NCBI GenBank assembly: GCA_905612305.1
Contig: CAJQRK010000019.1
Coordinates: 25,811 to 89,810 of the forward strand
Source: an uncultured Flavobacteriales bacterium
GTDB taxonomy: Bacteria; Bacteroidota; Bacteroidia; Flavobacteriales; BACL11
Direction: 5' to 3'
DNA: 64,000 nt
Part shown: positions 1-64,000 of the stretch, in pieces
Numbering within the stretch: the first letter of the stretch is position 1
How the letters are laid out: the number at the start of each line of letters is the position of its first letter
Notes under the pieces: generated by a model
The model's database searches: none
What the model saw: the letters and a program-made list of their open reading frames with translations, nothing else
Told to the model about the DNA's origin: nothing
Made by a program: the position numbers and the translations under genes

Positions 1-1
1 T

Positions 2-97
2 GTAGATGGCATAGTAGATGCAGTGCTTGAAGATATTGACATGGAAGGAAGCATTGATACCGTAAAAATTGACTTAGCAGAAGAAACTGCAGAGTAG
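2..97 (+). CDS. 3' end of an unidentified CDS entering from the left edge (ends ...VKIDLAEETAE*)
   Basis: The frame is open from the window edge to TAG at 95-97 and is followed by a terminator hairpin. It is too short to assign. Confidence 0.3.
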   Translation, partial: VDGIVDAVLEDIDMEGSIDTVKIDLAEETAE

Positions 98-123
98 TAA
101 AACTTCTATTTATAAAAACAAAC

Positions 124-152
124 AAAAACCCATTAGTTTATAGTGGGTTTTT
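124..152. terminator. Bidirectional intrinsic terminator hairpin
   Basis: AAAAACCCA (124-132) pairs perfectly with TGGGTTTTT (144-152) around an 11-nt loop. It lies between convergent genes and has an A-run and a T-run as arms. Confidence 0.5.
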
Positions 153-1729
153 TATTTCCTCAACCTCCCTTTCACAAAAGCAACTATAAGCAGCATAGAA
201 GCTACAAAAACAGAGAGCCTACCTATATAATCGCCAAAAACACTGTAAAAAGTAATTTCATTATTAAAGGGAACCTCAGTAGTAATACAAATAGCTTCAT
301 CCCAATTTGTGCTTTCTAACACCTCTCCTTTTGCATTAATCACGCCAGAAACACCAGTATTAGCTGAGCGAATAATAGTTTTTCTCTGCTCAACAGCTCT
401 TAGCCTAGCATACGAAAAATGCTGTTTGTAACCAACCGTATTTTTCCACCAACCATCATTGGTGATTATGGCAATCAGATTTGTTTTTCCTTTTTGCAAA
501 TCGCCATAAATACTTTCATAGCAAATCAAAGGAGTAATAATCTTATTATTCACCATAAATTGATGTACTGTATTCTCACTTCCCAGTGAGCCGCTAGTTC
601 CGCCCAAATCAACAGCTAATTTTGCCAAAGGATCAAAAATATATGGAAATGGCATTTTTTCAACCCCAGGAACTAATTTCGTTTTATGATAAACCTCAAC
701 CTTTCCGCTATCAGGAATGAAAATAGCGGAATTATAAGCATCATAAAAGATGTTCTCATTTCGTATTTGTCGAGCAGTAGTCGTTTTTTGATTTCCATGC
801 CCAAACATTTTATAAGTAGAGGATCCTACCAAAATATTAAGATTCGGAAAATATTTTTGCAATTCCCGAAACGCTCTAACACTATGAGTTGCCTCAATTT
901 TATTTTCCCAAACCCCTTCCAATAAAGCGGTTTCAGGACCCACTAAAAGCTGAGTTTCTTTTGTCAAGTGAGGTTTTGCTAAAGCAATAAAATTAGCCAA
1001 TTGCTGTTCATAGCCTACATTAAATTTATCTGTATAAGGGTCAACATTAGGCTGAACAATAAGCACTTTTAATTGTTTTTCCTTTTTTATATCAGGCATT
1101 AAATAATAAGAACTAGTAATAGCAATAAGCAGCACAAGTAAAGGGAGTGCGATTGCTTTCAAATTTTGTTGTTTCACTAATCTGAAAAGTAAAATATTCA
1201 TTAATAGCACCCAGAATGACCCTCCTAAAAAACCTGTAAATTCATACCATTGCACCACATTAGGAAAATTTGCAAAACCATTTCCTAATGTTAGCCATGG
1301 CCATGATAAACCCCAATTCAAATGTAAATATTCCATTGAAATCCAAAAAACAATAAAAGCTGAATAGCCCAATCTGCTTGTAGTTACTGATTTAATTTTA
1401 TGAAATAAATAAAAGGAGACGGCCATTAGTGTTGCATTCACCAAAAATGCAGCGATTGCACCAAATAATGTGGCATGATACACCCAATAAGTAGTGATTG
1501 CATTAAAAATAAAAAATGCTAAAAAAGAAAACCAAAACACTTTTCTTCCTTTTCTATTATCCTCAGATTGTTGCAAATTATCCTCCAACATCAAAAGAGG
1601 AACAAAAGCAAGAAATAAAATAGGAAAAACACCAATTTCTGGCCAAGAAAAAGCCAGCAATAAGCCACTCAATACTGATAAAAATAGTCCTTTCATAAGA
1701 GTTACAAATATTATCATATTTTTGCTCAT
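152..1729 (-). CDS. lnt: Apolipoprotein N-acyltransferase (multi-TM N-terminus plus CN-hydrolase domain)
   Basis: 525 aa with about 7-8 N-terminal TM helices and then a nitrilase-like domain (VQPNVDPY, PLICYES, NDGWW). The real start may be M12 (nt 1696), because the 1729 start abuts the pssA ATG. Confidence 0.9.
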   Translation of the reverse strand: MSKNMIIFVTLMKGLFLSVLSGLLLAFSWPEIGVFPILFLAFVPLLMLEDNLQQSEDNRKGRKVFWFSFLAFFIFNAITTYWVYHATLFGAIAAFLVNATLMAVSFYLFHKIKSVTTSRLGYSAFIVFWISMEYLHLNWGLSWPWLTLGNGFANFPNVVQWYEFTGFLGGSFWVLLMNILLFRLVKQQNLKAIALPLLVLLIAITSSYYLMPDIKKEKQLKVLIVQPNVDPYTDKFNVGYEQQLANFIALAKPHLTKETQLLVGPETALLEGVWENKIEATHSVRAFRELQKYFPNLNILVGSSTYKMFGHGNQKTTTARQIRNENIFYDAYNSAIFIPDSGKVEVYHKTKLVPGVEKMPFPYIFDPLAKLAVDLGGTSGSLGSENTVHQFMVNNKIITPLICYESIYGDLQKGKTNLIAIITNDGWWKNTVGYKQHFSYARLRAVEQRKTIIRSANTGVSGVINAKGEVLESTNWDEAICITTEVPFNNEITFYSVFGDYIGRLSVFVASMLLIVAFVKGRLRK

Positions 1730-2452
1730 ATGAATGCAATCAAAAGAAATATCCCAAATATAATTACACTTACTAATCTTTTTTGCGGATTATGTGCTAT
1801 TATTTTTGCCTTTCAAGGTAACTTACCACTAGCTTCCTTTTGCATTTTTGCAGGTGCTTTTTTCGATTTTTTTGATGGACTAGCAGCCCGCTTATTAAAG
1901 GTAACTGGGAAACTAGGAAAGCAATTAGATTCCATGGCGGATATGGTTACTTTTGGAGTTGCTCCAGGATTTATCTTATTTCATATTATGCATGATTCTT
2001 TACAAGAAATAACATTTAGAGATGCTGCTGCTGAAGGATTCTTTTTCCCAGAGATATTAGCACTACTGATCCCAATATTTTCAGCTGTTCGTTTGGCTAA
2101 TTTTAATATTGACACAAGGCAAGTTACTTCATTTATTGGCCTACCTACACCAGTACCTGCTATTTTTGTAGCATCATTACCGCTAATTGATAAATATCAA
2201 GAACTCTCAATGCTTTCTGATTTTAGATTTTTAATTGCGATTTCGGTTATTCTTCCACTGCTTCTAGTGGCAAAAATGCCTTTCTTTTCATTGAAATTTA
2301 GCAAAGAGGGAAGTATGGCATCAATCTTAAATATTTTCAGAATTATACTAATTTTAGCGTCCGTGATATTATTATTCGTTTTTCAGTTTGCTGCTATTCC
2401 TTTTATTGTAATTTTATACCTGATTTTATCACTATTAAATAATATACTATAA
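1730..2452 (+). CDS. pssA: CDP-diacylglycerol--serine O-phosphatidyltransferase (CDP-alcohol phosphatidyltransferase family)
   Basis: Contains the signature DFFDGLAARLL...GKQLDSMADMVTFGVAP (DG(x)2AR...G(x)3D(x)3D) and is a multi-TM protein. Confidence 0.85.
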   Translation: MNAIKRNIPNIITLTNLFCGLCAIIFAFQGNLPLASFCIFAGAFFDFFDGLAARLLKVTGKLGKQLDSMADMVTFGVAPGFILFHIMHDSLQEITFRDAAAEGFFFPEILALLIPIFSAVRLANFNIDTRQVTSFIGLPTPVPAIFVASLPLIDKYQELSMLSDFRFLIAISVILPLLLVAKMPFFSLKFSKEGSMASILNIFRIILILASVILLFVFQFAAIPFIVILYLILSLLNNIL

Positions 2453-2454
2453 TT

Positions 2455-2706
2455 ATGAAGTTCAAAGCAGAAATAGACGTAATGCCACTTAAATCATTGT
2501 TAGACCCACAAGGTAAAGCCGTAAGTGCAAGTATGGGAAATGTTGGTCTATCAGAAATTGAAAATGTAAGAATTGGAAAACACATTACATTAGAAATTGA
2601 GGCTAACAATAAAGAAGTAGCATCATCAAGAGTAGAAAAAGCTTGTAAAAAAATGCTTTGTAATCAGATTATGGAATCGTTTGAATTTACCTTAGAGAAA
2701 ATATAA
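2455..2706 (+). CDS. purS: Phosphoribosylformylglycinamidine synthase subunit PurS
   Basis: 83 aa, with the typical PurS N-terminus (V.V.LK..LLDPQGKAV) and size. Confidence 0.85.
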   Translation: MKFKAEIDVMPLKSLLDPQGKAVSASMGNVGLSEIENVRIGKHITLEIEANNKEVASSRVEKACKKMLCNQIMESFEFTLEKI

Positions 2707-3432
2707 TTATCTCCTAAGCTCAAAGTTTTTACCTAAGTATACTTTTCTAACTTGTTCGTCAGCTGCTAATTCTTCAGCAGTACCTTGCTTTAGGATATTT
2801 CCTTCAAAAAGCAAATAAGCCCTATCCGTAATTTTCAAGGTTTCGTGTACATTATGGTCGGTAATTAATATTCCAATATTCTTATCTTTTAATGTAGCAA
2901 CTATCTGCTGAATATCCTCTACAGCAATAGGATCAACACCAGCAAAAGGCTCATCTAACAAAATAAATTTAGGATTAGTAGCTAGCGCTCTGGCAATTTC
3001 AGTTCTTCTTCTTTCACCACCTGAAAGTAGTCCCCCCATATTTTTACGCACAGGCTGCAATCCAAACTCGTCAAGCAAAGATTCACATTTTTCTTGTTGT
3101 TCTTTCTTGCTAAGTTTAGTCATTTCTAATACCGATAAAATATTATCTTCAACCGTCATTTTTCTAAAAACAGAAGCTTCTTGTGCCAAATAACCCAAGC
3201 CCAATTGTGCCCTTTTATAAATAGGTAATTTGGTGATGTTTAAATCATCCAAATACACAGCTCCTTCATTGGGTTTTACTAAGCCAACCATCATGTAAAA
3301 GCAAGTTGTTTTTCCTGCACCATTCGGCCCTAATAACCCAACAATCTCCCCTTGCCTTAGCTGAACAGAAACCCCTTTGACTACTGCTTTTTTGCCGTAA
3401 TACTTAATAATATTATTTGCTCTTAAAATCAT
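2707..3432 (-). CDS. lptB: LPS export ABC transporter ATP-binding protein LptB
   Basis: Walker [10 protein letters not shown], signature LSGGERRR, Walker B ILLDEP. Length of 241 aa and the KYYGKK context match LptB. Confidence 0.9.
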
Positions 3433-4240
3433 ATTTTTTATTTTCTTGATTTTTAATTACTCTTGCTGATATCTTAATACTCAGCTCATACAATATCATA
3501 AGCGGAAAGGCAACCAAAATCTGTGAAGTAATATCAGGCGGTGTAATAATTGCGGACAAAATAAGAGTAACTACCATAGCATGCTTACGATACATACGCA
3601 TAAATTCAGGAGTAAGCAATCCTATTTTGGTTAAGAAATACACCAAAATTGGTAACTCAAAAATAACACCATTTGCCAAACTCACAGTAGTAACTGTCGA
3701 AATAAAAGAAGTCAAACTAATCTGATTCGCTACTGTGCTGCTTACCTGATAAGACCCTAAAAAATTAACTGATAGTGGTGCAATTACATAGTAGCCAAAC
3801 AATACGCCAAATAAAAATAAGACCGAACTAAAGAAAACTACCCCTCTTGCTATTTTAGTTTCAGCATCATAAAGTGCAGGACTAATAAAACGCCAAAATT
3901 CCCAAAACACATAAGGGAAGGCAACTACAAAGCCTGCAAAAACAGAAGTCATAATATGAGTAGAAAATTGCCCGCTCATACTAATGTTCTGCAAACTAAA
4001 AGGAGACACACTCATACAAAGCGCATCATCTAATCCTAAAAAACTAGAAATACTACACAAAACTTTATAGGTTGGAAAATCTGGTTTTTGAGGCCCTAAA
4101 AGAATAATATCAAACACAACTTCCTTAAAAATAAAAGCAATAATGGCAAAAAATAAAATTGCCAGAGCAGAGCGAATTAAATGCCACCTGAAGATTTCCA
4201 GATGATTAAGAAATGACATTTCTTCTTTTTGCGCTCCCAT
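3413..4240 (-). CDS. tatC: Twin-arginine translocase subunit TatC
   Basis: 275 aa with 6 TM helices. The N-terminus [17 protein letters not shown] matches the TatC HL.ELR.R pattern. Confidence 0.9.
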
Positions 4241-5205
4241 TAAACTACTCCTTCTTTAATTATTTCATGAATATGAATAATACCCCTGTATTGGTGTTCA
4301 TCCATAATGATTAACTGACTTATATTATGCCTTTCCATCATTTGCAAGGCATCATAAGCTAAGGCGTCTTTTTGCATTGTTTTCGGTTGTAAACACATAA
4401 TATCTTTTGCATGTAAATTCTCAAAGCTTATTTTTTTCTCTAACATTCTTCTTAAATCTCCATCCGTAATAACTCCTACTAATTTACCCTTATCAATTAT
4501 AGCTGTAGCGCCAAGTCTTTTTTTAGATATTTCAATTATCACTTCATTAATCGTAGCACCACTGACAACTTGAGGGCTACTATTTTCATGCAAAATATCA
4601 ATTAACTTTAAATACAAACGCTTACCTAAAGTTCCTCCTGGATGAAAACGAGCAAAATCTTTATCAGAAAAATTCTTGCATGCCAATAAAGTTACTGCCA
4701 AGACATCTCCCATCACTAATTGTGCAGTAGTGGAAGAAGTGGGTGCAAGGTTATTAGGACAAGCTTCTTTTTCAACACTAACATCCAATGTAAAATCAGC
4801 CTCCTTAGCCAAAAAAGAATCCATATTACCGGTAAGAGCTACGATCGTATTCCTCATATTTTGAATAAAGGGCAAAAGGGCTTTTATTTCAGGTGTATTC
4901 CCACTTTTTGAAATACAAATAACCACATCTTCTTTTTGAATATTTCCTAAATCCCCATGTATGGCATCAGCAGCATGCAAAAAAACAGCTGGCTGACCAG
5001 TTGAATTAAAGGTAGCCACTATCTTGTTTGCAATATTGGCGCTTTTACCAATTCCAGATACAATTAAGCGCCCTTTAGCGTTTAAAATCAAATCAATAAC
5101 TTTAACAAAATTGTCATTAATCGTACGCTCAAGCCTCTTGATTTCCTCTACTTCTAAGGCAATCGTTTCTTTTGCAATTTTTTTTATTTCAGTTGAAGAT
5201 TTCAT
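4240..5205 (-). CDS. kdsD: Arabinose-5-phosphate isomerase (KpsF/GutQ/KdsD type; SIS domain plus tandem CBS)
   Basis: SIS motif GIGKSANIANKI followed by two CBS repeats. The ORF track extends to 5325, but that extension is hydrophobic junk overlapping the recQ promoter and start, so I place the start at MKSSTEIKK (5205). Confidence 0.85.
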   Translation of the reverse strand: MKSSTEIKKIAKETIALEVEEIKRLERTINDNFVKVIDLILNAKGRLIVSGIGKSANIANKIVATFNSTGQPAVFLHAADAIHGDLGNIQKEDVVICISKSGNTPEIKALLPFIQNMRNTIVALTGNMDSFLAKEADFTLDVSVEKEACPNNLAPTSSTTAQLVMGDVLAVTLLACKNFSDKDFARFHPGGTLGKRLYLKLIDILHENSSPQVVSGATINEVIIEISKKRLGATAIIDKGKLVGVITDGDLRRMLEKKISFENLHAKDIMCLQPKTMQKDALAYDALQMMERHNISQLIIMDEHQYRGIIHIHEIIKEGVV

Positions 5206-5269
5206 AACAATAAAGTAGTATATTCGTGTTTTCAAAAACAAGAGCAAAAGTATTACTTTTAAATTAAGC

Positions 5270-7453
5270 ATGAGGATTTCCAAAGAAACACTAAACCAAA
5301 ACCTGAAAAGTATTTTCGGATTCAATAACTTTAGAGGCGATCAGGAAGAAATAATTCTGAATCTGCTAAAAGGAAATGATAGTATGGTGATAATGCCAAC
5401 AGGTGGAGGGAAGTCGATGTGTTTTCAGCTACCTGCCCTATTATTAGATGGATGTGCAATTGTGGTTTCACCACTTATTGCCCTGATGAAAAATCAAGTA
5501 GATGTATTAAGAGGTTACCACCAGAATGAAAACATAGCCCATGTACTTAATTCCTCTTTAACTAAAACCCAAACCAATCAAGTAAAAGAAGATATCACAT
5601 CCGGAAAAACAAAACTCCTATATGTGGCGCCAGAATCATTAGTCAAAGAGGAAAATATTGCATTTTTTAAAGCAGTTAAAGTGTCCTTTTACGCTATTGA
5701 TGAAGCTCATTGTATCTCAGAATGGGGGCATGATTTTAGGCCTGAGTATCGAAAACTAAAACAAATTATTGACAATATAGGAGCAGCACCTATTATTGCA
5801 CTCACAGCTACAGCCACCCCAAAAGTAAGGCAAGATATCATAAAAAACCTCAATATAAATGACGGAAAATTGTATCTTGATTCATTCAACAGAAGTAATC
5901 TTTTTTATGAAATATGTCCAAAAAATGATGTAGCAAAACAAATCATGCAATATCTAAGTACCCGTGAAGGAGAATCAGGAATAATATATTGCCTAAGCAG
6001 AAAGAAAGTAGAAGAAATAGCGGAAATTTTACAAATAAATGGCATTAAAGCTTTGCCCTACCATGCAGGATTAGATGCTAAAAAAAGAACTGAACATCAA
6101 GAAGCTTTTTTAATGGATGACTGTAATATAATGGTAGCTACAATTGCCTTTGGGATGGGAATTGACAAACCAGATATTCGTTATGTTATACATCATGATA
6201 TTCCTAAAAGTCTTGAGGGATATTACCAAGAAACAGGAAGGGCTGGAAGAGATGGAGGAAAAGGAGATTTAATTACCTTTTATGACTATAAAGACATTGA
6301 AAAACTAGAAAAATTCTTACAAGGAAAACCTATTTCTGAACAAGAAGTAGGGCGTTTACTAATCATGGAAACCATTGCTTTTTCGGAAACCTCAATGTGC
6401 AGAAGAAAATATTTACTTCATTATTTTGGAGAGGAGTTTGATGCAGATAAGTGTGACGAAATGTGCGACAACTGCAAGAACCCTAAAGATAAAACAGAAG
6501 GAATGAACTATGTTAAACTACTGCTTGAAGGCGTGTTAACTTGTCGTGAACGATTCAAACCAAAAGAAATGGCGAAAATTATGGTAGGTGATAGCAATTC
6601 ACTTATCAATCAACATATGTCACAAATTGAAGATACGTTTGGTTCAGGAAAAGCGAAATCAATAGGGTTCTGGCATTCTATCATCCGGCAAGTATATGTA
6701 AAACAATTGCTTACTAAGGAAATAGAAAGTTATGGTGTACTGAAAATTACAGAGGCAGGAAAAGAATACCTAAAGAAACCTTATTCTTTTGAAATCACTG
6801 AAGATCATGACTATGACAGATTGAACACAAATAGTGGTGGTGAGCAAAAAGGAGAGGCAATGGATAAAGTCTTATTCAACATCCTTAAAGATTTAAGAAA
6901 GAAACTAGCTAAAGAAATTGGGTTACCTCCTGCAATATTATTTATGGAACCCTCCTTGATTGATATGGCAAATCAATATCCTATAACAATAGAAGAAATG
7001 GCGCAAGTACAAGGAGTGGGAGAGGGAAAGGCTAAAAAATACGGACAGGAATTTATTACTACGATTAAAAAATATGTTGAAGAACATGACATTGAACGCC
7101 TGCAAGATATTGTAGTTAGAACAGTAGCCAGTAAAACTTCCAACAAAATATACATAATACAATCCTTAGACAAGAAATTATGGATTGATGATATTGCAAA
7201 AGGGAAAGGACTGAGCCGTGAAGATCTACTTACTGAAATGGAAGAAATTGTAGAAAAAGGAACTCGCCTGAATTTAGAACATATTATAACAGATATGATG
7301 GATCAAGGTGAAAGAGAAGATGTACACGAATTCTTTAAGGAAACTGATGAATTTTCTTTTGATGAAGCAAGGATAGAATTTGAAGAGGAGGAATTTTCTG
7401 ATGATGAAATCAGATTATTACGCATTGACTTTATATCGAAAGTAGCGAACTAA
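5270..7453 (+). CDS. recQ: ATP-dependent DNA helicase RecQ
   Basis: Motifs MPTGGGKS, DEAHCISEWGHDFRPEY and TIAFGMGIDKPDIRYVIH, a Zn-binding CRR...C..CDNC, and HRDC-like C-terminal region(s). 727 aa. Confidence 0.95.
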   Translation: MRISKETLNQNLKSIFGFNNFRGDQEEIILNLLKGNDSMVIMPTGGGKSMCFQLPALLLDGCAIVVSPLIALMKNQVDVLRGYHQNENIAHVLNSSLTKTQTNQVKEDITSGKTKLLYVAPESLVKEENIAFFKAVKVSFYAIDEAHCISEWGHDFRPEYRKLKQIIDNIGAAPIIALTATATPKVRQDIIKNLNINDGKLYLDSFNRSNLFYEICPKNDVAKQIMQYLSTREGESGIIYCLSRKKVEEIAEILQINGIKALPYHAGLDAKKRTEHQEAFLMDDCNIMVATIAFGMGIDKPDIRYVIHHDIPKSLEGYYQETGRAGRDGGKGDLITFYDYKDIEKLEKFLQGKPISEQEVGRLLIMETIAFSETSMCRRKYLLHYFGEEFDADKCDEMCDNCKNPKDKTEGMNYVKLLLEGVLTCRERFKPKEMAKIMVGDSNSLINQHMSQIEDTFGSGKAKSIGFWHSIIRQVYVKQLLTKEIESYGVLKITEAGKEYLKKPYSFEITEDHDYDRLNTNSGGEQKGEAMDKVLFNILKDLRKKLAKEIGLPPAILFMEPSLIDMANQYPITIEEMAQVQGVGEGKAKKYGQEFITTIKKYVEEHDIERLQDIVVRTVASKTSNKIYIIQSLDKKLWIDDIAKGKGLSREDLLTEMEEIVEKGTRLNLEHIITDMMDQGEREDVHEFFKETDEFSFDEARIEFEEEEFSDDEIRLLRIDFISKVAN

Positions 7454-7490
7454 AACTAGAGATCACATCAAAAACTAAACAGCTAACAAC

Positions 7491-8006
7491 TTGAACACTT
7501 TAATATTATCAGGGTCAGTATCGGAAACCTCACGTTCCTTCTTACTATGCAAGGCAGTAGAAAAACAACTCATTGCAAAAGGAGAAGCTATCACCTTTAT
7601 AGATGCTAGAGAGATTCCCATGCACACTGAACACAGGCACAGAACAGATGAAATGAAACGGTTAGCAGAACAGGTAAAACAAGCGGATAATATTATTATC
7701 GGTATGGGCGTACATTGTTATAGTGTAAATGATGCATTGAAAATATTATTAGATACTTGTTTCACAGGTGCAATCGGAAAATTCTTTGGAATATTGTGTG
7801 CTGCAGGAGGAGAGAGAAGTTATTTATCCACTATGCACCTAACGCAAATCTGTATGAATGAATGGCGTATGATACAAATGCCTAGAATAGTTTTCGCAAC
7901 AGAAAAAGATTTTAAAGAGAATATAATTACTTCAACTGAAGTACTGGAAAGAATAGAGCTTTTCTCAGAAGAGTTTCATGCTATTGGACGTAAATTATTA
8001 GCTTAA
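7491..8006 (+). CDS. NAD(P)H-dependent FMN reductase-like flavoprotein (flavodoxin fold)
   Basis: 171 aa. The N-terminus LILSGSVSETSRS resembles the ILxISGSxRxxS pattern of the FMN_red family. The start codon is TTG. Confidence 0.55.
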   Translation: MNTLILSGSVSETSRSFLLCKAVEKQLIAKGEAITFIDAREIPMHTEHRHRTDEMKRLAEQVKQADNIIIGMGVHCYSVNDALKILLDTCFTGAIGKFFGILCAAGGERSYLSTMHLTQICMNEWRMIQMPRIVFATEKDFKENIITSTEVLERIELFSEEFHAIGRKLLA

Positions 8007-9172
8007 TTTCTTATTGCTAAATAAGCCATAAGCCCCATACCTACTTTTAAAGCATCTTCATCAATATTGAAATGAGAAGTATGCAGGCCATGCGTAATTC
8101 CTTTACTTGTATTGGCCGTTCCTAGTCGGTAAAAACAGGAAGGAACTTCATGTGAATAGTAGGAGAAATCTTCTGCAGTCATCCTCATATCTAAAGTAAT
8201 TACATTTTCTTCTCCCATATATTGATTAGCAAAACCAATCGAATCTTTTGTTAAAGGCTCATTATTATACAATGAAGGATATCCTTTAATGATAGAAAAA
8301 TTAACATCAATACTATATCCCTTAGCTATTGCTGATGCAATTTCCTGCATTTTTTTATGGGATAAATCTCTAAATTCCTCATTCATAGTACGAAAAGTAC
8401 CTTTGAGCTCAATGCTTTCAGGAATAACATTAGTATGGCCGTTTGCTTGCACAAAACCAATAGCAAACACAGAAGGCATTACTTGATATTGCAAAAAATG
8501 TTCTTCTAGATTTATAATTAATTTTGCAGCTGCAACTATAGGGTTGTTGTATTTATGCGGTAAAGCAGCATGCCCGCCTTTACCTTTTATTGTAATGTAA
8601 ATCTCATCAGCAGAAGCCATGTATTGTCCTAGCCGAAAACCTACTTTTCCTACTTCCAGTTCAGGAAAGACATGTTGAGCAAACATTTTTTCTACTTTAG
8701 GATTTTCCAGCACACCTTCTTTAATCATTTGCTGAGCACCGCCTGGAAATTGTTCTTCAGCAGGCTGAAAGACAAACTTAACACTACCCTCCCATTCACT
8801 TTTCAAACTATTCAATATTTTAACCACCCCTAGTAATGATGCGGTATGTGCATCATGCCCGCAAGCATGCATTACACCTTTATTAGTCGAACAATAGTCC
8901 ACCTCATTTTTTTCAATTATTGGCAAAGCATCAAAGTCGGCACGCAAGGCAATAGTTTTTAATTCAGGATTATTCCCTTGCAGCAACACTACAATTCCTG
9001 TATCAGCAATATTCTCAGTGAAAAGAATGTCCCAAGTTGTAAGTATTGATTTTATATAAGCTGACGTTTTATATTCATGAAAAGAAAGTTCAGGATGTTG
9101 ATGAAGGTGTCTTCTTATTTCAACTATTTCGTTAAAAGCAGCATTTGCCATTTCTTTTATTTGTTCTATCAT
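8003..9172 (-). CDS. M20 family amidohydrolase (N-acyl-amino acid amidohydrolase / hippuricase type)
   Basis: 389 aa with IRRHLHQHPELSFHEYKT, MHACGHDAH and FQPAEE metal-ligand motifs. Confidence 0.85.
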   Translation of the reverse strand: MIEQIKEMANAAFNEIVEIRRHLHQHPELSFHEYKTSAYIKSILTTWDILFTENIADTGIVVLLQGNNPELKTIALRADFDALPIIEKNEVDYCSTNKGVMHACGHDAHTASLLGVVKILNSLKSEWEGSVKFVFQPAEEQFPGGAQQMIKEGVLENPKVEKMFAQHVFPELEVGKVGFRLGQYMASADEIYITIKGKGGHAALPHKYNNPIVAAAKLIINLEEHFLQYQVMPSVFAIGFVQANGHTNVIPESIELKGTFRTMNEEFRDLSHKKMQEIASAIAKGYSIDVNFSIIKGYPSLYNNEPLTKDSIGFANQYMGEENVITLDMRMTAEDFSYYSHEVPSCFYRLGTANTSKGITHGLHTSHFNIDEDALKVGMGLMAYLAIRN

Positions 9173-9537
9173 TTTGAAAAAATAAGTTTTATAGCACCTA
9201 TCAACATTATTACACCAAACACCTTTCTGACCGTTTGAGCAGGTAAACTAATGGCTAGTTTAGACCCAAAATATCCGCCTACCACAAAAGCAAGTGCTAT
9301 TACGGCTGCATATTCCCATTTCACAAAACCTTGCTTATAATAGTTCATTGCAGCCAAAATACCAATAGGAGGTAACATAGCAAAAAGAGCAGTGCCTTGC
9401 GCCTGATGTTGAGTTAAACCCAAAAACATAATCAGCAAGGGTATCATTAAAATACCACCACCTACCCCAACTAAGCCACTTAAGATTCCGGCAAGCAAAC
9501 CAATAACTATTAGTATAATACAAGTTGTAATATCCAT
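9169..9537 (-). CDS. Half-size TSUP (TauE/SafE) family membrane protein
   Basis: 122 aa with 4 TM helices and the motif GLLAGILSGLVGVGGGILMIPLL. Confidence 0.75.
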   Translation of the reverse strand: MDITTCIILIVIGLLAGILSGLVGVGGGILMIPLLIMFLGLTQHQAQGTALFAMLPPIGILAAMNYYKQGFVKWEYAAVIALAFVVGGYFGSKLAISLPAQTVRKVFGVIMLIGAIKLIFSK

Positions 9538-9664
9538 AATACAAAGGTAAAAAGAAAAGGGAGGGCAGAGGGATGAGAACAGATATTTTCAACTAATTAA
9601 TTAACATATATTTGCCAAGTTAAGCGGTAAACAGAATGCAAAAATTAGAAAAAACCAATAAGTC

Positions 9665-10303
9665 ATGAATATCAAATCTTTTACTTTCAATCCTTTTCAG
9701 GAAAACACTTATATTGTATATGATGAAACCAAGGAGTGCTTAATAATTGATCCAGGTTTCTATACGGATGCTGAGCGGAAAGAATTAAAAGATTTTATTG
9801 AAGAAAAAGAACTAACACCTGTAAAGCTAATCAATACACATTGCCATATTGACCATGTGCTAGGAAATAAATTCGCAAGTGAGCAGTGGGATTTAGAATT
9901 ATATATGCACAAAGAAGATTTGCCAGTGCTTGAAAAAACAGGAGAGGTTAGCAAAATGTATGAATTGGAGGGATATGAAGGCTCACCCTACCCTAAGCAC
10001 TTTTTGGCTCAAGGCGATAAGCTTACTTTTGGGGAAAGTAGTTTTAAAATCCTGTTTACTCCAGGACATGCACCTGGACATATTTGCTTATACAGTAAAG
10101 AAAATAATTTACTTATTGCTGGTGATGTTATTTTCCAAGGAAGTATAGGGCGCACTGATTTGCCATGGGGAGATCATAGCACACTTATTAATAGTATCAT
10201 TACACAGCTTTTCACTTTACCGAATGAAACACACGTGTTTTGCGGACATGGCCCCTCTACCAATTTAGGATATGAGAAGGAACATAACCCCTTCCTACAA
10301 TAA
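9665..10303 (+). CDS. MBL-fold metallo-hydrolase (glyoxalase II-like)
   Basis: Contains THCHIDH (HxHxDH), a TPGHAPGH motif and GDVIF..S.GRTD. 212 aa. Confidence 0.85.
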   Translation: MNIKSFTFNPFQENTYIVYDETKECLIIDPGFYTDAERKELKDFIEEKELTPVKLINTHCHIDHVLGNKFASEQWDLELYMHKEDLPVLEKTGEVSKMYELEGYEGSPYPKHFLAQGDKLTFGESSFKILFTPGHAPGHICLYSKENNLLIAGDVIFQGSIGRTDLPWGDHSTLINSIITQLFTLPNETHVFCGHGPSTNLGYEKEHNPFLQ

Positions 10304-10328
10304 TAGGCGCGTATGTGAAAAGGTATTA

Positions 10329-10339
10329 GGTTCGAATCC
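10329..10339 (+). other. Orphan canonical tRNA T-arm 11-mer GGTTCGAATCC (tRNA 3'-fragment-like)
   Basis: The exact T-loop consensus sits 26 nt after the MBL stop codon. I could fold only a 4-bp T-stem (tagg/ccta) and found no complementary 5' acceptor or D arm upstream. Confidence 0.35.
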
Positions 10340-10610
10340 TATATAGCTAATAAGGAACTACAGAATGAGAAAGGCTTAGATAAGTATATAGATATGATAC
10401 TAACTGAGAAAAAAAGTAATGAGTATTATTATTTTCATTGCTGTATTATTTTTTAATTGTGGCTAATAATTGGTTATGTGCAATTTTACAAAAAGTAATC
10501 GATAACCAATTTGATTTATTTACTCTTTTAATTCTTGTATTTGCCTTGGGAAGTCTAAACCAATAAAATTATTTTAAAAAATATCTGATTACTCAGAAAA
10601 TTAAAATATT

Positions 10611-10726
10611 TTCTTAAGTTTGTTTTAGTAGATTGGTTAGCGGTGGAAAAAGTGGTGCAAATTTAAGTTTAAAAGCTTGCTGTAATCATGTAAATAGAGT
10701 GTAGGTTGTAATCCTGCTACCCCAAC
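10611..10726 (+). repeat. Islet repeat copy A (promoter-like box, about 68-nt conserved leader, about 48-nt diverged core ending GGTTGTAATCCTGCTACCCCAAC)
   Basis: The first 68 nt match copy C (14376-) with 2 substitutions and 1 indel. Nt 10662-10726 match copy B (12005-12070) at roughly 75-80%. Confidence 0.85.
10615..10622 (+). promoter_or_regulatory. Candidate Bacteroidota -7 promoter element TAAGTTTG (TAnnTTTG)
   Basis: Exact match to the TAnnTTTG consensus, conserved identically in copy C, and located 165 nt upstream of the 10787 ATG. I saw no clear -33 TTTG. Confidence 0.4.
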
Positions 10727-10786
10727 TTTTTTCTGTTTTATTATGCTTAGCATAATACTTCCTTTTTTTTTACTTTTCTTTGCTTT

Positions 10787-11326
10787 ATGAAAAAACTAAT
10801 TTCACTTTTAATAACGCTAACTACATTTATAAATATGAGTTATGCTTCTTTTCCAATTGTTGATAATTTGGAAGTAAAACAAGATACAATACAAACAGAA
10901 GAAATAAAACAATATCATTATAATTTGCAAAAAATGGGTATTGATTTGCATTCTTGTAAATGTGAAAGTTGCAGGCATGGAGTTATTCCTTTGGTAAGTA
11001 AACCAAAGACTCTTCCCAAGAAAAAAGAAATTGAAATACAAAAAGAGAAAACTGAACTAAATGGCAATCAATTTGTATTTCTATCTGTATTTTCTGCGAT
11101 AGGATCGCTTTTCTTTGGTTTTTTATCATTGGGTCATGCTTTTTCTCATAATAGTTCATATTCATCGGTTTTACTTTTTTTTATACTATCTCTTATTTCA
11201 GTTGTAGGCTCCGTTATATTAGCTATAAAAGCAAAAAAACAAGGAGTTAATTGGGGTGTGTCAATGTTAGGTGTTGGAATTGCAGTCTTAGCAGTATTAT
11301 TTCTATTCCCCCTTTTTTTTGTTTGA
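10787..11326 (+). CDS. Hypothetical secreted/membrane protein (signal peptide, CxCxxC motif, 3 C-terminal TM helices)
   Basis: 179 aa. It has an N-terminal signal-like MKKLISLLITLTTFINMSYA|SFPI, an HSCKCESCRHG motif, a Lys-rich linker and then hydrophobic helices. I recognise no family. Confidence 0.6.
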   Translation: MKKLISLLITLTTFINMSYASFPIVDNLEVKQDTIQTEEIKQYHYNLQKMGIDLHSCKCESCRHGVIPLVSKPKTLPKKKEIEIQKEKTELNGNQFVFLSVFSAIGSLFFGFLSLGHAFSHNSSYSSVLLFFILSLISVVGSVILAIKAKKQGVNWGVSMLGVGIAVLAVLFLFPLFFV

Positions 11327-11370
11327 CAAAAGTTTATGTCAGAAAAATATAATTTACTAGAATAAATAAA

Positions 11371-11399
11371 AACCCACTCATTTGAGTGGGTTTCTTTTT
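11371..11399 (+). terminator. Intrinsic terminator of the 179-aa gene
   Basis: AACCCACTC (11371-79) pairs with GAGTGGGTT (11384-92) as a perfect 9-bp stem with a 4-nt loop, followed by TCTTTTT. A second small hairpin GGACC-TTAC-GGTCC lies at 11403-11416. Confidence 0.75.
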
Positions 11400-11450
11400 G
11401 GTGGACCTTACGGTCCTTATTTCGAACTTTTTTAGCAAATTATTGAATAT

Positions 11451-11476
11451 AAGGCTCTGATCTTGCTACGCCCAAT
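11451..11476 (+). repeat. Degenerate partial repeat copy D (AAGGCTCTGATCTTGCTACGCCCAAT)
   Basis: Matches about 19-20 of 25 positions of the tail of copy A (TAGGTTGTAATCCTGCTACCCCAAC) and sits just after the terminator. Confidence 0.4.
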
Positions 11477-11587
11477 AGCGTACTGTATTTATATCATTAA
11501 ATTATCTTCTATTTTCTTTTACATCAATTTTTTCAAATTTTCTGTAATAAATTCAGATTTCTAAAAAAGTTCTTTCTAATAATTGAA

Positions 11588-11734
11588 TTAATATTTATGT
11601 TTGAAGCTTTCTGGAATCTCTGGATCATTCATCATATCTCTCTCTTGTTCATTATGACCTTTAGTAACTATTAATAATAGTCCTGTTATATAAAGTGTAA
11701 ATATTATTGATCCTATGATAAACATGGAATTCAT
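11588..11734 (-). CDS. Unannotated 48-aa single-TM micro-protein (MNSMFIIGSIIFTLYITGLLLIVTKGHNEQERDMMNDPEIPESFKHKY)
   Basis: It is below the ORF-track cutoff. Its ATG overlaps the TGA of the upstream 73-aa ORF as ATGA (11731-11734), which suggests translational coupling. Confidence 0.45.
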   Translation of the reverse strand: MNSMFIIGSIIFTLYITGLLLIVTKGHNEQERDMMNDPEIPESFKHKY

Positions 11735-11952
11735 AATCTAATATTTTTATTATCACGGTTAGCTTGATGTATTGCTAGGTAGAATCCTAAAATTGAAGGC
11801 ACCCATATCCCTACAAATATTCCTTCTAATTGATTGCCGCTAAACCATAATGAAACAGAATAGAGGAAAGAGATAAATGCAAGAAAAATAGCATAATATT
11901 TTCTCCAAAAGCGTATTATTTTTTTCATTTTTATAATTGTTATTTTGTGCAA
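11731..11952 (-). CDS. Small 2-TM membrane protein (65-73 aa)
   Basis: The track start at 11952 is TTG. An ATG at 11928 (MKKIIRFWRKYY...) is the more likely start. It has two hydrophobic helices and no family I recognise. Confidence 0.5.
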   Translation of the reverse strand: MHKITIIKMKKIIRFWRKYYAIFLAFISFLYSVSLWFSGNQLEGIFVGIWVPSILGFYLAIHQANRDNKNIRL

Positions 11953-12004
11953 ATTTACTTTTTTTTATATAAACGCATAAGATTATATTAAAAAAGTTAT
12001 ACAC

Positions 12005-12070
12005 TTTAAGTTTAAAAGATTATTGTAATCTAGTGAAATAGGTGTTGGTTGTAATCCTGCTACCGCGAAT
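12005..12070 (+). repeat. Islet repeat copy B (core only; ORF-less)
   Basis: TTTAAGTTTAAAAGATTATTGTAATCTAGTGAAATAGGTGTTGGTTGTAATCCTGCTACCGCGAAT aligns along its length with the cores of copies A and C. Confidence 0.8.
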
Positions 12071-12134
12071 TAATTAAATAAAAAAACAACTCTGAATTGA
12101 GTGGGCTTTATATTTATTAGGAGATCTCTGAAGT

Positions 12135-13202
12135 CTAATTTTTAAGAGATTCAAAAATAGCAGTTAACTTATTATCATTTCTTACCACATAATCTGATTC
12201 TAATATAATTTTTTTCATATTTTCCTTACGATCCTTTGTTAATGGGTGTGAACTGATGATTTTTGGCACAGAAAATTTACTTTTTTTTTCTAATTGCTCA
12301 AATAGCTTAACCATTCCGTAGGGGTTAACATTGTTGTTAATAAGAGTTTTTAAGCCTTGTTCATCAGCTTCTTCTTCAAATTCTCTCGAATAAGAAAGGG
12401 AATGAAGTTGTTGAGCATTTTTGGCTAATAAAGACATAATTCCGTTAACGTCACTAAAAAGCAAAGAAATCATCATATAGCCTGCAAGATTTCTAGAAAG
12501 AATTTTTATTGAATGCCGGTGATAAACATGAGACGCTTCATGAGAAAGTAAAGCTACAAGTTGATCATAACTTTTCATTTCGTCTAAAATTGCAGTATAA
12601 ATAACAATTTGACCGTTAGGAAGGGCAAAGGCATTTACTTCACTTGACTTTACAACAGTAAATTCTAGAGGTTTTGTATTGCCAAAATTCAGCTCTGCGG
12701 CAAACTGTTTTAGATGTTTAGTTTTTTCGACATCTATTTTGCTTTCTTCTAGAATAGTTTCGATAACCATATTTCCAATATGGTTATCGAAACTTTCTGG
12801 TAATAAAGCGGCTGAATTTTCAGCAATTGGAGGCAAAATGTAGAGATACATTAAACAAATCGATACTAGCACACAAACTGCAACAATTGAAATCTTTGAA
12901 AAACCAAGACTTAACAGTCTTGTATGAATATCTATAGCCTTCTTTTTCTTCATCGCTTGATAAAATTTTCGTGCAAAATCTTTATCGTCAACTTTCAATA
13001 TTGCATCCAAGTAGTTTTTATTTCTTATCTCAAGTAAATTGTCATAACTTTCAACTTGTAAGTCTGACAAATACCAAATAAGCGAATCTCCATCTTCTGT
13101 TTGCAAACAGAGTTGATTTTTTGAATCATTAAATAGGATTGAAATTTGTTTTGAGGCAGAAGATAGTCCATCAAAATACCTTCCCTCAATTGTATTATTC
13201 AT
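12135..13202 (-). CDS. M48 family zinc metallopeptidase with an N-terminal cytoplasmic domain and one TM helix
   Basis: HEASH at aa 221-225 (nt 12528-12542) and a downstream SREFEEEADEQG (the M48 third-ligand region). There is a TM helix at about aa 99-125 and an N-terminal GRYFDG...domain. Confidence 0.85.
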   Translation of the reverse strand: MNNTIEGRYFDGLSSASKQISILFNDSKNQLCLQTEDGDSLIWYLSDLQVESYDNLLEIRNKNYLDAILKVDDKDFARKFYQAMKKKKAIDIHTRLLSLGFSKISIVAVCVLVSICLMYLYILPPIAENSAALLPESFDNHIGNMVIETILEESKIDVEKTKHLKQFAAELNFGNTKPLEFTVVKSSEVNAFALPNGQIVIYTAILDEMKSYDQLVALLSHEASHVYHRHSIKILSRNLAGYMMISLLFSDVNGIMSLLAKNAQQLHSLSYSREFEEEADEQGLKTLINNNVNPYGMVKLFEQLEKKSKFSVPKIISSHPLTKDRKENMKKIILESDYVVRNDNKLTAIFESLKN

Positions 13203-13205
13203 AGG

Positions 13206-14174
13206 TTAACTGACTTCTATATCTAAGAAATCCATTGCATCTTCACCAAGTGCGTCAGTATATTCTTCTTCAGTTTGTTGAATTTTATCGAAGTTAATAT
13301 TCCCTTCCATTTTTACATTATCGCAAACAAATTTTTGTGTCCGTATATATGCCCATGGTAATCCGAGCCCTAAAGTGAAAACTACAATTGCTAAATTACC
13401 TATTAATAGCTCGAAAAAACTACCTCCAGTTGCTATTGAACTGCAAGTAATATTTTGCTCTCCTTTTTTCATTTTTAAATTGTTCCAGTAATAATTGAAA
13501 ATGTCACGTTGCCACCAGAACATGTAAATACCCAAAGTTATTATTGTAAGAAAATATCCTTTCAAGTTAAGCAAAAACCAGTCAAATCCATCACTATCAT
13601 TTGAAAACTCGATATCACCATAACGAATGTGTCTGTGAGTAAATCTGCGAAGATTCATTGCTAGCCATGAACCATAAATACCTAAAGTAATGATAGTGAA
13701 GAATATCCATTTAAAGAAGTTTTTTACTAATTCATTACGATTACCACGATAGCCTAATCGGATGCTACGATAAGAAGTTCGACTCATTTTGTATCGAAGC
13801 GATCCATGGACAGCAATTGGGATGGCGGCTAAAATCACAAGGTATAAAAATAACCCCCCTACAATTGGGCCTACAACAAAAGTAATTAATGCAGAAACAA
13901 AAACAGTAACAATGTAAAGCAAAATGACTTTAAGGAATCCAAGAAACATTTCTTTACCAGTACCAGAAAAATGAAAACGTTCATTATTTAGTGCTGTCTG
14001 CCCGTAAATGTAGCGAAGTTTTTTAGCTCTTGCCCATGGGTAATAAAGTCCAAGTGTGATTATTGTTAATAGCCAATTGACTATCATGATTCCGAAGTAT
14101 TCTGAGCCTTTTCCGAAAAACTCAAGACTATAATTTTGCGTCTTAGTGGCAGTTTCTACTATTTGTTTTTCCAT
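13206..14174 (-). CDS. DUF898 (YjgN-like) multi-pass membrane protein
   Basis: 322 aa. FFGKGSEYFGIMIVNWLLTIITLGLYYPWARAKKLRY and two further internal TLGIY/TLGLG..PWA repeats are typical of YjgN/DUF898. The stop lies 3 nt from the M48 start. Confidence 0.8.
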   Translation of the reverse strand: MEKQIVETATKTQNYSLEFFGKGSEYFGIMIVNWLLTIITLGLYYPWARAKKLRYIYGQTALNNERFHFSGTGKEMFLGFLKVILLYIVTVFVSALITFVVGPIVGGLFLYLVILAAIPIAVHGSLRYKMSRTSYRSIRLGYRGNRNELVKNFFKWIFFTIITLGIYGSWLAMNLRRFTHRHIRYGDIEFSNDSDGFDWFLLNLKGYFLTIITLGIYMFWWQRDIFNYYWNNLKMKKGEQNITCSSIATGGSFFELLIGNLAIVVFTLGLGLPWAYIRTQKFVCDNVKMEGNINFDKIQQTEEEYTDALGEDAMDFLDIEVS

Positions 14175-14375
14175 AATCTTATCTATTAAAAATTAGTTTT
14201 CATTTTCCTTAATCTCAGTTATAATATTTTAACTTCATATAACATGTTTATATCGATAAAGATAAAAAAGTAAATGGGAAAATCTAAAGAAAAAATAGAT
14301 TTTAATTGTAGACTTAACAATAAACTTAGATTTTTTATTTTAAAAAGTAATTTCTAATCAAAAATTTAATATAAT

Positions 14376-14489
14376 TTCTTAAGTTTGTTTTAGTAGATTG
14401 GTTAGCGGTGCAAAAGTGGTGCAAATTTTAGTTTAAAAGCTTTCTGCAATCTAGCGAAATAAGTGTTGGTTGTAATACTGCTGCTTTAC
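14376..14489 (+). repeat. Islet repeat copy C (promoter-like box, conserved leader, diverged core)
   Basis: See copy A. The core is ...CTGCAATCTAGCGAAATAAGTGTTGGTTGTAATACTGCTGCTTTAC. Confidence 0.85.
14380..14387 (+). promoter_or_regulatory. Candidate -7 promoter element TAAGTTTG
   Basis: Identical to the box in copy A and located 162 nt upstream of the 14549 ATG. Confidence 0.4.
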
Positions 14490-14548
14490 TTTTTTAATCT
14501 CACATTTTTTTATAATTTTTTATAAAAATCTGCGTTTGAAATATACTT

Positions 14549-15013
14549 ATGGAAAACAATGAAAAAATATTAAAAAAACTATACACAACGGGTAAGCGAG
14601 AAATCCAACCTATGCAATTAATTCCATTGAAATTTAATTTTAATGAATTATTTACTCGTCAATCGGTGGCATTAGGGGTTATAACATATTATTTCTGGAA
14701 AGATGTAAAATATGGAGAATACCTTTTAGAAAGAGTTGAGAAAACAGGTCAGACTGAGGATGATAACCCAAAATATTTTATAAAGAAAATAGAAAAAGAT
14801 GATGACAGTCCTGAGGAGAATGACATGAAGATTCTTAAAGATTTTCTGGTGAATTCTGATGATGGATCATACTCAACTTGTAAGAAATATTTAGAAAGTT
14901 ATCCTGACACATTACTCAAATGGTTTCAAATAAATAAGACGCAGGGGGGTAATGGTGTGGCTCAATGGATTTCATGGACTGAGCTTAGCCTTGAAGAACT
15001 AGACAACGCTTAG
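14549..15013 (+). CDS. Hypothetical acidic 154-aa protein, directly abutting the downstream nuclease gene
   Basis: I recognise no motif. It has an acidic stretch KDDDSPEENDMK, and its TAG stop (15011-13) directly abuts the next ATG (15014). Confidence 0.6.
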   Translation: MENNEKILKKLYTTGKREIQPMQLIPLKFNFNELFTRQSVALGVITYYFWKDVKYGEYLLERVEKTGQTEDDNPKYFIKKIEKDDDSPEENDMKILKDFLVNSDDGSYSTCKKYLESYPDTLLKWFQINKTQGGNGVAQWISWTELSLEELDNA

Positions 15014-16483
15014 ATGGCTCGCAAATATCTTTCCAAGTCAACATTTATCAAAGGTGTTCAGTGTGAGAAAGCTCTCTATCTTCATAGATTCAATTCTGAA
15101 TTAGCAGATGAAATATCTCAGCAGAAAGAAGCTGTATTTCAAACAGGAACTAATGTTGGAATATTAGCGCAAGAATTATTTCCTGAAGGAATAGATGCTA
15201 GCCCTAAAGATTACACTAAATATTTTGAGTCTTTCAAGTACACCCAACAATTAATCAATGAAGGAGTGGAAGTTATTTATGAAGCAGGATTTTGCTTTGA
15301 TTATGTGATGTGTTTTGTAGATATACTGGTCAAAAAAGATGGAAGATGGCATGCATATGAAGTTAAAAGCTCTACTAAAGTTTCTGAAACCTATATTATT
15401 GATGCTTCATTACAATATTATATTATGAAGAATTCAGCAATAGACATTGCTGATATATCTATTGTTCATATTGACAATAATTACGTAAGAAATGGAGAGA
15501 TTGATTTAAATCAGTTATTTCATTCAGTTTCTGTAATAAATCAAGCGCAAAATAATAATGATTATGTAAAAAATAAATTACTGGACCTTCACACTACTCT
15601 TTCTAAAGATTCAGCACCAATTGTTGATATTGGTAAGCATTGTAGTTATCCGTATACTTGTAATTTTAAAGGTTATTGCTGGAAACACATACCTCAATAC
15701 TCAATTTTTGATATTTCTCGTTTAAATAAAAAAATAAAGTGGAGCTTATATAACAGCAGATACATTGAAATTAAAGATATTCCAATAGACACTAAGCTTT
15801 CTGATAATCAAAAGATAGAAATAGATTCTTATATAAATCAAACAGAAATAATACAAAAAATTAAGATTAGAGAATTTGTTAATAGCTTATCAAGTAATAT
15901 TTATCATTTAGATTTTGAGACCTATCAATCAGCTGTACCACCATTTAATGGCCTTAAGCCATATCAGCAGATTCCTTTTCAATATTCTGCTCATTATGAG
16001 AATAATGGTACTATAGAACATTATGAGTTCTTAGCCGACCCCTCTAATGATCCTAGAGAAGCTTTTGTTAAAGCTTTAATTAACGATATGAAAAAAGATG
16101 GGGATATTCTTGTTTATAATATTGGTTTTGAAAGAGGTAGATTGAATGAACTAATAAGGATTTTTCCAAAATACCAAAGCCAGCTTGAGTCAATTATTGG
16201 TAGAATGAAGGATTTAATGATTCCATTTAAAGAAAAATGGTATTATGTTCCTGCTATGAAAGGCAGTTATTCAATTAAGTATGTTTTACCAGCGCTTGTA
16301 CCCTCTCTTTCTTATGATGATTTAGATATTAATAATGGATCTTTAGCAAGCTCCACATTTGCAAATCTTCATAATGTTAGCGATTTAGATCAAATTAAGA
16401 AAATAAGAAAACACTTACTTGAATATTGTAAGTTAGACACATTTGCAATGGTCAAGATATTAGAAGTACTAAGATCAGTTTAA
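15014..16483 (+). CDS. Dual-nuclease fusion: Cas4-like PD-(D/E)XK nuclease with a 4-Cys cluster plus a DEDDy 3'-5' exonuclease (DUF2779-like)
   Basis: D103...E116-V-K118 core. Cys residues are C17 and C210-x5-C216-x5-C222. Exonuclease motifs are ExoI LD300FE302T, ExoII YNIGFE373 and ExoIII Y471CKLD475. The N-terminus YLSKSTFIKGVQCEKALYL resembles DUF2779 as I recall it. Confidence 0.75.
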   Translation: MARKYLSKSTFIKGVQCEKALYLHRFNSELADEISQQKEAVFQTGTNVGILAQELFPEGIDASPKDYTKYFESFKYTQQLINEGVEVIYEAGFCFDYVMCFVDILVKKDGRWHAYEVKSSTKVSETYIIDASLQYYIMKNSAIDIADISIVHIDNNYVRNGEIDLNQLFHSVSVINQAQNNNDYVKNKLLDLHTTLSKDSAPIVDIGKHCSYPYTCNFKGYCWKHIPQYSIFDISRLNKKIKWSLYNSRYIEIKDIPIDTKLSDNQKIEIDSYINQTEIIQKIKIREFVNSLSSNIYHLDFETYQSAVPPFNGLKPYQQIPFQYSAHYENNGTIEHYEFLADPSNDPREAFVKALINDMKKDGDILVYNIGFERGRLNELIRIFPKYQSQLESIIGRMKDLMIPFKEKWYYVPAMKGSYSIKYVLPALVPSLSYDDLDINNGSLASSTFANLHNVSDLDQIKKIRKHLLEYCKLDTFAMVKILEVLRSV

Positions 16484-16503
16484 TTATTTTAAAAAATAAC
16501 TCA

Positions 16504-17721
16504 TTACTGTTTTCTTTTTTCATAATCCCGTATCAATAGGTAATACATAAACACCCCAAAAGCATACAAAGCAGCTGTTATGTAAAAGATATAAGCATAA
16601 GGCAAGCCCTCTGCTATTAGGTGTCTGAATATTTGCGAACTGAAAAACCAACTACCACTCCAGATTGCCGCCATAATAGCACTCAGCATCTCTTGGTTTT
16701 TCTTTCCTACATAATTCATCGTAAGCTCAGAGGTCATAGGGGCGGCCATATTCATAAGTGGAGTTCTTATCCAAAAACACAAAACTGCAAGCGGCAAAGC
16801 CCACCAATAATCTGCAAAAATCTCAGTTGTAGCCAAGGCTACCAAAGCGATAACTGCAATAGTTTGGGTGTAAGTAATTCCTTTTTTAAATCCTAACTTG
16901 TTTTTTATATTAGGCACCAACAAAGCCAAAACAGCAACAAATACACTAGAAATACCGCCAATAACAGCAAACCCTGATGAATCAACTTTAAAATTATGAT
17001 AAAAGAATAAATTGATAAACGGAATAGTTAAACCCGCCCCAACAGCAATAATAAAAGTGGGGATAATTGCTTTTATCAATAAAGCCCAATCATAGGATTT
17101 CCACTGCAAGCCTTTTTTGACGGGCACTACCACATCAACCTTTAATTTTAACAAATAGTAAACCCCTATAAAACCCAGAACAGAAATAAACAGCAATATC
17201 TTTCCTTCATCTATCCCTTTTATAAACTGTCCGGAACCAAAGATAATTATCCCGCTTAATATAGTGCCAAAACTATGTGTTGCATAGCTTAGTGAAATAG
17301 CATGTGATTGATTTTCAGCAACGGTATTGCGCATAATATACGGCAATGCACTTACCTGAAACAAAGTAAAAACTACCCCCCATAAAATAAATAACAATGG
17401 CAACAAAGAATGATGCTGATATTCGATAGCCAATATAAGTGAGATAGCAACCAAAGGAACCCCTAAACTACCAATCATAAAAAAAGGTTTAAGGGGTTTT
17501 CCTTTTATATAAAACCCCAAGGGAAACGCCAATAACATTACTGCCAAAAAACGATAGGAAATAAAATTGGCTATTTCCGGATCAGAAAAGTCTTGCTTTG
17601 ATAAATGTATATTTAAAATTAAGAAAAAAGCAGCCCCAATCAGTTGTATGAAAAACTCTGCCTTTATCATTAAAAGAAGATGTTCTTCTAATTGCAGATA
17701 CTGCTTAATAATTTTCTTCAA
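16504..17721 (-). CDS. MFS transporter
   Basis: 405 aa with about 12 TM helices in an MFS-like two-halves layout. Confidence 0.75.
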   Translation of the reverse strand: MKKIIKQYLQLEEHLLLMIKAEFFIQLIGAAFFLILNIHLSKQDFSDPEIANFISYRFLAVMLLAFPLGFYIKGKPLKPFFMIGSLGVPLVAISLILAIEYQHHSLLPLLFILWGVVFTLFQVSALPYIMRNTVAENQSHAISLSYATHSFGTILSGIIIFGSGQFIKGIDEGKILLFISVLGFIGVYYLLKLKVDVVVPVKKGLQWKSYDWALLIKAIIPTFIIAVGAGLTIPFINLFFYHNFKVDSSGFAVIGGISSVFVAVLALLVPNIKNKLGFKKGITYTQTIAVIALVALATTEIFADYWWALPLAVLCFWIRTPLMNMAAPMTSELTMNYVGKKNQEMLSAIMAAIWSGSWFFSSQIFRHLIAEGLPYAYIFYITAALYAFGVFMYYLLIRDYEKRKQ

Positions 17722-17738
17722 AATAAAAAATGTGTCTT

Positions 17739-18047
17739 TTAAAATTCCTCTATCACTTCCATGATAGTGCGAAAAGCAACTGCTTTATCGCCATAACGCG
17801 CTAGATGTTTTTGTTGCAATTCAGCAGCAAAATTAACTTGATATTGATGCAAATCCTTCATGCTTGGGCAGGTGTAAGTAATAGCAAAAGTATTATTGCT
17901 ATCCCCCTGAACAATCACTCTATTTATTTGTGCTTTAGTAAATACTGCTGCAGCCATCACTTCAGGAATATGTTCAGTTTTCATCCAATTTAACCAATCG
18001 GTTTTTATACTTTCTTCAACGCTTACGGTTACATTATATATTATCAT
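17739..18047 (-). CDS. DUF4286 family protein
   Basis: 102 aa. MIIYNVTVSVEESIKTDWLNWMKTEHIPEVM is the typical DUF4286 opening as I recall it. Confidence 0.65.
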   Translation of the reverse strand: MIIYNVTVSVEESIKTDWLNWMKTEHIPEVMAAAVFTKAQINRVIVQGDSNNTFAITYTCPSMKDLHQYQVNFAAELQQKHLARYGDKAVAFRTIMEVIEEF

Positions 18048-18052
18048 TCTTC

Positions 18053-19849
18053 CTAGTTTAAATTATCACCTCTTAATATTCTAAAACGCTTTCTTGCTTC
18101 TGCAGTAAATATACTGCTATTATGTTCTAGCAATATCTTTTCGTACAATTCCATAGCCTTCACTTTGTGAGCTAAAGTATTGTCATAAATTTTTGCCAAT
18201 CGATAAAGTGCATCATCCGCCAGAATATCATAACCCCAATCACGTGTAATTTTTTGATACATCTGTATAGCCAAATCCGTATTGTTAAGCTGTATGTAAA
18301 TTTCAGCTTTACGCATGTATATTTCATCCGATAAAGTATGCCCAGGGAAAACCGTAAGTACCGAATCATATTTTACAATAGCCTCTTCATATTTTTGCTG
18401 ATAATTAAGCAAATCAGCACTAGCAAAAGTACGCATTGCAATAAATGAGGTGTCCAAGTTTAAATTATCAATTATCAATAAGGATAAATGCATGGCATCA
18501 TTTGCAATTAACTTTGAGGTAGATGCTTTCAGGGTCCCTAGTTGTGCTTGTGCCCAATCAAAGTCCCCTTGATAATAAGCGATTTTAGCTCTTCTTAATT
18601 TTGCCTGATGCCCAATAGGATTTTCCTTAAAATCCTTTTCTACTTGCGAATAGTACAATAAGGATTCCCAAATATTACCAACTAGCAACATGACATCAGC
18701 ATATTCCAGTTTGCATTCTGCCAAATCAGTATTTGAAATTTGCGGTAGAGCCATAGCTTCATTTAGTATTTGCTTAGCAGAAGATAAATCATGCAAATAA
18801 AATGCCTTAAAGTGCGCATAATTAGAAAGCAATAACACTGTATTTCTATTTTTTCCTAAATCTGAAATCACATCAACATAAGTAGCATTAAGTACATCTA
18901 GCTCTTTTTGTTGTTCGCTCAAGCTTTTAGTCAGTGCATATAGCTTATTGATATTTGCATCTACAAAAAGATGGTTTCTCTTTCCTTTTCCCAACACATA
19001 GTCATAAGCCTGCACTGCTAACTGATACTCTTTTTTATCCAAGAAAGATTCTGCTAAATCATACACCTCCTCTCCATCAGCGCTCGTTCGTTTGTCCAAA
19101 GCTTTTGCTTGAATAAGTGCCATTTTGTATTGTGCATTCTGCATAAATAGCCAGATGAGCATTTCCGAAAAATCAGTACGACCCTGTTCTTGCCTTACAA
19201 ATGGCAATAATTGTTTTTTTACTAATTGATAATTTGCTTCACTTTTAATGCCATCATTATTCAAAAATAACTGCACTTTAGCCATAACCATTTTCTTTTG
19301 CCTTGGGTTACGCTTCAGTTCACTCAAGTATTCCGAAATCATCAAATCAACCTTATTTAAATGAGCATACAATTGTGCCTTTTGAGTGCCAAAACTAGCT
19401 TTTGGATTTATCTTTTCAGATTGAAGATATACCTTTAAAGCTGCATTATACAAATCATAACGCATAAAAGTATTCGCCACATTAATAGTTTGCGATTGCT
19501 GTCCAGTTAATTGTTTCAGCACTTTACCATAAGTGTAATTAGCCTTTTTCTGATTACCACTTTTTTCCTGAGCTATTGCTACTTCAAGTTGATAATTCAA
19601 ACTTTTAGGATATATCTTGGCTAGCTTTCTGGCTAATTTTTCTGCTGATTTGTAGTCCTCAGTTTTTAGCAAGGATGCGAAATAAGGAATATAATAAGCA
19701 ACAGAAAATCTCTTAGCTGAAAGTTCCTCATAAATAGTAATTGCCTTAGTATATTCCCCATTAATATAATACTGATAAGCCAATTGTTGTTCGCTTTTCT
19801 GAGCAAAAGCAAAAGAAGAAATCAGCATAAATACTAATAGTAAACGCAT
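18053..19849 (-). CDS. Tetratricopeptide-repeat protein with signal peptide
   Basis: 598 aa. It has the signal peptide MRLLLVFMLISSFAFA and many A/Y/L-periodic TPR-like repeats. Confidence 0.75.
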   Translation of the reverse strand: MRLLLVFMLISSFAFAQKSEQQLAYQYYINGEYTKAITIYEELSAKRFSVAYYIPYFASLLKTEDYKSAEKLARKLAKIYPKSLNYQLEVAIAQEKSGNQKKANYTYGKVLKQLTGQQSQTINVANTFMRYDLYNAALKVYLQSEKINPKASFGTQKAQLYAHLNKVDLMISEYLSELKRNPRQKKMVMAKVQLFLNNDGIKSEANYQLVKKQLLPFVRQEQGRTDFSEMLIWLFMQNAQYKMALIQAKALDKRTSADGEEVYDLAESFLDKKEYQLAVQAYDYVLGKGKRNHLFVDANINKLYALTKSLSEQQKELDVLNATYVDVISDLGKNRNTVLLLSNYAHFKAFYLHDLSSAKQILNEAMALPQISNTDLAECKLEYADVMLLVGNIWESLLYYSQVEKDFKENPIGHQAKLRRAKIAYYQGDFDWAQAQLGTLKASTSKLIANDAMHLSLLIIDNLNLDTSFIAMRTFASADLLNYQQKYEEAIVKYDSVLTVFPGHTLSDEIYMRKAEIYIQLNNTDLAIQMYQKITRDWGYDILADDALYRLAKIYDNTLAHKVKAMELYEKILLEHNSSIFTAEARKRFRILRGDNLN

Positions 19850-21115
19850 CTATTTTATTATATCAAAACCAGTGTAAGATTGTAAGGCTTTAGGTATTCT
19901 TATTCCTTCAGCTGTTTGGTTGTTTTCAATAAGTGCCGCATAGATTCTTGGCAAAGCCAAAGCGCTTCCGTTTAAGGTATGACACAATTGAATCTTTCCA
20001 TTTTCATCCTTATACCTTAATTTTAATCGGTTAGCTTGGTAGCTTTCAAAATTAGAAACTGAACTTACCTCTAACCACCTTTGTTGTCCTGCAGAATAAA
20101 CTTCAAAATCAAAAGTAAGTGCTGAAGCGAAACTTAAATCACCACCACACAATTGCAAAATTTTGTACGGTAATTCTAATGCATCTAAAATACTAGCAAC
20201 ATGATTTACCATGATATCTAAAGTTTCATACGATTTTTCAGGATGTTGAATTTGTACAATCTCTACTTTATCAAATTGATGCAATCTATTCAAGCCCCTT
20301 ACCTCCTTACCGTACGAACCCGCCTCACGCCTAAAACAAGGAGTATAAGCGGTGCACTTAATAGGAAATTCTTTTACAATTACATCACGAAAAAAATTAG
20401 TTACCGGCACCTCAGCAGTTGGGATTAGATACAAATTATCCTCAGCTGAATGATACATTTGCCCTTCTTTATCAGGTAATTGTCCGGTACCAAACATTGA
20501 CGCTTCATTCACCAAATGAGGAGGCAAATATTCAGTATAACCCGCATTAATATTTTTATCCAAAAAATAATTAATTAATGCTCTTTGCAGCGTAGCTCCT
20601 CTATTGGTATATACCGGAAATCCTGCTCCAGTAATTTTATTTCCTAGTTCAAAATCAATTAAGCTATAATCAGTAGTTAACTGCCAGTGAGGCTTAGCTC
20701 CTTTCATTAAAGTTGGGATCGGACCTACTTCTTTTATTGTAATATTATTTTCATCTGACTTTCCTTGAGGTACGCTTGGGTGTGGCAGATTAGGGATTTG
20801 AACTAATATATCTTGTATTTCCTTTTCAAGTTCAGCCTGTTTAGCTTGCAATGCTTTCGAACTTTCCTTAATCGTTGACGATTCATTCTTTAATGCATTC
20901 GCTTCTGCTGCTTGTCCTATTTTATACAATTCACCAATTTGCTTTGCTAGCTGATTTCCTTTAGTCAACAACTCATCTGCTTTTTGCTGAGTAGCTTTAC
21001 GCTCATCATCCTTTGCAATTACAGAGCTAAATAGTTTTGCAGCATCTATATTTTTTATTTTTAGTAAAGCCAAATAGCTTTCCTGATTTTCTCTGATTTT
21101 GTTAATGTGTAACAT
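19850..21115 (-). CDS. serS: Serine--tRNA ligase
   Basis: N-terminal coiled-coil arm plus class II motifs (FRREAGS, GSALALPR). 421 aa. Confidence 0.95.
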   Translation of the reverse strand: MLHINKIRENQESYLALLKIKNIDAAKLFSSVIAKDDERKATQQKADELLTKGNQLAKQIGELYKIGQAAEANALKNESSTIKESSKALQAKQAELEKEIQDILVQIPNLPHPSVPQGKSDENNITIKEVGPIPTLMKGAKPHWQLTTDYSLIDFELGNKITGAGFPVYTNRGATLQRALINYFLDKNINAGYTEYLPPHLVNEASMFGTGQLPDKEGQMYHSAEDNLYLIPTAEVPVTNFFRDVIVKEFPIKCTAYTPCFRREAGSYGKEVRGLNRLHQFDKVEIVQIQHPEKSYETLDIMVNHVASILDALELPYKILQLCGGDLSFASALTFDFEVYSAGQQRWLEVSSVSNFESYQANRLKLRYKDENGKIQLCHTLNGSALALPRIYAALIENNQTAEGIRIPKALQSYTGFDIIK

Positions 21116-21158
21116 CTTACCTTTTGGGTTTATCTAATTTTGAAACAAATGTAAATAA

Positions 21159-21186
21159 AAAAACTCTTGACTAGTCAAGAGTTTTT
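21159..21186 (-). terminator. Intrinsic terminator downstream of rplU-rpmA
   Basis: Near-perfect palindrome AAAAACTCTTGAC-TA-GTCAAGAGTTTTT, followed by a T-run on the minus strand. Confidence 0.75.
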
Positions 21187-21210
21187 CCTAAATATAATAT
21201 AGTAAAATCC

Positions 21211-21468
21211 TTAACTTACAGCTTCAACTGAAATATAGGATCTGTTATTTCTTTTCTTAGTAAATTTCACTTCACCATCTGTTAATGCAAATAAAGTATG
21301 ATCTTTTCCTATACCTACATTTTCACCTGGATGGTGCACGGTTCCTCTTTGACGAACGATAATGTTACCAGCAATAATAGTTTGACCCCCAAATATTTTT
21401 ACTCCTAATCGTTTACTTTGGGAATCTCTACCATTTTTCGAACTACCTGCTCCTTTCTTATGTGCCAT
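21211..21468 (-). CDS. rpmA: 50S ribosomal protein L27
   Basis: [24 protein letters not shown]... is the canonical bL27 N-terminus. Confidence 0.97.
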
Positions 21469-21493
21469 TATCTTAAGTTTTAATTTTTACTTA

Positions 21494-21976
21494 TTATTCA
21501 GCTTTTTTAGCTGCAGTCTTTTTGGCTGGCGCTTTTTTAGCAGCTGGCTTTTTTACAGCAGTTGTTTTGGCTACAGTCTTTTTAGCTGGCGCTTTTTTAG
21601 TAGCCGGCTTTTTAGCAGCAGGTTTAGCAACCGCTTCTACGGCTAGCTTTTTAGCAGCTGGAGCTTTAGCATCAATGTTTTGGATCTCTAATTTAGTTAA
21701 ATACTGTCTGTGACCGTTTTTAACTTTGTATCCTTTTCTTCTTTTCTTTTTGAATACGATTACTTTATCACCCTTCAAGTGCTCAAGTACTTTTGCAGTT
21801 ACTTTAGCTCCTGTTATAACTGGGGCGCCAACATTTATTTTACCAGCATCATTCATCAAAAGAACTTTATCAAAATCAACTTTTGACCCTTCTTTTGCGT
21901 CTAATCTGTGTACAAATATCTGCTGATCTTTTTCAATTTTAAATTGTTGCCCTGCTATCTCAACTATTGCGTACAT
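21494..21976 (-). CDS. rplU: 50S ribosomal protein L21 with a Lys/Ala/Pro-rich C-terminal extension
   Basis: MYAIVEIAGQQFKIEKDQ... is the canonical bL21 core (about 100 aa), followed by a roughly 58-aa AKKPAAKK-type tail. Confidence 0.95.
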   Translation of the reverse strand: MYAIVEIAGQQFKIEKDQQIFVHRLDAKEGSKVDFDKVLLMNDAGKINVGAPVITGAKVTAKVLEHLKGDKVIVFKKKRRKGYKVKNGHRQYLTKLEIQNIDAKAPAAKKLAVEAVAKPAAKKPATKKAPAKKTVAKTTAVKKPAAKKAPAKKTAAKKAE

Positions 21977-22131
21977 TATTATTGTTTTTAAAAATGGTTT
22001 GCAAAACTACACAATCTAGCAAAATAGAGCAAAAAATACTCTACTTTATTTTAAGTGATTAAAATTACCGATATTTAAATAGAACTAACTGAACTTCTAA
22101 TCGTATCTTTACAACATAAAAATAAACAAAA

Positions 22132-23256
22132 ATGAAAAGTATATTTACCCTACTTTTAGTTAGTCTCTGCCTATTAAGTAATGCGCAAAATAGATGCGGA
22201 ACTGAAGCACATACTTTAGAATTAATAGAAAAATATCCTGCTTACACAATTGCAAGAAGTAAAGTAAATGCTCAAACCAATAAATGGATAGAAAACTATC
22301 CAAGCCACAGTGAAAAAATAATCATTACTATACCAGTAGTTGTTCATGTTGTATGGAATACTAATAGTGAAAATATTTCTGATGCACAGATATTCTCACA
22401 AATTGAAGTATTAAATAACGATTTCAGAAGAACAAATATTGACATCATAAATACGCCAACTGTATGGCAAGGTACTGCAGCGGATTGTGAGATTGAATTT
22501 TGCTTGGCACAAACTGACCAAAATGGAATTGCAACTACAGGAATTAACAGAGTGCAAACTACACAAACTTCTTTTGGAATGAGTGGAGATCCTGTTATGT
22601 CTGTTGCGTCTGGAGGAGCAGATCCTTGGAGTCAGGATGATTATTTAAATATCTGGGTGTGTGATTTGGGAAGCAGCCTTTTAGGATATGCTAGTCCACC
22701 ATCGAATTGGACAAATCCTGCAGACGGGGTTGTTATTGGATACAAATATTTTGGGAATACTGGTACTGCTCAACCTCCATACCATAAAGGAAGAACGGCA
22801 ACACATGAGATTGGGCACTGGCTCAATTTAGAACATCTTTGGGGGGCCTGGGGGAGCTGTGGAAACGATCAAGTTTCTGACACCCCTAAACAAGAAATTG
22901 AAAATTACTCCTGCCCCTCCTTCCCATTACATCCAGACGCTTGTAGTACTACTAATGCAAATGGAGATATGTTTATGAATTATATGGACTATACTAATGA
23001 TGCTTGCATGAATTTATTTACTACAGGGCAAAAAACAAGAATGATTTCAGCTATCAATCAATATCGTTCTAATTTATTAGATCATACTTTGTGTGAAGGT
23101 GTTGTTTCTGCAATAACCGAAAGTATAAACCAAAGAAAAGAATTAGTTAAAATTATTGACGTATTAGGAAAAACAACATCTGAAAGAACTGCAAACACAC
23201 CACTCTTCTACATCTATAATAACGGAACAGTAGAAAAGCAAATTATTATTGAATAA
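22132..23256 (+). CDS. Secreted M43 (pappalysin/cytophagalysin-type) zinc metalloprotease with a T9SS C-terminal sorting domain
   Basis: Signal peptide, an HEIGHWLNLEH zinc site, and a C-terminal roughly 70-aa beta-rich domain ending ...LFYIYNNGTVEKQIIIE, typical of T9SS type-A CTDs. Confidence 0.8.
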   Translation: MKSIFTLLLVSLCLLSNAQNRCGTEAHTLELIEKYPAYTIARSKVNAQTNKWIENYPSHSEKIIITIPVVVHVVWNTNSENISDAQIFSQIEVLNNDFRRTNIDIINTPTVWQGTAADCEIEFCLAQTDQNGIATTGINRVQTTQTSFGMSGDPVMSVASGGADPWSQDDYLNIWVCDLGSSLLGYASPPSNWTNPADGVVIGYKYFGNTGTAQPPYHKGRTATHEIGHWLNLEHLWGAWGSCGNDQVSDTPKQEIENYSCPSFPLHPDACSTTNANGDMFMNYMDYTNDACMNLFTTGQKTRMISAINQYRSNLLDHTLCEGVVSAITESINQRKELVKIIDVLGKTTSERTANTPLFYIYNNGTVEKQIIIE

Positions 23257-23285
23257 CTTTCACTCTATATAAAAGGAAAGCCCAG

Positions 23286-24206
23286 CTACTTATTTGGGCT
23301 TTTTTTATTTACTAAATATACGCCACTCAAGATTATTACAACTGATAACAAATGAATTAAAGCTACTTTTTCTCCATCAACTATTCCCCAAAAGATAGCA
23401 ACAATAGGAATTAAATAAGTAACTGAAGATGCAAAAATTGCTGTTGATTGGCTTATCAATTTATTGAATATCACAACAGCAGCAGAGGTGCAAGCTACAG
23501 CCAATAGTGCAATATAACCCAAAGCAATTATCCCCTGATTAGTGGTAGTTGCAATTTCCAGAAAATTTGTATTAAAAATATAAATAGTAGACAAAGGGCC
23601 AATTAGCAAAAAAGCTAAAGCCGTAATAGAAAGTGCATCCAAATCATGCAAATACTTTTTTATCACATTTATACTAATAGCATACATCACGGTAGCCAAA
23701 ATCACTAAAAAAACATAATTATTTATTTCTATCCCCCCGCCCATTGTTGAATAGACTAAAACAACCGCCCCAAATAAACCAATAATAATACCTGCTATAT
23801 TTCTTTTTGTTGGCTTAGTTTTGAAAAAATAAACCCCCAACAATAAAGTAAACAAGGGAACTAAGGAATTTAAAATCCCTATTACGGAACTATCTAATTC
23901 TGTCTGTGCTTTTGTAAATAAAAATGCAGGCATACCATTCCCAAAAAGCGCCATAGCTACTATTGCTAAAAGATGTTTTCTTTGCACCGCTTTTATTGCA
24001 TTCAACATAAAAGGGGTTAAGGAAAGGAATGCAATAAATAAGCGTAAAGCAGCCACTTGCATATAATCATAAGCTACCAAGCCTCTTTTCATCAAAATAA
24101 AAGAACTCCCCCATACTACTGAAAGAAGAATTAAAATAATGTAATTTTTAAATGACTTTTCCATAATTAATAATTGGCGACAAAAATAAGAACATATCTT
24201 TGCCAT
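23286..24206 (-). CDS. DMT (EamA-type) transporter
   Basis: 10 TM helices with a duplicated EamA layout. The start is likely MEKSFKNY at 24164, which avoids the head-to-head overlap with ctaA. Confidence 0.8.
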   Translation of the reverse strand: MAKICSYFCRQLLIMEKSFKNYIILILLSVVWGSSFILMKRGLVAYDYMQVAALRLFIAFLSLTPFMLNAIKAVQRKHLLAIVAMALFGNGMPAFLFTKAQTELDSSVIGILNSLVPLFTLLLGVYFFKTKPTKRNIAGIIIGLFGAVVLVYSTMGGGIEINNYVFLVILATVMYAISINVIKKYLHDLDALSITALAFLLIGPLSTIYIFNTNFLEIATTTNQGIIALGYIALLAVACTSAAVVIFNKLISQSTAIFASSVTYLIPIVAIFWGIVDGEKVALIHLLSVVIILSGVYLVNKKSPNK

Positions 24207-25218
24207 GATGAAAACAGCACAAAAAAGAATTATTAGGAATTGGCTTTATTCTGGGCTACTCCTTGTTGCTCTAATGGTAATTATTGGCGGTATTACTCGC
24301 CTCACTCATTCTGGCCTTTCCATGGTAGAGTGGAGACTAATAGGAGGAGCGATTCCTCCACTGAATAATGTGCAATGGCAAGAAATTTTTGAGAAATATC
24401 AACAATTTCCTGAATACCAAAAAATAAATACCAGCATGCAAATTGCTGAATTTAAAGTGATATTTTTCTGGGAATATCTCCATCGCTTATTAGGCCGATT
24501 AATAGGCCTAGTTTTCATTATTCCTTTTGTAATTTTTTGGATAAAGAAATGGCTCAATCCTAAACAAAAGAAACAATTACTTATCTTACTTGGGCTTGGA
24601 GCCTTACAAGGGTTTTTGGGATGGTTTATGGTGAAAAGTGGCTTGAAGGACATTCCTGCAGTTAGCCATTTTCGCTTAGCCATACATTTAGTAACTGCTT
24701 TTGGACTAATGTGTTATATTTATTGGCTTATCCTTAGTTTTACTGAGGCAGAAAAAAGGACAAATAAAATCATTAATAAACTCAGTCAATATTTAATAAT
24801 CGCCTTGCTTGTTCAAATTATTTACGGTGCCTTTGTTGCTGGCTTAAAAGCAGGATATTTATTGCCAGCAAATGCAGAGTTTTTTGAAAGTGTATTTGGA
24901 TACAGCTTAAGAAACAGTAATGATTTTAACTTACTCAATAATAGCTTTGATATTCAAGCCTTCCACCGATTATTTGCTTGGGTAGTATTTGCCATCACAC
25001 TTATCATCTTTAATAAAACAAGAAAAACTGCACTAGCAAAAACAGGTGCTTTGGTTCTTGGGCTAACTACGCTTCAGGTTATACTTGGCATTTCTACTTT
25101 ACTATTAAGGGTGCAAATTCACACGGCAACTACGCATCAATTTATTGCAATTATACTATTGCTTTCGGTAGTGAGAATTACTTATCTTTCCAGTGAAAAG
25201 TCTCGATTAGGTGCTTAA
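24205..25218 (+). CDS. ctaA: Heme A synthase (COX15/CtaA family)
   Basis: 337 aa with 8 TM helices. GGITRLTHSGLSMVEW and conserved His residues in the helices (EYLHR, FHRLF). Confidence 0.85.
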   Translation: MMKTAQKRIIRNWLYSGLLLVALMVIIGGITRLTHSGLSMVEWRLIGGAIPPLNNVQWQEIFEKYQQFPEYQKINTSMQIAEFKVIFFWEYLHRLLGRLIGLVFIIPFVIFWIKKWLNPKQKKQLLILLGLGALQGFLGWFMVKSGLKDIPAVSHFRLAIHLVTAFGLMCYIYWLILSFTEAEKRTNKIINKLSQYLIIALLVQIIYGAFVAGLKAGYLLPANAEFFESVFGYSLRNSNDFNLLNNSFDIQAFHRLFAWVVFAITLIIFNKTRKTALAKTGALVLGLTTLQVILGISTLLLRVQIHTATTHQFIAIILLLSVVRITYLSSEKSRLGA

Positions 25219-25735
25219 TATCGTATTTTAAAAAAAGGTTGATTGGCAGAATGGAATCACTTACTTCCGTATTAAAATAAAGAGCTCCTCTGAAAAAATG
25301 ATTAACACTATCCGTTAAATAAAATTGAGCTGCCGTAGCAGTTATCCCCTCATAATCAAACAACACACCATACACATTCAAGGAATCATTAATATACAAT
25401 TGCTCCATGATTCCATCCGCTATAACATTATGCTTATATGCTAGTTTTCTTGATTGCTCGGTATGGCTCGTTAAATTATCGTCCAAAGGGAAATACGATA
25501 TATACACGACTCCATTTTGCATAGGAAAAGTCAAATCCATGGAACAGTTATTTTCTTTTTTAAGCAGCTTACTATAAGCGGGAAATTCAAAAACAAAAGG
25601 ACAATCTACATTTAATTTTTCATATACTTTTTTTGGAAAATTTAATTTAATAAAGGCCATAGGTTTTGGCGTGTAATCTGCATTGCAACCCATTAGCAAA
25701 ACCGCAATAAAAAATAAAAATTTAGTTTTCATCAA
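25178..25735 (-). CDS. gldD: Gliding motility lipoprotein GldD
   Basis: Lipobox LLMGC, 185 aa, located immediately downstream of and overlapping gldE. The mutY-ssb-gldE-gldD order matches the Flavobacterium arrangement. Confidence 0.8.
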   Translation of the reverse strand: MMKTKFLFFIAVLLMGCNADYTPKPMAFIKLNFPKKVYEKLNVDCPFVFEFPAYSKLLKKENNCSMDLTFPMQNGVVYISYFPLDDNLTSHTEQSRKLAYKHNVIADGIMEQLYINDSLNVYGVLFDYEGITATAAQFYLTDSVNHFFRGALYFNTEVSDSILPINLFLKYDIKHLIETFHWKDK

Positions 25736-27041
25736 TACTAACTTTCAATCGTTTAATATGCCTTAAATCTGCTGACTCCACCATCATAGTATAAGGTGGT
25801 ATTTTGCAAATATCTCCAATTTTAAGCATTTTACCTTCTAACTCAAGCACTAAGCCTGCTAAAGAATCAGATTCTCCCTTTATCTCATCAAAATAATCCA
25901 TTTCTCCTTTTACTATTTTTAAAAAATCAATTAATGAAATTTTTCCTTCAAAAATAAAATTATGATCATCTAACTTGGAATAAATATTTTCATCTGCATC
26001 AAACTCATCATTAATCTCTCCAACAATCTCTTCAAGTACATCTTCCAACGTTACAATTCCTGATGTGCCCCCATATTCATCCACCACAATAGCAATATGA
26101 TTTTTCTTTACTTGAAATTCTTTTAACAAATCATTAATCATTTTTGTTTCAGGAACATAATAAGGAACTCTACACAGTTCCACCCAATCAAACTCATCAT
26201 TTTCATCCAAAAAAGGAATTAAATCTTTAATATACAGTATGCCTAAAATAGTATCAAACTGTTCCTTATACACAGGTATACGAGAAAAACCTGAACTGAT
26301 AATAAGTTGTAAAACCTCCTTAAATTTAGTTTTATGTTCAATAGCTAATACATCAACCCTTGACTTCATCACTTCTTTTACATCTGTATTTCCAAAGTCA
26401 ACAATTGATCTTAATATTCTTCTTTCGTCATCTTTGCTTGCGTGTCCAGTAATATCCAAAGCTTTCGTAATTTCTTCAATTGAAACTTCTGTTTGCTTTT
26501 GCACCAAACGCTTGTCAATAAAATTAGTAGTAGTAACTAACAAATAACTTAAGGGATAAAATACTTTTGTCAAAAATATCAGTGGCTTTGCCATGTTAAG
26601 CGAAAACTGTTTTGCATTCTGATTAGCATATATTTTAGGGGTAATCTCCCCAAAAAGAACTAAAAGTAAAGTAATGATAACAACTTGAAAAATAAATTCT
26701 AAAGGCGAACCTTCGGGAAAAGAAATAGCCAAGGAAGTTAGATATGCAGAAAGTACTATAATAGCAACATTGATGAAATTATTAGCAATTAAAATAGTGG
26801 CTAATAATTGATTTGGTTTTTTCAGTAATTTGAGAATGACACTGCTTCTCTTTTCTTTTGCTAAATCATCTAGCTCACTAGCCTTTAAGCAAAAATAGGC
26901 TACTTCAGCACCTGAAATAAAAGCTGAACAAACAATTAACAATACAACAATACTAAAACTTGTAAGTACTTCTGCATTAAAAAGGTGCAGCTCTACTCCA
27001 CTAAAGATTGATAAAATTATCGGGACGGGAACCTCTTCCAA
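25722..27041 (-). CDS. gldE: Gliding motility-associated protein GldE (DUF21/CNNM TM domain, CBS pair, CorC_HlyC)
   Basis: The domain order can be read from the sequence, and its position is upstream of gldD. Confidence 0.8.
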   Translation of the reverse strand: MEEVPVPIILSIFSGVELHLFNAEVLTSFSIVVLLIVCSAFISGAEVAYFCLKASELDDLAKEKRSSVILKLLKKPNQLLATILIANNFINVAIIVLSAYLTSLAISFPEGSPLEFIFQVVIITLLLVLFGEITPKIYANQNAKQFSLNMAKPLIFLTKVFYPLSYLLVTTTNFIDKRLVQKQTEVSIEEITKALDITGHASKDDERRILRSIVDFGNTDVKEVMKSRVDVLAIEHKTKFKEVLQLIISSGFSRIPVYKEQFDTILGILYIKDLIPFLDENDEFDWVELCRVPYYVPETKMINDLLKEFQVKKNHIAIVVDEYGGTSGIVTLEDVLEEIVGEINDEFDADENIYSKLDDHNFIFEGKISLIDFLKIVKGEMDYFDEIKGESDSLAGLVLELEGKMLKIGDICKIPPYTMMVESADLRHIKRLKVSIDEN

Positions 27042-27057
27042 ATTGTGATTTTTTTAG

Positions 27058-27468
27058 TTAAAATGGCAGGTCATCTGACTTATCACTAGCAGTTTCTTGT
27101 GGTGTATTTGTTGGGTTATCTTGAGAATGTTTTTTACCTCCAAGCATAGTCATATTATCTGCAAGTACCTCAGTATTGTATCTAGTATTCCCATCTTTAT
27201 CCTCCCATTTTCTTGTTTTTATTTTCCCCTCAATATAAACACTAGCACCTTTTTTAAGGTACTTTTCGGCTACTTCTGCCAAGCCTCTCCAAAGGACAAT
27301 ATTATGCCATTCTGTTTGGCTTACTTTTTCGCCTTCTTTATTCTTATAATTCTCAGTTGTCGCTAACGAAAAGTTAGCCACAGCAACTCCATTATCCAAA
27401 TATTTTACTTCAGGGTCTTTACCTAAATTACCTACTAAAATTACTTTATTTACGCCTGCCATAATCAC
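27058..27468 (-). CDS. ssb: Single-stranded DNA-binding protein
   Basis: OB-fold N-terminus [17 protein letters not shown] and the acidic tail DDLPF. Confidence 0.95.
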
Positions 27469-27506
27469 AATTATTTAAATTAGAATGTTCAACAAATATA
27501 TAAAAT

Positions 27507-28550
27507 CTATGTTAATTCTAGCGTCTCAAAATATTTTTCTGTTAAGCGAGAAACAGGATAATTTTCAAGTTCTTCTTTTGCTATTAATTGATGGTTTCTC
27601 AGATTAATGTCATTTGTTTTTACTTCCCAAAATTGAGCATATATTTTTTGATGCGAAAGCACATGAATAAATTCAGAAGAAATAGACTGAATCTCTACCT
27701 TTACACCTGCAAACATATTCGCCCACTCTTCTGATAAAAGTAATTCTTTTTCATTGACCCTAACAAAAAATTCTAAAAAAGGAAATTCATAAAGCCCTTG
27801 CCAAATACCTGACTTTCGTTTTCCTAAATAAACCCCTCCCTCTGTCTCTATCATTAAAAAGTGAAGAAATCTATTTTTAACTTTTATCTTCTTGGATTTT
27901 ACAGGTAATTTAGCAATTGTATTATTATTGTACGCCTCACAAAAACCCTGCATTGGACAAACACTACAGCTAGGTGATTTGGGCTTACATTGCATAGCGC
28001 CAAATTCCATTATTGCTTGATTGTAAACTGAAGGATTCTCTTTAATCAACAATTCTTGTGCCAATTCTTGAAATTGTTTTTTGCCAAGAGGAGTGTCATA
28101 AGGAGTGTCTACGCCAAAAATCCTGCTCAATACTCTTATAACATTTCCGTCCACAACAGCATAAGGCAACCCAAATGCAAAAGAAGTAATAGCAGCTGCC
28201 GTATAGGGACCTACTCCTTTTAATTTTAATATTTTTTGATAATCATTCGGAAATTTCCCGCCATAATTTGCAGCAATCTCTTTGGCTGTAAAATGTAAAT
28301 TTCTAGCACGCGAATAATAACCCAACCCTTGCCACATTTTTAAAACCTCATCTTCAGGAGCATTAGCCAAATCCTCTACTTTTGGATAAGCCTTTACAAA
28401 AGCAAGATAGTATGACGTACCTTGCACTACTCTTGTTTGTTGCAAAATAATTTCAGATAACCAAATATAATATGTATTAGCCGTATTACGCCAAGGTAAA
28501 TCCCTTTTGTTAACTTGATACCAACTTACTAACTTATTTGAAAAATTCAT
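27507..28550 (-). CDS. mutY: A/G-specific adenine DNA glycosylase MutY
   Basis: WYQVNKRDLPWR, an HhH-GPD motif, a 4-Cys Fe-S loop (C..KPKSPSCSVCPMQGFC) and a NUDIX-like C-terminal domain. Confidence 0.92.
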   Translation of the reverse strand: MNFSNKLVSWYQVNKRDLPWRNTANTYYIWLSEIILQQTRVVQGTSYYLAFVKAYPKVEDLANAPEDEVLKMWQGLGYYSRARNLHFTAKEIAANYGGKFPNDYQKILKLKGVGPYTAAAITSFAFGLPYAVVDGNVIRVLSRIFGVDTPYDTPLGKKQFQELAQELLIKENPSVYNQAIMEFGAMQCKPKSPSCSVCPMQGFCEAYNNNTIAKLPVKSKKIKVKNRFLHFLMIETEGGVYLGKRKSGIWQGLYEFPFLEFFVRVNEKELLLSEEWANMFAGVKVEIQSISSEFIHVLSHQKIYAQFWEVKTNDINLRNHQLIAKEELENYPVSRLTEKYFETLELT

Positions 28551-28622
28551 AACTTACTGAAAAATAAAAGAATAAACTCTACAAAAAAAACAAACGTGTA
28601 ATAGTAAAGCTAATTTTTTTAA

Positions 28623-28630
28623 TATATTTG
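28623..28630 (+). promoter_or_regulatory. Candidate -7 promoter element TATATTTG upstream of the HU gene
   Basis: Exact TAnnTTTG match, 44 nt upstream of the ATG at 28674. Confidence 0.4.
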
Positions 28631-28673
28631 CACGCTCAAAATTAGTCAAGAAATTAATATAAAACAAATAAAC

Positions 28674-28958
28674 ATGACAAAAGCAGAACTTGTTAGTAAG
28701 ATTGCGATAAAAACAGGAATTGAAAAATTAACCACACTAGCAGTAGTTGAATCAATGATGAGCGAAATAAAAGATTCAATCTCAATAAATGAAGCTGTAT
28801 TTCTAAGAGGATTTGGAACCTTCAAACCAAAGAAAAGAGCTGAAAAAACTGGGAGAAATATTAAGAAAAATACAATAATTATTATTCCAGCACATCATAT
28901 TCCAGCATTCAAACCGGCAAAAATATTTGTGCAGGCAGTAAAGAATAACTTAAAATAA
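28674..28958 (+). CDS. HU/IHF family DNA-binding protein
   Basis: 94 aa. MTKAELVSKIA...LRGFGTF..KKRAEKTGRNIKKNT...IPA is the HU fold signature. Confidence 0.9.
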   Translation: MTKAELVSKIAIKTGIEKLTTLAVVESMMSEIKDSISINEAVFLRGFGTFKPKKRAEKTGRNIKKNTIIIIPAHHIPAFKPAKIFVQAVKNNLK

Positions 28959-28986
28959 GCCTTTAAGAAAGCTAAAAAAATAAATA

Positions 28987-29079
28987 ATGTCAGGAGCTAA
29001 GAAAAAGAAAAGATTAAAAATTGCTACTCATAAGCGCAAGAAGCGTTCAAGAAAAAATAGACATAAAACTAAACTCTAG
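28987..29079 (+). CDS. Unannotated 30-aa hyper-basic micro-ORF (MSGAKKKKRLKIATHKRKKRSRKNRHKTKL)
   Basis: ATG in an A-rich context (aaaaaataaataATG). 18 of 30 residues are K or R, plus 2 H. It fills most of the 150-nt HU-rng gap and is below the ORF-track cutoff. Confidence 0.5.
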   Translation: MSGAKKKKRLKIATHKRKKRSRKNRHKTKL

Positions 29080-29108
29080 TTTTACGTTAGTCTCTTAAAC
29101 GATACGCC

Positions 29109-30644
29109 ATGAAATACGATCTTATTATCGATTCAAGGCCTTCTGAAGTAGTGATTGCACTTTTGCGTGACGGACTTTTAATAGAACTTCATAAAGAAAA
29201 GCACGATAACAATTATTCAGTAGGCGATATTTACCTAGGAAAAGTCCGAAAGACGACTCCTGGGTTAAATGCGTCATTCGTAAATATAGGTTATGAAAAA
29301 GATGGGTTTTTACATTATCTTGACCTTGGCCCTCAATTTAATTCTTTAAAGAATTTTACGCGTAAAGCAATTGATAAAAAATTAAATACTGCATCATTAA
29401 AAAACTTTAAGAAAGAAAAGAATCTTGAGAAAGATGGCAAGATCAATGATGCCCTGAAGGGGGGAGATTTAATTCTTACTCAAATTTCAAAAGAACCTAT
29501 ATCCACTAAAGGGCCTAGATTAACAACCGAGATTTCTTTAGCGGGCAGATACATGATTTTACTTCCATTTTCTGATAAAGTTTCTATTTCACAGAAAATC
29601 GAAAATGCTGAAGAAAAAGCCAGATTAAAAAATTTAGTCAGAAGCATAAAGCCTCCTGGGTTTGGAGTAATTATCAGAACAGTTGCCACAGGAAAGAAAG
29701 TAGCTGAACTAGATAGAGATTTAAAAAACCTTTACAAAAAATGGCAAATTGTAAGTAAAAAACTGCAAGGCGCTCAGCCTAACACTAAAATACTAGGTGA
29801 GCTTAATCGATCCTCTGCTATATTAAGGGATTTATTGAGTTCGAAATTCAATAACATTCATGTAAATAGTGCTGAAGTTAAGGAAGAGCTAAAAGAATAT
29901 CTTGTCGGTATTTCTCCTGAGCAAGAAAAGATTGTGAAATTGCATAAAAAAGAAACTCCTATCTTTCAAGAATTTAATGTTACCAAACAAATAAAAGGTG
30001 CATTTGGAAAAACTGTAACTATGAAAAAAGGAACCTATATTGTCATTGAACATACTGAGGCTCTACACGTAATTGATGTGAATAGCGGTAAAAAAGCAGA
30101 CGCAACAAAAGGTCAAGAGGCAAATGCTTTGGCTGTAAACTTAGAAGCAGCTGAGGAAGTGGCAAGGCAATTGCGACTTAGAGATATGGGGGGCATTATT
30201 GTTGTTGATTTCATTGATTTGAAACAAGAGAAAAATAGAAATCTCTTGACAGAAAAGATGAAGGAAGCAATGAGTACTGACAAGGCAAAGCATCATATTT
30301 TACCTCCAACTAAATTTGGACTAATACAGATAACTAGACAAAGAGTGCGCCCAGAGATGACTATTGACACACAGGAAAGCTGCCCAATGTGTTCTGGTGA
30401 AGGTAAGATTGATTCTAGCTTATTATTAATTGACCAAATTGAGAATAAACTACATAAACTAACCGAAACACATAAAGGTGATATTCAAATTTCAACACAT
30501 CCTTTTGTAGAAAGTTATATTAATAAAAAAGAGGGATGGTTCTCATCTTCTATAAGCAAGCAATGGTCCGCTAAATTTGGAAGAAGAATAACTATAACCG
30601 CTGATGATCGTTTGCATTTGTTACAATATAGCGTAGTAAAATAA
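29109..30644 (+). CDS. rng: Ribonuclease E/G family endoribonuclease (RNase G-like)
   Basis: S1 domain (GDIYLGKVRKTTPGLNASFVNIG), catalytic region HVIDVNSGK and GGIIVVDFID, and a Zn-link CPMCSGEG. Confidence 0.92.
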   Translation: MKYDLIIDSRPSEVVIALLRDGLLIELHKEKHDNNYSVGDIYLGKVRKTTPGLNASFVNIGYEKDGFLHYLDLGPQFNSLKNFTRKAIDKKLNTASLKNFKKEKNLEKDGKINDALKGGDLILTQISKEPISTKGPRLTTEISLAGRYMILLPFSDKVSISQKIENAEEKARLKNLVRSIKPPGFGVIIRTVATGKKVAELDRDLKNLYKKWQIVSKKLQGAQPNTKILGELNRSSAILRDLLSSKFNNIHVNSAEVKEELKEYLVGISPEQEKIVKLHKKETPIFQEFNVTKQIKGAFGKTVTMKKGTYIVIEHTEALHVIDVNSGKKADATKGQEANALAVNLEAAEEVARQLRLRDMGGIIVVDFIDLKQEKNRNLLTEKMKEAMSTDKAKHHILPPTKFGLIQITRQRVRPEMTIDTQESCPMCSGEGKIDSSLLLIDQIENKLHKLTETHKGDIQISTHPFVESYINKKEGWFSSSISKQWSAKFGRRITITADDRLHLLQYSVVK

Positions 30645-30645
30645 A

Positions 30646-32061
30646 CTAATTTTTCTCTACTGACATAATTCGTTTATACCAAAAAAGTAAGGGGATTAAT
30701 GTTAGAAACATTAAACCAACTCCTACAAAATAACCATATCTAATATTATCATTAATTTTGAAAAATGGTAAAGCAAAAGCCCCAATCATAATCATCCGCA
30801 CAATGATATTAAGTGAATTAAAAACAGAATTTGCTCTGCCAATTAGATTATTTGGAACATGATTAAAAATATAAGTTGTCCTTAAAATACGAACACCTGA
30901 ATTAGCAATACCAAGTATTAAATTTCCTAAGAAAAACACCCAAAGCAACTTATGCATAGCCATACCATAAAAAGCAAAGGAAACAGATACTAATAGAATG
31001 ATAATTGCAGCTACGGTATTTAATTTTCTAAATACTCTAAGGACAAGCACTCCTGAACAGATTGCTCCTAGTGAATAGTATATTTCAGCAGAAGCATATA
31101 TATTACCATCCATCTCCAAAAATTTATGCACATAAGAAGGAAGCAACACGTGTACCTCGACTAAAGTAAAAGCAAAAAGCATATAGGAAAGAAATCCAAA
31201 CATAAAAATTATTGGATGACCTTTTAAATATAGCACCCCTCCTTTCAAACGAGAAAACAAATTACCTTTATGTACTTCTTCCTTTACAATAGCCTTGTAT
31301 TTTATCAACAGAAAAATAAAGATTACTACTATATAGGTTATTGCATCCATTAAAAATACTTCATATATATTCCATGCTTTTATGTTGAATGGCACATGAA
31401 TGCTAAAGCCTGCAATCTCCAACACATTATTATGTATTCCTGTTAGCAATAAAGCTGCAAAAGCACCAGCTAATACTGATGTAGTTTGCCCTTGGACCTC
31501 AATATAGGAATTCAGTTTCCCATAATTTTTCGGCTCAGTAATTTCTTGCCCAAAAGCATACAAATTAGGATAATGAACATTATAATTAAAAATAGTAATT
31601 CCAAAAACTAAGATGACTAAAAAATCAGCTAAATGAGCCCTATAAAAACCATATAAAGCAATACTTCCAATGCAAAAACCACAAATTATATTAATGATAA
31701 TAAAGAGTTTTCTTCTGGAGTATCTATCGATTAAAGTTCCTGCATACAAACCCCAAAATAAGGTAAGAAAAGTAATTCCAATATAAGCAGAAGCAAACAT
31801 TTCAGGGCGCTCAACAATTTTTACAAAATACCAAGGAATTGCAATCATACTAATCCCCTGAGCAAAACCAGAAATGATATTTGCTGTGAATAAAAGAGTA
31901 ATTGCTTGTTTGTTTTGCACGGCTGCAAAAGTAGTATTTATAATCAGATTTAGTACTTTTGAAAAATGCACAATAAAAGAGTTTATGATATTAGCATTGC
32001 CCTTGAGCGCATCAAAAGCTATTGTGCCTTGCAAGATAGGTGTCAATGGGATGTGCTTCAA
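30646..32061 (-). CDS. MFS transporter (EntS/macrolide-efflux-like layout)
   Basis: About 12 TM helices. The first 47 codons overlap recX head-to-head, so the real start may be GTG at 31920 (MQNKQAITLLF...). Confidence 0.75.
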   Translation of the reverse strand: MKHIPLTPILQGTIAFDALKGNANIINSFIVHFSKVLNLIINTTFAAVQNKQAITLLFTANIISGFAQGISMIAIPWYFVKIVERPEMFASAYIGITFLTLFWGLYAGTLIDRYSRRKLFIIINIICGFCIGSIALYGFYRAHLADFLVILVFGITIFNYNVHYPNLYAFGQEITEPKNYGKLNSYIEVQGQTTSVLAGAFAALLLTGIHNNVLEIAGFSIHVPFNIKAWNIYEVFLMDAITYIVVIFIFLLIKYKAIVKEEVHKGNLFSRLKGGVLYLKGHPIIFMFGFLSYMLFAFTLVEVHVLLPSYVHKFLEMDGNIYASAEIYYSLGAICSGVLVLRVFRKLNTVAAIIILLVSVSFAFYGMAMHKLLWVFFLGNLILGIANSGVRILRTTYIFNHVPNNLIGRANSVFNSLNIIVRMIMIGAFALPFFKINDNIRYGYFVGVGLMFLTLIPLLFWYKRIMSVEKN

Positions 32062-32442
32062 AAGTTAAACGAGTGGGGGCTACGACAAGCAACAAAAGAT
32101 CATATTCTGGAAATGCTTATAACAGATAAATTTGTAGATGAGGAACGTTTTTCAGTATCTTTCTGTAGAGGAAAATTCAGAATCAAGAATTGGGGAAAGC
32201 GTAAGATTACTAATGAACTAAAGCGCAAACAAATCTCAACTATTTGCATAAATATTGGCCTAAAAGAAATTGATGATAATGACTACAATCAAGTACTTGA
32301 AAAATTATTTCATCATAAGAATAATATTTTAAAAGACAAAAACCACTTTACACGAAAAACAAAAATCGCTAGCTTTCTTATACAAAAAGGTTTTGAAAGC
32401 AATTTGGTGTGGGATAAAATAAGAGAGTTAAGCGATAAATAA
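31966..32442 (+). CDS. recX: Recombination regulator RecX
   Basis: 158 aa. ALERIKSYCALQDRCQWDVLQKLNEWG is the typical RecX opening, followed by three-helix repeats. Confidence 0.85.
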   Translation: MHNKRVYDISIALERIKSYCALQDRCQWDVLQKLNEWGLRQATKDHILEMLITDKFVDEERFSVSFCRGKFRIKNWGKRKITNELKRKQISTICINIGLKEIDDNDYNQVLEKLFHHKNNILKDKNHFTRKTKIASFLIQKGFESNLVWDKIRELSDK

Positions 32443-32455
32443 TTACTTTTGACCA

Positions 32456-33532
32456 ATGGTTAGCCAAGAGCAAATAAAAGAACTGATTTTACGAAAAAAT
32501 GAACTTTATAAGTTTGTTAACATTAAAGGAAAACAACTTGAGGTTAATGAATTTGAAATTAAATCGCAACAAGATGAATTTTGGGACAACCCTAAAGAAG
32601 CTCAAATCTTATTAAAAGAACTCAGCACTATAAAAAGCTGGTTAACATCCTACAACTCTGTTGCTAATAATATTGATGAGCTATCAGTTCTGTTAGAGCT
32701 TGAAGCGAATGAAGATGAGCTTGACATACAGCTGAAAAAAACAAAACAATCAATTGAAGAATTAGAATTCAAAAATATGTTGAGTGCTGAAGAGGACAGT
32801 ATGTCAGCAATTATAACTATAAATCCTGGAGCAGGAGGAACTGAAGGACAGGATTGGGCTGAAATGCTCATGCGTATGTACTTAATGTGGGGAGAGAAAA
32901 ATAAATACAAAGTAAAAACACTTGACATTCAAAAAGCAGAACCCGTAGGCATCAAATCTGTTACCATTGAAATAGAAGGAGATTTTGCTTTTGGACACTT
33001 AAAAGGAGAAAATGGAGTACACAGATTGGTTAGAATTTCTCCCTTTGATTCTAATGCAAAACGCCATACAACTTTTGCATCAGTATTCGTATATCCTCTT
33101 GCTGATGATAGTGTTAAAATTAATATTGACCCATCAGAAATAAGTTGGGATACTTTCCGAGCAAGTGGAGCTGGAGGGCAGGGAGTTAATAAAACAGAAT
33201 CGGCAGTAAGGTTAAAACACAAATCAAGCGGAATTATAATTGAAAATTCAGAATCAAGATCACAATTGGAAAATAAGGAAAAAGCTATAAACTTGTTAAA
33301 ATCTCAATTATACGAATTAGAAATCAGACGAAAACAAGAAGAAAAAGATAAAATTGAAGGAACTAAGAAAAAGATTGAATGGGGGTCGCAAATCAGAAAC
33401 TATGTACTTCATCCCTATAAAATGGTGAAAGATCTAAGGACAAATTATGAAAGCTCAAATCCTGATGCAATTTTAGATGGAGATTTGAATGCTTTTATAA
33501 AAGCCTACTTAATGGAATTTGGACAACAATAA
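32456..33532 (+). CDS. prfB: Peptide chain release factor 2 (single uninterrupted ORF)
   Basis: SPF tripeptide (RISPFDS), GGQ (SGAGGQGVNKTESAVR), and an N-terminus colinear with full-length RF2. Confidence 0.95.
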   Translation: MVSQEQIKELILRKNELYKFVNIKGKQLEVNEFEIKSQQDEFWDNPKEAQILLKELSTIKSWLTSYNSVANNIDELSVLLELEANEDELDIQLKKTKQSIEELEFKNMLSAEEDSMSAIITINPGAGGTEGQDWAEMLMRMYLMWGEKNKYKVKTLDIQKAEPVGIKSVTIEIEGDFAFGHLKGENGVHRLVRISPFDSNAKRHTTFASVFVYPLADDSVKINIDPSEISWDTFRASGAGGQGVNKTESAVRLKHKSSGIIIENSESRSQLENKEKAINLLKSQLYELEIRRKQEEKDKIEGTKKKIEWGSQIRNYVLHPYKMVKDLRTNYESSNPDAILDGDLNAFIKAYLMEFGQQ

Positions 33533-33536
33533 AAAG

Positions 33537-33878
33537 ATGAAAATATACCATAACCCTAGCTGTAGTAAAAGCAGAAAATCTCTTGCAATAGTTGAAGAGA
33601 GTGCTTCTAAATTTGAAATTATTGAGTACTTAAAAAAGCCGCTTACAGTTAAAGAAATAAAGGTACTTTTACTACAACTCAATATAAAAGCCAGTGAACT
33701 TGTAAGGACTCAAGAAGCAATATGGAAAGAAAATTATAAAGGAAAAATATTAACGGATAACGAAATAATCAATATTATGGCAAAAAACCCTAAACTTATT
33801 GAACGTCCAATTGTTGAGCATAACAATAAAGCGGTAATAGGAAGACCTCCAGAGAATGTATTAAGCTTATTTACTTAA
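33537..33878 (+). CDS. arsC: ArsC/Spx-family reductase (glutaredoxin-type arsenate reductase-like)
   Basis: MKIYHNPSCSKSRKSL has the catalytic Cys context. 113 aa counted from the ATG at 33537. The track start at 33519 is TTG inside prfB. Confidence 0.75.
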   Translation: MKIYHNPSCSKSRKSLAIVEESASKFEIIEYLKKPLTVKEIKVLLLQLNIKASELVRTQEAIWKENYKGKILTDNEIINIMAKNPKLIERPIVEHNNKAVIGRPPENVLSLFT

Positions 33879-34024
33879 GCAGGGATCTGATCTTTCTCTA
33901 ATTTTCCCTCTTTAGCCCAAACAAAAATAAAGTATGGAATAACACTCGCAAGGAAAATAATAGCCCAAAAAGCCATTAGGAAAACAAAAACAAATATTAA
34001 AAAGCCTAAGAATTTCATAATCAT
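33875..34024 (-). CDS. Possible 49-aa small membrane protein (MIMKFLGFLIFVFVFLMAFWAIIFLASVIPYFIFVWAKEGKLEKDQIPA)
   Basis: It is below the ORF-track cutoff and fills an otherwise empty 197-nt gap. It is strongly hydrophobic, with roughly two helices. Confidence 0.35.
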   Translation of the reverse strand: MIMKFLGFLIFVFVFLMAFWAIIFLASVIPYFIFVWAKEGKLEKDQIPA

Positions 34025-34075
34025 TAATTTTGCACAAAGAAACAACAACTCATAAAACTATCAAAACATTTTAAG

Positions 34076-35461
34076 ATGAAATATAGAATAGAAAAAGATA
34101 CCATGGGAGAGGTACAAGTGCCTGCTGATAAATACTGGGGAGCACAAACCGAAAGAAGTAGAAACAACTTTAAAATTGGTATGGTTGCAAGTATGCCTTT
34201 GGAAATAGTTTACGGCTTTGCCTATCTAAAAAAAGCGGCTGCACACACCAATTGTGAATTGGGTGTTTTGTCTGCAGACAAAAGAGATTTGATTTCCAAA
34301 GTATGTGACGAAATATTAGAAGGACAACATGATGAGCAATTTCCTTTAGTAATTTGGCAAACAGGAAGCGGCACTCAAAGCAACATGAATACCAATGAAG
34401 TAATTGCCAATCGCGCACATGTAATTAATGGCGGAAATTTGGAAGATGCAGAAAAAACAATTCATCCAAATGATGATGTAAATAAATCACAAAGCTCAAA
34501 TGACACTTTCCCAACAGGAATGCATATTGCAGCTTACAAAACTATAATAGAAAATACAATGCCTAGCGTGGAGCAATTACGCGACACTTTAGAGGCAAAG
34601 TCAGTTGCTTTTAATAAAGTAGTTAAAATTGGCAGAACTCATCTTATGGATGCTACTCCGCTTACTTTAGGGCAAGAATTTTCTGGCTATGTTTCTCAGT
34701 TGAACCATGGACTAAAAGCACTTAATAATACCTTACCTCACCTTTCAGAATTAGCTTTAGGAGGCACGGCTGTTGGAACAGGAATTAACACCCCTGCTGG
34801 CTATGCTGATTTAGTTGCTAAAAAAATTGCAGAATTTACTGACCTTCCATTTATAAGTGCTGAAAACAAATTTGAAGCTTTAGCCGCTCATGATGCAATT
34901 ATTGAAAGTCATGGAGCATTAAAACAATTGGCAGTTTCTTTAAATAAAATAGCTAACGATATTCGTTTATTGGCTTCTGGGCCAAGAAGTGGAATTGGCG
35001 AACTTATTATTCCATCTAATGAGCCGGGATCATCTATTATGCCTGGGAAAGTTAACCCAACACAATGTGAGGCCATAACAATGGTGTGTGCCCAAGTAAT
35101 AGGAAATGATGTAGCAATAACTGTGGGAGGGATGCAAGGACATTACGAACTGAATGTTTTTAAACCCTTAATGGCAGCCAACTTCTTACAATCCGCTAGA
35201 TTATTAGGAGATGCTTGTATTTCATTTGATAAAAATTGTGCTGTAGGAATTGAGCCTAACCATGCAAATTTGAAAAAGAACTTAGATAATTCATTAATGT
35301 TAGTTACGGCACTAAATACTAAGATAGGTTACGAAAAAGCTGCAAAAATTGCAAAAACAGCTCATAAAAACGGAACAACTCTTAAAGAAGAAAGTATTAA
35401 TCTAGGATATCTCACTACTGATGAATTTGATGCTTGGGTGCGACCAGAAGATATGTGTTGA
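34076..35461 (+). CDS. fumC: Class II fumarate hydratase
   Basis: [15 protein letters not shown] signature and [11 protein letters not shown]. 461 aa. Confidence 0.97.
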
Positions 35462-35585
35462 TAGTATTTCCCCCTATCCCCTTTTGAATAATATTGTTCT
35501 GCTAAATCCCATTGCTGATGAACATCCAAATACTTATAAAAAACAAGAAAAGTAAAAGAATTAGCCTTTTTATTACACTTTAAGT

Positions 35586-36653
35586 TCAATGCTTAATATC
35601 AGCAACAAATTGTTTTATTTGTTGTTCATCTTCTTTTTTACAAACAAGTAGTATTCCATCATTTTCAACAACAATATAACCATTTAAACCCTGCAGCACT
35701 ACTAATTTATCCTTTGGCACATTAATAATATTATTAGCTGATCCATATAGTCTAACGGAATCACCTTGCACAGCATTATTATTTTCATCTAAATCCATTT
35801 GAGTATATAACGAGCCCCAAGTACCTAAATCGCTCCATCCCAAATCAGCAGGATACACATATACATTAGCTGATTTTTCCATAATCCCATAATCTATAGA
35901 TATATTCTTGCAGCCTGGAAAAACCCTATCAATATACTCAACTTCTTTTTCAGTATTATAGTACGCTTTCCCTTCTTCAAACAAATCATATATATCGCGC
36001 AAATGTTTACGATACGCTAATGTTATTGATTTGGCGCTCCAAATAAACATGCCTGAATTCCACAGAAAATCACCACTATCAATAAATTGCAAGGCTAATT
36101 CTTGATTTGGTTTTTCAGTAAAGGTTTTTACTTTTCTTACTTCCTTATGTCCCACCAAATCCTGATCAGTAAACTGAATATAGCCATAACCTATTTCAGG
36201 TCTGCTAGGAGTAATTCCTAGCGTTAAAAGCACATCATTTTTAGCGCTCACTTCCAAGCAATCATTCATCACTCTTACGAACTCATCTTCTTTTATTATA
36301 ACATGATCAGATGCCGCAATAATCATATTTGCTTCAGGATTTTCACTTTGTATTTTGAAAGCAGCAAATGCTACGCAGGGTGCAGTATTACGCATTACGG
36401 GTTCGCATAATATATTTTTTTCTACAAGATATGGAAGCTGCTCTAAACACAAATTTCTGTAATTTTTATTGGTAACTATCAGTATATTTTTAGTAGGACA
36501 GACTCTTGATAACCGGTTAAAAGTCTGTTGTATTAAGGTTTCTCCGGTTCCTAAAATATCTAAAAATTGCTTTGGACAAGTTGACTTACTCATTGGCCAA
36601 AATCGGGAACCTATCCCGCCCGCCATAATTACTGCATAATTGTTTTTATTCAT
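35586..36653 (-). CDS. Mannose-1-phosphate guanylyltransferase (sugar nucleotidyltransferase)
   Basis: AVIMAGGIGSRFWPMS (GGxGxRxxP) N-terminus. 355 aa with a GMP-type layout. Confidence 0.8.
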   Translation of the reverse strand: MNKNNYAVIMAGGIGSRFWPMSKSTCPKQFLDILGTGETLIQQTFNRLSRVCPTKNILIVTNKNYRNLCLEQLPYLVEKNILCEPVMRNTAPCVAFAAFKIQSENPEANMIIAASDHVIIKEDEFVRVMNDCLEVSAKNDVLLTLGITPSRPEIGYGYIQFTDQDLVGHKEVRKVKTFTEKPNQELALQFIDSGDFLWNSGMFIWSAKSITLAYRKHLRDIYDLFEEGKAYYNTEKEVEYIDRVFPGCKNISIDYGIMEKSANVYVYPADLGWSDLGTWGSLYTQMDLDENNNAVQGDSVRLYGSANNIINVPKDKLVVLQGLNGYIVVENDGILLVCKKEDEQQIKQFVADIKH

Positions 36654-36708
36654 CTTCTATTTCTTTTGTCAATTATTGATTGCAAAAATACAACAAAAAA
36701 ACAAGCTC

Positions 36709-37296
36709 TTATTGCATTAGGATAACTTCTGCCAATGGGTGAAACAAATACACCTTATTACTGTCGCATTCAACACATTTATACCTCTTTCTTAATTGCT
36801 TTCCTTTTTTAAATATCTTCCCATTTGAAGTTGAAAAAATACTCCCATCCTTAATATCTGAAATGGTAAGTGCCTTTTTATGATCATACTTTTTTAATAT
36901 AGCTGCCAAATTTACATCCGTAAAAGTAGAAGCCTTAGGCTTTTTTAAATGTGTACTCAACACTTCAAGTATATCATTAGGGAAAATTGCTGGGTTCAAA
37001 AAATTTAACATCATGGATTTGAAAGCCTCCTGCCACTGAGCGCCATGAGGGGAAACGCCTATTTTATACTTCACATACACAAAAGCATGTGCCAATTCAT
37101 GGGTTAAAGTAATTAAAAAAGAATAGGGATTCAAATCATTATTTATACTAACAAATAAAGTATTCTTCACTACTTTAAAGTCGCCCAACTTGGTTCTTCT
37201 AGGATTTGTAATATTAATCTTAACATCTAGTTCATTAATCCAATCATTAATTTTTTGTAAAGAAGGTGCTGGCAAGAATACTTTTAAAGCATCCAT
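36709..37296 (-). CDS. SprT-like zinc-metalloprotease domain protein
   Basis: HELAH motif (LTHELAHAF) and a C-terminal CxxC (YKCVECD). Confidence 0.65.
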   Translation of the reverse strand: MDALKVFLPAPSLQKINDWINELDVKINITNPRRTKLGDFKVVKNTLFVSINNDLNPYSFLITLTHELAHAFVYVKYKIGVSPHGAQWQEAFKSMMLNFLNPAIFPNDILEVLSTHLKKPKASTFTDVNLAAILKKYDHKKALTISDIKDGSIFSTSNGKIFKKGKQLRKRYKCVECDSNKVYLFHPLAEVILMQ

Positions 37297-39374
37297 TAAC
37301 TCAGTATTTGATAAGCTATAAAGCTAGAGAGATAAGCCAAAACACCCATGTATAAAAACTGAATTACTGGCCATTTCCAATGCTTTGTTTCGCGGTACAC
37401 AATTGCCAAAGTACTCATGCATTGCATAGCAAAGGCGTAAAATAACATTAAAGAAATCCCAACTGCAGGAGTAAAAAATGCTTCTCCTGTTTCTTGATTT
37501 TTTACATTCTTTAAGCGTTCTTGTATGGACTGTATATTATCATCCCCTACGCTATATATAGTTGACATAGTGCCCACAAAGACCTCCCGTGCTGCAAAAG
37601 ATGTAATTAATGAAATTCCAATTTTCCAATCAAAACCTAAGGGTTTAATAGCAGGCTCAATTGTTTTCCCGATTATTCCCGCATAGGAAGCCTCTAATTT
37701 ATCAGCTGCTATATGCATTTCAGCATCTTCTTTTCCTGTCCATTTTTGTTCAATTTGTTCAAACTTTTTTCCTGGAGCAAAAGAAGAAAGCACCCATAAT
37801 ACTATTGAGATAGCAATAATAATTTTACCGGCATCAAACAGAAATATTTTTACTTTTTCAACAATAGTATAGATTACAGTTTTCCAGTCTGGGATTTTAT
37901 AAGATGGCATTTCCATAATATAATTGGAGCTCTCTTTTGATTTTATAATAAACTTCATAAGGAAAGCCACTCCTATTGCAGCCAGAAATCCAAGGAGATA
38001 AAAGGCCATCATCACCAAGCCTTGCAGATTAAATCCTAAAAATTCATCTGGAGGAATAATCATTGAAATGATTAAAGCATAAACAGGCAAACGAGCAGAA
38101 CAAGACATAAGAGGGGTTACCATGATCGTTATCAGGCGTTCCTTCCAAGAAGAAATAGTGCGAGCCGACATGATAGCAGGTACAGCACAAGCAGCACCAC
38201 TCAGTAGAGGAATAATCGACCTTCCGTTTAGGCCAACACCTCTTAATAATTTATCCGTAATAAAACTTACCCGAGCCATATATCCTGTGTCTTCCAAAAA
38301 GGCAATAAAAGCAAATAGAAATGCAATCTGAGGCACAAAAATAAAAATACCACCCAGTCCTGCTAAAATCCCATTTACTACCAAATCATTCAACATGCCT
38401 TTTGGCATAGCATTGGCAGTCCAAATTGACAAGTCGGTGAATAAGCCATCAATTAATTCCATTGGATAAGCTGACCATGAAAAAACCGCCTGAAACAATA
38501 AAAATAGAACTGACAGAAAAATAATATACCCAAAAAAAGGATGAATTAATAAGTCATCCAGTTTTTTAGTAAATTGATATTTTCCTACTGGAGCTCCTTT
38601 TTTAACGCAAGAAAAAATAACTTTGTCAATTGCCTTATACCTTTTTACCGTTTCTTTTGCTTGTATGCGTTCAGGTATAATCTCATGCTGTTTGCACAAT
38701 TGATTTAAGGCACATCTATTTAATAATTCGCCACTTAATTTTTGTTTACATAAAGTCAAGAATGAGGCATAATTGTTCTCTACACCTCTAATTTCATTCG
38801 CCTTTTCAATTACATCTTTAAAAATTTTAGTAACATCCAGAAACGGTTTTTTTGGTTTTTCATCAATAGTTTTTATAATTACCTGTTTCAAACTTTCAAT
38901 CCCTTGTCCTTTTCGGGCATTAATAGCAACGACTTGTATTCCTAATTCTTCCGACAATAAATTCACATTAACAAGTATTCCTTTTTTGGTAGCAATATCC
39001 ACCATATTTAAAGCTAACACAACATTCATCTTCAGATCAATAACTTGTGTAAGTAAAAAAATGGAACGCCTTAAATTGGTCGCATCAGCAATTACAATAG
39101 TTACATCCGGATAATCCTCATCTGTATTATTACACAGCACTTGTTGTGCAACCTGTTCATCCATTGATTTTGGAAATAATGAATAAGTGCCTGGTAAATC
39201 AATTATCTCAATATTATATTCATCTGACAATTTAGCTTTACCACTTTTCTTCTCAACCGTAATTCCCGGGTAATTACCTACTTTTTGCTTTAAACCCGTA
39301 AAGGCATTAAACAAAGTAGTTTTACCCGAATTTGGGTTTCCAGCCAAAGCAATTTTAATTTGCTTTTTACTCAT
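37296..39374 (-). CDS. feoB: Ferrous iron transporter FeoB
   Basis: N-terminal G-domain GNPNSGKTTLFN and DLPGTYS, followed by a polytopic membrane domain. 692 aa. Confidence 0.95.
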   Translation of the reverse strand: MSKKQIKIALAGNPNSGKTTLFNAFTGLKQKVGNYPGITVEKKSGKAKLSDEYNIEIIDLPGTYSLFPKSMDEQVAQQVLCNNTDEDYPDVTIVIADATNLRRSIFLLTQVIDLKMNVVLALNMVDIATKKGILVNVNLLSEELGIQVVAINARKGQGIESLKQVIIKTIDEKPKKPFLDVTKIFKDVIEKANEIRGVENNYASFLTLCKQKLSGELLNRCALNQLCKQHEIIPERIQAKETVKRYKAIDKVIFSCVKKGAPVGKYQFTKKLDDLLIHPFFGYIIFLSVLFLLFQAVFSWSAYPMELIDGLFTDLSIWTANAMPKGMLNDLVVNGILAGLGGIFIFVPQIAFLFAFIAFLEDTGYMARVSFITDKLLRGVGLNGRSIIPLLSGAACAVPAIMSARTISSWKERLITIMVTPLMSCSARLPVYALIISMIIPPDEFLGFNLQGLVMMAFYLLGFLAAIGVAFLMKFIIKSKESSNYIMEMPSYKIPDWKTVIYTIVEKVKIFLFDAGKIIIAISIVLWVLSSFAPGKKFEQIEQKWTGKEDAEMHIAADKLEASYAGIIGKTIEPAIKPLGFDWKIGISLITSFAAREVFVGTMSTIYSVGDDNIQSIQERLKNVKNQETGEAFFTPAVGISLMLFYAFAMQCMSTLAIVYRETKHWKWPVIQFLYMGVLAYLSSFIAYQILS

Positions 39375-39600
39375 CTTTCAATAATTGTACATCAATTTTT
39401 AAAGCGTCTTCTTTCCTGACACTCAGCACATAAGAAGAAACTAATATAGCAACAGGACCTCCAAAAGAAGCTCTTCTGACAACTTCAATTTTCTCTCCGG
39501 GAGTACACCCCATTTCTAATAATTTCTGTTCCAAATCACTATCAGAGATTGATCGTATTTCTCCCTTAGTACCTATTGCTAAATTAGCTAGTTTTTGCAT
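39367..39600 (-). CDS. feoA: FeoA family protein
   Basis: 77 aa, SH3-like (LLEMGCTPGEKIEV), and it overlaps the feoB start. Confidence 0.85.
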   Translation of the reverse strand: MQKLANLAIGTKGEIRSISDSDLEQKLLEMGCTPGEKIEVVRRASFGGPVAILVSSYVLSVRKEDALKIDVQLLKDE

Positions 39601-39653
39601 GGAGGCAAATATAGTTATTTAGAATCAATCTAAAGTAAAAATAAAGCGAAATA

Positions 39654-39782
39654 TTAAGGGGTGTAACTTTGAATAGAGGAAAAATTAGGACAAGTATTGC
39701 AACCGTTTTTTTTAGTCACCTCGCAAGAAGTAAGCAAAAATAAAACAATAATAAATAAAAGATAATATTTTTGTATTTTCAT
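39654..39782 (-). CDS. Possible 42-aa small lipoprotein upstream of feoAB (MKIQKYYLLFIIVLFLLTSCEVTKKNGCNTCPNFSSIQSYTP)
   Basis: It is below the ORF-track cutoff. It has a signal peptide with lipobox L-T-S-C, and the mature peptide contains CxxC (C-N-T-C). Confidence 0.4.
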   Translation of the reverse strand: MKIQKYYLLFIIVLFLLTSCEVTKKNGCNTCPNFSSIQSYTP

Positions 39783-39824
39783 AATGATGTGCAAATTTAA
39801 ATAAATTACTTAATTTCCGCCAAT

Positions 39825-40565
39825 ATGACAAAACTACTTCACCACCTAGGACTATACTTCATTATGATGAAGAAAGTCATAAGTATTCCTGAAAAATGGA
39901 GTGTTTTCAGAAAACAGCTCGTCTTAGAGATCGAAAAAGTTGGCCTCAATTCAGTAGGTCTGGTAATTATACTTTCATTTTTTGTAGGAGCAGTAATTAG
40001 TATACAAACAGCATTCAACATGTCTAGCCCCTTACTCCCATCTTATCTTGTAGGCTTAGCTAGTCGAGATTCATTAATTCTAGAATTTTCTCCCACTATG
40101 ATTTCATTAATCTTAGCAGGCAAAGTAGGCTCAAGTATAGCCTCAGAAATAGGTAGTATGCGTGTAACTGAACAAATTGACGCCCTTGAAATCATGGGAA
40201 TTAATTCGGCTTCCTTTCTTATTTTTCCTAAAATAATTGCTGCTATTTTCTTTTTCCCCTTCCTAATAATACTGAGTATGGGTATTGGAATAATAGGTGC
40301 GTGGGTTGGAGGATTATCTGCAGATGTAGCTACTGCAGATTTTATTGGCGGATTAAAATATGAGTTCAACCCATTTTACATTACCTATGCAGTTATTAAA
40401 ACTGTCTTTTTTGCATTTATCATATCTTCTGTTTCAGCTTATTATGGCTACCATACTAAAGGTGGTGCAATAGCAGTTGGAAAATCGAGCACTACAGCTG
40501 TTGTATCAAGTAGTATTTTAATACTACTATTTAACTATTTATTAACCGACATAATATTATCATGA
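39825..40565 (+). CDS. mlaE: MlaE-family ABC transporter permease
   Basis: 246 aa. The motif EIGSMRVTEQIDALEIMG is typical of MlaE/Ttg2B permeases. Confidence 0.85.
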   Translation: MTKLLHHLGLYFIMMKKVISIPEKWSVFRKQLVLEIEKVGLNSVGLVIILSFFVGAVISIQTAFNMSSPLLPSYLVGLASRDSLILEFSPTMISLILAGKVGSSIASEIGSMRVTEQIDALEIMGINSASFLIFPKIIAAIFFFPFLIILSMGIGIIGAWVGGLSADVATADFIGGLKYEFNPFYITYAVIKTVFFAFIISSVSAYYGYHTKGGAIAVGKSSTTAVVSSSILILLFNYLLTDIILS

Positions 40566-41323
40566 TAGAGGTGCGAAATATTGAAAAACATTTTGGGAAT
40601 AATTATGTGCTGAAAAACGTAAGTTTTATTTTTGAAAAAGGAAAAACAAACCTAATAATTGGCGAGAGTGGTTCAGGAAAAACAACATTAATAAAAATAC
40701 TGATTGGTTTACACAAAATAGATAGTGGAGCCGTACTATTTGATGGCATAAATTTTAATGCCATAAAAACAAAAGAACAGAGAATCCTCAGGCAAGAGAT
40801 TGGCATGCTTTTTCAAGCAGGAGCGCTTTACGATTCCATGACGGTTGAAGAAAATATTATGTTTCCCTTATCTATGTTTACTGACAAAACGGAAGAAGAA
40901 AAATTGAATCGCGTAAATTTTTGTCTGAAAAGAGTAAACCTTGAGGGAAAAAATAATTTATTGCCTGCTGAACTAAGTGGAGGAATGACAAAAAGAGTTG
41001 CTATTGCCCGAGCAATAGTTATGCAGCCAAAGTACTTATTATGTGACGAACCTAACTCAGGGCTTGATCCTAAAACCGCCATCATCATTGACAATCTTAT
41101 ACAAGAAATTACCAAAGAATACAACATTACTACAATTGTGAATACGCACGACATGAACTCGGTAATGGAGATAGGAGAAAATATCGCTTTTATTAATCAT
41201 GGCGAAATATGGTGGAGCGGAAACAAAGATGAACTGCTTAATTCTGAAAATACAGAATTAAATAATTTTGTTTTTGCATCTAAACTATTTAAACGATTGA
41301 AACAGGAGGATGAAAAATGTTAG
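40562..41323 (+). CDS. mlaF: MlaF-like ABC transporter ATP-binding protein
   Basis: Walker [10 protein letters not shown], signature LSGGMTKR, Walker B LLCDEP. It overlaps the mlaE stop. Confidence 0.85.
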
Positions 41324-42068
41324 AGCAAAAAAACATTTAGGACAACATTTCTTAACTGATGAGCAAATTGCATTAAACATTACCGATTTATTGAGTAATG
41401 AAACAGAAAATGTAGTAGAAGTAGGTCCTGGAATGGGAGTACTTACTCAGTTTTTAGTTAAACAGGATTTTACAACAGAGGTAGTTGAAATTGATACTGA
41501 AAGTGTATTTTACCTTAGATTAAATTACCCTCAATTGGCCGATAAAATTACTGAAGGAGATTTTCTGCAACTCAATTTAGAAGAAAAATACCCGTATACC
41601 TTTTCGTTAATTGGTAATTTTCCTTATAACATATCATCTCAAATTCTTTTTAAGGCTTTTGAAAACAGAAATCAAATTCCTGAAGTTATTGGCATGTTTC
41701 AAAAAGAAGTAGCCGAGCGAGTAGCTTGTAAAAAAGGAAAAAAAAGAGGAATACTATCTGTATTTTTACAAGCATTTTATGACATAGAATATTGTTTTAC
41801 GGTAAATGAAGATGTTTTCACTCCTCCACCAAAAGTAAAATCAGGAGTAATAAAATTAGTACGTAACAGTAGAAAAGAATTACCTGTTGATGAACAAAAA
41901 TTTAAACGAGTAGTAAAAGCAGGGTTTAACCAAAGGAGAAAGATATTAAGAAACGCCTTAAAGCCTTTCATTTTAATAAATGAAAGTGAAATAGCAAATT
42001 TACTGCCTTTACGAGCTGAACAATTATCAGTTGATGATTTCATAAAACTCACAAATCATGTCGGATAA
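41310..42068 (+). CDS. rsmA: 16S rRNA (adenine1518/1519-N6)-dimethyltransferase
   Basis: [16 protein letters not shown] and GNFPYNISS motifs. Confidence 0.93.
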
Positions 42069-43410
42069 ATTAGAAGTAAATAGTGCTTATATTGATCAAT
42101 TAACTGTATTAATTGAGGCAAATAAGTCCCAAGAGTTAATCAAAATACTAGATGAACTTCATATTGCTGATATTTCTGAAATTATTGAAGACTTATCATT
42201 AGAAAACGCCAAACACCTTTATGATCTAATTTCTGATGAAGAAAAATCAGCAGCCGTATTGGTGGAAATTGAAGGTGACACAAGAGAGGATTTATTAGCC
42301 AACTTAACAGCAAAAGAAATTGCAGAAGAGGTAATTGACAACTTAGAATCAGATGATGCTGCAGATATAATTGGAGAATTATCAGAAGATAAGAAAGAAG
42401 AGGTTCTTTCTCATGTTGAGGATATTGAACATGCTAGTGACATTAGTGATTTATTAGCCTATCCTGAAGATACTGCAGGAGGGTTAATGGCAAAAGAACT
42501 GATAAAGGTAAATGAAAACTGGAATACTCTGCAATGCCTTAAAGAAATGCGCAAACAAGCAGAGGATATAAAAAAAGTATATACTATCTATGTAGTGGAT
42601 GATGATAAGAAACTGCTAGGATCACTATCTCTAAAGCAATTATTATTGACCGAAAAGAGTTCGGCAATCAAAAGTATAGTAAACACCGATATAGTATCGG
42701 TTAATGTAAATGAAGATGATGAGGATGTTGCTAATATCATGAATAAATACGACTTAATTGCCTTACCAGTAGTTGATGATTTGAATAGACTGATAGGGAG
42801 AATTACATTTGATGATGTAATGGATGTAGTAAAGGAAGAAGCTGAAAGAGATTACCAAATGGCTTCAGGTATATCAGAGGATGTAGAAAGCAGTGATAGT
42901 GTTTGGGAGCTAACTCGGGCACGATTACCATGGCTACTTATTGGGATGATTGGAGGGCTACTAGGGGCAAAAGTAATAGGAATTTTTGATTTAGAAAATA
43001 ATTTTGAATTGGCGTTTTTTATTCCACTAATTGCTGCAATGGGAGGTAATGTTGGGGTGCAATCAGCTGCAATTGTAGTGCAAGGGCTAGCAAATGATTC
43101 CTTGAAAATGGAAAATCTCTTTCGGAAATTGACAAAAGAACTTGGTGTAGGTTTGTTGAATGGGATTATTTGTTCTGTTATTATTTTAGGAGCAGCATTT
43201 GGTCTAGGCTATGGAATAGAACTTAGCCTTACAGTAAGCATCTCTTTATTGGTAGTTGTCGTATTCGCAGCACTTTTTGGCACTTTTGTGCCTTTAACTT
43301 TGGAAAAATATAAAATTGATCCAGCTCTAGCAACGGGACCCTTTATTACTACTATAAATGATATATTAGGATTATTTATTTACTTTATGATCGGACAAGC
43401 AATTCTTTAA
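42058..43410 (+). CDS. mgtE: Magnesium transporter MgtE
   Basis: N-terminal MgtE_N domain, a CBS pair and a 5-TM channel containing GGNVGVQS. Confidence 0.93.
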
Positions 43411-43411
43411 A

Positions 43412-44338
43412 ATGAAAATCTTATTTATTGATACCGTTCATCCTTTTTTAAAACAGGAATTAGAAAAGCAAAATTATATTTGCGATACGGCTTACGATAA
43501 AAGTAAAGCTGAAATTCAAGAAATCATTCATAATTATCAAGCAATAATCATCAGAAGTAGATTTACAATCGACAAGAAATTTATTGATTATGCCTCTGAA
43601 CTAAAATTTATTGCCAGAGCTGGTAGCGGATTAGACAACATTGATGTAAACTATGCTAAAAGTAAAAACATTGATTGCTACAATGCTGGAGAGGGCAACC
43701 GACAAGCTGTAGCGGAACATGCACTTGGGATGCTCCTTTCTCTTTTCAATAACTTAAATAAAGCTGATCAAGAGGTGAAAAATGGAAAATGGGAAAGAGA
43801 AGAAAATAGAGGCATAGAACTTTCTGGCAAAACCATAGGAATTATTGGTTATGGAAATAATGGCTCTGCTTTTGCGGAAGTACTAAAAGGATTTGATATT
43901 ACAATTTTAGCATACGATAAATATTTAACAGAATACCCTTATCAAAGTACTATGGATAGCATTTTCAAACAAGCAGACATAGTGAGTTTGCATGTGCCTC
44001 TAACTGCTGAAACTACTTATTTAGTAAATGATGATTTCATTCATAAATTTGAAAAATCCTTTTATCTCATCAATACTGCTAGGGGGAAATGCGCAAACAC
44101 TAAGAGCTTAGTTTTAGCTTTAGAAAAAGGAAAAATCAAAGGTGCTTGCTTAGATGTATTGGAATATGAAAAAATATCATTTGAAAATTTAATTCAGGAA
44201 GGGTACACGACTGAAATGCAATATCTAATGGGTAGCCCTAAAACAATGCTTAGTCCACATATTGCTGGATGGACACGAGAAAGTAATGTGAAAATTACTG
44301 AAGTGTTGCTAAAAAAAATTACTTCTTCTGCTCAATAA
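43412..44338 (+). CDS. D-isomer-specific 2-hydroxyacid dehydrogenase family (phosphoglycerate dehydrogenase-like)
   Basis: NAD-binding site GIIGYGNNG, a catalytic R...E...H layout (NTARG, LDV.E.E, SPHIAG). Confidence 0.8.
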   Translation: MKILFIDTVHPFLKQELEKQNYICDTAYDKSKAEIQEIIHNYQAIIIRSRFTIDKKFIDYASELKFIARAGSGLDNIDVNYAKSKNIDCYNAGEGNRQAVAEHALGMLLSLFNNLNKADQEVKNGKWEREENRGIELSGKTIGIIGYGNNGSAFAEVLKGFDITILAYDKYLTEYPYQSTMDSIFKQADIVSLHVPLTAETTYLVNDDFIHKFEKSFYLINTARGKCANTKSLVLALEKGKIKGACLDVLEYEKISFENLIQEGYTTEMQYLMGSPKTMLSPHIAGWTRESNVKITEVLLKKITSSAQ

Positions 44339-46148
44339 GTAAACTAATCTCCTCTCTCATTTTTTGCATGCTATTCATAGCTTCCTTTAAAGAGTTACTG
44401 GTAGATTCTTTTACACTACTAAAAGTATCCTCAACTGAAGCAAACATCTCATTATAATAAGTAATTCCCTCATTCATATTATCCGTAAATCCATTTAAAT
44501 ATTTAGCAGATCTTCTTCCCCAATTATTTTTATGCTCTTCCACTTTTTCTGTCAGATATTTTAAATACATTGCTAGCTCATTAACAAACATATTAGGCCT
44601 GTCGGCACGAACAACGCCATCAATTCCATTATAAATATGATTTGTCATATCTGATAAGGTTAATTTTTTATCAAAATAAGCCATGTTTGGCCCAGGACAA
44701 ATAGACACACCTTTACTCTCACGCGTTTCAATGCCATAACTTATAACAGCAGTAGCGGCTAAACCCATACACAAGCAAACTTTATTAGTAATTTCATGCG
44801 AAATTCCTTGTTCTTCAATCTTATTTTTCTGAAATAAACGAGAGGCCGTACACACCCCTTCGGTACCATATTCATTGCTGAGGGCCAGAAATTTTCTTGG
44901 GCAAGGACTCCCCGGTTTTCCTTCTTCAATTTTTTGAAATTTTTCTACATCTTTTGAAGAATTACGCAAATTATTAAACGGAACTCCAAGTGGAGAAACA
45001 GCACTCAAATATAAATCTTTCTCTTTTGCATCTTGCAGTTGTTTCCTAGTTGCAGCATCAACAGTAGTGGCTTCTGGCACCAATAAAAACGGAGTCCCCC
45101 AACCCACAGAATCCAATTTGTAATGCTGAATTAGAAAATTATGTTCTTCAGCGGTAGCCACACCACCTTGTGCTGTGATTTTTATAGGCAAAGTTTTTTC
45201 AGGAATAGCTCGCTCATTTGTCTGCAAAGCTGCTTTACAAACTGCATAAGTATCCTCAATCAACTCTTGTCTTTTATCTCTGAACTCAGCAAGGATGGGT
45301 CCCATTAAATAGCCGTCAGTTGCAAAGGCATGTCCTCCGCAATTTAATCCTGATTCAATACGATATTCCGATATCCAAAGTCCTTTTTTGGCTAAAAACT
45401 TTCCCTGAATAACTGCAGATCTATAGTCAGAAACTTTTAAAATAATTTTCTTTTTAATGTAGCCATTTGTATCTGGAAAAAAATCATCAAATTCAGCAAT
45501 ATATCCATATAACCTTGGATTCATTCCTGCCGAAAAAATTACTGAAGATGCTAAATCAGAATTTGCATACCCTCTTAAACCGGCATGAGCATCATTATAT
45601 TCTGAAGGCAATTGTTCTTTTTTGAAGTAGTTAGTTTTATCAACTTTCGTCATGATGTTTACATCAATACTTCCAATTGATAAATTTTCTTTCAACCAAT
45701 CAGATAAATCCTCAAAACTAAATGAATTTGAAATTAAATCATTAAATTCCAACTTCATCTCATTAGTATCAGGCAGCATTGCAAAATACTTTTTTACTTC
45801 CGAAAATTTATCTTGAGTAGCAGTAGTGAATTCTTCAAATTTTTCTGAAGCAATTTTTTTTACCATATTTAGGTAAGCCGTAATTCTATCCGCACGATAA
45901 TCTTTCGTGTCATTTTTTATCTCCTGATAAAATAAATTATTTAAACCACTATAGTATTTTCGTAGGCGTTCCAACAACACGTCATCAGCCAAAGCAATTA
46001 CCGTATTAATTCCATAATGCGCAACCTTTAATGGTGTATCAGCCGTAAAGGCCGTACCCATTACCGGAATATGAAAAGTATGAGGTGGAGTCATAGATAC
46101 AGTGTTTTCAAAGTGCAAAGATACAGAATAATAAGAGGTATAAAGCAA
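44319..46148 (-). CDS. Large conserved-looking protein of unknown function (possible TIM-barrel enzyme)
   Basis: 609-aa ORF with a probable start at MTPPHTFHIPVMG (46094). Notable motifs are SGLNCGGHAF, QGGVATAEEH and CLCMGLA. I cannot place it in a family. Confidence 0.6.
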   Translation of the reverse strand: MLYTSYYSVSLHFENTVSMTPPHTFHIPVMGTAFTADTPLKVAHYGINTVIALADDVLLERLRKYYSGLNNLFYQEIKNDTKDYRADRITAYLNMVKKIASEKFEEFTTATQDKFSEVKKYFAMLPDTNEMKLEFNDLISNSFSFEDLSDWLKENLSIGSIDVNIMTKVDKTNYFKKEQLPSEYNDAHAGLRGYANSDLASSVIFSAGMNPRLYGYIAEFDDFFPDTNGYIKKKIILKVSDYRSAVIQGKFLAKKGLWISEYRIESGLNCGGHAFATDGYLMGPILAEFRDKRQELIEDTYAVCKAALQTNERAIPEKTLPIKITAQGGVATAEEHNFLIQHYKLDSVGWGTPFLLVPEATTVDAATRKQLQDAKEKDLYLSAVSPLGVPFNNLRNSSKDVEKFQKIEEGKPGSPCPRKFLALSNEYGTEGVCTASRLFQKNKIEEQGISHEITNKVCLCMGLAATAVISYGIETRESKGVSICPGPNMAYFDKKLTLSDMTNHIYNGIDGVVRADRPNMFVNELAMYLKYLTEKVEEHKNNWGRRSAKYLNGFTDNMNEGITYYNEMFASVEDTFSSVKESTSNSLKEAMNSMQKMREEISLLIEQKK

Positions 46149-46156
46149 GCTAAAAT

Positions 46157-47401
46157 TTAACGAGCAATAAGCTGTAAAGTGTTGCGAGATCTTTGTTCCA
46201 AAACCACATTCTTATCATGTAGAAATTGCTCAACAGATTCTTTGGTGTAATATCTTAATGTAAAAAGGCTTAAATTCTTATCACATAACACCTCAAAAAA
46301 TACCTTTAAATCTTCAATTAATTGTGGGATTTTATGATTGTCATTATCCACGCAAATAGAAAAAGAAATAGCTGAATTTTGCATCAAATTAACCCCTACT
46401 CTGTTTTTAGCTAAAATTGAAAAAATCTGACTCATATGATTCTCAACTATAAAAGCTAAATTCACTTCAGAAATAGAAATAAGAATCTGATTTTCTTTTA
46501 CAATAAAAGAAGGAATATTCGCATTTGAAACACCTTCTTTAATAATTGTTCCTTCATTTAATGGATGAAGAAAAGATTTGATTTGTAAAGGAATAGTTTT
46601 CTTTTTTAAAGGCTGAATGGTTTTAGGGTGCATCACTTTTGCACCAAAAAACGCCAACTCAATTGCATCATCAAACGAAACCTGATTCAATAATTGAGCC
46701 TGTTCAAAAACCTTTGGATCAGCATTCATCATTCCAGGAACGTCTTTCCAAATAACTACTTCTTTTGCGTCCAAACAATATGCTAAAATAGCCGCTGTAA
46801 AATCGCTTCCCTCTCTACCCAGAGTAGTAGTAAAATTCTCAGAAGTACAGCCAATAAAACCTTGAGTAATTGTGTGCTTTTCTTTTATGCTATTACTAAT
46901 AAGATCAGTTGTTATTTCCCAGTCAATTTTTGCATTCCGATAAGTATTATCTGTTCTAATTAAATTCCTTGCATCCTGCCATGAATTTTTAAAACCAATC
47001 TGCTGTAAATACGCACTCATTATTTGAGTAGATAAAAATTCTCCTATCGAAACAATTTGGTCATAATCGTAAGCATAATCCTGATTAGGCTCTTCTTCCA
47101 ACACCCACTCAATTTCAACAAATAAATTATTTACCACATCATAAATCGGGTGCGTTTCAGCAAGTAAATCATTCAAAATAGCTGAATGAAAATCCTTAAC
47201 TTTTCGTAAGGCCAAAACTGCTTTTTCATTTTGCAAAACATAAGCTTCCACTACTTCTTCTAACATATTAGTAACTTTCCCTATGGCAGAAAAAATAATG
47301 ACAAGGCTATCCGCATCATATTTCTGAAGAATTTCTCCTACGTTCCTTATACTCTGAACATCCTTTATTGATGCGCCACCAAACTTAAATACTTTTATCA
47401 T
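46157..47401 (-). CDS. Aspartate kinase
   Basis: KFGGASIKD N-terminus, TLGREGSDFTAA, and C-terminal ACT-like repeats. Confidence 0.9.
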   Translation of the reverse strand: MIKVFKFGGASIKDVQSIRNVGEILQKYDADSLVIIFSAIGKVTNMLEEVVEAYVLQNEKAVLALRKVKDFHSAILNDLLAETHPIYDVVNNLFVEIEWVLEEEPNQDYAYDYDQIVSIGEFLSTQIMSAYLQQIGFKNSWQDARNLIRTDNTYRNAKIDWEITTDLISNSIKEKHTITQGFIGCTSENFTTTLGREGSDFTAAILAYCLDAKEVVIWKDVPGMMNADPKVFEQAQLLNQVSFDDAIELAFFGAKVMHPKTIQPLKKKTIPLQIKSFLHPLNEGTIIKEGVSNANIPSFIVKENQILISISEVNLAFIVENHMSQIFSILAKNRVGVNLMQNSAISFSICVDNDNHKIPQLIEDLKVFFEVLCDKNLSLFTLRYYTKESVEQFLHDKNVVLEQRSRNTLQLIAR

Positions 47402-47495
47402 TTATCTTAAATATTCTAAGGCGAAAGTAAAGATTATTTTCTGATCAAATCCCTTTAAATTTTAGATATTTGCAAAGCCTAAAAAAACTAATTAT

Positions 47496-48686
47496 ATGAA
47501 AATAGCATTTCTAACTTCTGGCGGTATTGCCCCTTGCTTATCCGCTTCAATTGGCCGATTAACTGAGAATTATTTAACCAACTATCCTGACGTTGAAATT
47601 ATAGGGTATCTAAACGGATACAAAGGCTTACTACTTGGGGATTCAATTTCTTTCCCAAAATCATTATTAGGGAATACTGATAAATTCTATCAATTTGGAG
47701 GATCTCCAATAGGAAATAGTAGAGTAAAACTCACCAATATTGACGATTGTATAAAAAAAGGATATGTTAAAAATGGGGAAAATCCATTAGAAGTTGCTGC
47801 CAATCAATTAATAAAAGATGGGATTACTATTTTACACACTATTGGAGGAGATGATACCAATATCACTGCCGCTGACCTTTCTAGCTATTTGAAAGAAAAG
47901 AACTATAATTTGAAAGTAGTAGGCTTGCCAAAAACAGTTGACAATGATGTTTATCCAATCGCACAAACCTTAGGGGCTTGGACAGCAGCTGAACAAGGCG
48001 CTATCTTCTTTGAGAATGTAGCCAATGAAAACACAACTAGCGATAGGCAACTAATCATACATGAAATAATGGGAAGACATTGTGGTTGGCTAACTGCAGC
48101 TACTGCATTAGAATACCGAAAAAGATTAAACAATCTTCATTTCATGCCAGAAATTGGACTTAGTAAAGCAAAGTGGGAAGTACATTCAGTATTATTACCT
48201 GAAGATGAAATAGATTTTAAAAAAGAATGTGAACGTCTGAGCAAAGTGATGGACAAATACGATTGCGTGAATATCTTTTTAAGTGAAGGCGCGTGCATGG
48301 ATATTATTATTGCAGAGATAGAAAAAACTGGAGAAAAGGTTTTGCGAGATGCTTTTGGTCATGTTCGCTTAGATGATTTGAAACCAGGAGAATGGCTTGC
48401 CAAACAATTAGGAAAACGCCTAAATGCAAATAAAGTACTCGTGCAAAAAAGCGGTTATTTCGGACGTTCATCAAAAGCCAATCAGGCTGATTTAGACTTA
48501 ATTTTTGAAGTTGCTGACCATGCTGTAAAAAGTGCAGTAGCCGGAATAAATGGAGTTGTAGGTTGGGATGAAGATAATAACAACACCTTAAGCTGTATTG
48601 ATTTTAACAGAATAAAAGGCGGAAAACCATTTGACACTACACTGGCTTGGTACGTAAATATGATTCAAGAGATAAACGCTATATAA
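47496..48686 (+). CDS. pfp: Phosphofructokinase, predicted pyrophosphate-dependent (PFK-A family)
   Basis: GGDDT (aa 117-121) and PKTVDND (aa 145-151). The Asp and Lys at these positions are diagnostic of PPi-PFKs, whereas ATP-PFKs have GGDGS and PGTIDND. Confidence 0.8.
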   Translation: MKIAFLTSGGIAPCLSASIGRLTENYLTNYPDVEIIGYLNGYKGLLLGDSISFPKSLLGNTDKFYQFGGSPIGNSRVKLTNIDDCIKKGYVKNGENPLEVAANQLIKDGITILHTIGGDDTNITAADLSSYLKEKNYNLKVVGLPKTVDNDVYPIAQTLGAWTAAEQGAIFFENVANENTTSDRQLIIHEIMGRHCGWLTAATALEYRKRLNNLHFMPEIGLSKAKWEVHSVLLPEDEIDFKKECERLSKVMDKYDCVNIFLSEGACMDIIIAEIEKTGEKVLRDAFGHVRLDDLKPGEWLAKQLGKRLNANKVLVQKSGYFGRSSKANQADLDLIFEVADHAVKSAVAGINGVVGWDEDNNNTLSCIDFNRIKGGKPFDTTLAWYVNMIQEINAI

Positions 48687-51600
48687 TTGGGGAAACAAGC
48701 TCCATTATTAAGCTATTTTGGCGAGCCCAAACAAACTGATGCCATTCAATCAGCATTAGAAAAAGGGCAAACAAAAATTCAACTTACAGGATTAATTGGC
48801 TCTTCATTTGCCATTACAGCAAGTGCAGTCGTGCGCAATAGCAATACTCCACATCTTTTTATTTTTAGAGATAAAGAAGCTGCCTCCTATTTTGTAAATG
48901 ATATAGAGAGTCTGCTAAAAAATGAGGTTTTCTTTTTCCCAGCATCCTACAGAAGATCGTATCAACTAGAAGAAACGGATAATGCAAATATCTTGTTAAG
49001 AGCTGAAGTGCTTAACAAGCTAAACAATAAGCGCAACCCAATTATTATAACTTATTCTGAGGCTTTATCAGAAAAAGTAGTAAGCCGAAAAGAACTTAAA
49101 AAACATACCATTGGTCTAAAAGTTGGTGATGAAGTCGTGATAGATGAGCTAGAGAGAATTCTTCAAAATTTACATTTTGAGTCAGTAGATTTTGTAATTG
49201 AGTCGGGACAATATTCTATAAGAGGAGGGATTCTAGATGTTTATTCCTATGCGGATGAATACCCATTTAGAATAGAATTTTTGGACACTGAAATTGAAAG
49301 TATCCGAACCTTTGACATTAATAGTCAACTATCAATTGACAAACAAAGCAACATAACTATCACCCCAAATACTGAGGCAAAAAAAGGCAGTAATACGCAA
49401 GTAAGTTTATTGGAATACTTGCCAAAAAATTCAGTAATCTGGGCAAAAGACATAAAATACACCAAAGGAATTTTAGCCGATTATTCTTCTCGTGCAGAAG
49501 AACAATATGCGAAAGTTGTTGAAAAAGCAACTCAACACCTAAGCCCAGAACATTTGTTTACCAATTCTGAAAATTTTATTTCCGAATTAGAAAAATATTC
49601 AATAATTGAAAACAACAGCAATCCTTATTTTTTAGCAGATGAGAAAATTGAAGTAGATACCACTTCACTCACGAAAATAAACAAACAGTTTGATTTATTG
49701 AAAGAAGATTTACTAAAAAATAAAGAAGAGGGGTTAGAAAATATTATTCTCTGTTCGTCTGACGAACAAGAGGAAAGGTTCAATGCAATTTTTGAGCATA
49801 GTGAACAGGAGTTAAATTATAAATGCGTGCTATTTTCCTTACATGAAGGATATATTGACTACACCAACAAGCAGGCTGTGTATACCGATCATCAGATATT
49901 TGATAGGCATCATAAATTCAAATCAAAAACTAAATTTACTGACAAGCAAGCCATAACAATCAAACAACTGACCACCTTACAAGTTGGAGATTTTGTTACC
50001 CATATTGACCATGGTGTCGGATGTTTTGAAGGCTTACATAGAATAGAGAACAATGGCAGATATCAAGAAGTAATAAAACTGACCTATAAAGGCGGTGATA
50101 TCCTCTACATCAGCATACATTCCCTACATAAAATTGCAAAATTTTCAGGAAAAGAAGGAATACAGCCAAAGATCAATCAATTAGGCTCTCCCGCTTGGAA
50201 AACAACTAAACAAAAAACAAAAGTAAAAATAAAACAGATTGCCTTTAATCTGATCCAATTGTATGCCAAACGGAAATCTCAAAAGGGATTTCAGTACAGT
50301 CCTGATACTTATTTACAACATGAATTAGAAGCCTCTTTCATGTATGAAGATACTCCCGACCAAAGCAAGGCAACTATAGACATAAAGGAGGATATGGAAA
50401 AAGAAATGCCTATGGACCGTTTGATTTGCGGAGATGTTGGCTTTGGCAAAACCGAGATAGCGATCAGGGCAGCATTTAAGGCAGTAGCCGATAGCAAGCA
50501 AGTTGCTATTTTAGTACCAACTACTATTTTAGCACTGCAACATTTCAAAACTTTTAAGAAAAGATTAAAACATCTGCCTTGTACTGTTGATTATATCAAC
50601 AGATTTAAAACGCCAAAACAACAAAAAGAAACTTTAGATAGAGTGTCTCAAGGTAAAGTTGACATCTTAATCGGCACTCACAGAATAGTAGGAAAAGATG
50701 TGAGGTTCTTAGATTTAGGATTGATGATAATTGATGAGGAACAAAAATTTGGAGTAAACATTAAGGATAAACTAAAATTGTTTAAAGATAATATTGACAC
50801 CTTAACATTAAGCGCTACACCTATTCCCCGAACTTTACAATTTTCCTTATTGGGGGCAAGGGATTTGTCCGTAATTAACACCCCGCCGCCTAACAGGCAA
50901 TCGGTAGAAACTCAAATTATAGGATTAAATCAAGAACTAATCCGTAATGGAATTAGTTATGAAATGTCACGAAATGGACAAATATTCTTTGTCCATAACC
51001 GCATTGAAAACATAAAAGAAATAGCGGGGCTATTACAAAGACTTTGTCCAGACGCCAAAATACGAGTTGGACATGGACAAATGGATGGGAAAAAATTAGA
51101 GGAACTCATGATTGATTTTATGGAGGGAAATTTTGATGTTTTAGTTTCTACTACTATTATTGAAAATGGAGTAGACATCCCCAATGCAAATACTATCTTT
51201 ATAAATAATGCTCAGAACTTTGGATTAAGTGACCTGCACCAAATGAGAGGAAGGGTTGGGCGTTCTAACAAGAAAGCATTCTGTCATCTAATTAGCCCTC
51301 CGCTACACACTTTATCGGAAGAGAGCCGAAAACGACTCACTGCTTTAGAAAAATTCTCTACTCTTGGAAGTGGCTTTAAAATTGCTATGCGCGACTTAGA
51401 CATCAGAGGAGCTGGTGATTTATTAGGAGCTGACCAAAGCGGTTTCATTAATGAAATTGGTTTCGAGACTTATCAAAAAATATTGAATGAAGCTATTGAA
51501 GAACTCAAGCAAGAGAAATTCCAAGATTTATTTGAGAATGAAAAAGAAAAATTCTATGTAAAGGACTGCCAATTGGATACGGACTTAGAGATACTTATTC

Positions 51601-52013
51601 AAGATACTTATGTAAGTAATATAAGCGAGCGACTGAACCTCTACAAAGAATTAAACAACTTTACTACAGAGCCAGAAATTGAAGCTTTCATTAGCAGACT
51701 AAACGATAGGTTTGGAGATGCTCCTACTTCAATTTACAATATATGTGATGCCTTGCGATTAAGATGGTTTGCTAAAAAAATTGGTTTTGAACGCATTATT
51801 ATTAAAAATAAAGGCATGCGAGCTTACTTTCCTTCACAAGCTGATTCCCCTTATTATAACTCAGCTGCTTTTCAGCAAATATTAGAATATTTAAAGCATA
51901 ATTTTGGAGCTTGCAAGATGATTGAAAACAAAGGAAAACTCTCTATACTCATTAAAAACATCACTTCTATTGAAGGTGCCTTAGGTGTTTGCAAGAAAAT
52001 TATTGGAAAATAA
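48687..52013 (+). CDS. mfd: Transcription-repair coupling factor Mfd
   Basis: 1108 aa. It has a UvrB-homology N-terminus, a CarD/RID region (VGDFVTHIDHGVG), a DEAD-box helicase core (GDVGFGKTE, DEEQKFG) and a TRG motif. The start codon is TTG. Confidence 0.95.
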   Translation: MGKQAPLLSYFGEPKQTDAIQSALEKGQTKIQLTGLIGSSFAITASAVVRNSNTPHLFIFRDKEAASYFVNDIESLLKNEVFFFPASYRRSYQLEETDNANILLRAEVLNKLNNKRNPIIITYSEALSEKVVSRKELKKHTIGLKVGDEVVIDELERILQNLHFESVDFVIESGQYSIRGGILDVYSYADEYPFRIEFLDTEIESIRTFDINSQLSIDKQSNITITPNTEAKKGSNTQVSLLEYLPKNSVIWAKDIKYTKGILADYSSRAEEQYAKVVEKATQHLSPEHLFTNSENFISELEKYSIIENNSNPYFLADEKIEVDTTSLTKINKQFDLLKEDLLKNKEEGLENIILCSSDEQEERFNAIFEHSEQELNYKCVLFSLHEGYIDYTNKQAVYTDHQIFDRHHKFKSKTKFTDKQAITIKQLTTLQVGDFVTHIDHGVGCFEGLHRIENNGRYQEVIKLTYKGGDILYISIHSLHKIAKFSGKEGIQPKINQLGSPAWKTTKQKTKVKIKQIAFNLIQLYAKRKSQKGFQYSPDTYLQHELEASFMYEDTPDQSKATIDIKEDMEKEMPMDRLICGDVGFGKTEIAIRAAFKAVADSKQVAILVPTTILALQHFKTFKKRLKHLPCTVDYINRFKTPKQQKETLDRVSQGKVDILIGTHRIVGKDVRFLDLGLMIIDEEQKFGVNIKDKLKLFKDNIDTLTLSATPIPRTLQFSLLGARDLSVINTPPPNRQSVETQIIGLNQELIRNGISYEMSRNGQIFFVHNRIENIKEIAGLLQRLCPDAKIRVGHGQMDGKKLEELMIDFMEGNFDVLVSTTIIENGVDIPNANTIFINNAQNFGLSDLHQMRGRVGRSNKKAFCHLISPPLHTLSEESRKRLTALEKFSTLGSGFKIAMRDLDIRGAGDLLGADQSGFINEIGFETYQKILNEAIEELKQEKFQDLFENEKEKFYVKDCQLDTDLEILIQDTYVSNISERLNLYKELNNFTTEPEIEAFISRLNDRFGDAPTSIYNICDALRLRWFAKKIGFERIIIKNKGMRAYFPSQADSPYYNSAAFQQILEYLKHNFGACKMIENKGKLSILIKNITSIEGALGVCKKIIGK

Positions 52014-52132
52014 AAAGCTCATTACTAATCAACAATAAAAACAACTTATCAACAATTATTTTTTTACTAGTATTTCTACTTAGAAATCCTCTGGGATTTG
52101 AGTAAAATTGTAGTTAGTATTAAAAAACCAAA

Positions 52133-53656
52133 ATGTCAGAGAAAAGAGCAATCAAAAACGCACTAATTTCCGTATTCCATAAGGATGGATTAGGACCCAT
52201 AGTAAAAAAATTAAACAAGCTAGGGGTAAACATCTACTCAACAGGAGGTACGCAGAGTTTTATTGAAGAGCAAGGGGTAGCTGTTAACCGAGTAGAGGAC
52301 CTCACCACTTACCCATCCATTTTAGGTGGGCGAGTAAAAACTTTGCACCCAAATGTGTTCGGAGGAATTTTATCTAGAAGAGAAGTATCGAGCGATCAAG
52401 AACAATTGCAGCAATACAATATTCCTGAATTTGATGTGGTAATTGTTGACCTCTATCCTTTCGAGAAAGAAGTAGCTTCAGGAGCTGATGAACAAGATAT
52501 TATTGAAAAAATTGATATTGGGGGGATTTCATTAATCCGTGCTGCAGCAAAGAATTTTAAAGATGTGTTAATCGTTTCGGAAATGAGTCAATATGCTCAA
52601 ACTTTAGAGATGTTAAATGCCAATGGAGCAAGCTCCAATATAACAGAAAGAAAAAACTTTGCAGCAACAGCATTCAATGTTTCTTCGCATTATGATACTT
52701 CAATTTTTAATTATTTTAATGAAGGTAACGCACCTGTGTTTAAGCAAAGTATAAGAGAAAACAAAACCTTAAGATATGGAGAGAATCCTCATCAAAGAGG
52801 AACTTTTTATGGTAACTTAAATGAGATGTTTGAGCAATTAAATGGCAAAGAACTTTCTTACAACAATCTACTGGATGTTGATTCAGCCGTTAATTTAATT
52901 TCAGAATTTAACGAAACTACTTTTGTGGTATTAAAACATAATAATGCTTGTGGATTAGCAAGTCGTCCTAAATTAATTGATGCCTGGAAGGATGCTTTGG
53001 CAGGCGATCCTACTTCAGCTTTTGGAGGAGTACTTATCACCAACAAAGAAGTAGATTTAGTAACTGCTAAAGAAATAAACAAACTATTTTATGAAGTGCT
53101 AATTGCACCTTCATTTGCAGCTGATGCATTGGAACTCTTAAAAGGGAAAAAGAACAGAATACTTTTACAACAAAATGAAGTTATCCTGCCTAAAGCTCAA
53201 TTCCGTACAGTACTGAATGGCGTACTACATCAAGATAAAGATTTGAAAACAGATGCAGCAAACAATATGATTACCGTCACTGATCTTGCGCCAACTGAAG
53301 CTCAATTAACTGATCTTGTATTTGCATCAAAAGTATGTAAACACACCAAATCAAATACAATTGTATTTGCAAAAGGGAAGCAATTATTTGCTAGTGGAGT
53401 AGGACAGACATCAAGAATAGATGCCTTAAAACAGGCTGTAAATAAAGCGAATAATTTTGGCTTTCATTTGAATGGTTGTGTAATGGCATCTGATGCTTTT
53501 TTTCCTTTTCCTGATTGCGTGGAATTAGCGGAAAATGCAGGAATAAAAGCAGTGATACAGCCAGGCGGATCGATAAAAGATAAATTATCCATTGATTATT
53601 GCAATGAACACAATATGACAATGGTACTAACAGGAAGAAGACATTTTAAACATTAA
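52133..53656 (+). CDS. purH: Bifunctional AICAR formyltransferase / IMP cyclohydrolase
   Basis: ALISVFHKDGL, TGGTQSF, GGILSRR and the C-terminal QPGGSIKD motif. Confidence 0.97.
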   Translation: MSEKRAIKNALISVFHKDGLGPIVKKLNKLGVNIYSTGGTQSFIEEQGVAVNRVEDLTTYPSILGGRVKTLHPNVFGGILSRREVSSDQEQLQQYNIPEFDVVIVDLYPFEKEVASGADEQDIIEKIDIGGISLIRAAAKNFKDVLIVSEMSQYAQTLEMLNANGASSNITERKNFAATAFNVSSHYDTSIFNYFNEGNAPVFKQSIRENKTLRYGENPHQRGTFYGNLNEMFEQLNGKELSYNNLLDVDSAVNLISEFNETTFVVLKHNNACGLASRPKLIDAWKDALAGDPTSAFGGVLITNKEVDLVTAKEINKLFYEVLIAPSFAADALELLKGKKNRILLQQNEVILPKAQFRTVLNGVLHQDKDLKTDAANNMITVTDLAPTEAQLTDLVFASKVCKHTKSNTIVFAKGKQLFASGVGQTSRIDALKQAVNKANNFGFHLNGCVMASDAFFPFPDCVELAENAGIKAVIQPGGSIKDKLSIDYCNEHNMTMVLTGRRHFKH

Positions 53657-53668
53657 AAAATAGAGATT

Positions 53669-54691
53669 ATGGGATGGTTTGATTTTATGCAAGAAGCAAT
53701 TGCTATTGATTTAGGAACTGCAAATACACTAATTATTCATAACGACCAAGTTGTTGTGGACGAACCCTCAATTGTTGCAAAAAACATAAGGACAGGAGAG
53801 GTGGTTGCTATAGGAAAAAGAGCTCAACAAATGCATGGAAAAACTCACAAAGAAATAGAAACTTTGCGTCCGCTAAAGGATGGTGTTATTGCTGACTTTC
53901 AATCTTCTGAGCAAATGATAAGAGGATTTATTAAAATGATCCCAAGAAAGAAATCTATTTTTTCTCCTGCTTTAAAAATGGTAATCTGTATTCCTTCAGG
54001 AGTCACGGAGGTTGAAAAAAGAGCCGTAATTGATTCAGCCGAACATGCTGGAGCAAAAGATGTTTGGCTAATACATGAACCTATGGCAGCTGCAATTGGT
54101 ATTGGAATTGATGTATTGGAACCAAAGGGGAATATGGTGATTGATATTGGCGGTGGAACTACCGAAATTGCAGTTATTTCATTAGGAGGAATTGTTTGTG
54201 ATAAATCTATTCGAGTTGCTGGTGATGAGTTTACAGATAATATTAGAAATTACATGAAAACTAGGCATAATATTGCAATAGGGGACATTATGGCCGAACA
54301 AACAAAAATACATGTAGGTTCAGCTCTAACAGAGTTAGAAGAGCCTCCTGCAAATTACCCAGTTCATGGAAGAGATTTAATGAGTGGCAAACCAAAAGAA
54401 GTAATTGTAACTTATAAAGAAATTGCAGGAGCGCTTAACAATTCAATTGAGATGATTGAGGAAGCAGTTATGAGTGCATTATTTAACACTCCACCTGCAT
54501 TATCAGCTGACATTTACAATGAAGGGGTTTACTTAACTGGTGGCGGCTCAATGCTAAGAGGATTGGATAAGCGAATTGCCAGAAAAACAGATCTACCGGT
54601 TTATGTAGCTGAAGATCCCTTAAGAGCTGTGGCTAGAGGAACAGGGATTGCACTAAAAAACACTGAACACTATACTTTTCTAATTCAATAG
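53669..54691 (+). CDS. mreB: Rod shape-determining protein MreB
   Basis: IAIDLGTANTL, DIGGGTTEIAVIS. 340 aa. Confidence 0.97.
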   Translation: MGWFDFMQEAIAIDLGTANTLIIHNDQVVVDEPSIVAKNIRTGEVVAIGKRAQQMHGKTHKEIETLRPLKDGVIADFQSSEQMIRGFIKMIPRKKSIFSPALKMVICIPSGVTEVEKRAVIDSAEHAGAKDVWLIHEPMAAAIGIGIDVLEPKGNMVIDIGGGTTEIAVISLGGIVCDKSIRVAGDEFTDNIRNYMKTRHNIAIGDIMAEQTKIHVGSALTELEEPPANYPVHGRDLMSGKPKEVIVTYKEIAGALNNSIEMIEEAVMSALFNTPPALSADIYNEGVYLTGGGSMLRGLDKRIARKTDLPVYVAEDPLRAVARGTGIALKNTEHYTFLIQ

Positions 54692-54705
54692 ACAAATAAG
54701 AGAAG

Positions 54706-55515
54706 ATGCACAACCTAATACGGTTTATTAAACTGAATCAGTTTCTATTGTTATTCTTAATTATAGAAGGATTTTCTGTCTTTTTATTGCTTTCTAATAA
54801 TAGTTACCAAGCGAATAAAGCTATTAAATACAGCACGAAATATACCAGTTTGATTCATAATTATTCTCACTATTTTTCTGATTATGTGGCACTTAAACAA
54901 ACCAATGAATACTTGGTTACAGAAAATGCAAAATTACATTCCATACTGAGACAGGAAGAATCGTTTCATGATTCTATCCTTATTAAAAACAAAATATTCT
55001 CTTATCAAAGTGCAAAAATTATTAACAACTCTATTAATAAAAGAAATAATTTTATTACACTAAATAAAGGAAGAAAGCATGGAATTAAAGAGGGAATGGG
55101 TATAGTAACTCATAATGGAGTAATTGGCATTGTTCACTCTATTTCTGAAAATTATTCTATTGTTATTTCGCTTTTACATAGAAAATCAGCGGTAGGAATA
55201 AAAATGATGAGAAATAATCATAATGGAATTCTAAAATGGGAAGGATTTGATTACACGACAGCAAACATAACTAACTTCCCTAGCCACATCTTAATTAAAA
55301 AGGGAGATACAATTATTACAAATAACCACAGTATTGTTTTCCCAGAAGGAATAAATATTGGTAGAATAGCAGATTTTGAAAAAGATGAAGAAGGATATTA
55401 TAACGTAAAAGTCACCCTTTTTGAGGACTTTAATCAGCTTAACTTTGTATATATAGTTCATTCCATTGAAGCGGAAGAACAGCAGAACCTTGAAATAAAA
55501 ATAACGGATGACTAA
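54706..55515 (+). CDS. mreC: Rod shape-determining protein MreC
   Basis: Position after mreB, an N-terminal TM helix plus coiled coil (EN..L), and a beta-barrel core (VTHNGVIGIV). Confidence 0.85.
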   Translation: MHNLIRFIKLNQFLLLFLIIEGFSVFLLLSNNSYQANKAIKYSTKYTSLIHNYSHYFSDYVALKQTNEYLVTENAKLHSILRQEESFHDSILIKNKIFSYQSAKIINNSINKRNNFITLNKGRKHGIKEGMGIVTHNGVIGIVHSISENYSIVISLLHRKSAVGIKMMRNNHNGILKWEGFDYTTANITNFPSHILIKKGDTIITNNHSIVFPEGINIGRIADFEKDEEGYYNVKVTLFEDFNQLNFVYIVHSIEAEEQQNLEIKITDD

Positions 55516-56011
55516 ATTATACTTCAAATATCTTTCATTGCTTCCAATTTATATTTTGCTGCAAGTCTTCGTGCTTAATCAAGTACTGTTTTCCGCATAT
55601 ATCAATCCTTTTCTATACATCTTACTAATTATCAGCTTACCCTTAAAAACACCAAAATGGTTTTTGCTTATTTATGCGTTTTTATTAGGATTTTTTATTG
55701 ATTTATTTTCATCAAGCCTAGGCTTTCATTCAACAGCAAGTGTACTTATTGCTTTTTTAAAACCATTAATTAGTAAGATTACCATTCCATATAATATTTT
55801 AGGAGAGATGGATAAAATTAGTTTACAAAAGATTGGCACAAAAGCATATATCACTTTTTCTTTATTATTAATTCTAATTCACAATAGTTGTCTTTTCATT
55901 CTTGAACATTTAAATTTCAATTTTACCATTTTAAGTAAAGTTATCTCAAGTTCTGGCATTACTTTAATTATTATTCTTATTACTCAGCTGTTTATTTGGC
56001 AAAAGAAATGA
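55508..56011 (+). CDS. mreD: Rod shape-determining protein MreD
   Basis: 167 aa polytopic membrane protein, positioned between mreC and mrdA. Confidence 0.75.
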   Translation: MTKLYFKYLSLLPIYILLQVFVLNQVLFSAYINPFLYILLIISLPLKTPKWFLLIYAFLLGFFIDLFSSSLGFHSTASVLIAFLKPLISKITIPYNILGEMDKISLQKIGTKAYITFSLLLILIHNSCLFILEHLNFNFTILSKVISSSGITLIIILITQLFIWQKK

Positions 56012-57825
56012 GAAAATATAAAGTGCGATATAAAGTTATTGCGGGGATTTTCTTATTGATTTCTGTTATCTTTATTATAAAACTATTTTATATACAAGTG
56101 ATTAATGATGACTATAAATTTTCAGCCAACAATAATGTTTTACGATATGATGTTCAGCAAGCGGTAAGGGGGTTAATTTATGATAGAAATCACAATCTTA
56201 TTGTTGCGAATGTTCCTGCCTATGATTTAATGATTATTCCAAGGGAGCTAACCAACAAAACTATTGACACACTTGCTTTTTGCAAATTGATTGAAATAAG
56301 TAAAAAGGAATTTATTGAAAATTACAATAAGGCTGCTGAATATTCAAAATATAAAGAAAGTGTTTTTGTTAAACACATAAATCTAGAAAGCTCCAGTACG
56401 CTTTCTGAGAAACTCTTTCAATTCCCAGGTTTTTATTTACGCAAATTAACTATGAGGGATTATCCTTCAAATGTTGCGACTCATTTAATTGGATATCTAG
56501 GAGAGGTGAATACTAAAAAAACTAAAGAAGACAAATATTATACAAAAGGAGATCTGTCTGGAGCAAGTGGCATTGAAGCTGCATATGAGCGATATTTAAG
56601 AGGTGAAAAAGGAATGGTGATTAAACTAGTAGATGTTTACAATAGAGATCAAGGTAAGTTTCAAAATGGAGAATTTGATACTTTAGCAATTGCTGGGGCT
56701 ACTCTAACTTCTACTATTGATATTGAACTTCAGGCTTATGGTGAAAAATTAATGCAAAATAAAATTGGAGCAATAGTTGCAATTGAACCAACAACTGGGG
56801 AAATTCTTTCGCTCATTTCTTCACCCACTTACAATCCTAATGTATTGAATGGAAGAAAAAGGTCTGAGAATTATAAAAACTTATCTGAAAACCTAAATAA
56901 GCCTCTGTTTAATAGAGCACTTCAAGGCACATACCCTCCTGGATCAACATTCAAATTATTAAATGGATTAATTGCCCTACAAGAAGGCGCTATACAAAAA
57001 TCAAGTACATTTACATGTAACGGTGGATATAATTATGGAAATGAAAAAAAGTTAGGATGCCACCTTCATAAATCTATTTTGAATCTTACTCAGGCTATTG
57101 AGATTTCATGTAACACCTATTTTTGCAATGCTTTTAATAACTATTTTAGAAGTTTTAATAGCTCTATTCTTGCATATGATAATTGGCGTCTTCATTTGAG
57201 TAGTTTTGGGATTGGGGATTTTATGAATAATGACTTTATCAATGGAAGACCAGGAAAGCTGCCACAATCATCATATTACAATAAACTTTATAGGGGAAGT
57301 TGGAATGCGAATACGATCATCTCAATGGCTATAGGGCAAGGGGAATTATTACTAACTCCTATTCAAATGGCAAATATGACTGCTATTTTAGCTAACAGAG
57401 GTTATTATTATACACCACATATTATTAAAGAAATAGCAGGAGAAAAAATTGATAGCAGTTTCACATTAAAAAAATACTGCTCAATTGAGGAAAAATATTT
57501 TGATCCTATTATAAGTGGGATGCAAAAAGTAATAGCTGGTGAAAAAGGAACAGCAACTAATGCTAAATTAAATGACATAATAATTTGTGGAAAAACAGGT
57601 ACTGCTCAAAATCCACATGGCGAGGATCATTCTATCTTTATTGCTTTTGCACCTAAAGAAAACCCCAAAATCGCCATTGCTGTTTATATTGAAAATGGAG
57701 GATGGGGCTCTACTTGGGCAGCTCCTATCGCATCACTAATGATAGAAAGCTATTTAATAAAAACTATTACAAATAAACTGCAAGAGGAATTTATTATTAA
57801 AGGTGATTTATTATCTGAAAGATGA
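56008..57825 (+). CDS. mrdA: Penicillin-binding protein 2 (elongasome transpeptidase)
   Basis: Active-site motifs PGSTFK, SCN and KTGTAQ. An ATG at 56008 overlaps the mreD TGA as ATGA, and the track start at 55996 is TTG. Confidence 0.93.
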   Translation: MRKYKVRYKVIAGIFLLISVIFIIKLFYIQVINDDYKFSANNNVLRYDVQQAVRGLIYDRNHNLIVANVPAYDLMIIPRELTNKTIDTLAFCKLIEISKKEFIENYNKAAEYSKYKESVFVKHINLESSSTLSEKLFQFPGFYLRKLTMRDYPSNVATHLIGYLGEVNTKKTKEDKYYTKGDLSGASGIEAAYERYLRGEKGMVIKLVDVYNRDQGKFQNGEFDTLAIAGATLTSTIDIELQAYGEKLMQNKIGAIVAIEPTTGEILSLISSPTYNPNVLNGRKRSENYKNLSENLNKPLFNRALQGTYPPGSTFKLLNGLIALQEGAIQKSSTFTCNGGYNYGNEKKLGCHLHKSILNLTQAIEISCNTYFCNAFNNYFRSFNSSILAYDNWRLHLSSFGIGDFMNNDFINGRPGKLPQSSYYNKLYRGSWNANTIISMAIGQGELLLTPIQMANMTAILANRGYYYTPHIIKEIAGEKIDSSFTLKKYCSIEEKYFDPIISGMQKVIAGEKGTATNAKLNDIIICGKTGTAQNPHGEDHSIFIAFAPKENPKIAIAVYIENGGWGSTWAAPIASLMIESYLIKTITNKLQEEFIIKGDLLSER

Positions 57826-59084
57826 GAAAAGCAAAAAACATATTTGCAAATATTGATTCTATTAGTATCTTCATATACATTGCTCTAATTTTTTTTGGAT
57901 GGACAAATATTTATGCTTCACAGTACAATGAGGATACGACAATGATACTTGACTTTAGCACTAGATACGGCAAACAACTCCTATTTATTGGCATTTCTTC
58001 CTTTGTTGCATTTTTAATTTTAATCATTGATTGGCAATTTTTCTATTCTCTCTCCTACTTCTTTTATATCGTAATAATTTTACTTTTAATTAGCGTACTC
58101 TTTAAAGGTGAGATGACGGGAGGAGCTTCCTCTTGGTTTGAATTAGGAAGCTTTAAAATTCAACCTTCTGAATTTGCAAAATTTACAACAGCACTTGCTC
58201 TTGCTAAATACTATAATGCCCTACATGTTAAGCGGATTTCATTACAGGATAAGATCAAAACTTATGCCATTATCATACTTCCCTTTCTACTAATTATTTT
58301 ACAAAATGATTTAGGTACAGCATTAGTATTTTCCGCTTTTGTTTTGGTATTGTATCGTGAGGGGCTTTCAGGAAACATCTTAATATTTGGAATACTCATA
58401 GCTACACTATTTTTACTTACCTTGTTAATTGAAAAAACAATTCTTATTGGTATTCTGTCCACTATGGCTGTTCTTGTTTATTTACTATCTAGACGAAAGA
58501 CAAAAGAACTATTACTCATCTTAGGCGTTCTAATTAGTTGTACTGCTTTCATTTTTAGTGTTGAGCATATTTTTAATGATGTATTAGCTCCTCATCAAAA
58601 AGAAAGAATAAATATCTTATTAGGCAAAGAATTTGACCCTTATGGATCTGGATATAATTTAATACAATCAAAAATAGCAATTGGTTCTGGGGGGTTTAAT
58701 GGTAAGGGGTTTTTAAGCGGCACTCAAACACGTTTTGATTTTGTTCCAGAACAAAGCACAGACTTTATTTTTTGTACTATTGGTGAAGAGTGGGGATTCT
58801 TAGGTAGTTTTTTCTTTTCAGTCCTATTTATAGGTCTCTTAGCGAGGATACTTTTCTTAGCAGAGCGACAAAGATCAAATTTTAGTAGAATTTATGGATA
58901 TAGTGTGGCTTGTATTTTATTTATGCATTTTTTTATAAATATTGGAATGACAATTGGGCTTATGCCGGTAATTGGAATCCCTTTACCATTTACAAGTTAC
59001 GGAGGGTCTTCTTTACTAGGATTTACTATTCTTCTATTTATTTTCTTAAACTTGGATTCGTATCGCTTACAAATTTTAAGGTAA
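57822..59084 (+). CDS. rodA: Rod shape-determining protein RodA (SEDS family)
   Basis: FQPSEFAKF and the SEDS polytopic layout, and it overlaps the mrdA stop. Confidence 0.92.
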   Translation: MRKAKNIFANIDSISIFIYIALIFFGWTNIYASQYNEDTTMILDFSTRYGKQLLFIGISSFVAFLILIIDWQFFYSLSYFFYIVIILLLISVLFKGEMTGGASSWFELGSFKIQPSEFAKFTTALALAKYYNALHVKRISLQDKIKTYAIIILPFLLIILQNDLGTALVFSAFVLVLYREGLSGNILIFGILIATLFLLTLLIEKTILIGILSTMAVLVYLLSRRKTKELLLILGVLISCTAFIFSVEHIFNDVLAPHQKERINILLGKEFDPYGSGYNLIQSKIAIGSGGFNGKGFLSGTQTRFDFVPEQSTDFIFCTIGEEWGFLGSFFFSVLFIGLLARILFLAERQRSNFSRIYGYSVACILFMHFFINIGMTIGLMPVIGIPLPFTSYGGSSLLGFTILLFIFLNLDSYRLQILR

Positions 59085-59086
59085 AA

Positions 59087-59116
59087 AAAATGCCCAGCTT
59101 TGCAGCTGAGCATTTT
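59087..59116. terminator. Bidirectional intrinsic terminator
   Basis: AAAATGCCCAGCT (59087-99) pairs with AGCTGAGCATTTT (59104-16) with one mismatch and loop TTGC. It is flanked by A- and T-runs and lies between convergent rodA and the PPIase gene. Confidence 0.7.
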
Positions 59117-59134
59117 CTAATTCTTATATAATAA

Positions 59135-61246
59135 CTAATATAAATCGGAGCGGTTATCTTTTACATCAGCCTCAGTGTTTAATGCTTTATAAGCAGCTCC
59201 AATTGAATAAGCAGCAGCTCCTTTTTGAATTTCTTGTTTTTGTTGTGTAAAATCGATAGAAGTTTTCACGTCATCTTTAGCAGTAACTTCAATTACATAC
59301 ACAGCATTTTTTCCTTCAATAGGATTAGAAATAGCTCCTACATTTGTAGCAAAAATAGAACCTACTAACTCTGGTTCGTAACCTATGCCTTGTAAACTTA
59401 AATTCGATAAATTAGCTCTTTGTGCGCTTACCATAGTCTGACCATGATTAGTAGCAAGAGTTGCTAAATCAGCAGCTTTAATATTTGCTCTAATATATGC
59501 TACTTTTTTCTCTTTCAGCACTAAAGCAGAAATTTGTTCTTTAATATCTTCCAAAGGTGTAATTCCTTCATCATATGTCTTTGTTAAGTAAGCAACAACA
59601 TACGAGTTTTCAAATTGGAGCACTTCAGATGCCATTCCCTCTTCAGCTGTATTCATCCATCTTACCATCTCTCTTGAATTAGGCAACCCAGTAATACTCT
59701 GCTTATCAGCCTTTACTTTACTATCGCTTCTTTTTACTAAATTTTGATATGCTATTAAAGAATCAAAATCTACTCCTTCATTCAATATCTTTCCCGCAAA
59801 CTGTACTGCTTGATCCCAATAAGCATTGAATGTTTCAGTGCTTGGTTCTACATTTCTATCAATAAAAGCAACTTTAACTTTACGCACTGATTTACTCGTT
59901 TTGGTTATTTCAATAAGATGAACGCCAAATTGAGAAGTTACTACCTTTAAATCTCCTGCTCTAGATGTAAAACAAGAATCATTAAACTCCTCTACCATAG
60001 CGCCTTCCGAGAACCAACCTAAATCACCTCCTTTGATAGCAGAACCTTTATCTTCTGAATTCTTTTGCGCTAAAATTCCAAAGTCAGCACCCGCCTCAAC
60101 TTGAGCTTTAATAGCATCAATTCTAGTTTGAACTGAATCCCAAGGCATAGTTTCAGTTGGTGCTATTAAGATGTGACGAGCCTCTACTGAATCAGGGCGA
60201 TTTTGCACAACAGCTAATTTAGCAATACGATATACTCCTTGACTTGCTTGATAAGGACCAATAACAGAACCTTCTTCAGCTGTAAATAATTCGGTCCAAT
60301 TAGGATCTTGCAACTCTTCCTTAGTAGCAAAAGTAAAACGAGCCGCAGTGTTGTCAGAATTTCTTCTGGCCATCAAATTATAATCCTCATAAATAGTAAA
60401 ATCTGCTTTTAAATCTTCAATTGATGATTTAGTAGCTGCATCATCTTCTGCAGATGGCACAACTGCAAATACTACAAAATCAACATCCTTTGAAGCATCC
60501 TGCTGATAGTTTTCTTTATGCTTTTTGTAGTATGTTTTTATTTCCCTTTCAGTTGGCTCAACAGTACTATCAGCAACTGAAGTTAACGGAATAGCTACAT
60601 AATTAAAAGTAATATTCTGTGACTTTTCATTAGAATTTACTTTAGCCTCCTCATTTGTTACACACATAGCTTTAGCAATCAATGAATTGTATTTTGAAGT
60701 TTTGATAAGTCCAATTAAATATTTTTGAAAACCTATCCATTTAGTTGTTGCTTCACCTGTTAGATCTTTATCTATATTTTGCAAATATCCTAATGCTTTT
60801 GTTCTATCGAACTGACCTGTATTCTGATCCTGAAATGCAGGAATTTTACTAATTTCCGGATGTACATTTATCCCTTGTAATAGTTCGAAAAACTCATCAG
60901 CAGAAACATCTATTCCTAATTTTGAGTACTCATTATTCATTATCAATTCTCTTACATACTGATCCCATACTTGAGATCTTAACTGTGTTCTAATAGTTTG
61001 AGTAAGTTCGCTTCCTTGATTTTGTTGTGAGTCACTTTTCCAGAACTTTATTCTTTCTTCTACTTTCACCTCATAATGTTGACGCAATACATCTTCACCC
61101 AATACTTCACCTACAGATTGTGAAGTATTTGTGAAATTACCTGATTCAGATGAAGTTGAAAACATGTATATCATAGCAATTAATCCTATTCCTACAACAG
61201 CAAGAAGAAGTTTTGTGTGATTTCTAATGTTTTGTAATGTTGACAT
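59135..61246 (-). CDS. Periplasmic chaperone / peptidyl-prolyl isomerase (PpiD/SurA-like, parvulin domain)
   Basis: N-terminal TM anchor, SurA-N-like region, and a parvulin motif (EARHILIA...GGDLGWF). 703 aa. Confidence 0.85.
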   Translation of the reverse strand: MSTLQNIRNHTKLLLAVVGIGLIAMIYMFSTSSESGNFTNTSQSVGEVLGEDVLRQHYEVKVEERIKFWKSDSQQNQGSELTQTIRTQLRSQVWDQYVRELIMNNEYSKLGIDVSADEFFELLQGINVHPEISKIPAFQDQNTGQFDRTKALGYLQNIDKDLTGEATTKWIGFQKYLIGLIKTSKYNSLIAKAMCVTNEEAKVNSNEKSQNITFNYVAIPLTSVADSTVEPTEREIKTYYKKHKENYQQDASKDVDFVVFAVVPSAEDDAATKSSIEDLKADFTIYEDYNLMARRNSDNTAARFTFATKEELQDPNWTELFTAEEGSVIGPYQASQGVYRIAKLAVVQNRPDSVEARHILIAPTETMPWDSVQTRIDAIKAQVEAGADFGILAQKNSEDKGSAIKGGDLGWFSEGAMVEEFNDSCFTSRAGDLKVVTSQFGVHLIEITKTSKSVRKVKVAFIDRNVEPSTETFNAYWDQAVQFAGKILNEGVDFDSLIAYQNLVKRSDSKVKADKQSITGLPNSREMVRWMNTAEEGMASEVLQFENSYVVAYLTKTYDEGITPLEDIKEQISALVLKEKKVAYIRANIKAADLATLATNHGQTMVSAQRANLSNLSLQGIGYEPELVGSIFATNVGAISNPIEGKNAVYVIEVTAKDDVKTSIDFTQQKQEIQKGAAAYSIGAAYKALNTEADVKDNRSDLY

Positions 61247-61321
61247 TCGTTTTTGTTTTATTAAAGCTTGCGAATATACAATTGTTATTTAATAAATAAA
61301 AATAGAAAATACTCCTATTTC

Positions 61322-62572
61322 TTATCTAGTAATCACCTTCAATTCCACTTCTTGTATTGCAGTATCATTTGCTTTTATGATGGTAAATTGAAATTCTTCA
61401 AGCTCTATTACATCATCTTGTTTGGGTATTTCTTCCAAGTGATGTAGAATTAATCCAGCAATAGTTTCGTATTCATCCGATTCAGGAAGATTCAATGCAT
61501 ACTTCTTATTAACCATCTCAACATCTAAACGAGAAAAAAAATGATATTTATACTTAGTCAATTGATTATCTGTAATTTCTTCCACATCATGTTCATCAAT
61601 AATCTCCCCAACAATTTCTTCCGTTACATCTTCAATGGTAAGCATTCCTGAAGTACCTCCAAACTCATCAACCACTAAAGCAATCCCTTTATTACTTTCA
61701 ATAAATTGAGTCAATAACTGCAGGGCCAACATGCTCTCAGGAACAAAAGGAATGGGCAATAAAATAGCCCGCACATTTTTAGGCCTTCTAAATAAATCAG
61801 AAGAATGAACGTACCCAATCACCTTGTCAATATTTCCCTTATAAATTAGAATTTTGGAAAGCTTAGTCGTAATAAATTTATCTTTAATATCTTTAATTGG
61901 AGCTAAACTATCTATAGCTACTATTTCAGTTCTTGGAATCATGCATTCACGTAATTTTTTATCTGTCAAATCCAAAACATTTTGCAACATCTCTACTTCA
62001 ACTCTGTTTTCTTCATCTCCTTCAGCTGATTTCACATTACTCAAATATTCATCCAAATCTGTTTTGCCAAACACTTGCTTTCCTTCTTCAATTTTCTGAC
62101 CTAACAAATGCTTCAATACAACTTTTGAAAGATATAACATTAATAATGCAACGGGACGAAACAACACAAAAAACAACCAAATAGGAATTGAAAATATTCT
62201 TAATATCTGGTTAGGATAAATTCTGAAAATAGCTTTCGGAAAAAACTCTGCAGTTACCAAAACAATTAATGTAGTTATGATGGTTTGCGCTAATAATAAA
62301 GCTGCAGGCGATTGCAAATAAATTTCAATTGCTGACGTCAGGATTTGCGTCATCATTATACCATACACTACCAGAGCTATGTTATTTCCCACCAACATAG
62401 TGGTAATAAAATCAGATTCATTTTTAGAAAAATAAGCAATAATATTAGCTGGAAATTTTCCTGAATTTTTATCCAGTTCTAACTTTAACTTATTTGCAGA
62501 AATAAAAGCAATCTCAACGCCAGAAAAAAAGGCAGAAAAGAAAAGTGTGATTATAGCGAAGAATAATAGCAT
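61322..62572 (-). CDS. Hemolysin-family / CNNM protein (DUF21, CBS pair, CorC_HlyC); paralog of GldE
   Basis: It has the same three-domain order as 25722-27041 (e.g. VVDEFGGTSGMLTIEDV vs VVDEYGGTSGIVTLEDV). Confidence 0.85.
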   Translation of the reverse strand: MLLFFAIITLFFSAFFSGVEIAFISANKLKLELDKNSGKFPANIIAYFSKNESDFITTMLVGNNIALVVYGIMMTQILTSAIEIYLQSPAALLLAQTIITTLIVLVTAEFFPKAIFRIYPNQILRIFSIPIWLFFVLFRPVALLMLYLSKVVLKHLLGQKIEEGKQVFGKTDLDEYLSNVKSAEGDEENRVEVEMLQNVLDLTDKKLRECMIPRTEIVAIDSLAPIKDIKDKFITTKLSKILIYKGNIDKVIGYVHSSDLFRRPKNVRAILLPIPFVPESMLALQLLTQFIESNKGIALVVDEFGGTSGMLTIEDVTEEIVGEIIDEHDVEEITDNQLTKYKYHFFSRLDVEMVNKKYALNLPESDEYETIAGLILHHLEEIPKQDDVIELEEFQFTIIKANDTAIQEVELKVITR

Positions 62573-62592
62573 ATTCGTAAAAATACTAAAAC

Positions 62593-63123
62593 TTAATTTG
62601 TTTCAGTTTCAAAATCAAAAGTTCCGTGAATTTTTGTGATTGAATATTGAGAAAAATTAGCATTAGACGTAAAGCCTTCACCATAAACAATTTCTTTTCC
62701 AGTAGTGATTTTCACTATTTTATCCGTATAAATCTCATCTTTTTTCTCGTCCCAAACCAACTCCTCTGTTTCTAATTTTTTATCATCACTACTAGTAAGT
62801 ATTACATTATTTTGTGCTAACATAATTTTTTTATTCTCATCAATAGATGCGTCATTCGCCATCAAAGTAGATTGCAATTCAGAAGAATCATTGTAAAAAT
62901 ATACTTCCATATGTTCAGAAAAAATAAGCCCCGGTTGCTGGTCCTGAAAACGCTCAATTTTATCAGCTACTATTTTGATTTTAATTTTTCCGTTTTCAGT
63001 ATACAATAGTTCTGCTCCTTGTATTTGTTCAATAGCCTGTTCTTTATCGCTCGCAAAGTTTTGCACCAACTTTGGATCGTTAGTGCAAGCTACAAGTACA
63101 ACTGAAAATAATAATGTCCGCAT
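62593..63123 (-). CDS. lptC: LPS export periplasmic protein LptC
   Basis: 176 aa. It has a lipoprotein-like N-terminus (VVLVACT) and an OstA-like beta-jellyroll pattern with a size typical of Bacteroidota LptC. Confidence 0.65.
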   Translation of the reverse strand: MRTLLFSVVLVACTNDPKLVQNFASDKEQAIEQIQGAELLYTENGKIKIKIVADKIERFQDQQPGLIFSEHMEVYFYNDSSELQSTLMANDASIDENKKIMLAQNNVILTSSDDKKLETEELVWDEKKDEIYTDKIVKITTGKEIVYGEGFTSNANFSQYSITKIHGTFDFETETN

Positions 63124-63132
63124 GATTTTTGT

Positions 63133-64000
63133 TTAGTCACTAGTACGAGCTATTGTTGTTTTATTTATCCAACATCCAACAGTATGCGATTTCCCCTGCT
63201 CTACACCATTAAAAAAACATTTCTCTTTTGTAGGGAAATATTTTGAATAAGTATTGATACTTTTACTTGCCCTTTCTTTAGTATCTTCATCAGATAATGC
63301 TTTTCTGAATGCATCAATAGCTATCCAATACACAGTTGATTTTTCAAAATCATCACCGCAGGTCTTTGCTCCCGCAATATAAATATTTCCTAGATTCACA
63401 TAAGCTTCCCCCCACCCACTTCTTAGTTCTAATGCGCTATATACTGCATTTCGCGCTGAAGCATAAGAACCCTTATTTCGATGAGCGTCCGCCAAACCTA
63501 AATAGTAAATTGCTTTTTGATTTTCATCTTCTTCCATTTCAATTGCTTTTTTAGCAAACTCGATTGCGGCACTTGACTTCCCTTTTCCAATACTCATCTT
63601 TGCCATTTTATCAGCTGATGAAGCGGAGGGCTCTAATTCATATAACCTACTAGAAGCATTAAAAAATAAATTAGACTCAGTACATTGCTTGTCTGCAAAT
63701 AACCTTGTTAGTCTCTTTAAAAAAGGAACATCATCAGAAGCAGGATCAAATTCAATAGAAAACATGGCAATCAAATCCTCACAATTAGCATAAGGAGTAC
63801 ATAAATCCTCAACCTTTTCAGAATATTTGATGAAATTACTAGATGCTTTTGATTCATTCACAATATTATAGTCTATAATCTCAGATACTCTGGCATACGC
63901 TTCTAACACATCAGCTTTTGTTTTTAAACCAGCTTTCTCAAGAGTTGCCATTGCTTTCATGTAGCCATAAACAGCTTGAACAGAGGCATTATTGCCTTCT
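63133..64000 (-). CDS. TPR-like hypothetical protein, 5' end beyond the window
   Basis: The frame stays open to the right edge of the window. The sequence is helical-repeat rich (YYLGLADAHRNKGSYASARNAVYSALE). Confidence 0.55.
   Translation of the reverse strand, partial: EGNNASVQAVYGYMKAMATLEKAGLKTKADVLEAYARVSEIIDYNIVNESKASSNFIKYSEKVEDLCTPYANCEDLIAMFSIEFDPASDDVPFLKRLTRLFADKQCTESNLFFNASSRLYELEPSASSADKMAKMSIGKGKSSAAIEFAKKAIEMEEDENQKAIYYLGLADAHRNKGSYASARNAVYSALELRSGWGEAYVNLGNIYIAGAKTCGDDFEKSTVYWIAIDAFRKALSDEDTKERASKSINTYSKYFPTKEKCFFNGVEQGKSHTVGCWINKTTIARTSD

Follow-up and report, generated by a model that had tools for sequence, protein, structure and literature searches.

Repeat copies and cassettes in the window

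The window, the whole 64-kb stretch of DNA analysed here, contained three repeat copies on one strand (A, B, and C) and a degenerate copy D, all at the positions where a sequence-only reading had placed them. They were present far above chance expectation, as the window contained the 31-nt body pattern two times, with an expectation of 0.00 from 100 shuffles. The copies alternate with four gene cassettes and are followed by a truncated fifth copy:

10306-10340, +: GGCGCGTATGTGAAAAGGTATTAGGTTCGAATCCT, the left half of a solo site resident directly 3' of the MBL-hydrolase stop codon; island left junction
10567-10622, +: copy A up-module, an A/T-rich block (AATTATTTTAAAAAATA...ATTACTCAG...) terminating in the TAAGTTTG box (10615-10622)
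10612-10736, +: copy A, profile match, with its core at 10704-10726
10623-10703, +: copy A body, left P-type arm, with tandem 12-mers GCGGTGGAAAAA and GTGGTGCAAATT at 10640-10663, from multiple alignments
10704-10726, +: copy A core, GGTTGTAATCCTGCTACCCCAAC, compared with the genuine tRNA-Pro of L010 and L197
10727-11351, +: cassette 1, with a T-run, a conserved hairpin TTATGCTTAGCATAA (10741-10755), and a 179-aa membrane/signal-peptide ORF (10787-11326)
11352-11475, +: copy D, with a different left arm and a degenerate core GGCTCTGATCTTGCTACGCCCAA (11453-11475)
11588-11928, -: cassette 2, two small membrane ORFs of 48 and 65 aa
12003-12070, +: copy B, 3' part only (profile positions 49-116), with core GGTTGTAATCCTGCTACCGCGAA (12047-12069)
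12135-14174, -: cassette 3, an M48-family peptidase (12135-13202) and a DUF898 membrane protein (13206-14174), by Pfam and NCBIfam
14333-14490, +: copy C, with up-module, TAAGTTTG box (14380-14387), body, and decayed core GGTTGTAATACTGCTGCTTTACT (14468-14490); profile match 14377-14501
14549-16483, +: cassette 4, a 154-aa ORF and a DUF2779/Cas4-like PD-(D/E)XK nuclease of 489 aa (Pfam, PADLOC, NCBIfam)
16482-16509, +: truncated fifth copy, the first ~28 nt of the up-module (AATTATTTTAAAAAATAACTCATTACTG), from the repeat-family search and sequence

The core of copy D matched at 18/23 positions, and its left arm, with a terminator hairpin (11370-11393) and a GGTGGACCTTACGGTCC module (11400-11435), was unlike that of the other copies. 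We treat D as genuine, though its core is degenerate, because it aligned colinearly with core-bearing junctions in contigs L003, L108, and L119. The N-terminus of the cassette 1 ORF and its upstream hairpin were also found in cassettes of L012, L001, L010, and L197, and homologues of both cassette 2 ORFs were adjacent to each other in array locus L169. Neither an integrase nor a tRNA gene was found within the 64-kb window, where the array sits at a solo core.

Strain comparison placed the edges of the island. Window positions 10339-16511 (6.17 kb) corresponded to 17 bp in the relative L186; blastn colinearity stopped at 10338, inside the core, and resumed at 16512. From the GGCGCGTATGTGAAAAGGTATTAGGTTCGAATCCT half-site, the empty site of L186 ran on as ...GCTACCCCGAA and L180/L182 as ...GCTACCCCGAC; other contents occupied the same spot in L180/L182 and in L183-185. 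The right edge was the truncated up-module, fused to the 3' end of an MFS gene. Aligned against its relatives, the window island is shown to be an insertion whose left breakpoint falls within the solo core.

Anatomy of the repeat unit

A full copy comprised a ~135-nt left P-type arm and a 23-nt core duplicating the 3' end of tRNA-Pro. The arm consisted of the A/T-rich up-module, the TAAGTTTG box, tandem 12-mers of the form G(C/T)GGTGCAAA, and a 3' body. The sequence-only reading had described a conserved ~68-nt 5' portion starting at the box; the conservation held but the extent did not, since ~45 nt 5' of the box were also conserved (10567-10611 in A, about 14333-14376 in C). This up-module was conserved 5' of nearly all full copies. 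Mean column identity of the repeat alignments was 81–86% at the level of primary sequence, and the 12-mers, which recur beside the integrase gene, were among the most conserved columns. The box (TAnnTTTG) lay behind an A/T-rich tract and is plausibly a Bacteroidota -7 promoter element; a T-run followed the tail. The unit had no terminal inverted repeats or target-site duplications.

The family core GGTTGTAATCCTGCTACCCCGAC differed from tRNA-Pro(TGG) GGTTCGAATCCTGCTACCCCGAC at 2/23 positions, both within the T-loop, which reads TTCGAAT in the tRNA and TTGTAAT in the repeat. The core of copy A was the tRNA-Pro(TGG) 3' end with this CG to GT change plus one G-to-A. The T-run and promoter-like flank 3' of the tail were the same flank found behind the genuine tRNA-Pro heading arrays in L010, L013, L087, and L123. 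The tail had been likened to a tRNA T-arm plus acceptor 3' strand, and it is indeed the tRNA-Pro(TGG) 3' end plus the flank of the array-head tRNA; alignment shows it to be homologous to tRNA-Pro.

Arrays in related genomes

The sequence-only reading hinged on further copies and on conservation in relatives, and both were found in many related genomes, with 157 profile matches (116 full length) in contigs of related marine Flavobacteriales, arranged in same-strand arrays. All copies were on one strand in 43/43 multi-copy loci, even with oppositely directed cargo genes, and the median tail-to-tail spacing was 1.3 kb. Eight contigs representing ~five distinct loci (L010/L013, L087, L123, L197-L200) had an array beginning at a genuine tRNA-Pro and in the same orientation as it, while L134 had a single 5'-truncated copy behind tRNA-Pro. 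Arrays are anchored at tRNA-Pro and strictly co-oriented with it. The family was absent from IMG/VR contigs.

A cassette common to L010 and L037 was ~98.5% identical from the core exactly, with the arms left of it at ~80%. Contigs L010 and L013 were 99.4% identical and diverged at the element, with the breakpoint ~20 nt 5' of the core, and L024/L087 diverged at the 5' edge of the up-module. Truncated copies began at many different positions. With some breakpoints off the core and truncations this varied, homologous or illegitimate recombination must also shape the arrays. Near-identical paralogues occurred inside one genome (L001/L004). Neither an excised circle nor an empty/occupied pair of one same cassette was seen in the contigs compared. 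These genomes also contain other stereotyped intergenic modules.

Integrases and tRNA-Pro

A protein with Arm-DNA-bind_5, Phage_int_SAM_5, and Phage_integrase domains was encoded ~330 nt past tRNA-Pro in L118, L191-L200, L187, and L190. In L197-L200, tRNA-Pro was followed by a tyrosine integrase (Arm-DNA-bind_5, SAM_5, Phage_integrase), methylase/GmrSD/SLFN cargo, a full element, a small cassette, an element, a cassette, and an element. The trailing cassettes had no integrase and each terminated in another repeat copy. These contigs show that tRNA-Pro and a full element delimit an island encoding an integrase and defence cargo. L135 was consistent with this layout, with the 3' end of an integrase at the contig edge, restriction-modification-like cargo, and a full element. 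No helicase/primase replication module was found in the islands examined.

Directly 5' of the integrase gene were a related up-module block (L118, L134, L197) and tandem CGGTGCAAA motifs, as in the element. Two near-invariant parts of the element, the TAAGTTTG box and segment AGTAGATTG, were missing from this integrase-proximal arm copy. In L187 and L190 a second integrase family lay behind genuine tRNA-Pro, and in L027 and L188/L189 behind element cores; the element core itself serves as an integration target. Most arrays had no integrase. Their units were bounded by arm and core, and two contexts shared one cassette whose junction lay at the core.

Interpretation and alternatives

We think it likely that the repeats are attR-type junctions, composed of an element arm and a tRNA-Pro core, left by serial site-specific integration of islands targeting the 3' end of tRNA-Pro(TGG). 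The suggestion that the repeats are cassette boundaries or recombination sites, one of three in the sequence-only reading, is thus the one supported, by the tRNA-Pro core, the co-oriented arrays, the integrase islands, and the insertion breakpoint. A tyrosine integrase of lambda type, bearing an arm-binding domain at its N-terminus, would join a circular element to tRNA-Pro or any resident core, with crossover 3' of both T-loop positions, so that the tRNA would retain TTCGAAT and every element-side copy would carry TTGTAAT. The observed partition of the two motifs fits because a site-specific crossover predicts exactly that split. By analogy, the 12-mers would be putative arm-type integrase sites, and the TAAGTTTG box may fire outward across the junction. 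Successive integrations would pile units head to tail, and loss of the integrase from most would leave cassettes of one to few genes, each terminating in arm and core. Such cassettes would resemble cis-mobilizable elements and may still be mobilized in trans. The landing pad in the window would be the solo core 3' of the MBL-hydrolase gene, where four cassettes may have piled up in an array that now appears to be decaying, with B truncated, the C and D cores mutated, and the last arm cut.

The other two suggestions, a shared cis-regulatory leader and a small ncRNA family, fared poorly, with no Rfam match, folding at shuffle level, and no covariation. In its fullest form this explanation has a multicopy RNA of ~105 nt with a tRNA-like 3' end, transcribed between the TAAGTTTG box and the T-run, that acts in trans or regulates the downstream gene in cis. 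We consider it improbable, although it would account for the box behind its A/T-rich tract, the T-run, the strong primary-sequence conservation, and the placement of most full copies 30–60 nt 5' of a co-oriented ORF; about one quarter of full copies had no co-oriented downstream gene. In 98% of cells the 5' end and the core were also complementary, a nearly invariant long-range helix. However, nothing in Rfam matched even at E<=10, fold z-scores of +0.9 to +1.3 indicated folding no better than shuffled sequence, and the RNAalifold consensus of -6.7 kcal/mol contained zero compensatory pairs. No covariation was found among 90 distinct copies, on which three candidate helices showed no convincing separation from shuffles. 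The 5-bp T-stem proposed for copy A was not kept across the family, being paired in 79.6% of cells, the same as in shuffles, and the terminator-like A-run/T-run helix was likewise no better than shuffles. Repeat tails had no terminator-like sites, copy orientation was constant even where the next gene was convergent, and island junctions were marked by the 3' part alone. A structured or tRNA-like RNA was not supported, given the lack of compensatory pairs, shuffle-level helices, and the absence of an Rfam match. Since the arm may still be transcribed, a small RNA can coexist with att junctions.

It is similarly unlikely that the unit is a passive intergenic module, a 'mobile promoter' spread and reshuffled by homologous recombination and duplication only and no longer subject to site-specific recombination, with the tRNA-Pro likeness a fossil of one old event. 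The varied breakpoints inside the unit, the L001/L004 paralogues, the lack of an integrase in the window and most arrays, and the presence of other stereotyped modules in these genomes would all fit. Such a module leaves unexplained the complete integrase islands from tRNA-Pro to full element in four contigs, the targeting of element cores by a second integrase family, the strict co-orientation with tRNA-Pro (43/43 loci), the location of both the L010/L037 cassette junction and the window-island junction in the core, and the split between TTGTAAT and TTCGAAT. A miniature element derived from a transposon (MITE-like or an IS-end remnant) inserting in intergenic regions would explain many dispersed copies of uniform length, some truncated, but is disfavoured and very improbable: terminal inverted repeats and target-site duplications are lacking, no transposase is nearby, mixed orientation was never found, one end is the 3' end of a tRNA gene, and the family is missing from IMG/VR contigs.

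Comparison with known systems

Stacked insertion, as in serial integration at tRNA-Pro, is a known route to genomic islands, and the units here are unusually small. The locus resembles a tRNA-targeting integrative island in its tRNA 3'-end repeat (2/23 positions differ) and its insertion relative to L186. The proximal tRNA and adjoining integrase of such islands are absent from the window and present in relatives, with an intact proximal tRNA-Pro and downstream same-orientation repeats in L010/L013, L087, L123, L134, and L197-L200.

Bacteroides NBU-type elements and the IntDOT/IntN family offer a parallel in that their tyrosine integrases likewise come from Bacteroidota, carry an arm-binding domain at the N-terminus, and integrate in the 3' end of a tRNA gene via a short common core between arm sites. 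By contrast, NBU-type elements are ~10 kb, carry mobilization genes, and target tRNA-Leu or tRNA-Ser; to our knowledge they do not occur as arrays of single-gene, integrase-less cassettes.

Integron arrays likewise have co-oriented boundary sites between mostly single, unrelated genes, vary among strains, and depend on an integrase acting in trans, which is inferred here. The attC site is an imperfect palindrome while the repeat unit has no inverted-repeat structure, the integrase has the Bacteroidota arm-binding architecture rather than that of IntI, and a tRNA gene takes the place of attI and its Pc promoter as the platform. We rejected an integron on the lack of attC-type inverted repeats and the non-IntI integrase architecture, and the likeness is functional only.

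Prochlorococcus tycheposons (bioRxiv 10.1101/2020.12.28.424599) are also tyrosine-recombinase elements at tRNA genes of genome-streamlined marine bacteria, with targets including tRNA-Pro(TGG), niche or defence cargo, and islands in which partial tRNA copies and degraded remnants build up. Their reported relatives are in Alpha-, Gamma-, and Deltaproteobacteria, not Bacteroidota, and the elements here differ in their Arm-DNA-bind_5/SAM_5 integrase and in having no replication module seen.

Islands also stack in tandem 3' of a small-RNA gene, by accretion, in Dehalococcoides (ssrA islands, PMC3146451) and in the CIME concept of Streptococcus ICEs; each is delimited by a direct repeat of the target gene 3' end with extra conserved sequence just 5' of it, and many units are without an integration module. 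A fixed base difference between gene and repeats is likewise shared, as a conserved base differs between target gene and direct repeats in Dehalococcoides (PMC3146451). The Dehalococcoides integrase is the serine-type DsiB, in contrast to the tyrosine recombinase with an arm-binding domain here. Our units, with a median of 1.3 kb and often just one gene, are also far smaller; nearly every one retains the full ~135–170 nt arm rather than a 20-bp repeat only, and solo cores away from the tRNA carry arrays as well.

Repeat copies in the window

Three clear same-strand copies (A, B, and C) and one degenerate copy (D) of a repeat, described in a sequence-only reading, were all present in the four-cassette island of the window (10339-16511, between an MBL-hydrolase gene and an MFS gene). 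Conservation reached ~45 nt 5' of the TAAGTTTG box, enlarging the repeat unit. A full element comprises a left arm (up-module, box, tandem 12-mers, and 3' body) and a 23-nt core. A 31-nt body pattern occurred twice in the window versus 0.00 times expected from shuffles.

Repeat copies and cassette cargo in the window
10612-10736: copy A, full length
11453-11475: core of copy D, real, with a different left arm
12003-12070: copy B, 3' part only
14377-14501: copy C, full length
16482-16509: truncated fifth copy of the upstream block
Cargo: membrane ORF with a signal peptide
Cargo: two tiny membrane ORFs
Cargo: M48 peptidase and DUF898 protein
Cargo: 154-aa ORF and DUF2779/Cas4-like nuclease

The sole PADLOC match in this cargo was Cas4-like, on the DUF2779 protein, and exact-protein look-ups of two window proteins returned no match. 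A perfect hairpin, TTATGC-TTA-GCATAA, was conserved 3' of the tail (10741-10755) together with a small-protein family with the N-terminus MKK...(V/M)SYASFP(I/V) (10787-10865). The same pairing was found in L012, L001, L010, L013, and L197 (18125-18180), where L-numbers are contigs or loci of relatives, mostly marine Flavobacteriales, and nucleotide homology of the hairpin region extended ~75 nt inside the small-protein ORF.

The core is a tRNA-Pro 3' end

The repeat's tail, previously called tRNA-like, matched the 3' end and flank of tRNA-Pro(TGG), save that TTCGAAT had become TTGTAAT. The genuine tRNA-Pro of L010 ends in GGTTCGAATCCTGCTACCCCGA, followed by CTTTTTTCTC...CATAAATTTTCTGTAAGTTTG. 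Genuine tRNA-Pro genes headed arrays in the same orientation in L010/L013, L087, L123, and L197-L200, and in L134 the gene was followed by a single 5'-truncated copy. TTCGAAT was always in the tRNA and TTGTAAT in the downstream copies, the partition expected if crossover occurs 3' of these two positions. A fixed difference of the same kind separates the gene from its repeats in the tandem ssrA islands of Dehalococcoides (PMC3146451). A few copies in L081, L108, and L112 had a T-loop intermediate between the two versions, GGTTCTAATCC; the one in L112 is a full element. The TAAGTTTG box (e.g. 10615-10622), of the Bacteroidota -7 type, matched the start of the tRNA-Pro T-stem/T-loop, CAGGTTCG, at 6/8 positions, and arm and core in type II junctions met exactly within ...TCTAAG/GTTC.... 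The resemblance of the box to tRNA-Pro may be accidental, or it may offer a path to integration at secondary sites within promoters.

Distribution in other genomes

A search for the pattern in a single genome of each species found 38 loci, ~24 of them in marine Flavobacteriales MAGs; the remainder were chance matches in other phyla, roughly as many as expected. We then built a profile from 19 copies and ran it on all collected contigs, among them those from a scan of metagenomes, which had picked up genuine tRNA-Pro genes as well. The copies in relatives that the earlier reading had proposed to look for were plentiful, with 157 profile matches in 73 loci (116 full length). All copies lay on one strand in 43/43 loci with at least two profile matches, and successive tails were spaced by a median of 1.3 kb (interquartile range 0.7-1.9 kb). 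Orientation was kept despite oppositely directed intervening genes in L165, L105, L087, and L174. A phage origin was rejected: two scans of IMG/VR gave chance matches only, with no profile match and no true copy.

RNA readings

A shared RNA or leader and a small ncRNA family had been proposed alongside cassette boundaries or recombination sites. The RNA readings found no support in Rfam, folding, helix tests, or a terminator search. ARAGORN predicted 0 tRNA genes in the window. The element had no Rfam match at the gathering threshold or at E<=10, and the only Rfam matches in the window were terminator look-alikes at 11340-11440. Single-sequence folds of the element were not better than shuffles on either strand, and the consensus fold of 19 aligned full copies reached -6.7 kcal/mol with 0 compensatory pairs. 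Three candidate helices were tested on an alignment of 90 distinct full copies. The tRNA-like T-stem of the earlier reading was paired in 79.6% of cells, equal to shuffles, with pairs 1 and 3 broken in ~1/3 of copies, and an A-run/T-run closing helix was not better than shuffles. The third candidate, 12 bp joining the 5' end to the core, was paired in 98% of cells; its sequence is almost invariant, with a single compensatory change, and it therefore carries no covariation signal. No terminator-like sites were found at the tails. We also rejected the whole element as a decayed tRNA-Pro, as its 5' 80 nt were no closer to the 5' part of the tRNA than shuffled sequence (p 0.16-0.7), and as an rRNA operon leader, as the L001 and L004 copies have a long duplicated gene downstream. 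The TAAGTTTG box is a candidate outward promoter. These repeats should not be annotated as sRNAs or pseudo-tRNAs.

A second stereotyped intergenic module, with 19 copies in the collected DNA, consisted of a terminator hairpin (AAACCCACTCATTTGAGTGGGTTT) and GGTGGACCTTACGGTCCTTATTTCGAACTTTTTTAG, after which came a tRNA-Pro-type core in some cases and a promoter-like box with a gene start in others (window 11370-11435; L001, L003, L004, L012, L017, L023, L108, L119, L120, and L152). Its minus strand gave sub-threshold Rfam leader/terminator look-alikes.

Probable serial integration at tRNA-Pro-type cores

We consider it likely that the repeats are attR-type junctions left by serial site-specific integration at tRNA-Pro-type cores, and that the array in the window, four cassettes long and now decaying, was seeded by a solo core. 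Four contigs (L197-L200), GCA_002711125.1 among them, had a common gene order.

Gene order in L197-L200
1: tRNA-Ser, then tRNA-Pro
2: 75-nt flank
3: A/T-rich block and tandem CGGTGCAAA motifs
4: tyrosine integrase with Arm-DNA-bind_5, SAM_5, and Phage_integrase domains
5: cargo of DNA methylase, GmrSD, and SLFN/AlbA_2 protein
6: full element
7: 50-aa ORF, then full element
8: PKD-domain gene, then full element

Both an island with its own integrase and the integrase-less cassettes that follow it in the stack therefore have the element as their right-end junction. L135 likewise ended on the right in a full element, after restriction-modification-like cargo. The block and 12-mers beside the integrase resembled the element's arm, and by analogy with lambda-type attP sites we infer that the G(C/T)GGTGCAAA 12-mers are putative arm-type sites. 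L118 (1300-1720) and L134 (9829-10086) are orthologous tRNA-Pro sites; L118 has the integrase, and L134 contains only flank, up-module, 12-mers, 3' body, and core. L134 resembles the remnant of an island that collapsed when the ~100-nt direct repeats common to both island ends recombined.

Comparisons among relatives located the breakpoints. For the window locus we selected relatives with an MBL hydrolase 83-90% identical. L186 had MBL, a 36-nt spacer, MFS, DUF4286, TPR, and SerRS in the same order as the window, and the spacer contained a solo 3' fragment of the element. By blastn, the window was colinear with L186 over 2714-10338 and 16512-24163, with 6.17 kb in the window versus 17 bp in L186 and the left breakpoint within the core, after AATCCT. 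Other contents occupied this site in L180/L182 and L183-185. The window (16504-16512) and L186 (10676-10690) differed in the final few codons of the MFS transporter gene, whose 3' end runs into the truncated up-module in the former and into the solo core in the latter. For a cassette common to L010 and L037, identity rose from ~80% in the arms on its left to ~98.5% at the core's first base and beyond, and L010 and L013, 99.4% identical, diverged within the element. L024 and L087 differed from the up-module's 5' edge onward, outside the core, and truncated copies started at many positions. Breakpoints are thus not all in the core, and homologous or illegitimate recombination also shapes the arrays.

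A second integrase family (L027 type), ~40% identical to the first, lay behind genuine tRNA-Pro genes in L187 and L190 and behind cores of the element in L027 and L188/L189. At least this family therefore uses the core as a working target. We rejected it as the element's partner: it has its own left arm (GGGACCTATTCGGGGACC...) and uses the element only for its core, as a target. That arm contained inverted copies of a TAGGTCCC repeat that recurs just 5' of the integrase gene. A third left-arm type (...GGAGGGACCTATTCGGGGACCTTTTGAGTTGTCATCTCTAGTAGGTTTTAGTCTTGCTACCCCGAC) was found in L188 (1541, 2200, and 13977), L189 (115 and 9811), and L027 (3640-3680). The direct repeat TAGGTCCCCTAATAGGTCCC at the 5' boundary of the L027-type integrase gene recurs in this arm in inverted form, and these copies are probably arm sites of that integrase.

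Cargo and comparison with known systems

Cargo across arrays was diverse, including exo-enzymes (peptidases, a polysaccharide lyase, and a GH18 chitinase) and defence genes. T9SS C-terminal domains were suspected from common ...VEKKIIIE endings; Pfam confirmed none in ten scanned proteins, and the only support was one weak Por_Secre_tail match in L188. An umuD/umuC-like pair (Peptidase_S24 and IMS Y-family polymerase) recurred directly 3' of an element copy in several arrays (L038 2823-4527; L025 4102-5801; L188 17775-19479).

A broader and distinctly more speculative possibility is integron-like gene capture on a tRNA attachment site in marine Flavobacteriales, with trans-mobilized cassettes, solo cores that seed arrays, and TAAGTTTG as an outward promoter. 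Each single-gene cassette would carry a ~170-nt self-contained recombination arm and a tRNA-Pro core; an arm-binding tyrosine integrase acting in trans would capture, stack, and excise cassettes; and new arrays would start from resident solo cores away from tRNA genes. The box, almost unchanged from arm to arm, would drive the next cassette, or the integrase after the element circularizes.

Tycheposons settled for Prochlorococcus the otherwise open question of how ocean bacteria with streamlined genomes acquire and lose flexible genes (bioRxiv 10.1101/2020.12.28.424599). Our results point to a tycheposon-analogous, tRNA-Pro-anchored system at single-gene grain in abundant marine Flavobacteriales. 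The conserved arm and core form a simple sequence tag that could map flexible islands, count cassettes, and guide junction PCR in metagenomes. We found no paper with the core sequence or an account of this repeat family. A tyrosine-integrase element has been reported in marine Flavobacteriales (PMC11876622) and appears to use a different integrase type from those here. The general kind is already known from tandem islands at tRNA/tmRNA genes, cis-mobilizable remnants, and tycheposons. The Flavobacteriales arrays differ from known tandem islands and tycheposons in lineage, in their Bacteroidota arm-binding type of integrase, in their very small units, in the complete arm kept in nearly every unit, and in being seeded also at non-tRNA solo cores.

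Follow-up and report, generated by a model that had tools for sequence, protein, structure and literature searches.

Leader repeats in the window

The window, by which we mean the whole stretch of 64,000 nucleotides analysed from an uncultured Flavobacteriales bacterium, holds two full-length copies (A and C) of an intergenic repeat referred to here as the leader, together with a truncated copy (B) and a short stub (Table 1). Leader A contains a -7-like box (TAAGTTTG, 10615-10622), the paired repeat GCGGTGGAAAAAGTGGTGCAAA and a tRNA-Pro-like core at 10704-10728. The first ~70 nt of the downstream 179-aa ORF are conserved at the nucleotide level along with the leader at many loci. The terminator module behind this ORF also possesses a second hairpin (GGACCTTACGGTCC, 11403-11416), the tail TTATTTCGAACTTTTTTAG and a degenerate core-like remnant at 11445-11473. 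The unit opened by leader C is closed by the stub. ARAGORN predicted no tRNA and no tmRNA in the window, and exact-protein look-ups found neither the MBL hydrolase nor the 179-aa protein on record.

Table 1. Features of the leader-bearing region, in window coordinates.
Feature	Position	Strand	Remarks
Leader copy A, full length	10567..10737	+	-7-like box, paired repeat, tRNA-Pro-like core
179-aa ORF of module A	10787..11326	+	Signal peptide, then ...YASFPI, then TM helices
Intact terminator module (FLANK3) of module A	11358..11473	+	Bidirectional hairpin 11370-11393
Small membrane-protein ORF, 65 aa from ATG	11731..11928	-	Far side of copy B
11-mer	11947..11957	-	Reverse complement TAAATTTGCAC holds sigma-A -7 box TAAATTTG (11957 to 11950)
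Possible remnant of extreme leader 5' end	11970..11995	+	TAAACGCATAAGATTATATTAAAAAA versus A 10556-10581, 85%; weak (E 0.033)
Leader copy B	11991..12070	+	5'-truncated; last ~80 of ~170 nt kept
Decayed double-terminator module (FLANK3) of copy B	12071..12146	+	A-rich lead-in, broken hairpin, decayed second hairpin/tail
M48 peptidase gene	12135..13202	-	Convergent with copy B
Leader copy C, full length, diverged core	14335..14502	+	Upstream of 154-aa ORF and DUF2779/Cas4-like ORF
Leader stub (first ~27 nt)	16482..16508	+	Begins at stop codon of DUF2779 ORF

Copy B and its terminator flank

An initial annotation had described copy B as an empty cassette, in which the leader core runs straight into a terminator flank. 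The core is indeed that of a genuine leader copy. Positions 12005-12071 were 79% identical to 10662-10728 of copy A over 67 nt, BLAST aligned 11991-12071 with copy A at 81% over 83 nt (E 1e-13), and an HMM built from full leader copies matched 12004-12070 (E 4e-15). Moreover, the 18-mer GGTTGTAATCCTGCTACC, for which 0.04 chance matches are expected, is identical in A and B; at 12047-12064 it forms the intact tRNA-Pro-like core of copy B, the arm repeat of which was changed by mutation to GTTATACAC. The reported lack of an ORF between core and flank was also borne out, as no plus-strand ORF of at least 40 aa was found between 12070 and the M48 stop codon at 12135. The membrane-protein ORF on the other side of copy B is absent beside the leader in a sister contig.

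A rearrangement exists at copy B, in the form of a leader truncation or an internal deletion at about 11991. If the possible remnant at 11970-11995 is real, copy B is an internally deleted leader and not a simple truncation. An insertion or rearrangement had been proposed from an 11-mer of the leader, GTGCAAATTTA, found 47 nt upstream of its expected place. The 11-mer does occur at 10655 and 11947; a 47-nt insertion was rejected, for the same letters recur exactly at 39789, an unrelated site, and an 11-mer in common with leader A is found in 1.8% of random 150-nt windows. Copy B has, moreover, its own diverged counterpart of this leader segment (AAAAAGTTATACACTTTAAG, 11991-12010), contiguous with its core. 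The 11-mer at 11947 is best explained as the sigma-A -7 promoter box of the adjacent minus-strand gene. A transcription start at about 11945 is predicted from this box for the ORF with its ATG at 11928, and the flavobacterial promoter box TAnnTTTG is established at -12 to -5 (PMC9723704).

The flank after copy B was marginal when taken alone and convincing in its junction context. Compared singly with the A terminator, it matched over 29 nt at 72%. A flank-module HMM built without window sequences gave 12075-12109 only an E value of 0.01 (12.9 bits), and the unrelated terminator at 118-158 scored about equally (E 0.021). Copy B is, nevertheless, collinear with nine other leader-to-terminator junctions over 12071-12146, with 65% identity to their majority. 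The homology reaches 12146, beyond the extent first annotated, and the flank string quoted there starts at 12074 rather than 12073. The hairpin of this flank (CAACTCTGAATTGAGTGGG, about 12087-12105) sits just 3' of the M48 peptidase stop, and the tail of its decayed second hairpin (GGAGATCTCTGAAGTCTAATTTTTAAG, 12120-12146) overlaps the stop codon at 12135-12137. That the stem is broken, as had been noted, was confirmed by the hairpin energies, which were -5.2 (plus strand) and -4.7 (minus strand) kcal/mol versus -15.5 and -17.7 kcal/mol for the A hairpin. The A terminator has the G+C-rich stem and T run of an intrinsic terminator on both strands; the B flank lacks this combination and was not called by the terminator scan. 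The terminator module was also found between ordinary genes. It is hardly credible that the likeness of the B flank to the A terminator arose by chance from AT-rich background and generic terminator features: although the hairpin part alone scores no better by HMM than an unrelated terminator of the window, the collinearity with nine foreign-genome junctions spans 76 nt at the same offset from the core, and a sister contig (L159) has a recognisable second module half at the corresponding place, by which this explanation is already contradicted.

The leader family, tRNA-Pro and integrases

In 740 kb of marine Flavobacteriales contigs, nhmmer identified at least 297 leader copies in 144 loci, including 174 full copies and 36 that were internally 5'-truncated like copy B. 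The core pattern matched about 25 marine Flavobacteriales MAG loci among 38 in the genome collection and the arm pattern matched at least 120 marine metagenome contigs, while neither matched any viral contig. The copies are often found in same-strand arrays between single genes, most of which encode T9SS-secreted proteins; items such as a type I R-M system were also found. Full leaders start within 30 nt of the stop codon of an upstream ORF in 57% of cases, and an ATG follows within 100 nt in 61%. Their orientation is fixed relative to the adjacent genes, and so are both of their ends (TTATTTTAAAAAATA... and ...CCCCGAC). A conserved promoter box of the -7 type lies within the first ~140 nt, as do paired direct repeats (GCGGTGCAA, 3 nt, GYGGWGCAA). 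Two linked leader subtypes were recognised, with about 8% mosaics. A literature search on flavobacterial intergenic repeats or T9SS-linked repeats found nothing relevant.

The last ~25 nt of the leader reproduce the tRNA-Pro(TGG) 3' end, comprising the T arm, acceptor strand and discriminator. The leader core matches the tRNA at 21 of 23 positions. The tRNA-Pro 3' end is GCAGGTTCGAATCCTGCTACCCCGAC and that of the leader is GT(A/T)GGTTGTAATCCTGCTACCCCGAC, and the T-loop reads TTGTAAT in the leader versus TTCGAAT in the tRNA. Positions 138-177 of the nhmmer leader model also match tRNA 3' ends. The same T-run and proximal promoter follow both tRNA-Pro and leader, and every context diverges immediately past CCCCGAC. 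Among the 15 tRNAs in leader loci, five are tRNA-Pro(TGG). Four of these are followed directly by a gene, behind which comes a single leader in L072 and a leader array in L010, L013 and L052; the fifth directly precedes an integrase element. The idea that the whole leader is a degenerate tRNA-Pro gene was set aside as no more than a hint: GGTTAGCGGTGC resembles GGGTATAGCGTAGC by eye, but nhmmer aligns just the last ~40 leader nt to tRNA, and Rfam reports no tRNA-like fold.

The initial annotation saw no recombinase gene in the window, and no tyrosine recombinase was detected there by a search with an XerD probe, aimed at this recombinase class; the same probe detected only three tyrosine recombinases in 740 kb. 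Its suggestion to look for a linked recombinase elsewhere did yield candidates, which are arm-domain tyrosine integrases located after tRNA-Pro or a leader. In L142, the order is tRNA-Pro, integrase (5658-6848), two genes, leader (10841-10998) and terminator module. This integrase lies 330 nt past tRNA-Pro and has the domains Arm-DNA-bind_5, Phage_int_SAM_5 and Phage_integrase. The next tRNA-Pro-type core 3' of it is that of the leader, which is taken as the far end of the integrase-bearing element. In L151, the same integrase arm as in L142 directly follows a leader, and in L027 another integrase follows a leader. Arm-DNA-bind_5 is present in both integrases, and the integrases found have an Arm-DNA-bind_5/SAM_5 architecture. 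Outside leaders, ~700 kb contained the paired GGTGCAA motif only twice, once in the integrase-proximal arm of L142 and once in that of L151. No recombinase was found within 4 kb upstream of the array starts at tRNA-Pro, no short contig had the terminal exact overlap of a circular cassette, and no unoccupied tRNA-Pro followed by the terminator module, as would be seen if the module were the native tRNA flank, was found in the sample.

Leaders are also synteny breakpoints. When leader pairs on different contigs had orthologous left flanks, the right flanks were unrelated in 7 of 8 pairs, and in the reverse comparison the left flanks were discordant in 7 of 8 pairs with orthologous right flanks. 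Cassette turnover in general, as initially proposed, is supported by these breakpoints. For instance, at one orthologous site the leader is followed by an ORF in L095 and by a terminator in L017, and the ORF141 unit was found in two differing neighbourhoods (L010 and L037). In right-orthologous pairs (at least 98% flank identity), the leader differences stop at positions 139-155 of 165, at the start of the T arm; such T-arm exchange points were seen in four high-identity pairs and mid-leader points in others. In left-orthologous pairs, the differences begin mid-leader, at positions 73-133. A single site-specific crossover does not fit the mid-leader exchange points, whereas homologous recombination does. 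Contig breaks are frequent at leaders, and the flank discordance could be inflated by false assembler joins at repeats; against such an artefact, only short stretches are shared exactly, and contig L159 was assembled at k=141.

The part of the proposal that did not stand is that copy B itself was emptied. Comparison with relatives revealed alternative content at leaders in general, whereas the B site was equally ORF-free in relatives. Sister contig L159 (M48 protein 91%, block 93% nucleotide identity) has a full leader and no ORF at the equivalent place, and in L160-L163 (78% protein identity) the site is ORF-free and decayed, L160 keeping just a decayed remnant. The leader-to-terminator arrangement is a fixed junction at 11 of 258 leaders, including the far end of an integrase-bearing element. 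Since the same module follows the repeat at an identical junction elsewhere, copy B with its flank is read as an old end-of-element junction.

Origin of the leaders and alternative readings

Because integrases follow tRNA-Pro or a leader and the paired GGTGCAA recurs beside two of them, the leader is read as an attachment site consisting of an arm and a core. We consider it probable that leaders are attR-type sites of tyrosine integrases at tRNA-Pro and that copy B is a fossil attachment-site repeat at an old end-of-element junction. Judging from the sequence features, the integrase would bind the arm repeats and recombine at the core, and single-gene units would be mobilised in trans. Elements with an integrase as well as small gene units would insert at tRNA-Pro, each insertion leaving a repeat copy, and successive insertions would build arrays of tRNA-Pro, gene, repeat, gene, repeat. 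Every repeat copy could then take up further insertions as a secondary site and also recombine homologously with other copies, by which the genes between them are reassorted. Copy B, which has lost its arm repeats and hairpin and sits between two minus-strand genes, is probably inert and no longer functioning; it has no evident present function in the window.

Similar to the leader units, Prochlorococcus tycheposons and tRNA-linked islands occur in marine, genome-streamlined hosts, and tycheposons are tyrosine-recombinase elements at tRNA genes with only partial tRNA copies separating neighbours (bioRxiv 10.1101/2020.12.28.424599). In both cases older elements are displaced outward by newer ones, the islands are strewn with degraded remnants and additional partial tRNAs, and integrase-bearing elements are rare relative to scars (bioRxiv 10.1101/2020.12.28.424599). 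Different from tycheposons, the scar described here is ~170 bp with a long conserved arm rather than a ~40-nt partial tRNA, and the units are often single genes of 0.5-2 kb that mostly encode T9SS-secreted proteins. In addition, copies are also dispersed away from tRNA, as in the window, the integrases are of a Bacteroidota type with Arm-DNA-bind_5, and the host phylum differs. Repeated insertion at a small-RNA gene, with arrays bounded by 3'-end direct repeats, is likewise known from Dehalococcoides ssrA islands (PMC3146451), and integrase-less cis-mobilizable elements beside ICEs and IMEs are likewise att-flanked and movable by a related element (PMC5704250). Those elements are kilobases long with few repeats per genome (PMC3146451, PMC5704250), whereas the leaders number tens per genome, bound many single-gene units and carry a promoter-like box in each repeat.

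The integrases of L142 and L027 are likened, by description, to those of NBU/CTnDOT elements, which are single insertions of 10-65 kb rather than arrays of small units. Bacteroidota tyrosine integrases of the NBU1/NBU2 and CTnDOT types have an N-terminal arm-binding domain and att sites with arm-type repeats. NBU1 targets the 3' end of tRNA-Leu and NBU2 that of tRNA-Ser, and integrases of these types tolerate mismatches in the crossover region. By analogy, such tolerance could explain the TTGTAAT loop of the leader versus TTCGAAT of the tRNA.

A more ambitious reading, which we put forward tentatively as possible rather than likely, is an integron-like cassette system in abundant uncultured marine Flavobacteriales, in which a classical arm-binding tyrosine integrase acts on a tRNA-Pro-derived site and single-gene units are reshuffled by the integrase in trans and by homologous recombination. 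Each unit would end in the 170-bp arm-plus-core site with its outward promoter, and units encoding mostly T9SS-secreted proteins, and also defence genes, would be captured at tRNA-Pro or at any earlier site. Like integrons, the leader loci are same-orientation arrays of mostly single-gene units, each ending in a repeat that resembles a recombination site and starts at the stop codon, with a content reassorted between strains and a recombinase outside the unit. Unlike attC, the leader shows no imperfect palindrome by eye, its single-strand folding under RNA parameters is weak (z near 0), and its core is a tRNA 3' end; moreover, the units carry their own promoters. An integron proper was rejected, as the arrays start at tRNA-Pro, the integrases are of the Arm-DNA-bind_5/SAM_5 type and not IntI, and no integrase/attI/Pc platform heads or adjoins the array. 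The rAID-1 clusters of Bacteroidales, from the same phylum, are likewise small-gene arrays with integron-like repetitive intergenic sequences and an associated tyrosine recombinase (bioRxiv 10.1101/471110). Each of these clusters is headed by a conserved XerD-family recombinase and contains immunity genes (bioRxiv 10.1101/471110), whereas no recombinase heads the leader arrays and their cargo is mostly T9SS-secreted; with the repeats compared by description only, the repetitive intergenic sequence is the one rAID-1 feature that the leader arrays share.

Rather unlikely is a third reading, in which the leader is a promoter followed by a non-coding RNA of tRNA origin (a small RNA, or else a 5' leader or processing signal), transcribed from the TAAGTTTG box with its start at AGTAGATTGG. 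Leader and terminator together would then be a stand-alone small-RNA gene with copy B as its pseudogene, and the tRNA-like core would simply be put to use by integrases. There is almost no variation in the -7 box, the ~107 nt downstream of it are the best-conserved part, and TAnnTTTG is established at -12 to -5 in flavobacteria (PMC9723704). A strong terminator directly follows the leader in 11 loci, as for a small gene. Predicted helices also stay paired in 85-100% of copies through switches from G-U to A-U or C-G; yet none of 25 predicted pairs was changed on both sides among 164 distinct copies, with only one-sided transitions observed, and the RNAalifold consensus likewise had weak energies and one-sided changes only. 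Folding energies were no better than those of shuffles (z about +1.5 to -2.7). Rfam scans of the whole window at gathering thresholds and of 10200-12300 at E up to 10 gave no match on leader copies; 11340-11460 received only generic terminator-type matches. Moreover, many of the genes downstream carry a -7 box of their own at the position suited to leaderless mRNAs, and this reading has no explanation for the paired repeat shared with the integrase-proximal arms. Room for an RNA function is left by the conservation of the -7 box, by that of the would-be transcript, which is very high, and by the G-U-compatible variation.

Improbable, in turn, is that copy B is a true emptied cassette from which recombination between flanking repeats removed an ORF between core and terminator. 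Units do reassort at leaders, and L095 and L017 have the alternatives of leader-to-ORF and leader-to-terminator at an orthologous site. This reading is already weakened by the ORF-free state common to L159 and the L160-L163 group. Many leader-to-terminator composites, furthermore, share a derived core ending (ACCACGAC, ACACAAC, ACCGCGAA) without the T-run; they resemble one sub-lineage that was copied as a unit and not a series of independent losses. An integrase-bearing element, too, has this junction at its far end. Other composites, such as those of L142 and L097, keep CCCCGAC.

Slighter still is the case for leaders as selfish or neutral dispersed repeats (MITE-, REP- or BIME-like) that have no link to site-specific recombination and owe their spread and homogenisation solely to homologous recombination and gene conversion. 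The mid-leader exchange points, the mosaics between the two linked subtypes and the frequent contig breaks at leaders agree with it. No terminal inverted repeats or target duplications were seen by eye at the boundaries read, however, and the fixed orientation and ends, the exact stop of the repeat at the tRNA-Pro 3' end, the beginning of arrays at tRNA-Pro, and the integrase genes that abut the core and share the arm motif all argue against it.

The leader repeats break short-read assemblies of marine Flavobacteriales and may confuse them. If the leaders are attachment sites as proposed above, the 170-bp repeat would be a simple sequence tag for the flexible genome in fragmented metagenomes. 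The repeats would mark the places at which genes for secreted and surface proteins are acquired, lost and reshuffled in these bacteria; such proteins are their tools for attaching to and degrading particles and algal polymers. On the more ambitious, integron-like reading, strain-level variation in the secreted-protein repertoire would be generated at the repeats. The logic of the Prochlorococcus tRNA islands would extend to a further major ocean lineage, with greater modularity and a nearly integron-like layout.

Leaders and terminator modules in the window

The window is AT-rich (G+C 33%) and contains three plus-strand copies of one element, the leader, a repeat of about 170 nt whose last ~25 nt form its core. 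Leaders A and C are 83% alike. The core of B was regarded in the initial annotation as a genuine leader copy, and the 18-mer GGTTGTAATCCTGCTACC, identical in A and B (0.04 chance matches expected), bears this out. No ORF follows copy B, as was also claimed: the plus strand has none from B to the stop codon of the M48 peptidase gene.

Positions of leader copies, the terminator module and a neighboring gene in the window
Feature	Position	Strand	Remarks
Leader A	10567-10737	+	Full length
Leader B	11991-12070	+	Partial, last ~80 nt retained
Leader C	14335-14502	+	Full length
FLANK3 after 179-aa gene	11358-11473		Second multi-copy module
M48 peptidase gene	Stop at 12135		Convergent with B

At 10561-10858, the leader, the palindrome TTATGCTTAGCATAA (10741-10755) and the ~24 first codons of the 179-aa ORF are conserved together at the nucleotide level, and this block recurs in many loci, such as L012, L017, L092, L095 and L148 (L numbers denote marine Flavobacteriales contigs or loci that carry leaders or were compared with the window). 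The conserved start of the ORF is a signal peptide up to YASFPI, and the remainder is variable in both length and sequence. At 10313-10350, directly past the stop codon of the MBL hydrolase gene and ~220 nt 5' of leader A, is a fragment that resembles a tRNA 3' end and has a canonical T-loop (GTATTAGGTTCGAATCCTATATAGC). It is similar to the T arm of tRNA-Pro, differs in stem and acceptor, and may be a scar left by a different tRNA-targeting element; ARAGORN found no tRNA in the window. In addition, the first ~27 nt of the leader recur at 16482-16508, beginning at the stop codon of a DUF2779/Cas4-like ORF and truncated by a convergent gene. Leader C and the stub thus enclose one unit, made up of the 154-aa ORF and the DUF2779 ORF.

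In the double-terminator module FLANK3, a bidirectional hairpin is followed by a second hairpin (GGACCTTACGGTCC) and then by the tail TTATTTCGAACTTTTTTAG. The module occurs 66 times in the loci, often with a -7 box and then an ATG downstream, and a short tRNA-like core follows it in 5 of 33 cases. Past the intact module of the window, a degenerate core-like stretch (TAAGGCTCTGATCTTGCTACGCCC) lies at 11445-11473; in other loci the equivalent position is occupied by a clean core of tRNA-Pro type (GGTTCGAATCCTGCTACCCCGAC in L059 and L152; GGTTCTAATCC, with a hybrid loop, in L003), which suggests that a second type of arm is joined to the same core. Variants of the second hairpin (GGACC-loop-GGTCC), including GGGCC/GGTCC and GGATC/GGTCC, keep G-U-compatible pairing on the plus strand (window 11403-11416, L001 2146-2159, L160 5851-5838). 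L160 has an unrelated hairpin in place of the first one and keeps the second.

tRNA-Pro origin of the leader core and adjacent integrases

The decisive observation for what the leader is comes from the tRNA-Pro array of L010. There, a genuine tRNA-Pro(TGG), ending in ...GCAGGTTCGAATCCTGCTACCCCGA, precedes CTTTTTTCTCTTTATATTGTCCCATAAATTTTCTGTAAGTTTG and a gene for a secreted protein, after which come leader, gene, leader and gene. Leaders end with GT(A/T)GGTTGTAATCCTGCTACCCCGAC, followed by a T-run and a proximal promoter as at tRNA-Pro. Given this shared ending, T-run and proximal promoter, the leader core is a copy of the T arm and acceptor strand of tRNA-Pro. Arrays begin at tRNA-Pro: tRNA-Pro(TGG) accounts for 5 of the 15 tRNAs in leader loci, and four of these five (L010, L013, L052 and L072) are directly followed by a gene and then by at least one leader. 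In all contexts sequences diverge right after CCCCGAC, where a gene, an integrase element or a terminator module comes next.

With XerD as the probe, a search of 633 ORFs detected three tyrosine recombinases, one of which was a housekeeping-type Xer. The other two had the architecture Arm-DNA-bind_5, Phage_int_SAM_5, Phage_integrase. A candidate for the linked recombinase that the initial annotation had envisaged elsewhere thus exists, with integrases adjoining tRNA-Pro (L142) or a leader (L151 and L027). In L142 the integrase is 330 nt past tRNA-Pro, and the next downstream tRNA-Pro-type core is within a leader starting 5 nt past a T9SS cargo gene. This core is taken as the end of the integrase element; the leader is followed by TTAATAAATAAAAGCCCACTTGATGTAGTGGG..., the terminator module. 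L151 has the same integrase arm as L142 after a diverged leader, and L027 a different integrase after a full leader. Moreover, the paired repeat GGTGCAA...GGTGCAA, the most conserved stretch of the leader 5' half, was found outside leaders at only 2 sites in ~700 kb, both of them integrase-proximal arms (L142 and L151). As arm-type repeats on both arms are the layout of an att site, we read the leader as a putative attachment site of arm plus core, attR type, at which an integrase would bind and catalyze recombination.

That the leader instead acts as an RNA seems unlikely: its -7 box is almost invariant and its transcribed part is its best-conserved part, but there was no Rfam match, folding signal or compensatory change. 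A purely selfish repeat is still harder to credit and very improbable, because it would leave unexplained why leaders end like tRNA-Pro, why arrays are anchored there and why there are links to integrases.

Exchange between leaders and the history of copy B

Cassette-like exchange between repeats, as the initial annotation had proposed, is supported in general. Between leaders from different contigs, right flanks were unrelated in 7 of 8 pairs with orthologous left flanks, and left flanks in 7 of 8 pairs with orthologous right flanks, although assembler mis-joins at repeats would mimic such discordance as well as the exchange-point patterns. Identity between L010 and L013 is 99.3% over the stretch from tRNA-Pro through the third leader, beyond which they are unrelated. 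The ORF141 unit is preceded by different genes in L010 and L037, and the common left flank of L095 and L017 leads to an ORF in one and the terminator module in the other. Leader differences ended at positions 139-155 of 165, the start of the T arm, in right-orthologous pairs with flank identity of at least 98%, and began anywhere between 73 and 133 in left-orthologous pairs. On the whole, leader exchange is taken as a probable mix of core-specific and ordinary homologous exchange. As for mis-joins, the exact stretches shared were short, and several leader loci came from one 1.06-Mb contig, presumably a long-read assembly, which itself contains a 1.6-kb duplication beginning at a leader.

The proposal that copy B itself is a cassette emptied of its ORF is contradicted by its relatives. 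Sister contig L159, which shares 93% identity with the window between 14482 and 11991, has at the B position a full-length leader followed by CTTTTTTCTCTTTGTATTTTGGTAGACCTCTCGGACCTAATTTTTAAG, likewise with no ORF, and a different gene beyond the leader. In the more distant relatives L160-L163, all that is left of the core at this site is a decayed trace. B is thus old and was ORF-free throughout its sampled history. In the window its 5' half was lost at a synteny break near 11991. The stretch 11970-11995 weakly matches the extreme 5' end of the leader, a hint of internal deletion instead of simple truncation.

The claim that B runs into a decayed terminator flank stands, on other grounds than the pairwise likeness. 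The stem is indeed broken (-5 kcal/mol, vs. -15 to -18 for the hairpin after the 179-aa gene). Compared alone with the flank of that gene, the B flank is no more similar than an unrelated terminator in the window. Over 12071-12146, however, it aligns collinearly with nine leader-to-terminator junctions, among them the end of the L142 element (alignment A2; A-rich lead-in, hairpin, second hairpin and tail; 65% identity to the majority), which excludes chance similarity. Of 258 leaders, 11 have such a junction, and the positions at which the two modules are joined never differ. Many of them have a derived core ending, ACCACGAC or ACACAAC (ACCGCGAA in B), and some, such as L142 and L097, retain CCCCGAC. 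Given the shared derived ending, the composite looks inherited or copied as a unit, not produced by repeated ORF loss.

The leader 11-mer at 11947-11957, upstream of B, had been read as a sign of an insertion or rearrangement in the leader. The insertion reading is not supported: a third exact copy (GTGCAAATTTA) is at 39789-39799, some 11-mer of leader A recurs in 1.8% of random 150-nt windows, and B holds its own diverged version of the 11-mer-bearing segment. The third copy is intergenic, before an ORF at 39825, and TAAATTTGCA occurs three times in the window, each time as this 11-mer. Read on the opposite strand, the 11-mer gives TAAATTTG and then CAC, which matches the flavobacterial sigma-A -7 box perfectly. 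Since this box is located at -12 to -5 (PMC9723704), transcription would begin around 11945, 17 nt 5' of the ATG (11928), and the 11-mer is best read as the likely promoter box of that ORF.

The leader family, its cargo and related systems

A profile search found 297 leader copies in the 144 loci listed (740 kb), of which 174 were full; 36, like B, were internally 5'-truncated, and 11 were 3'-truncated. The leaders fall into two subtypes with strong linkage over the whole length and ~8% mosaics. At the same spot both subtypes have a minimal ORF (ATG TAA vs. GTG AAA TAA; for instance, window 10688-10700 and 12031-12042), which may be a coincidence. Leaders are grouped in same-strand arrays with a spacing of 0.5-2 kb (five in L001, four in L017). 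Among full copies, 57% start no more than 30 nt from the stop codon of a same-strand upstream ORF, and 61% have an ATG within 100 nt downstream, most commonly at 40-59 nt. In many genes after a leader or tRNA-Pro, a TAnnTTTG box ends 4-5 nt before the ATG (L003, L010, L014, L017, L020, L024 and others; window 10770-10789). Such genes are predicted to have leaderless or near-leaderless mRNAs, which make up ~5.5% of mRNAs in Flavobacterium psychrophilum (PMC9723704).

Most inter-leader genes encode secreted proteins whose C-terminal tails are of the T9SS type (LRR proteins, a GH18 chitinase and esterases); others are unrelated. For instance, a type I restriction system with HsdR- and HsdS-like proteins (L037, 4224-7662) ends right at a leader within an array, so the cargo includes defence genes.

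The closest described systems are the tRNA-linked islands and tycheposons of Prochlorococcus, in which elements lie side by side with partial tRNAs between them and older ones decay. Other parallels are the tandem ssrA islands of Dehalococcoides and the accretion of integrase-less elements. Leader arrays resemble integrons and rAID-1 clusters in their array logic but fail on the defining features of both. Different from known systems, the leader system has a long conserved arm at every unit, small single-gene units, T9SS cargo, dispersal away from the tRNA and a different host lineage. The literature searched on flavobacterial intergenic and T9SS-linked repeats held no description of such a repeat system.

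When one genome per species was scanned for an exact pattern, 38 loci matched. About 25 of them are MAGs of uncultured marine Flavobacteriales, several of which match more than once; the others were scattered G+C-rich genomes, in about the number that we estimate by chance for an 18-base pattern. A pattern from the leader 5' half matched at least 120 marine metagenome contigs. Many of these begin or end within a leader (e.g., L045, L046, L054 and L085), as expected for an assembly-breaking repeat. The leader family fragments short-read assemblies of these Flavobacteriales.
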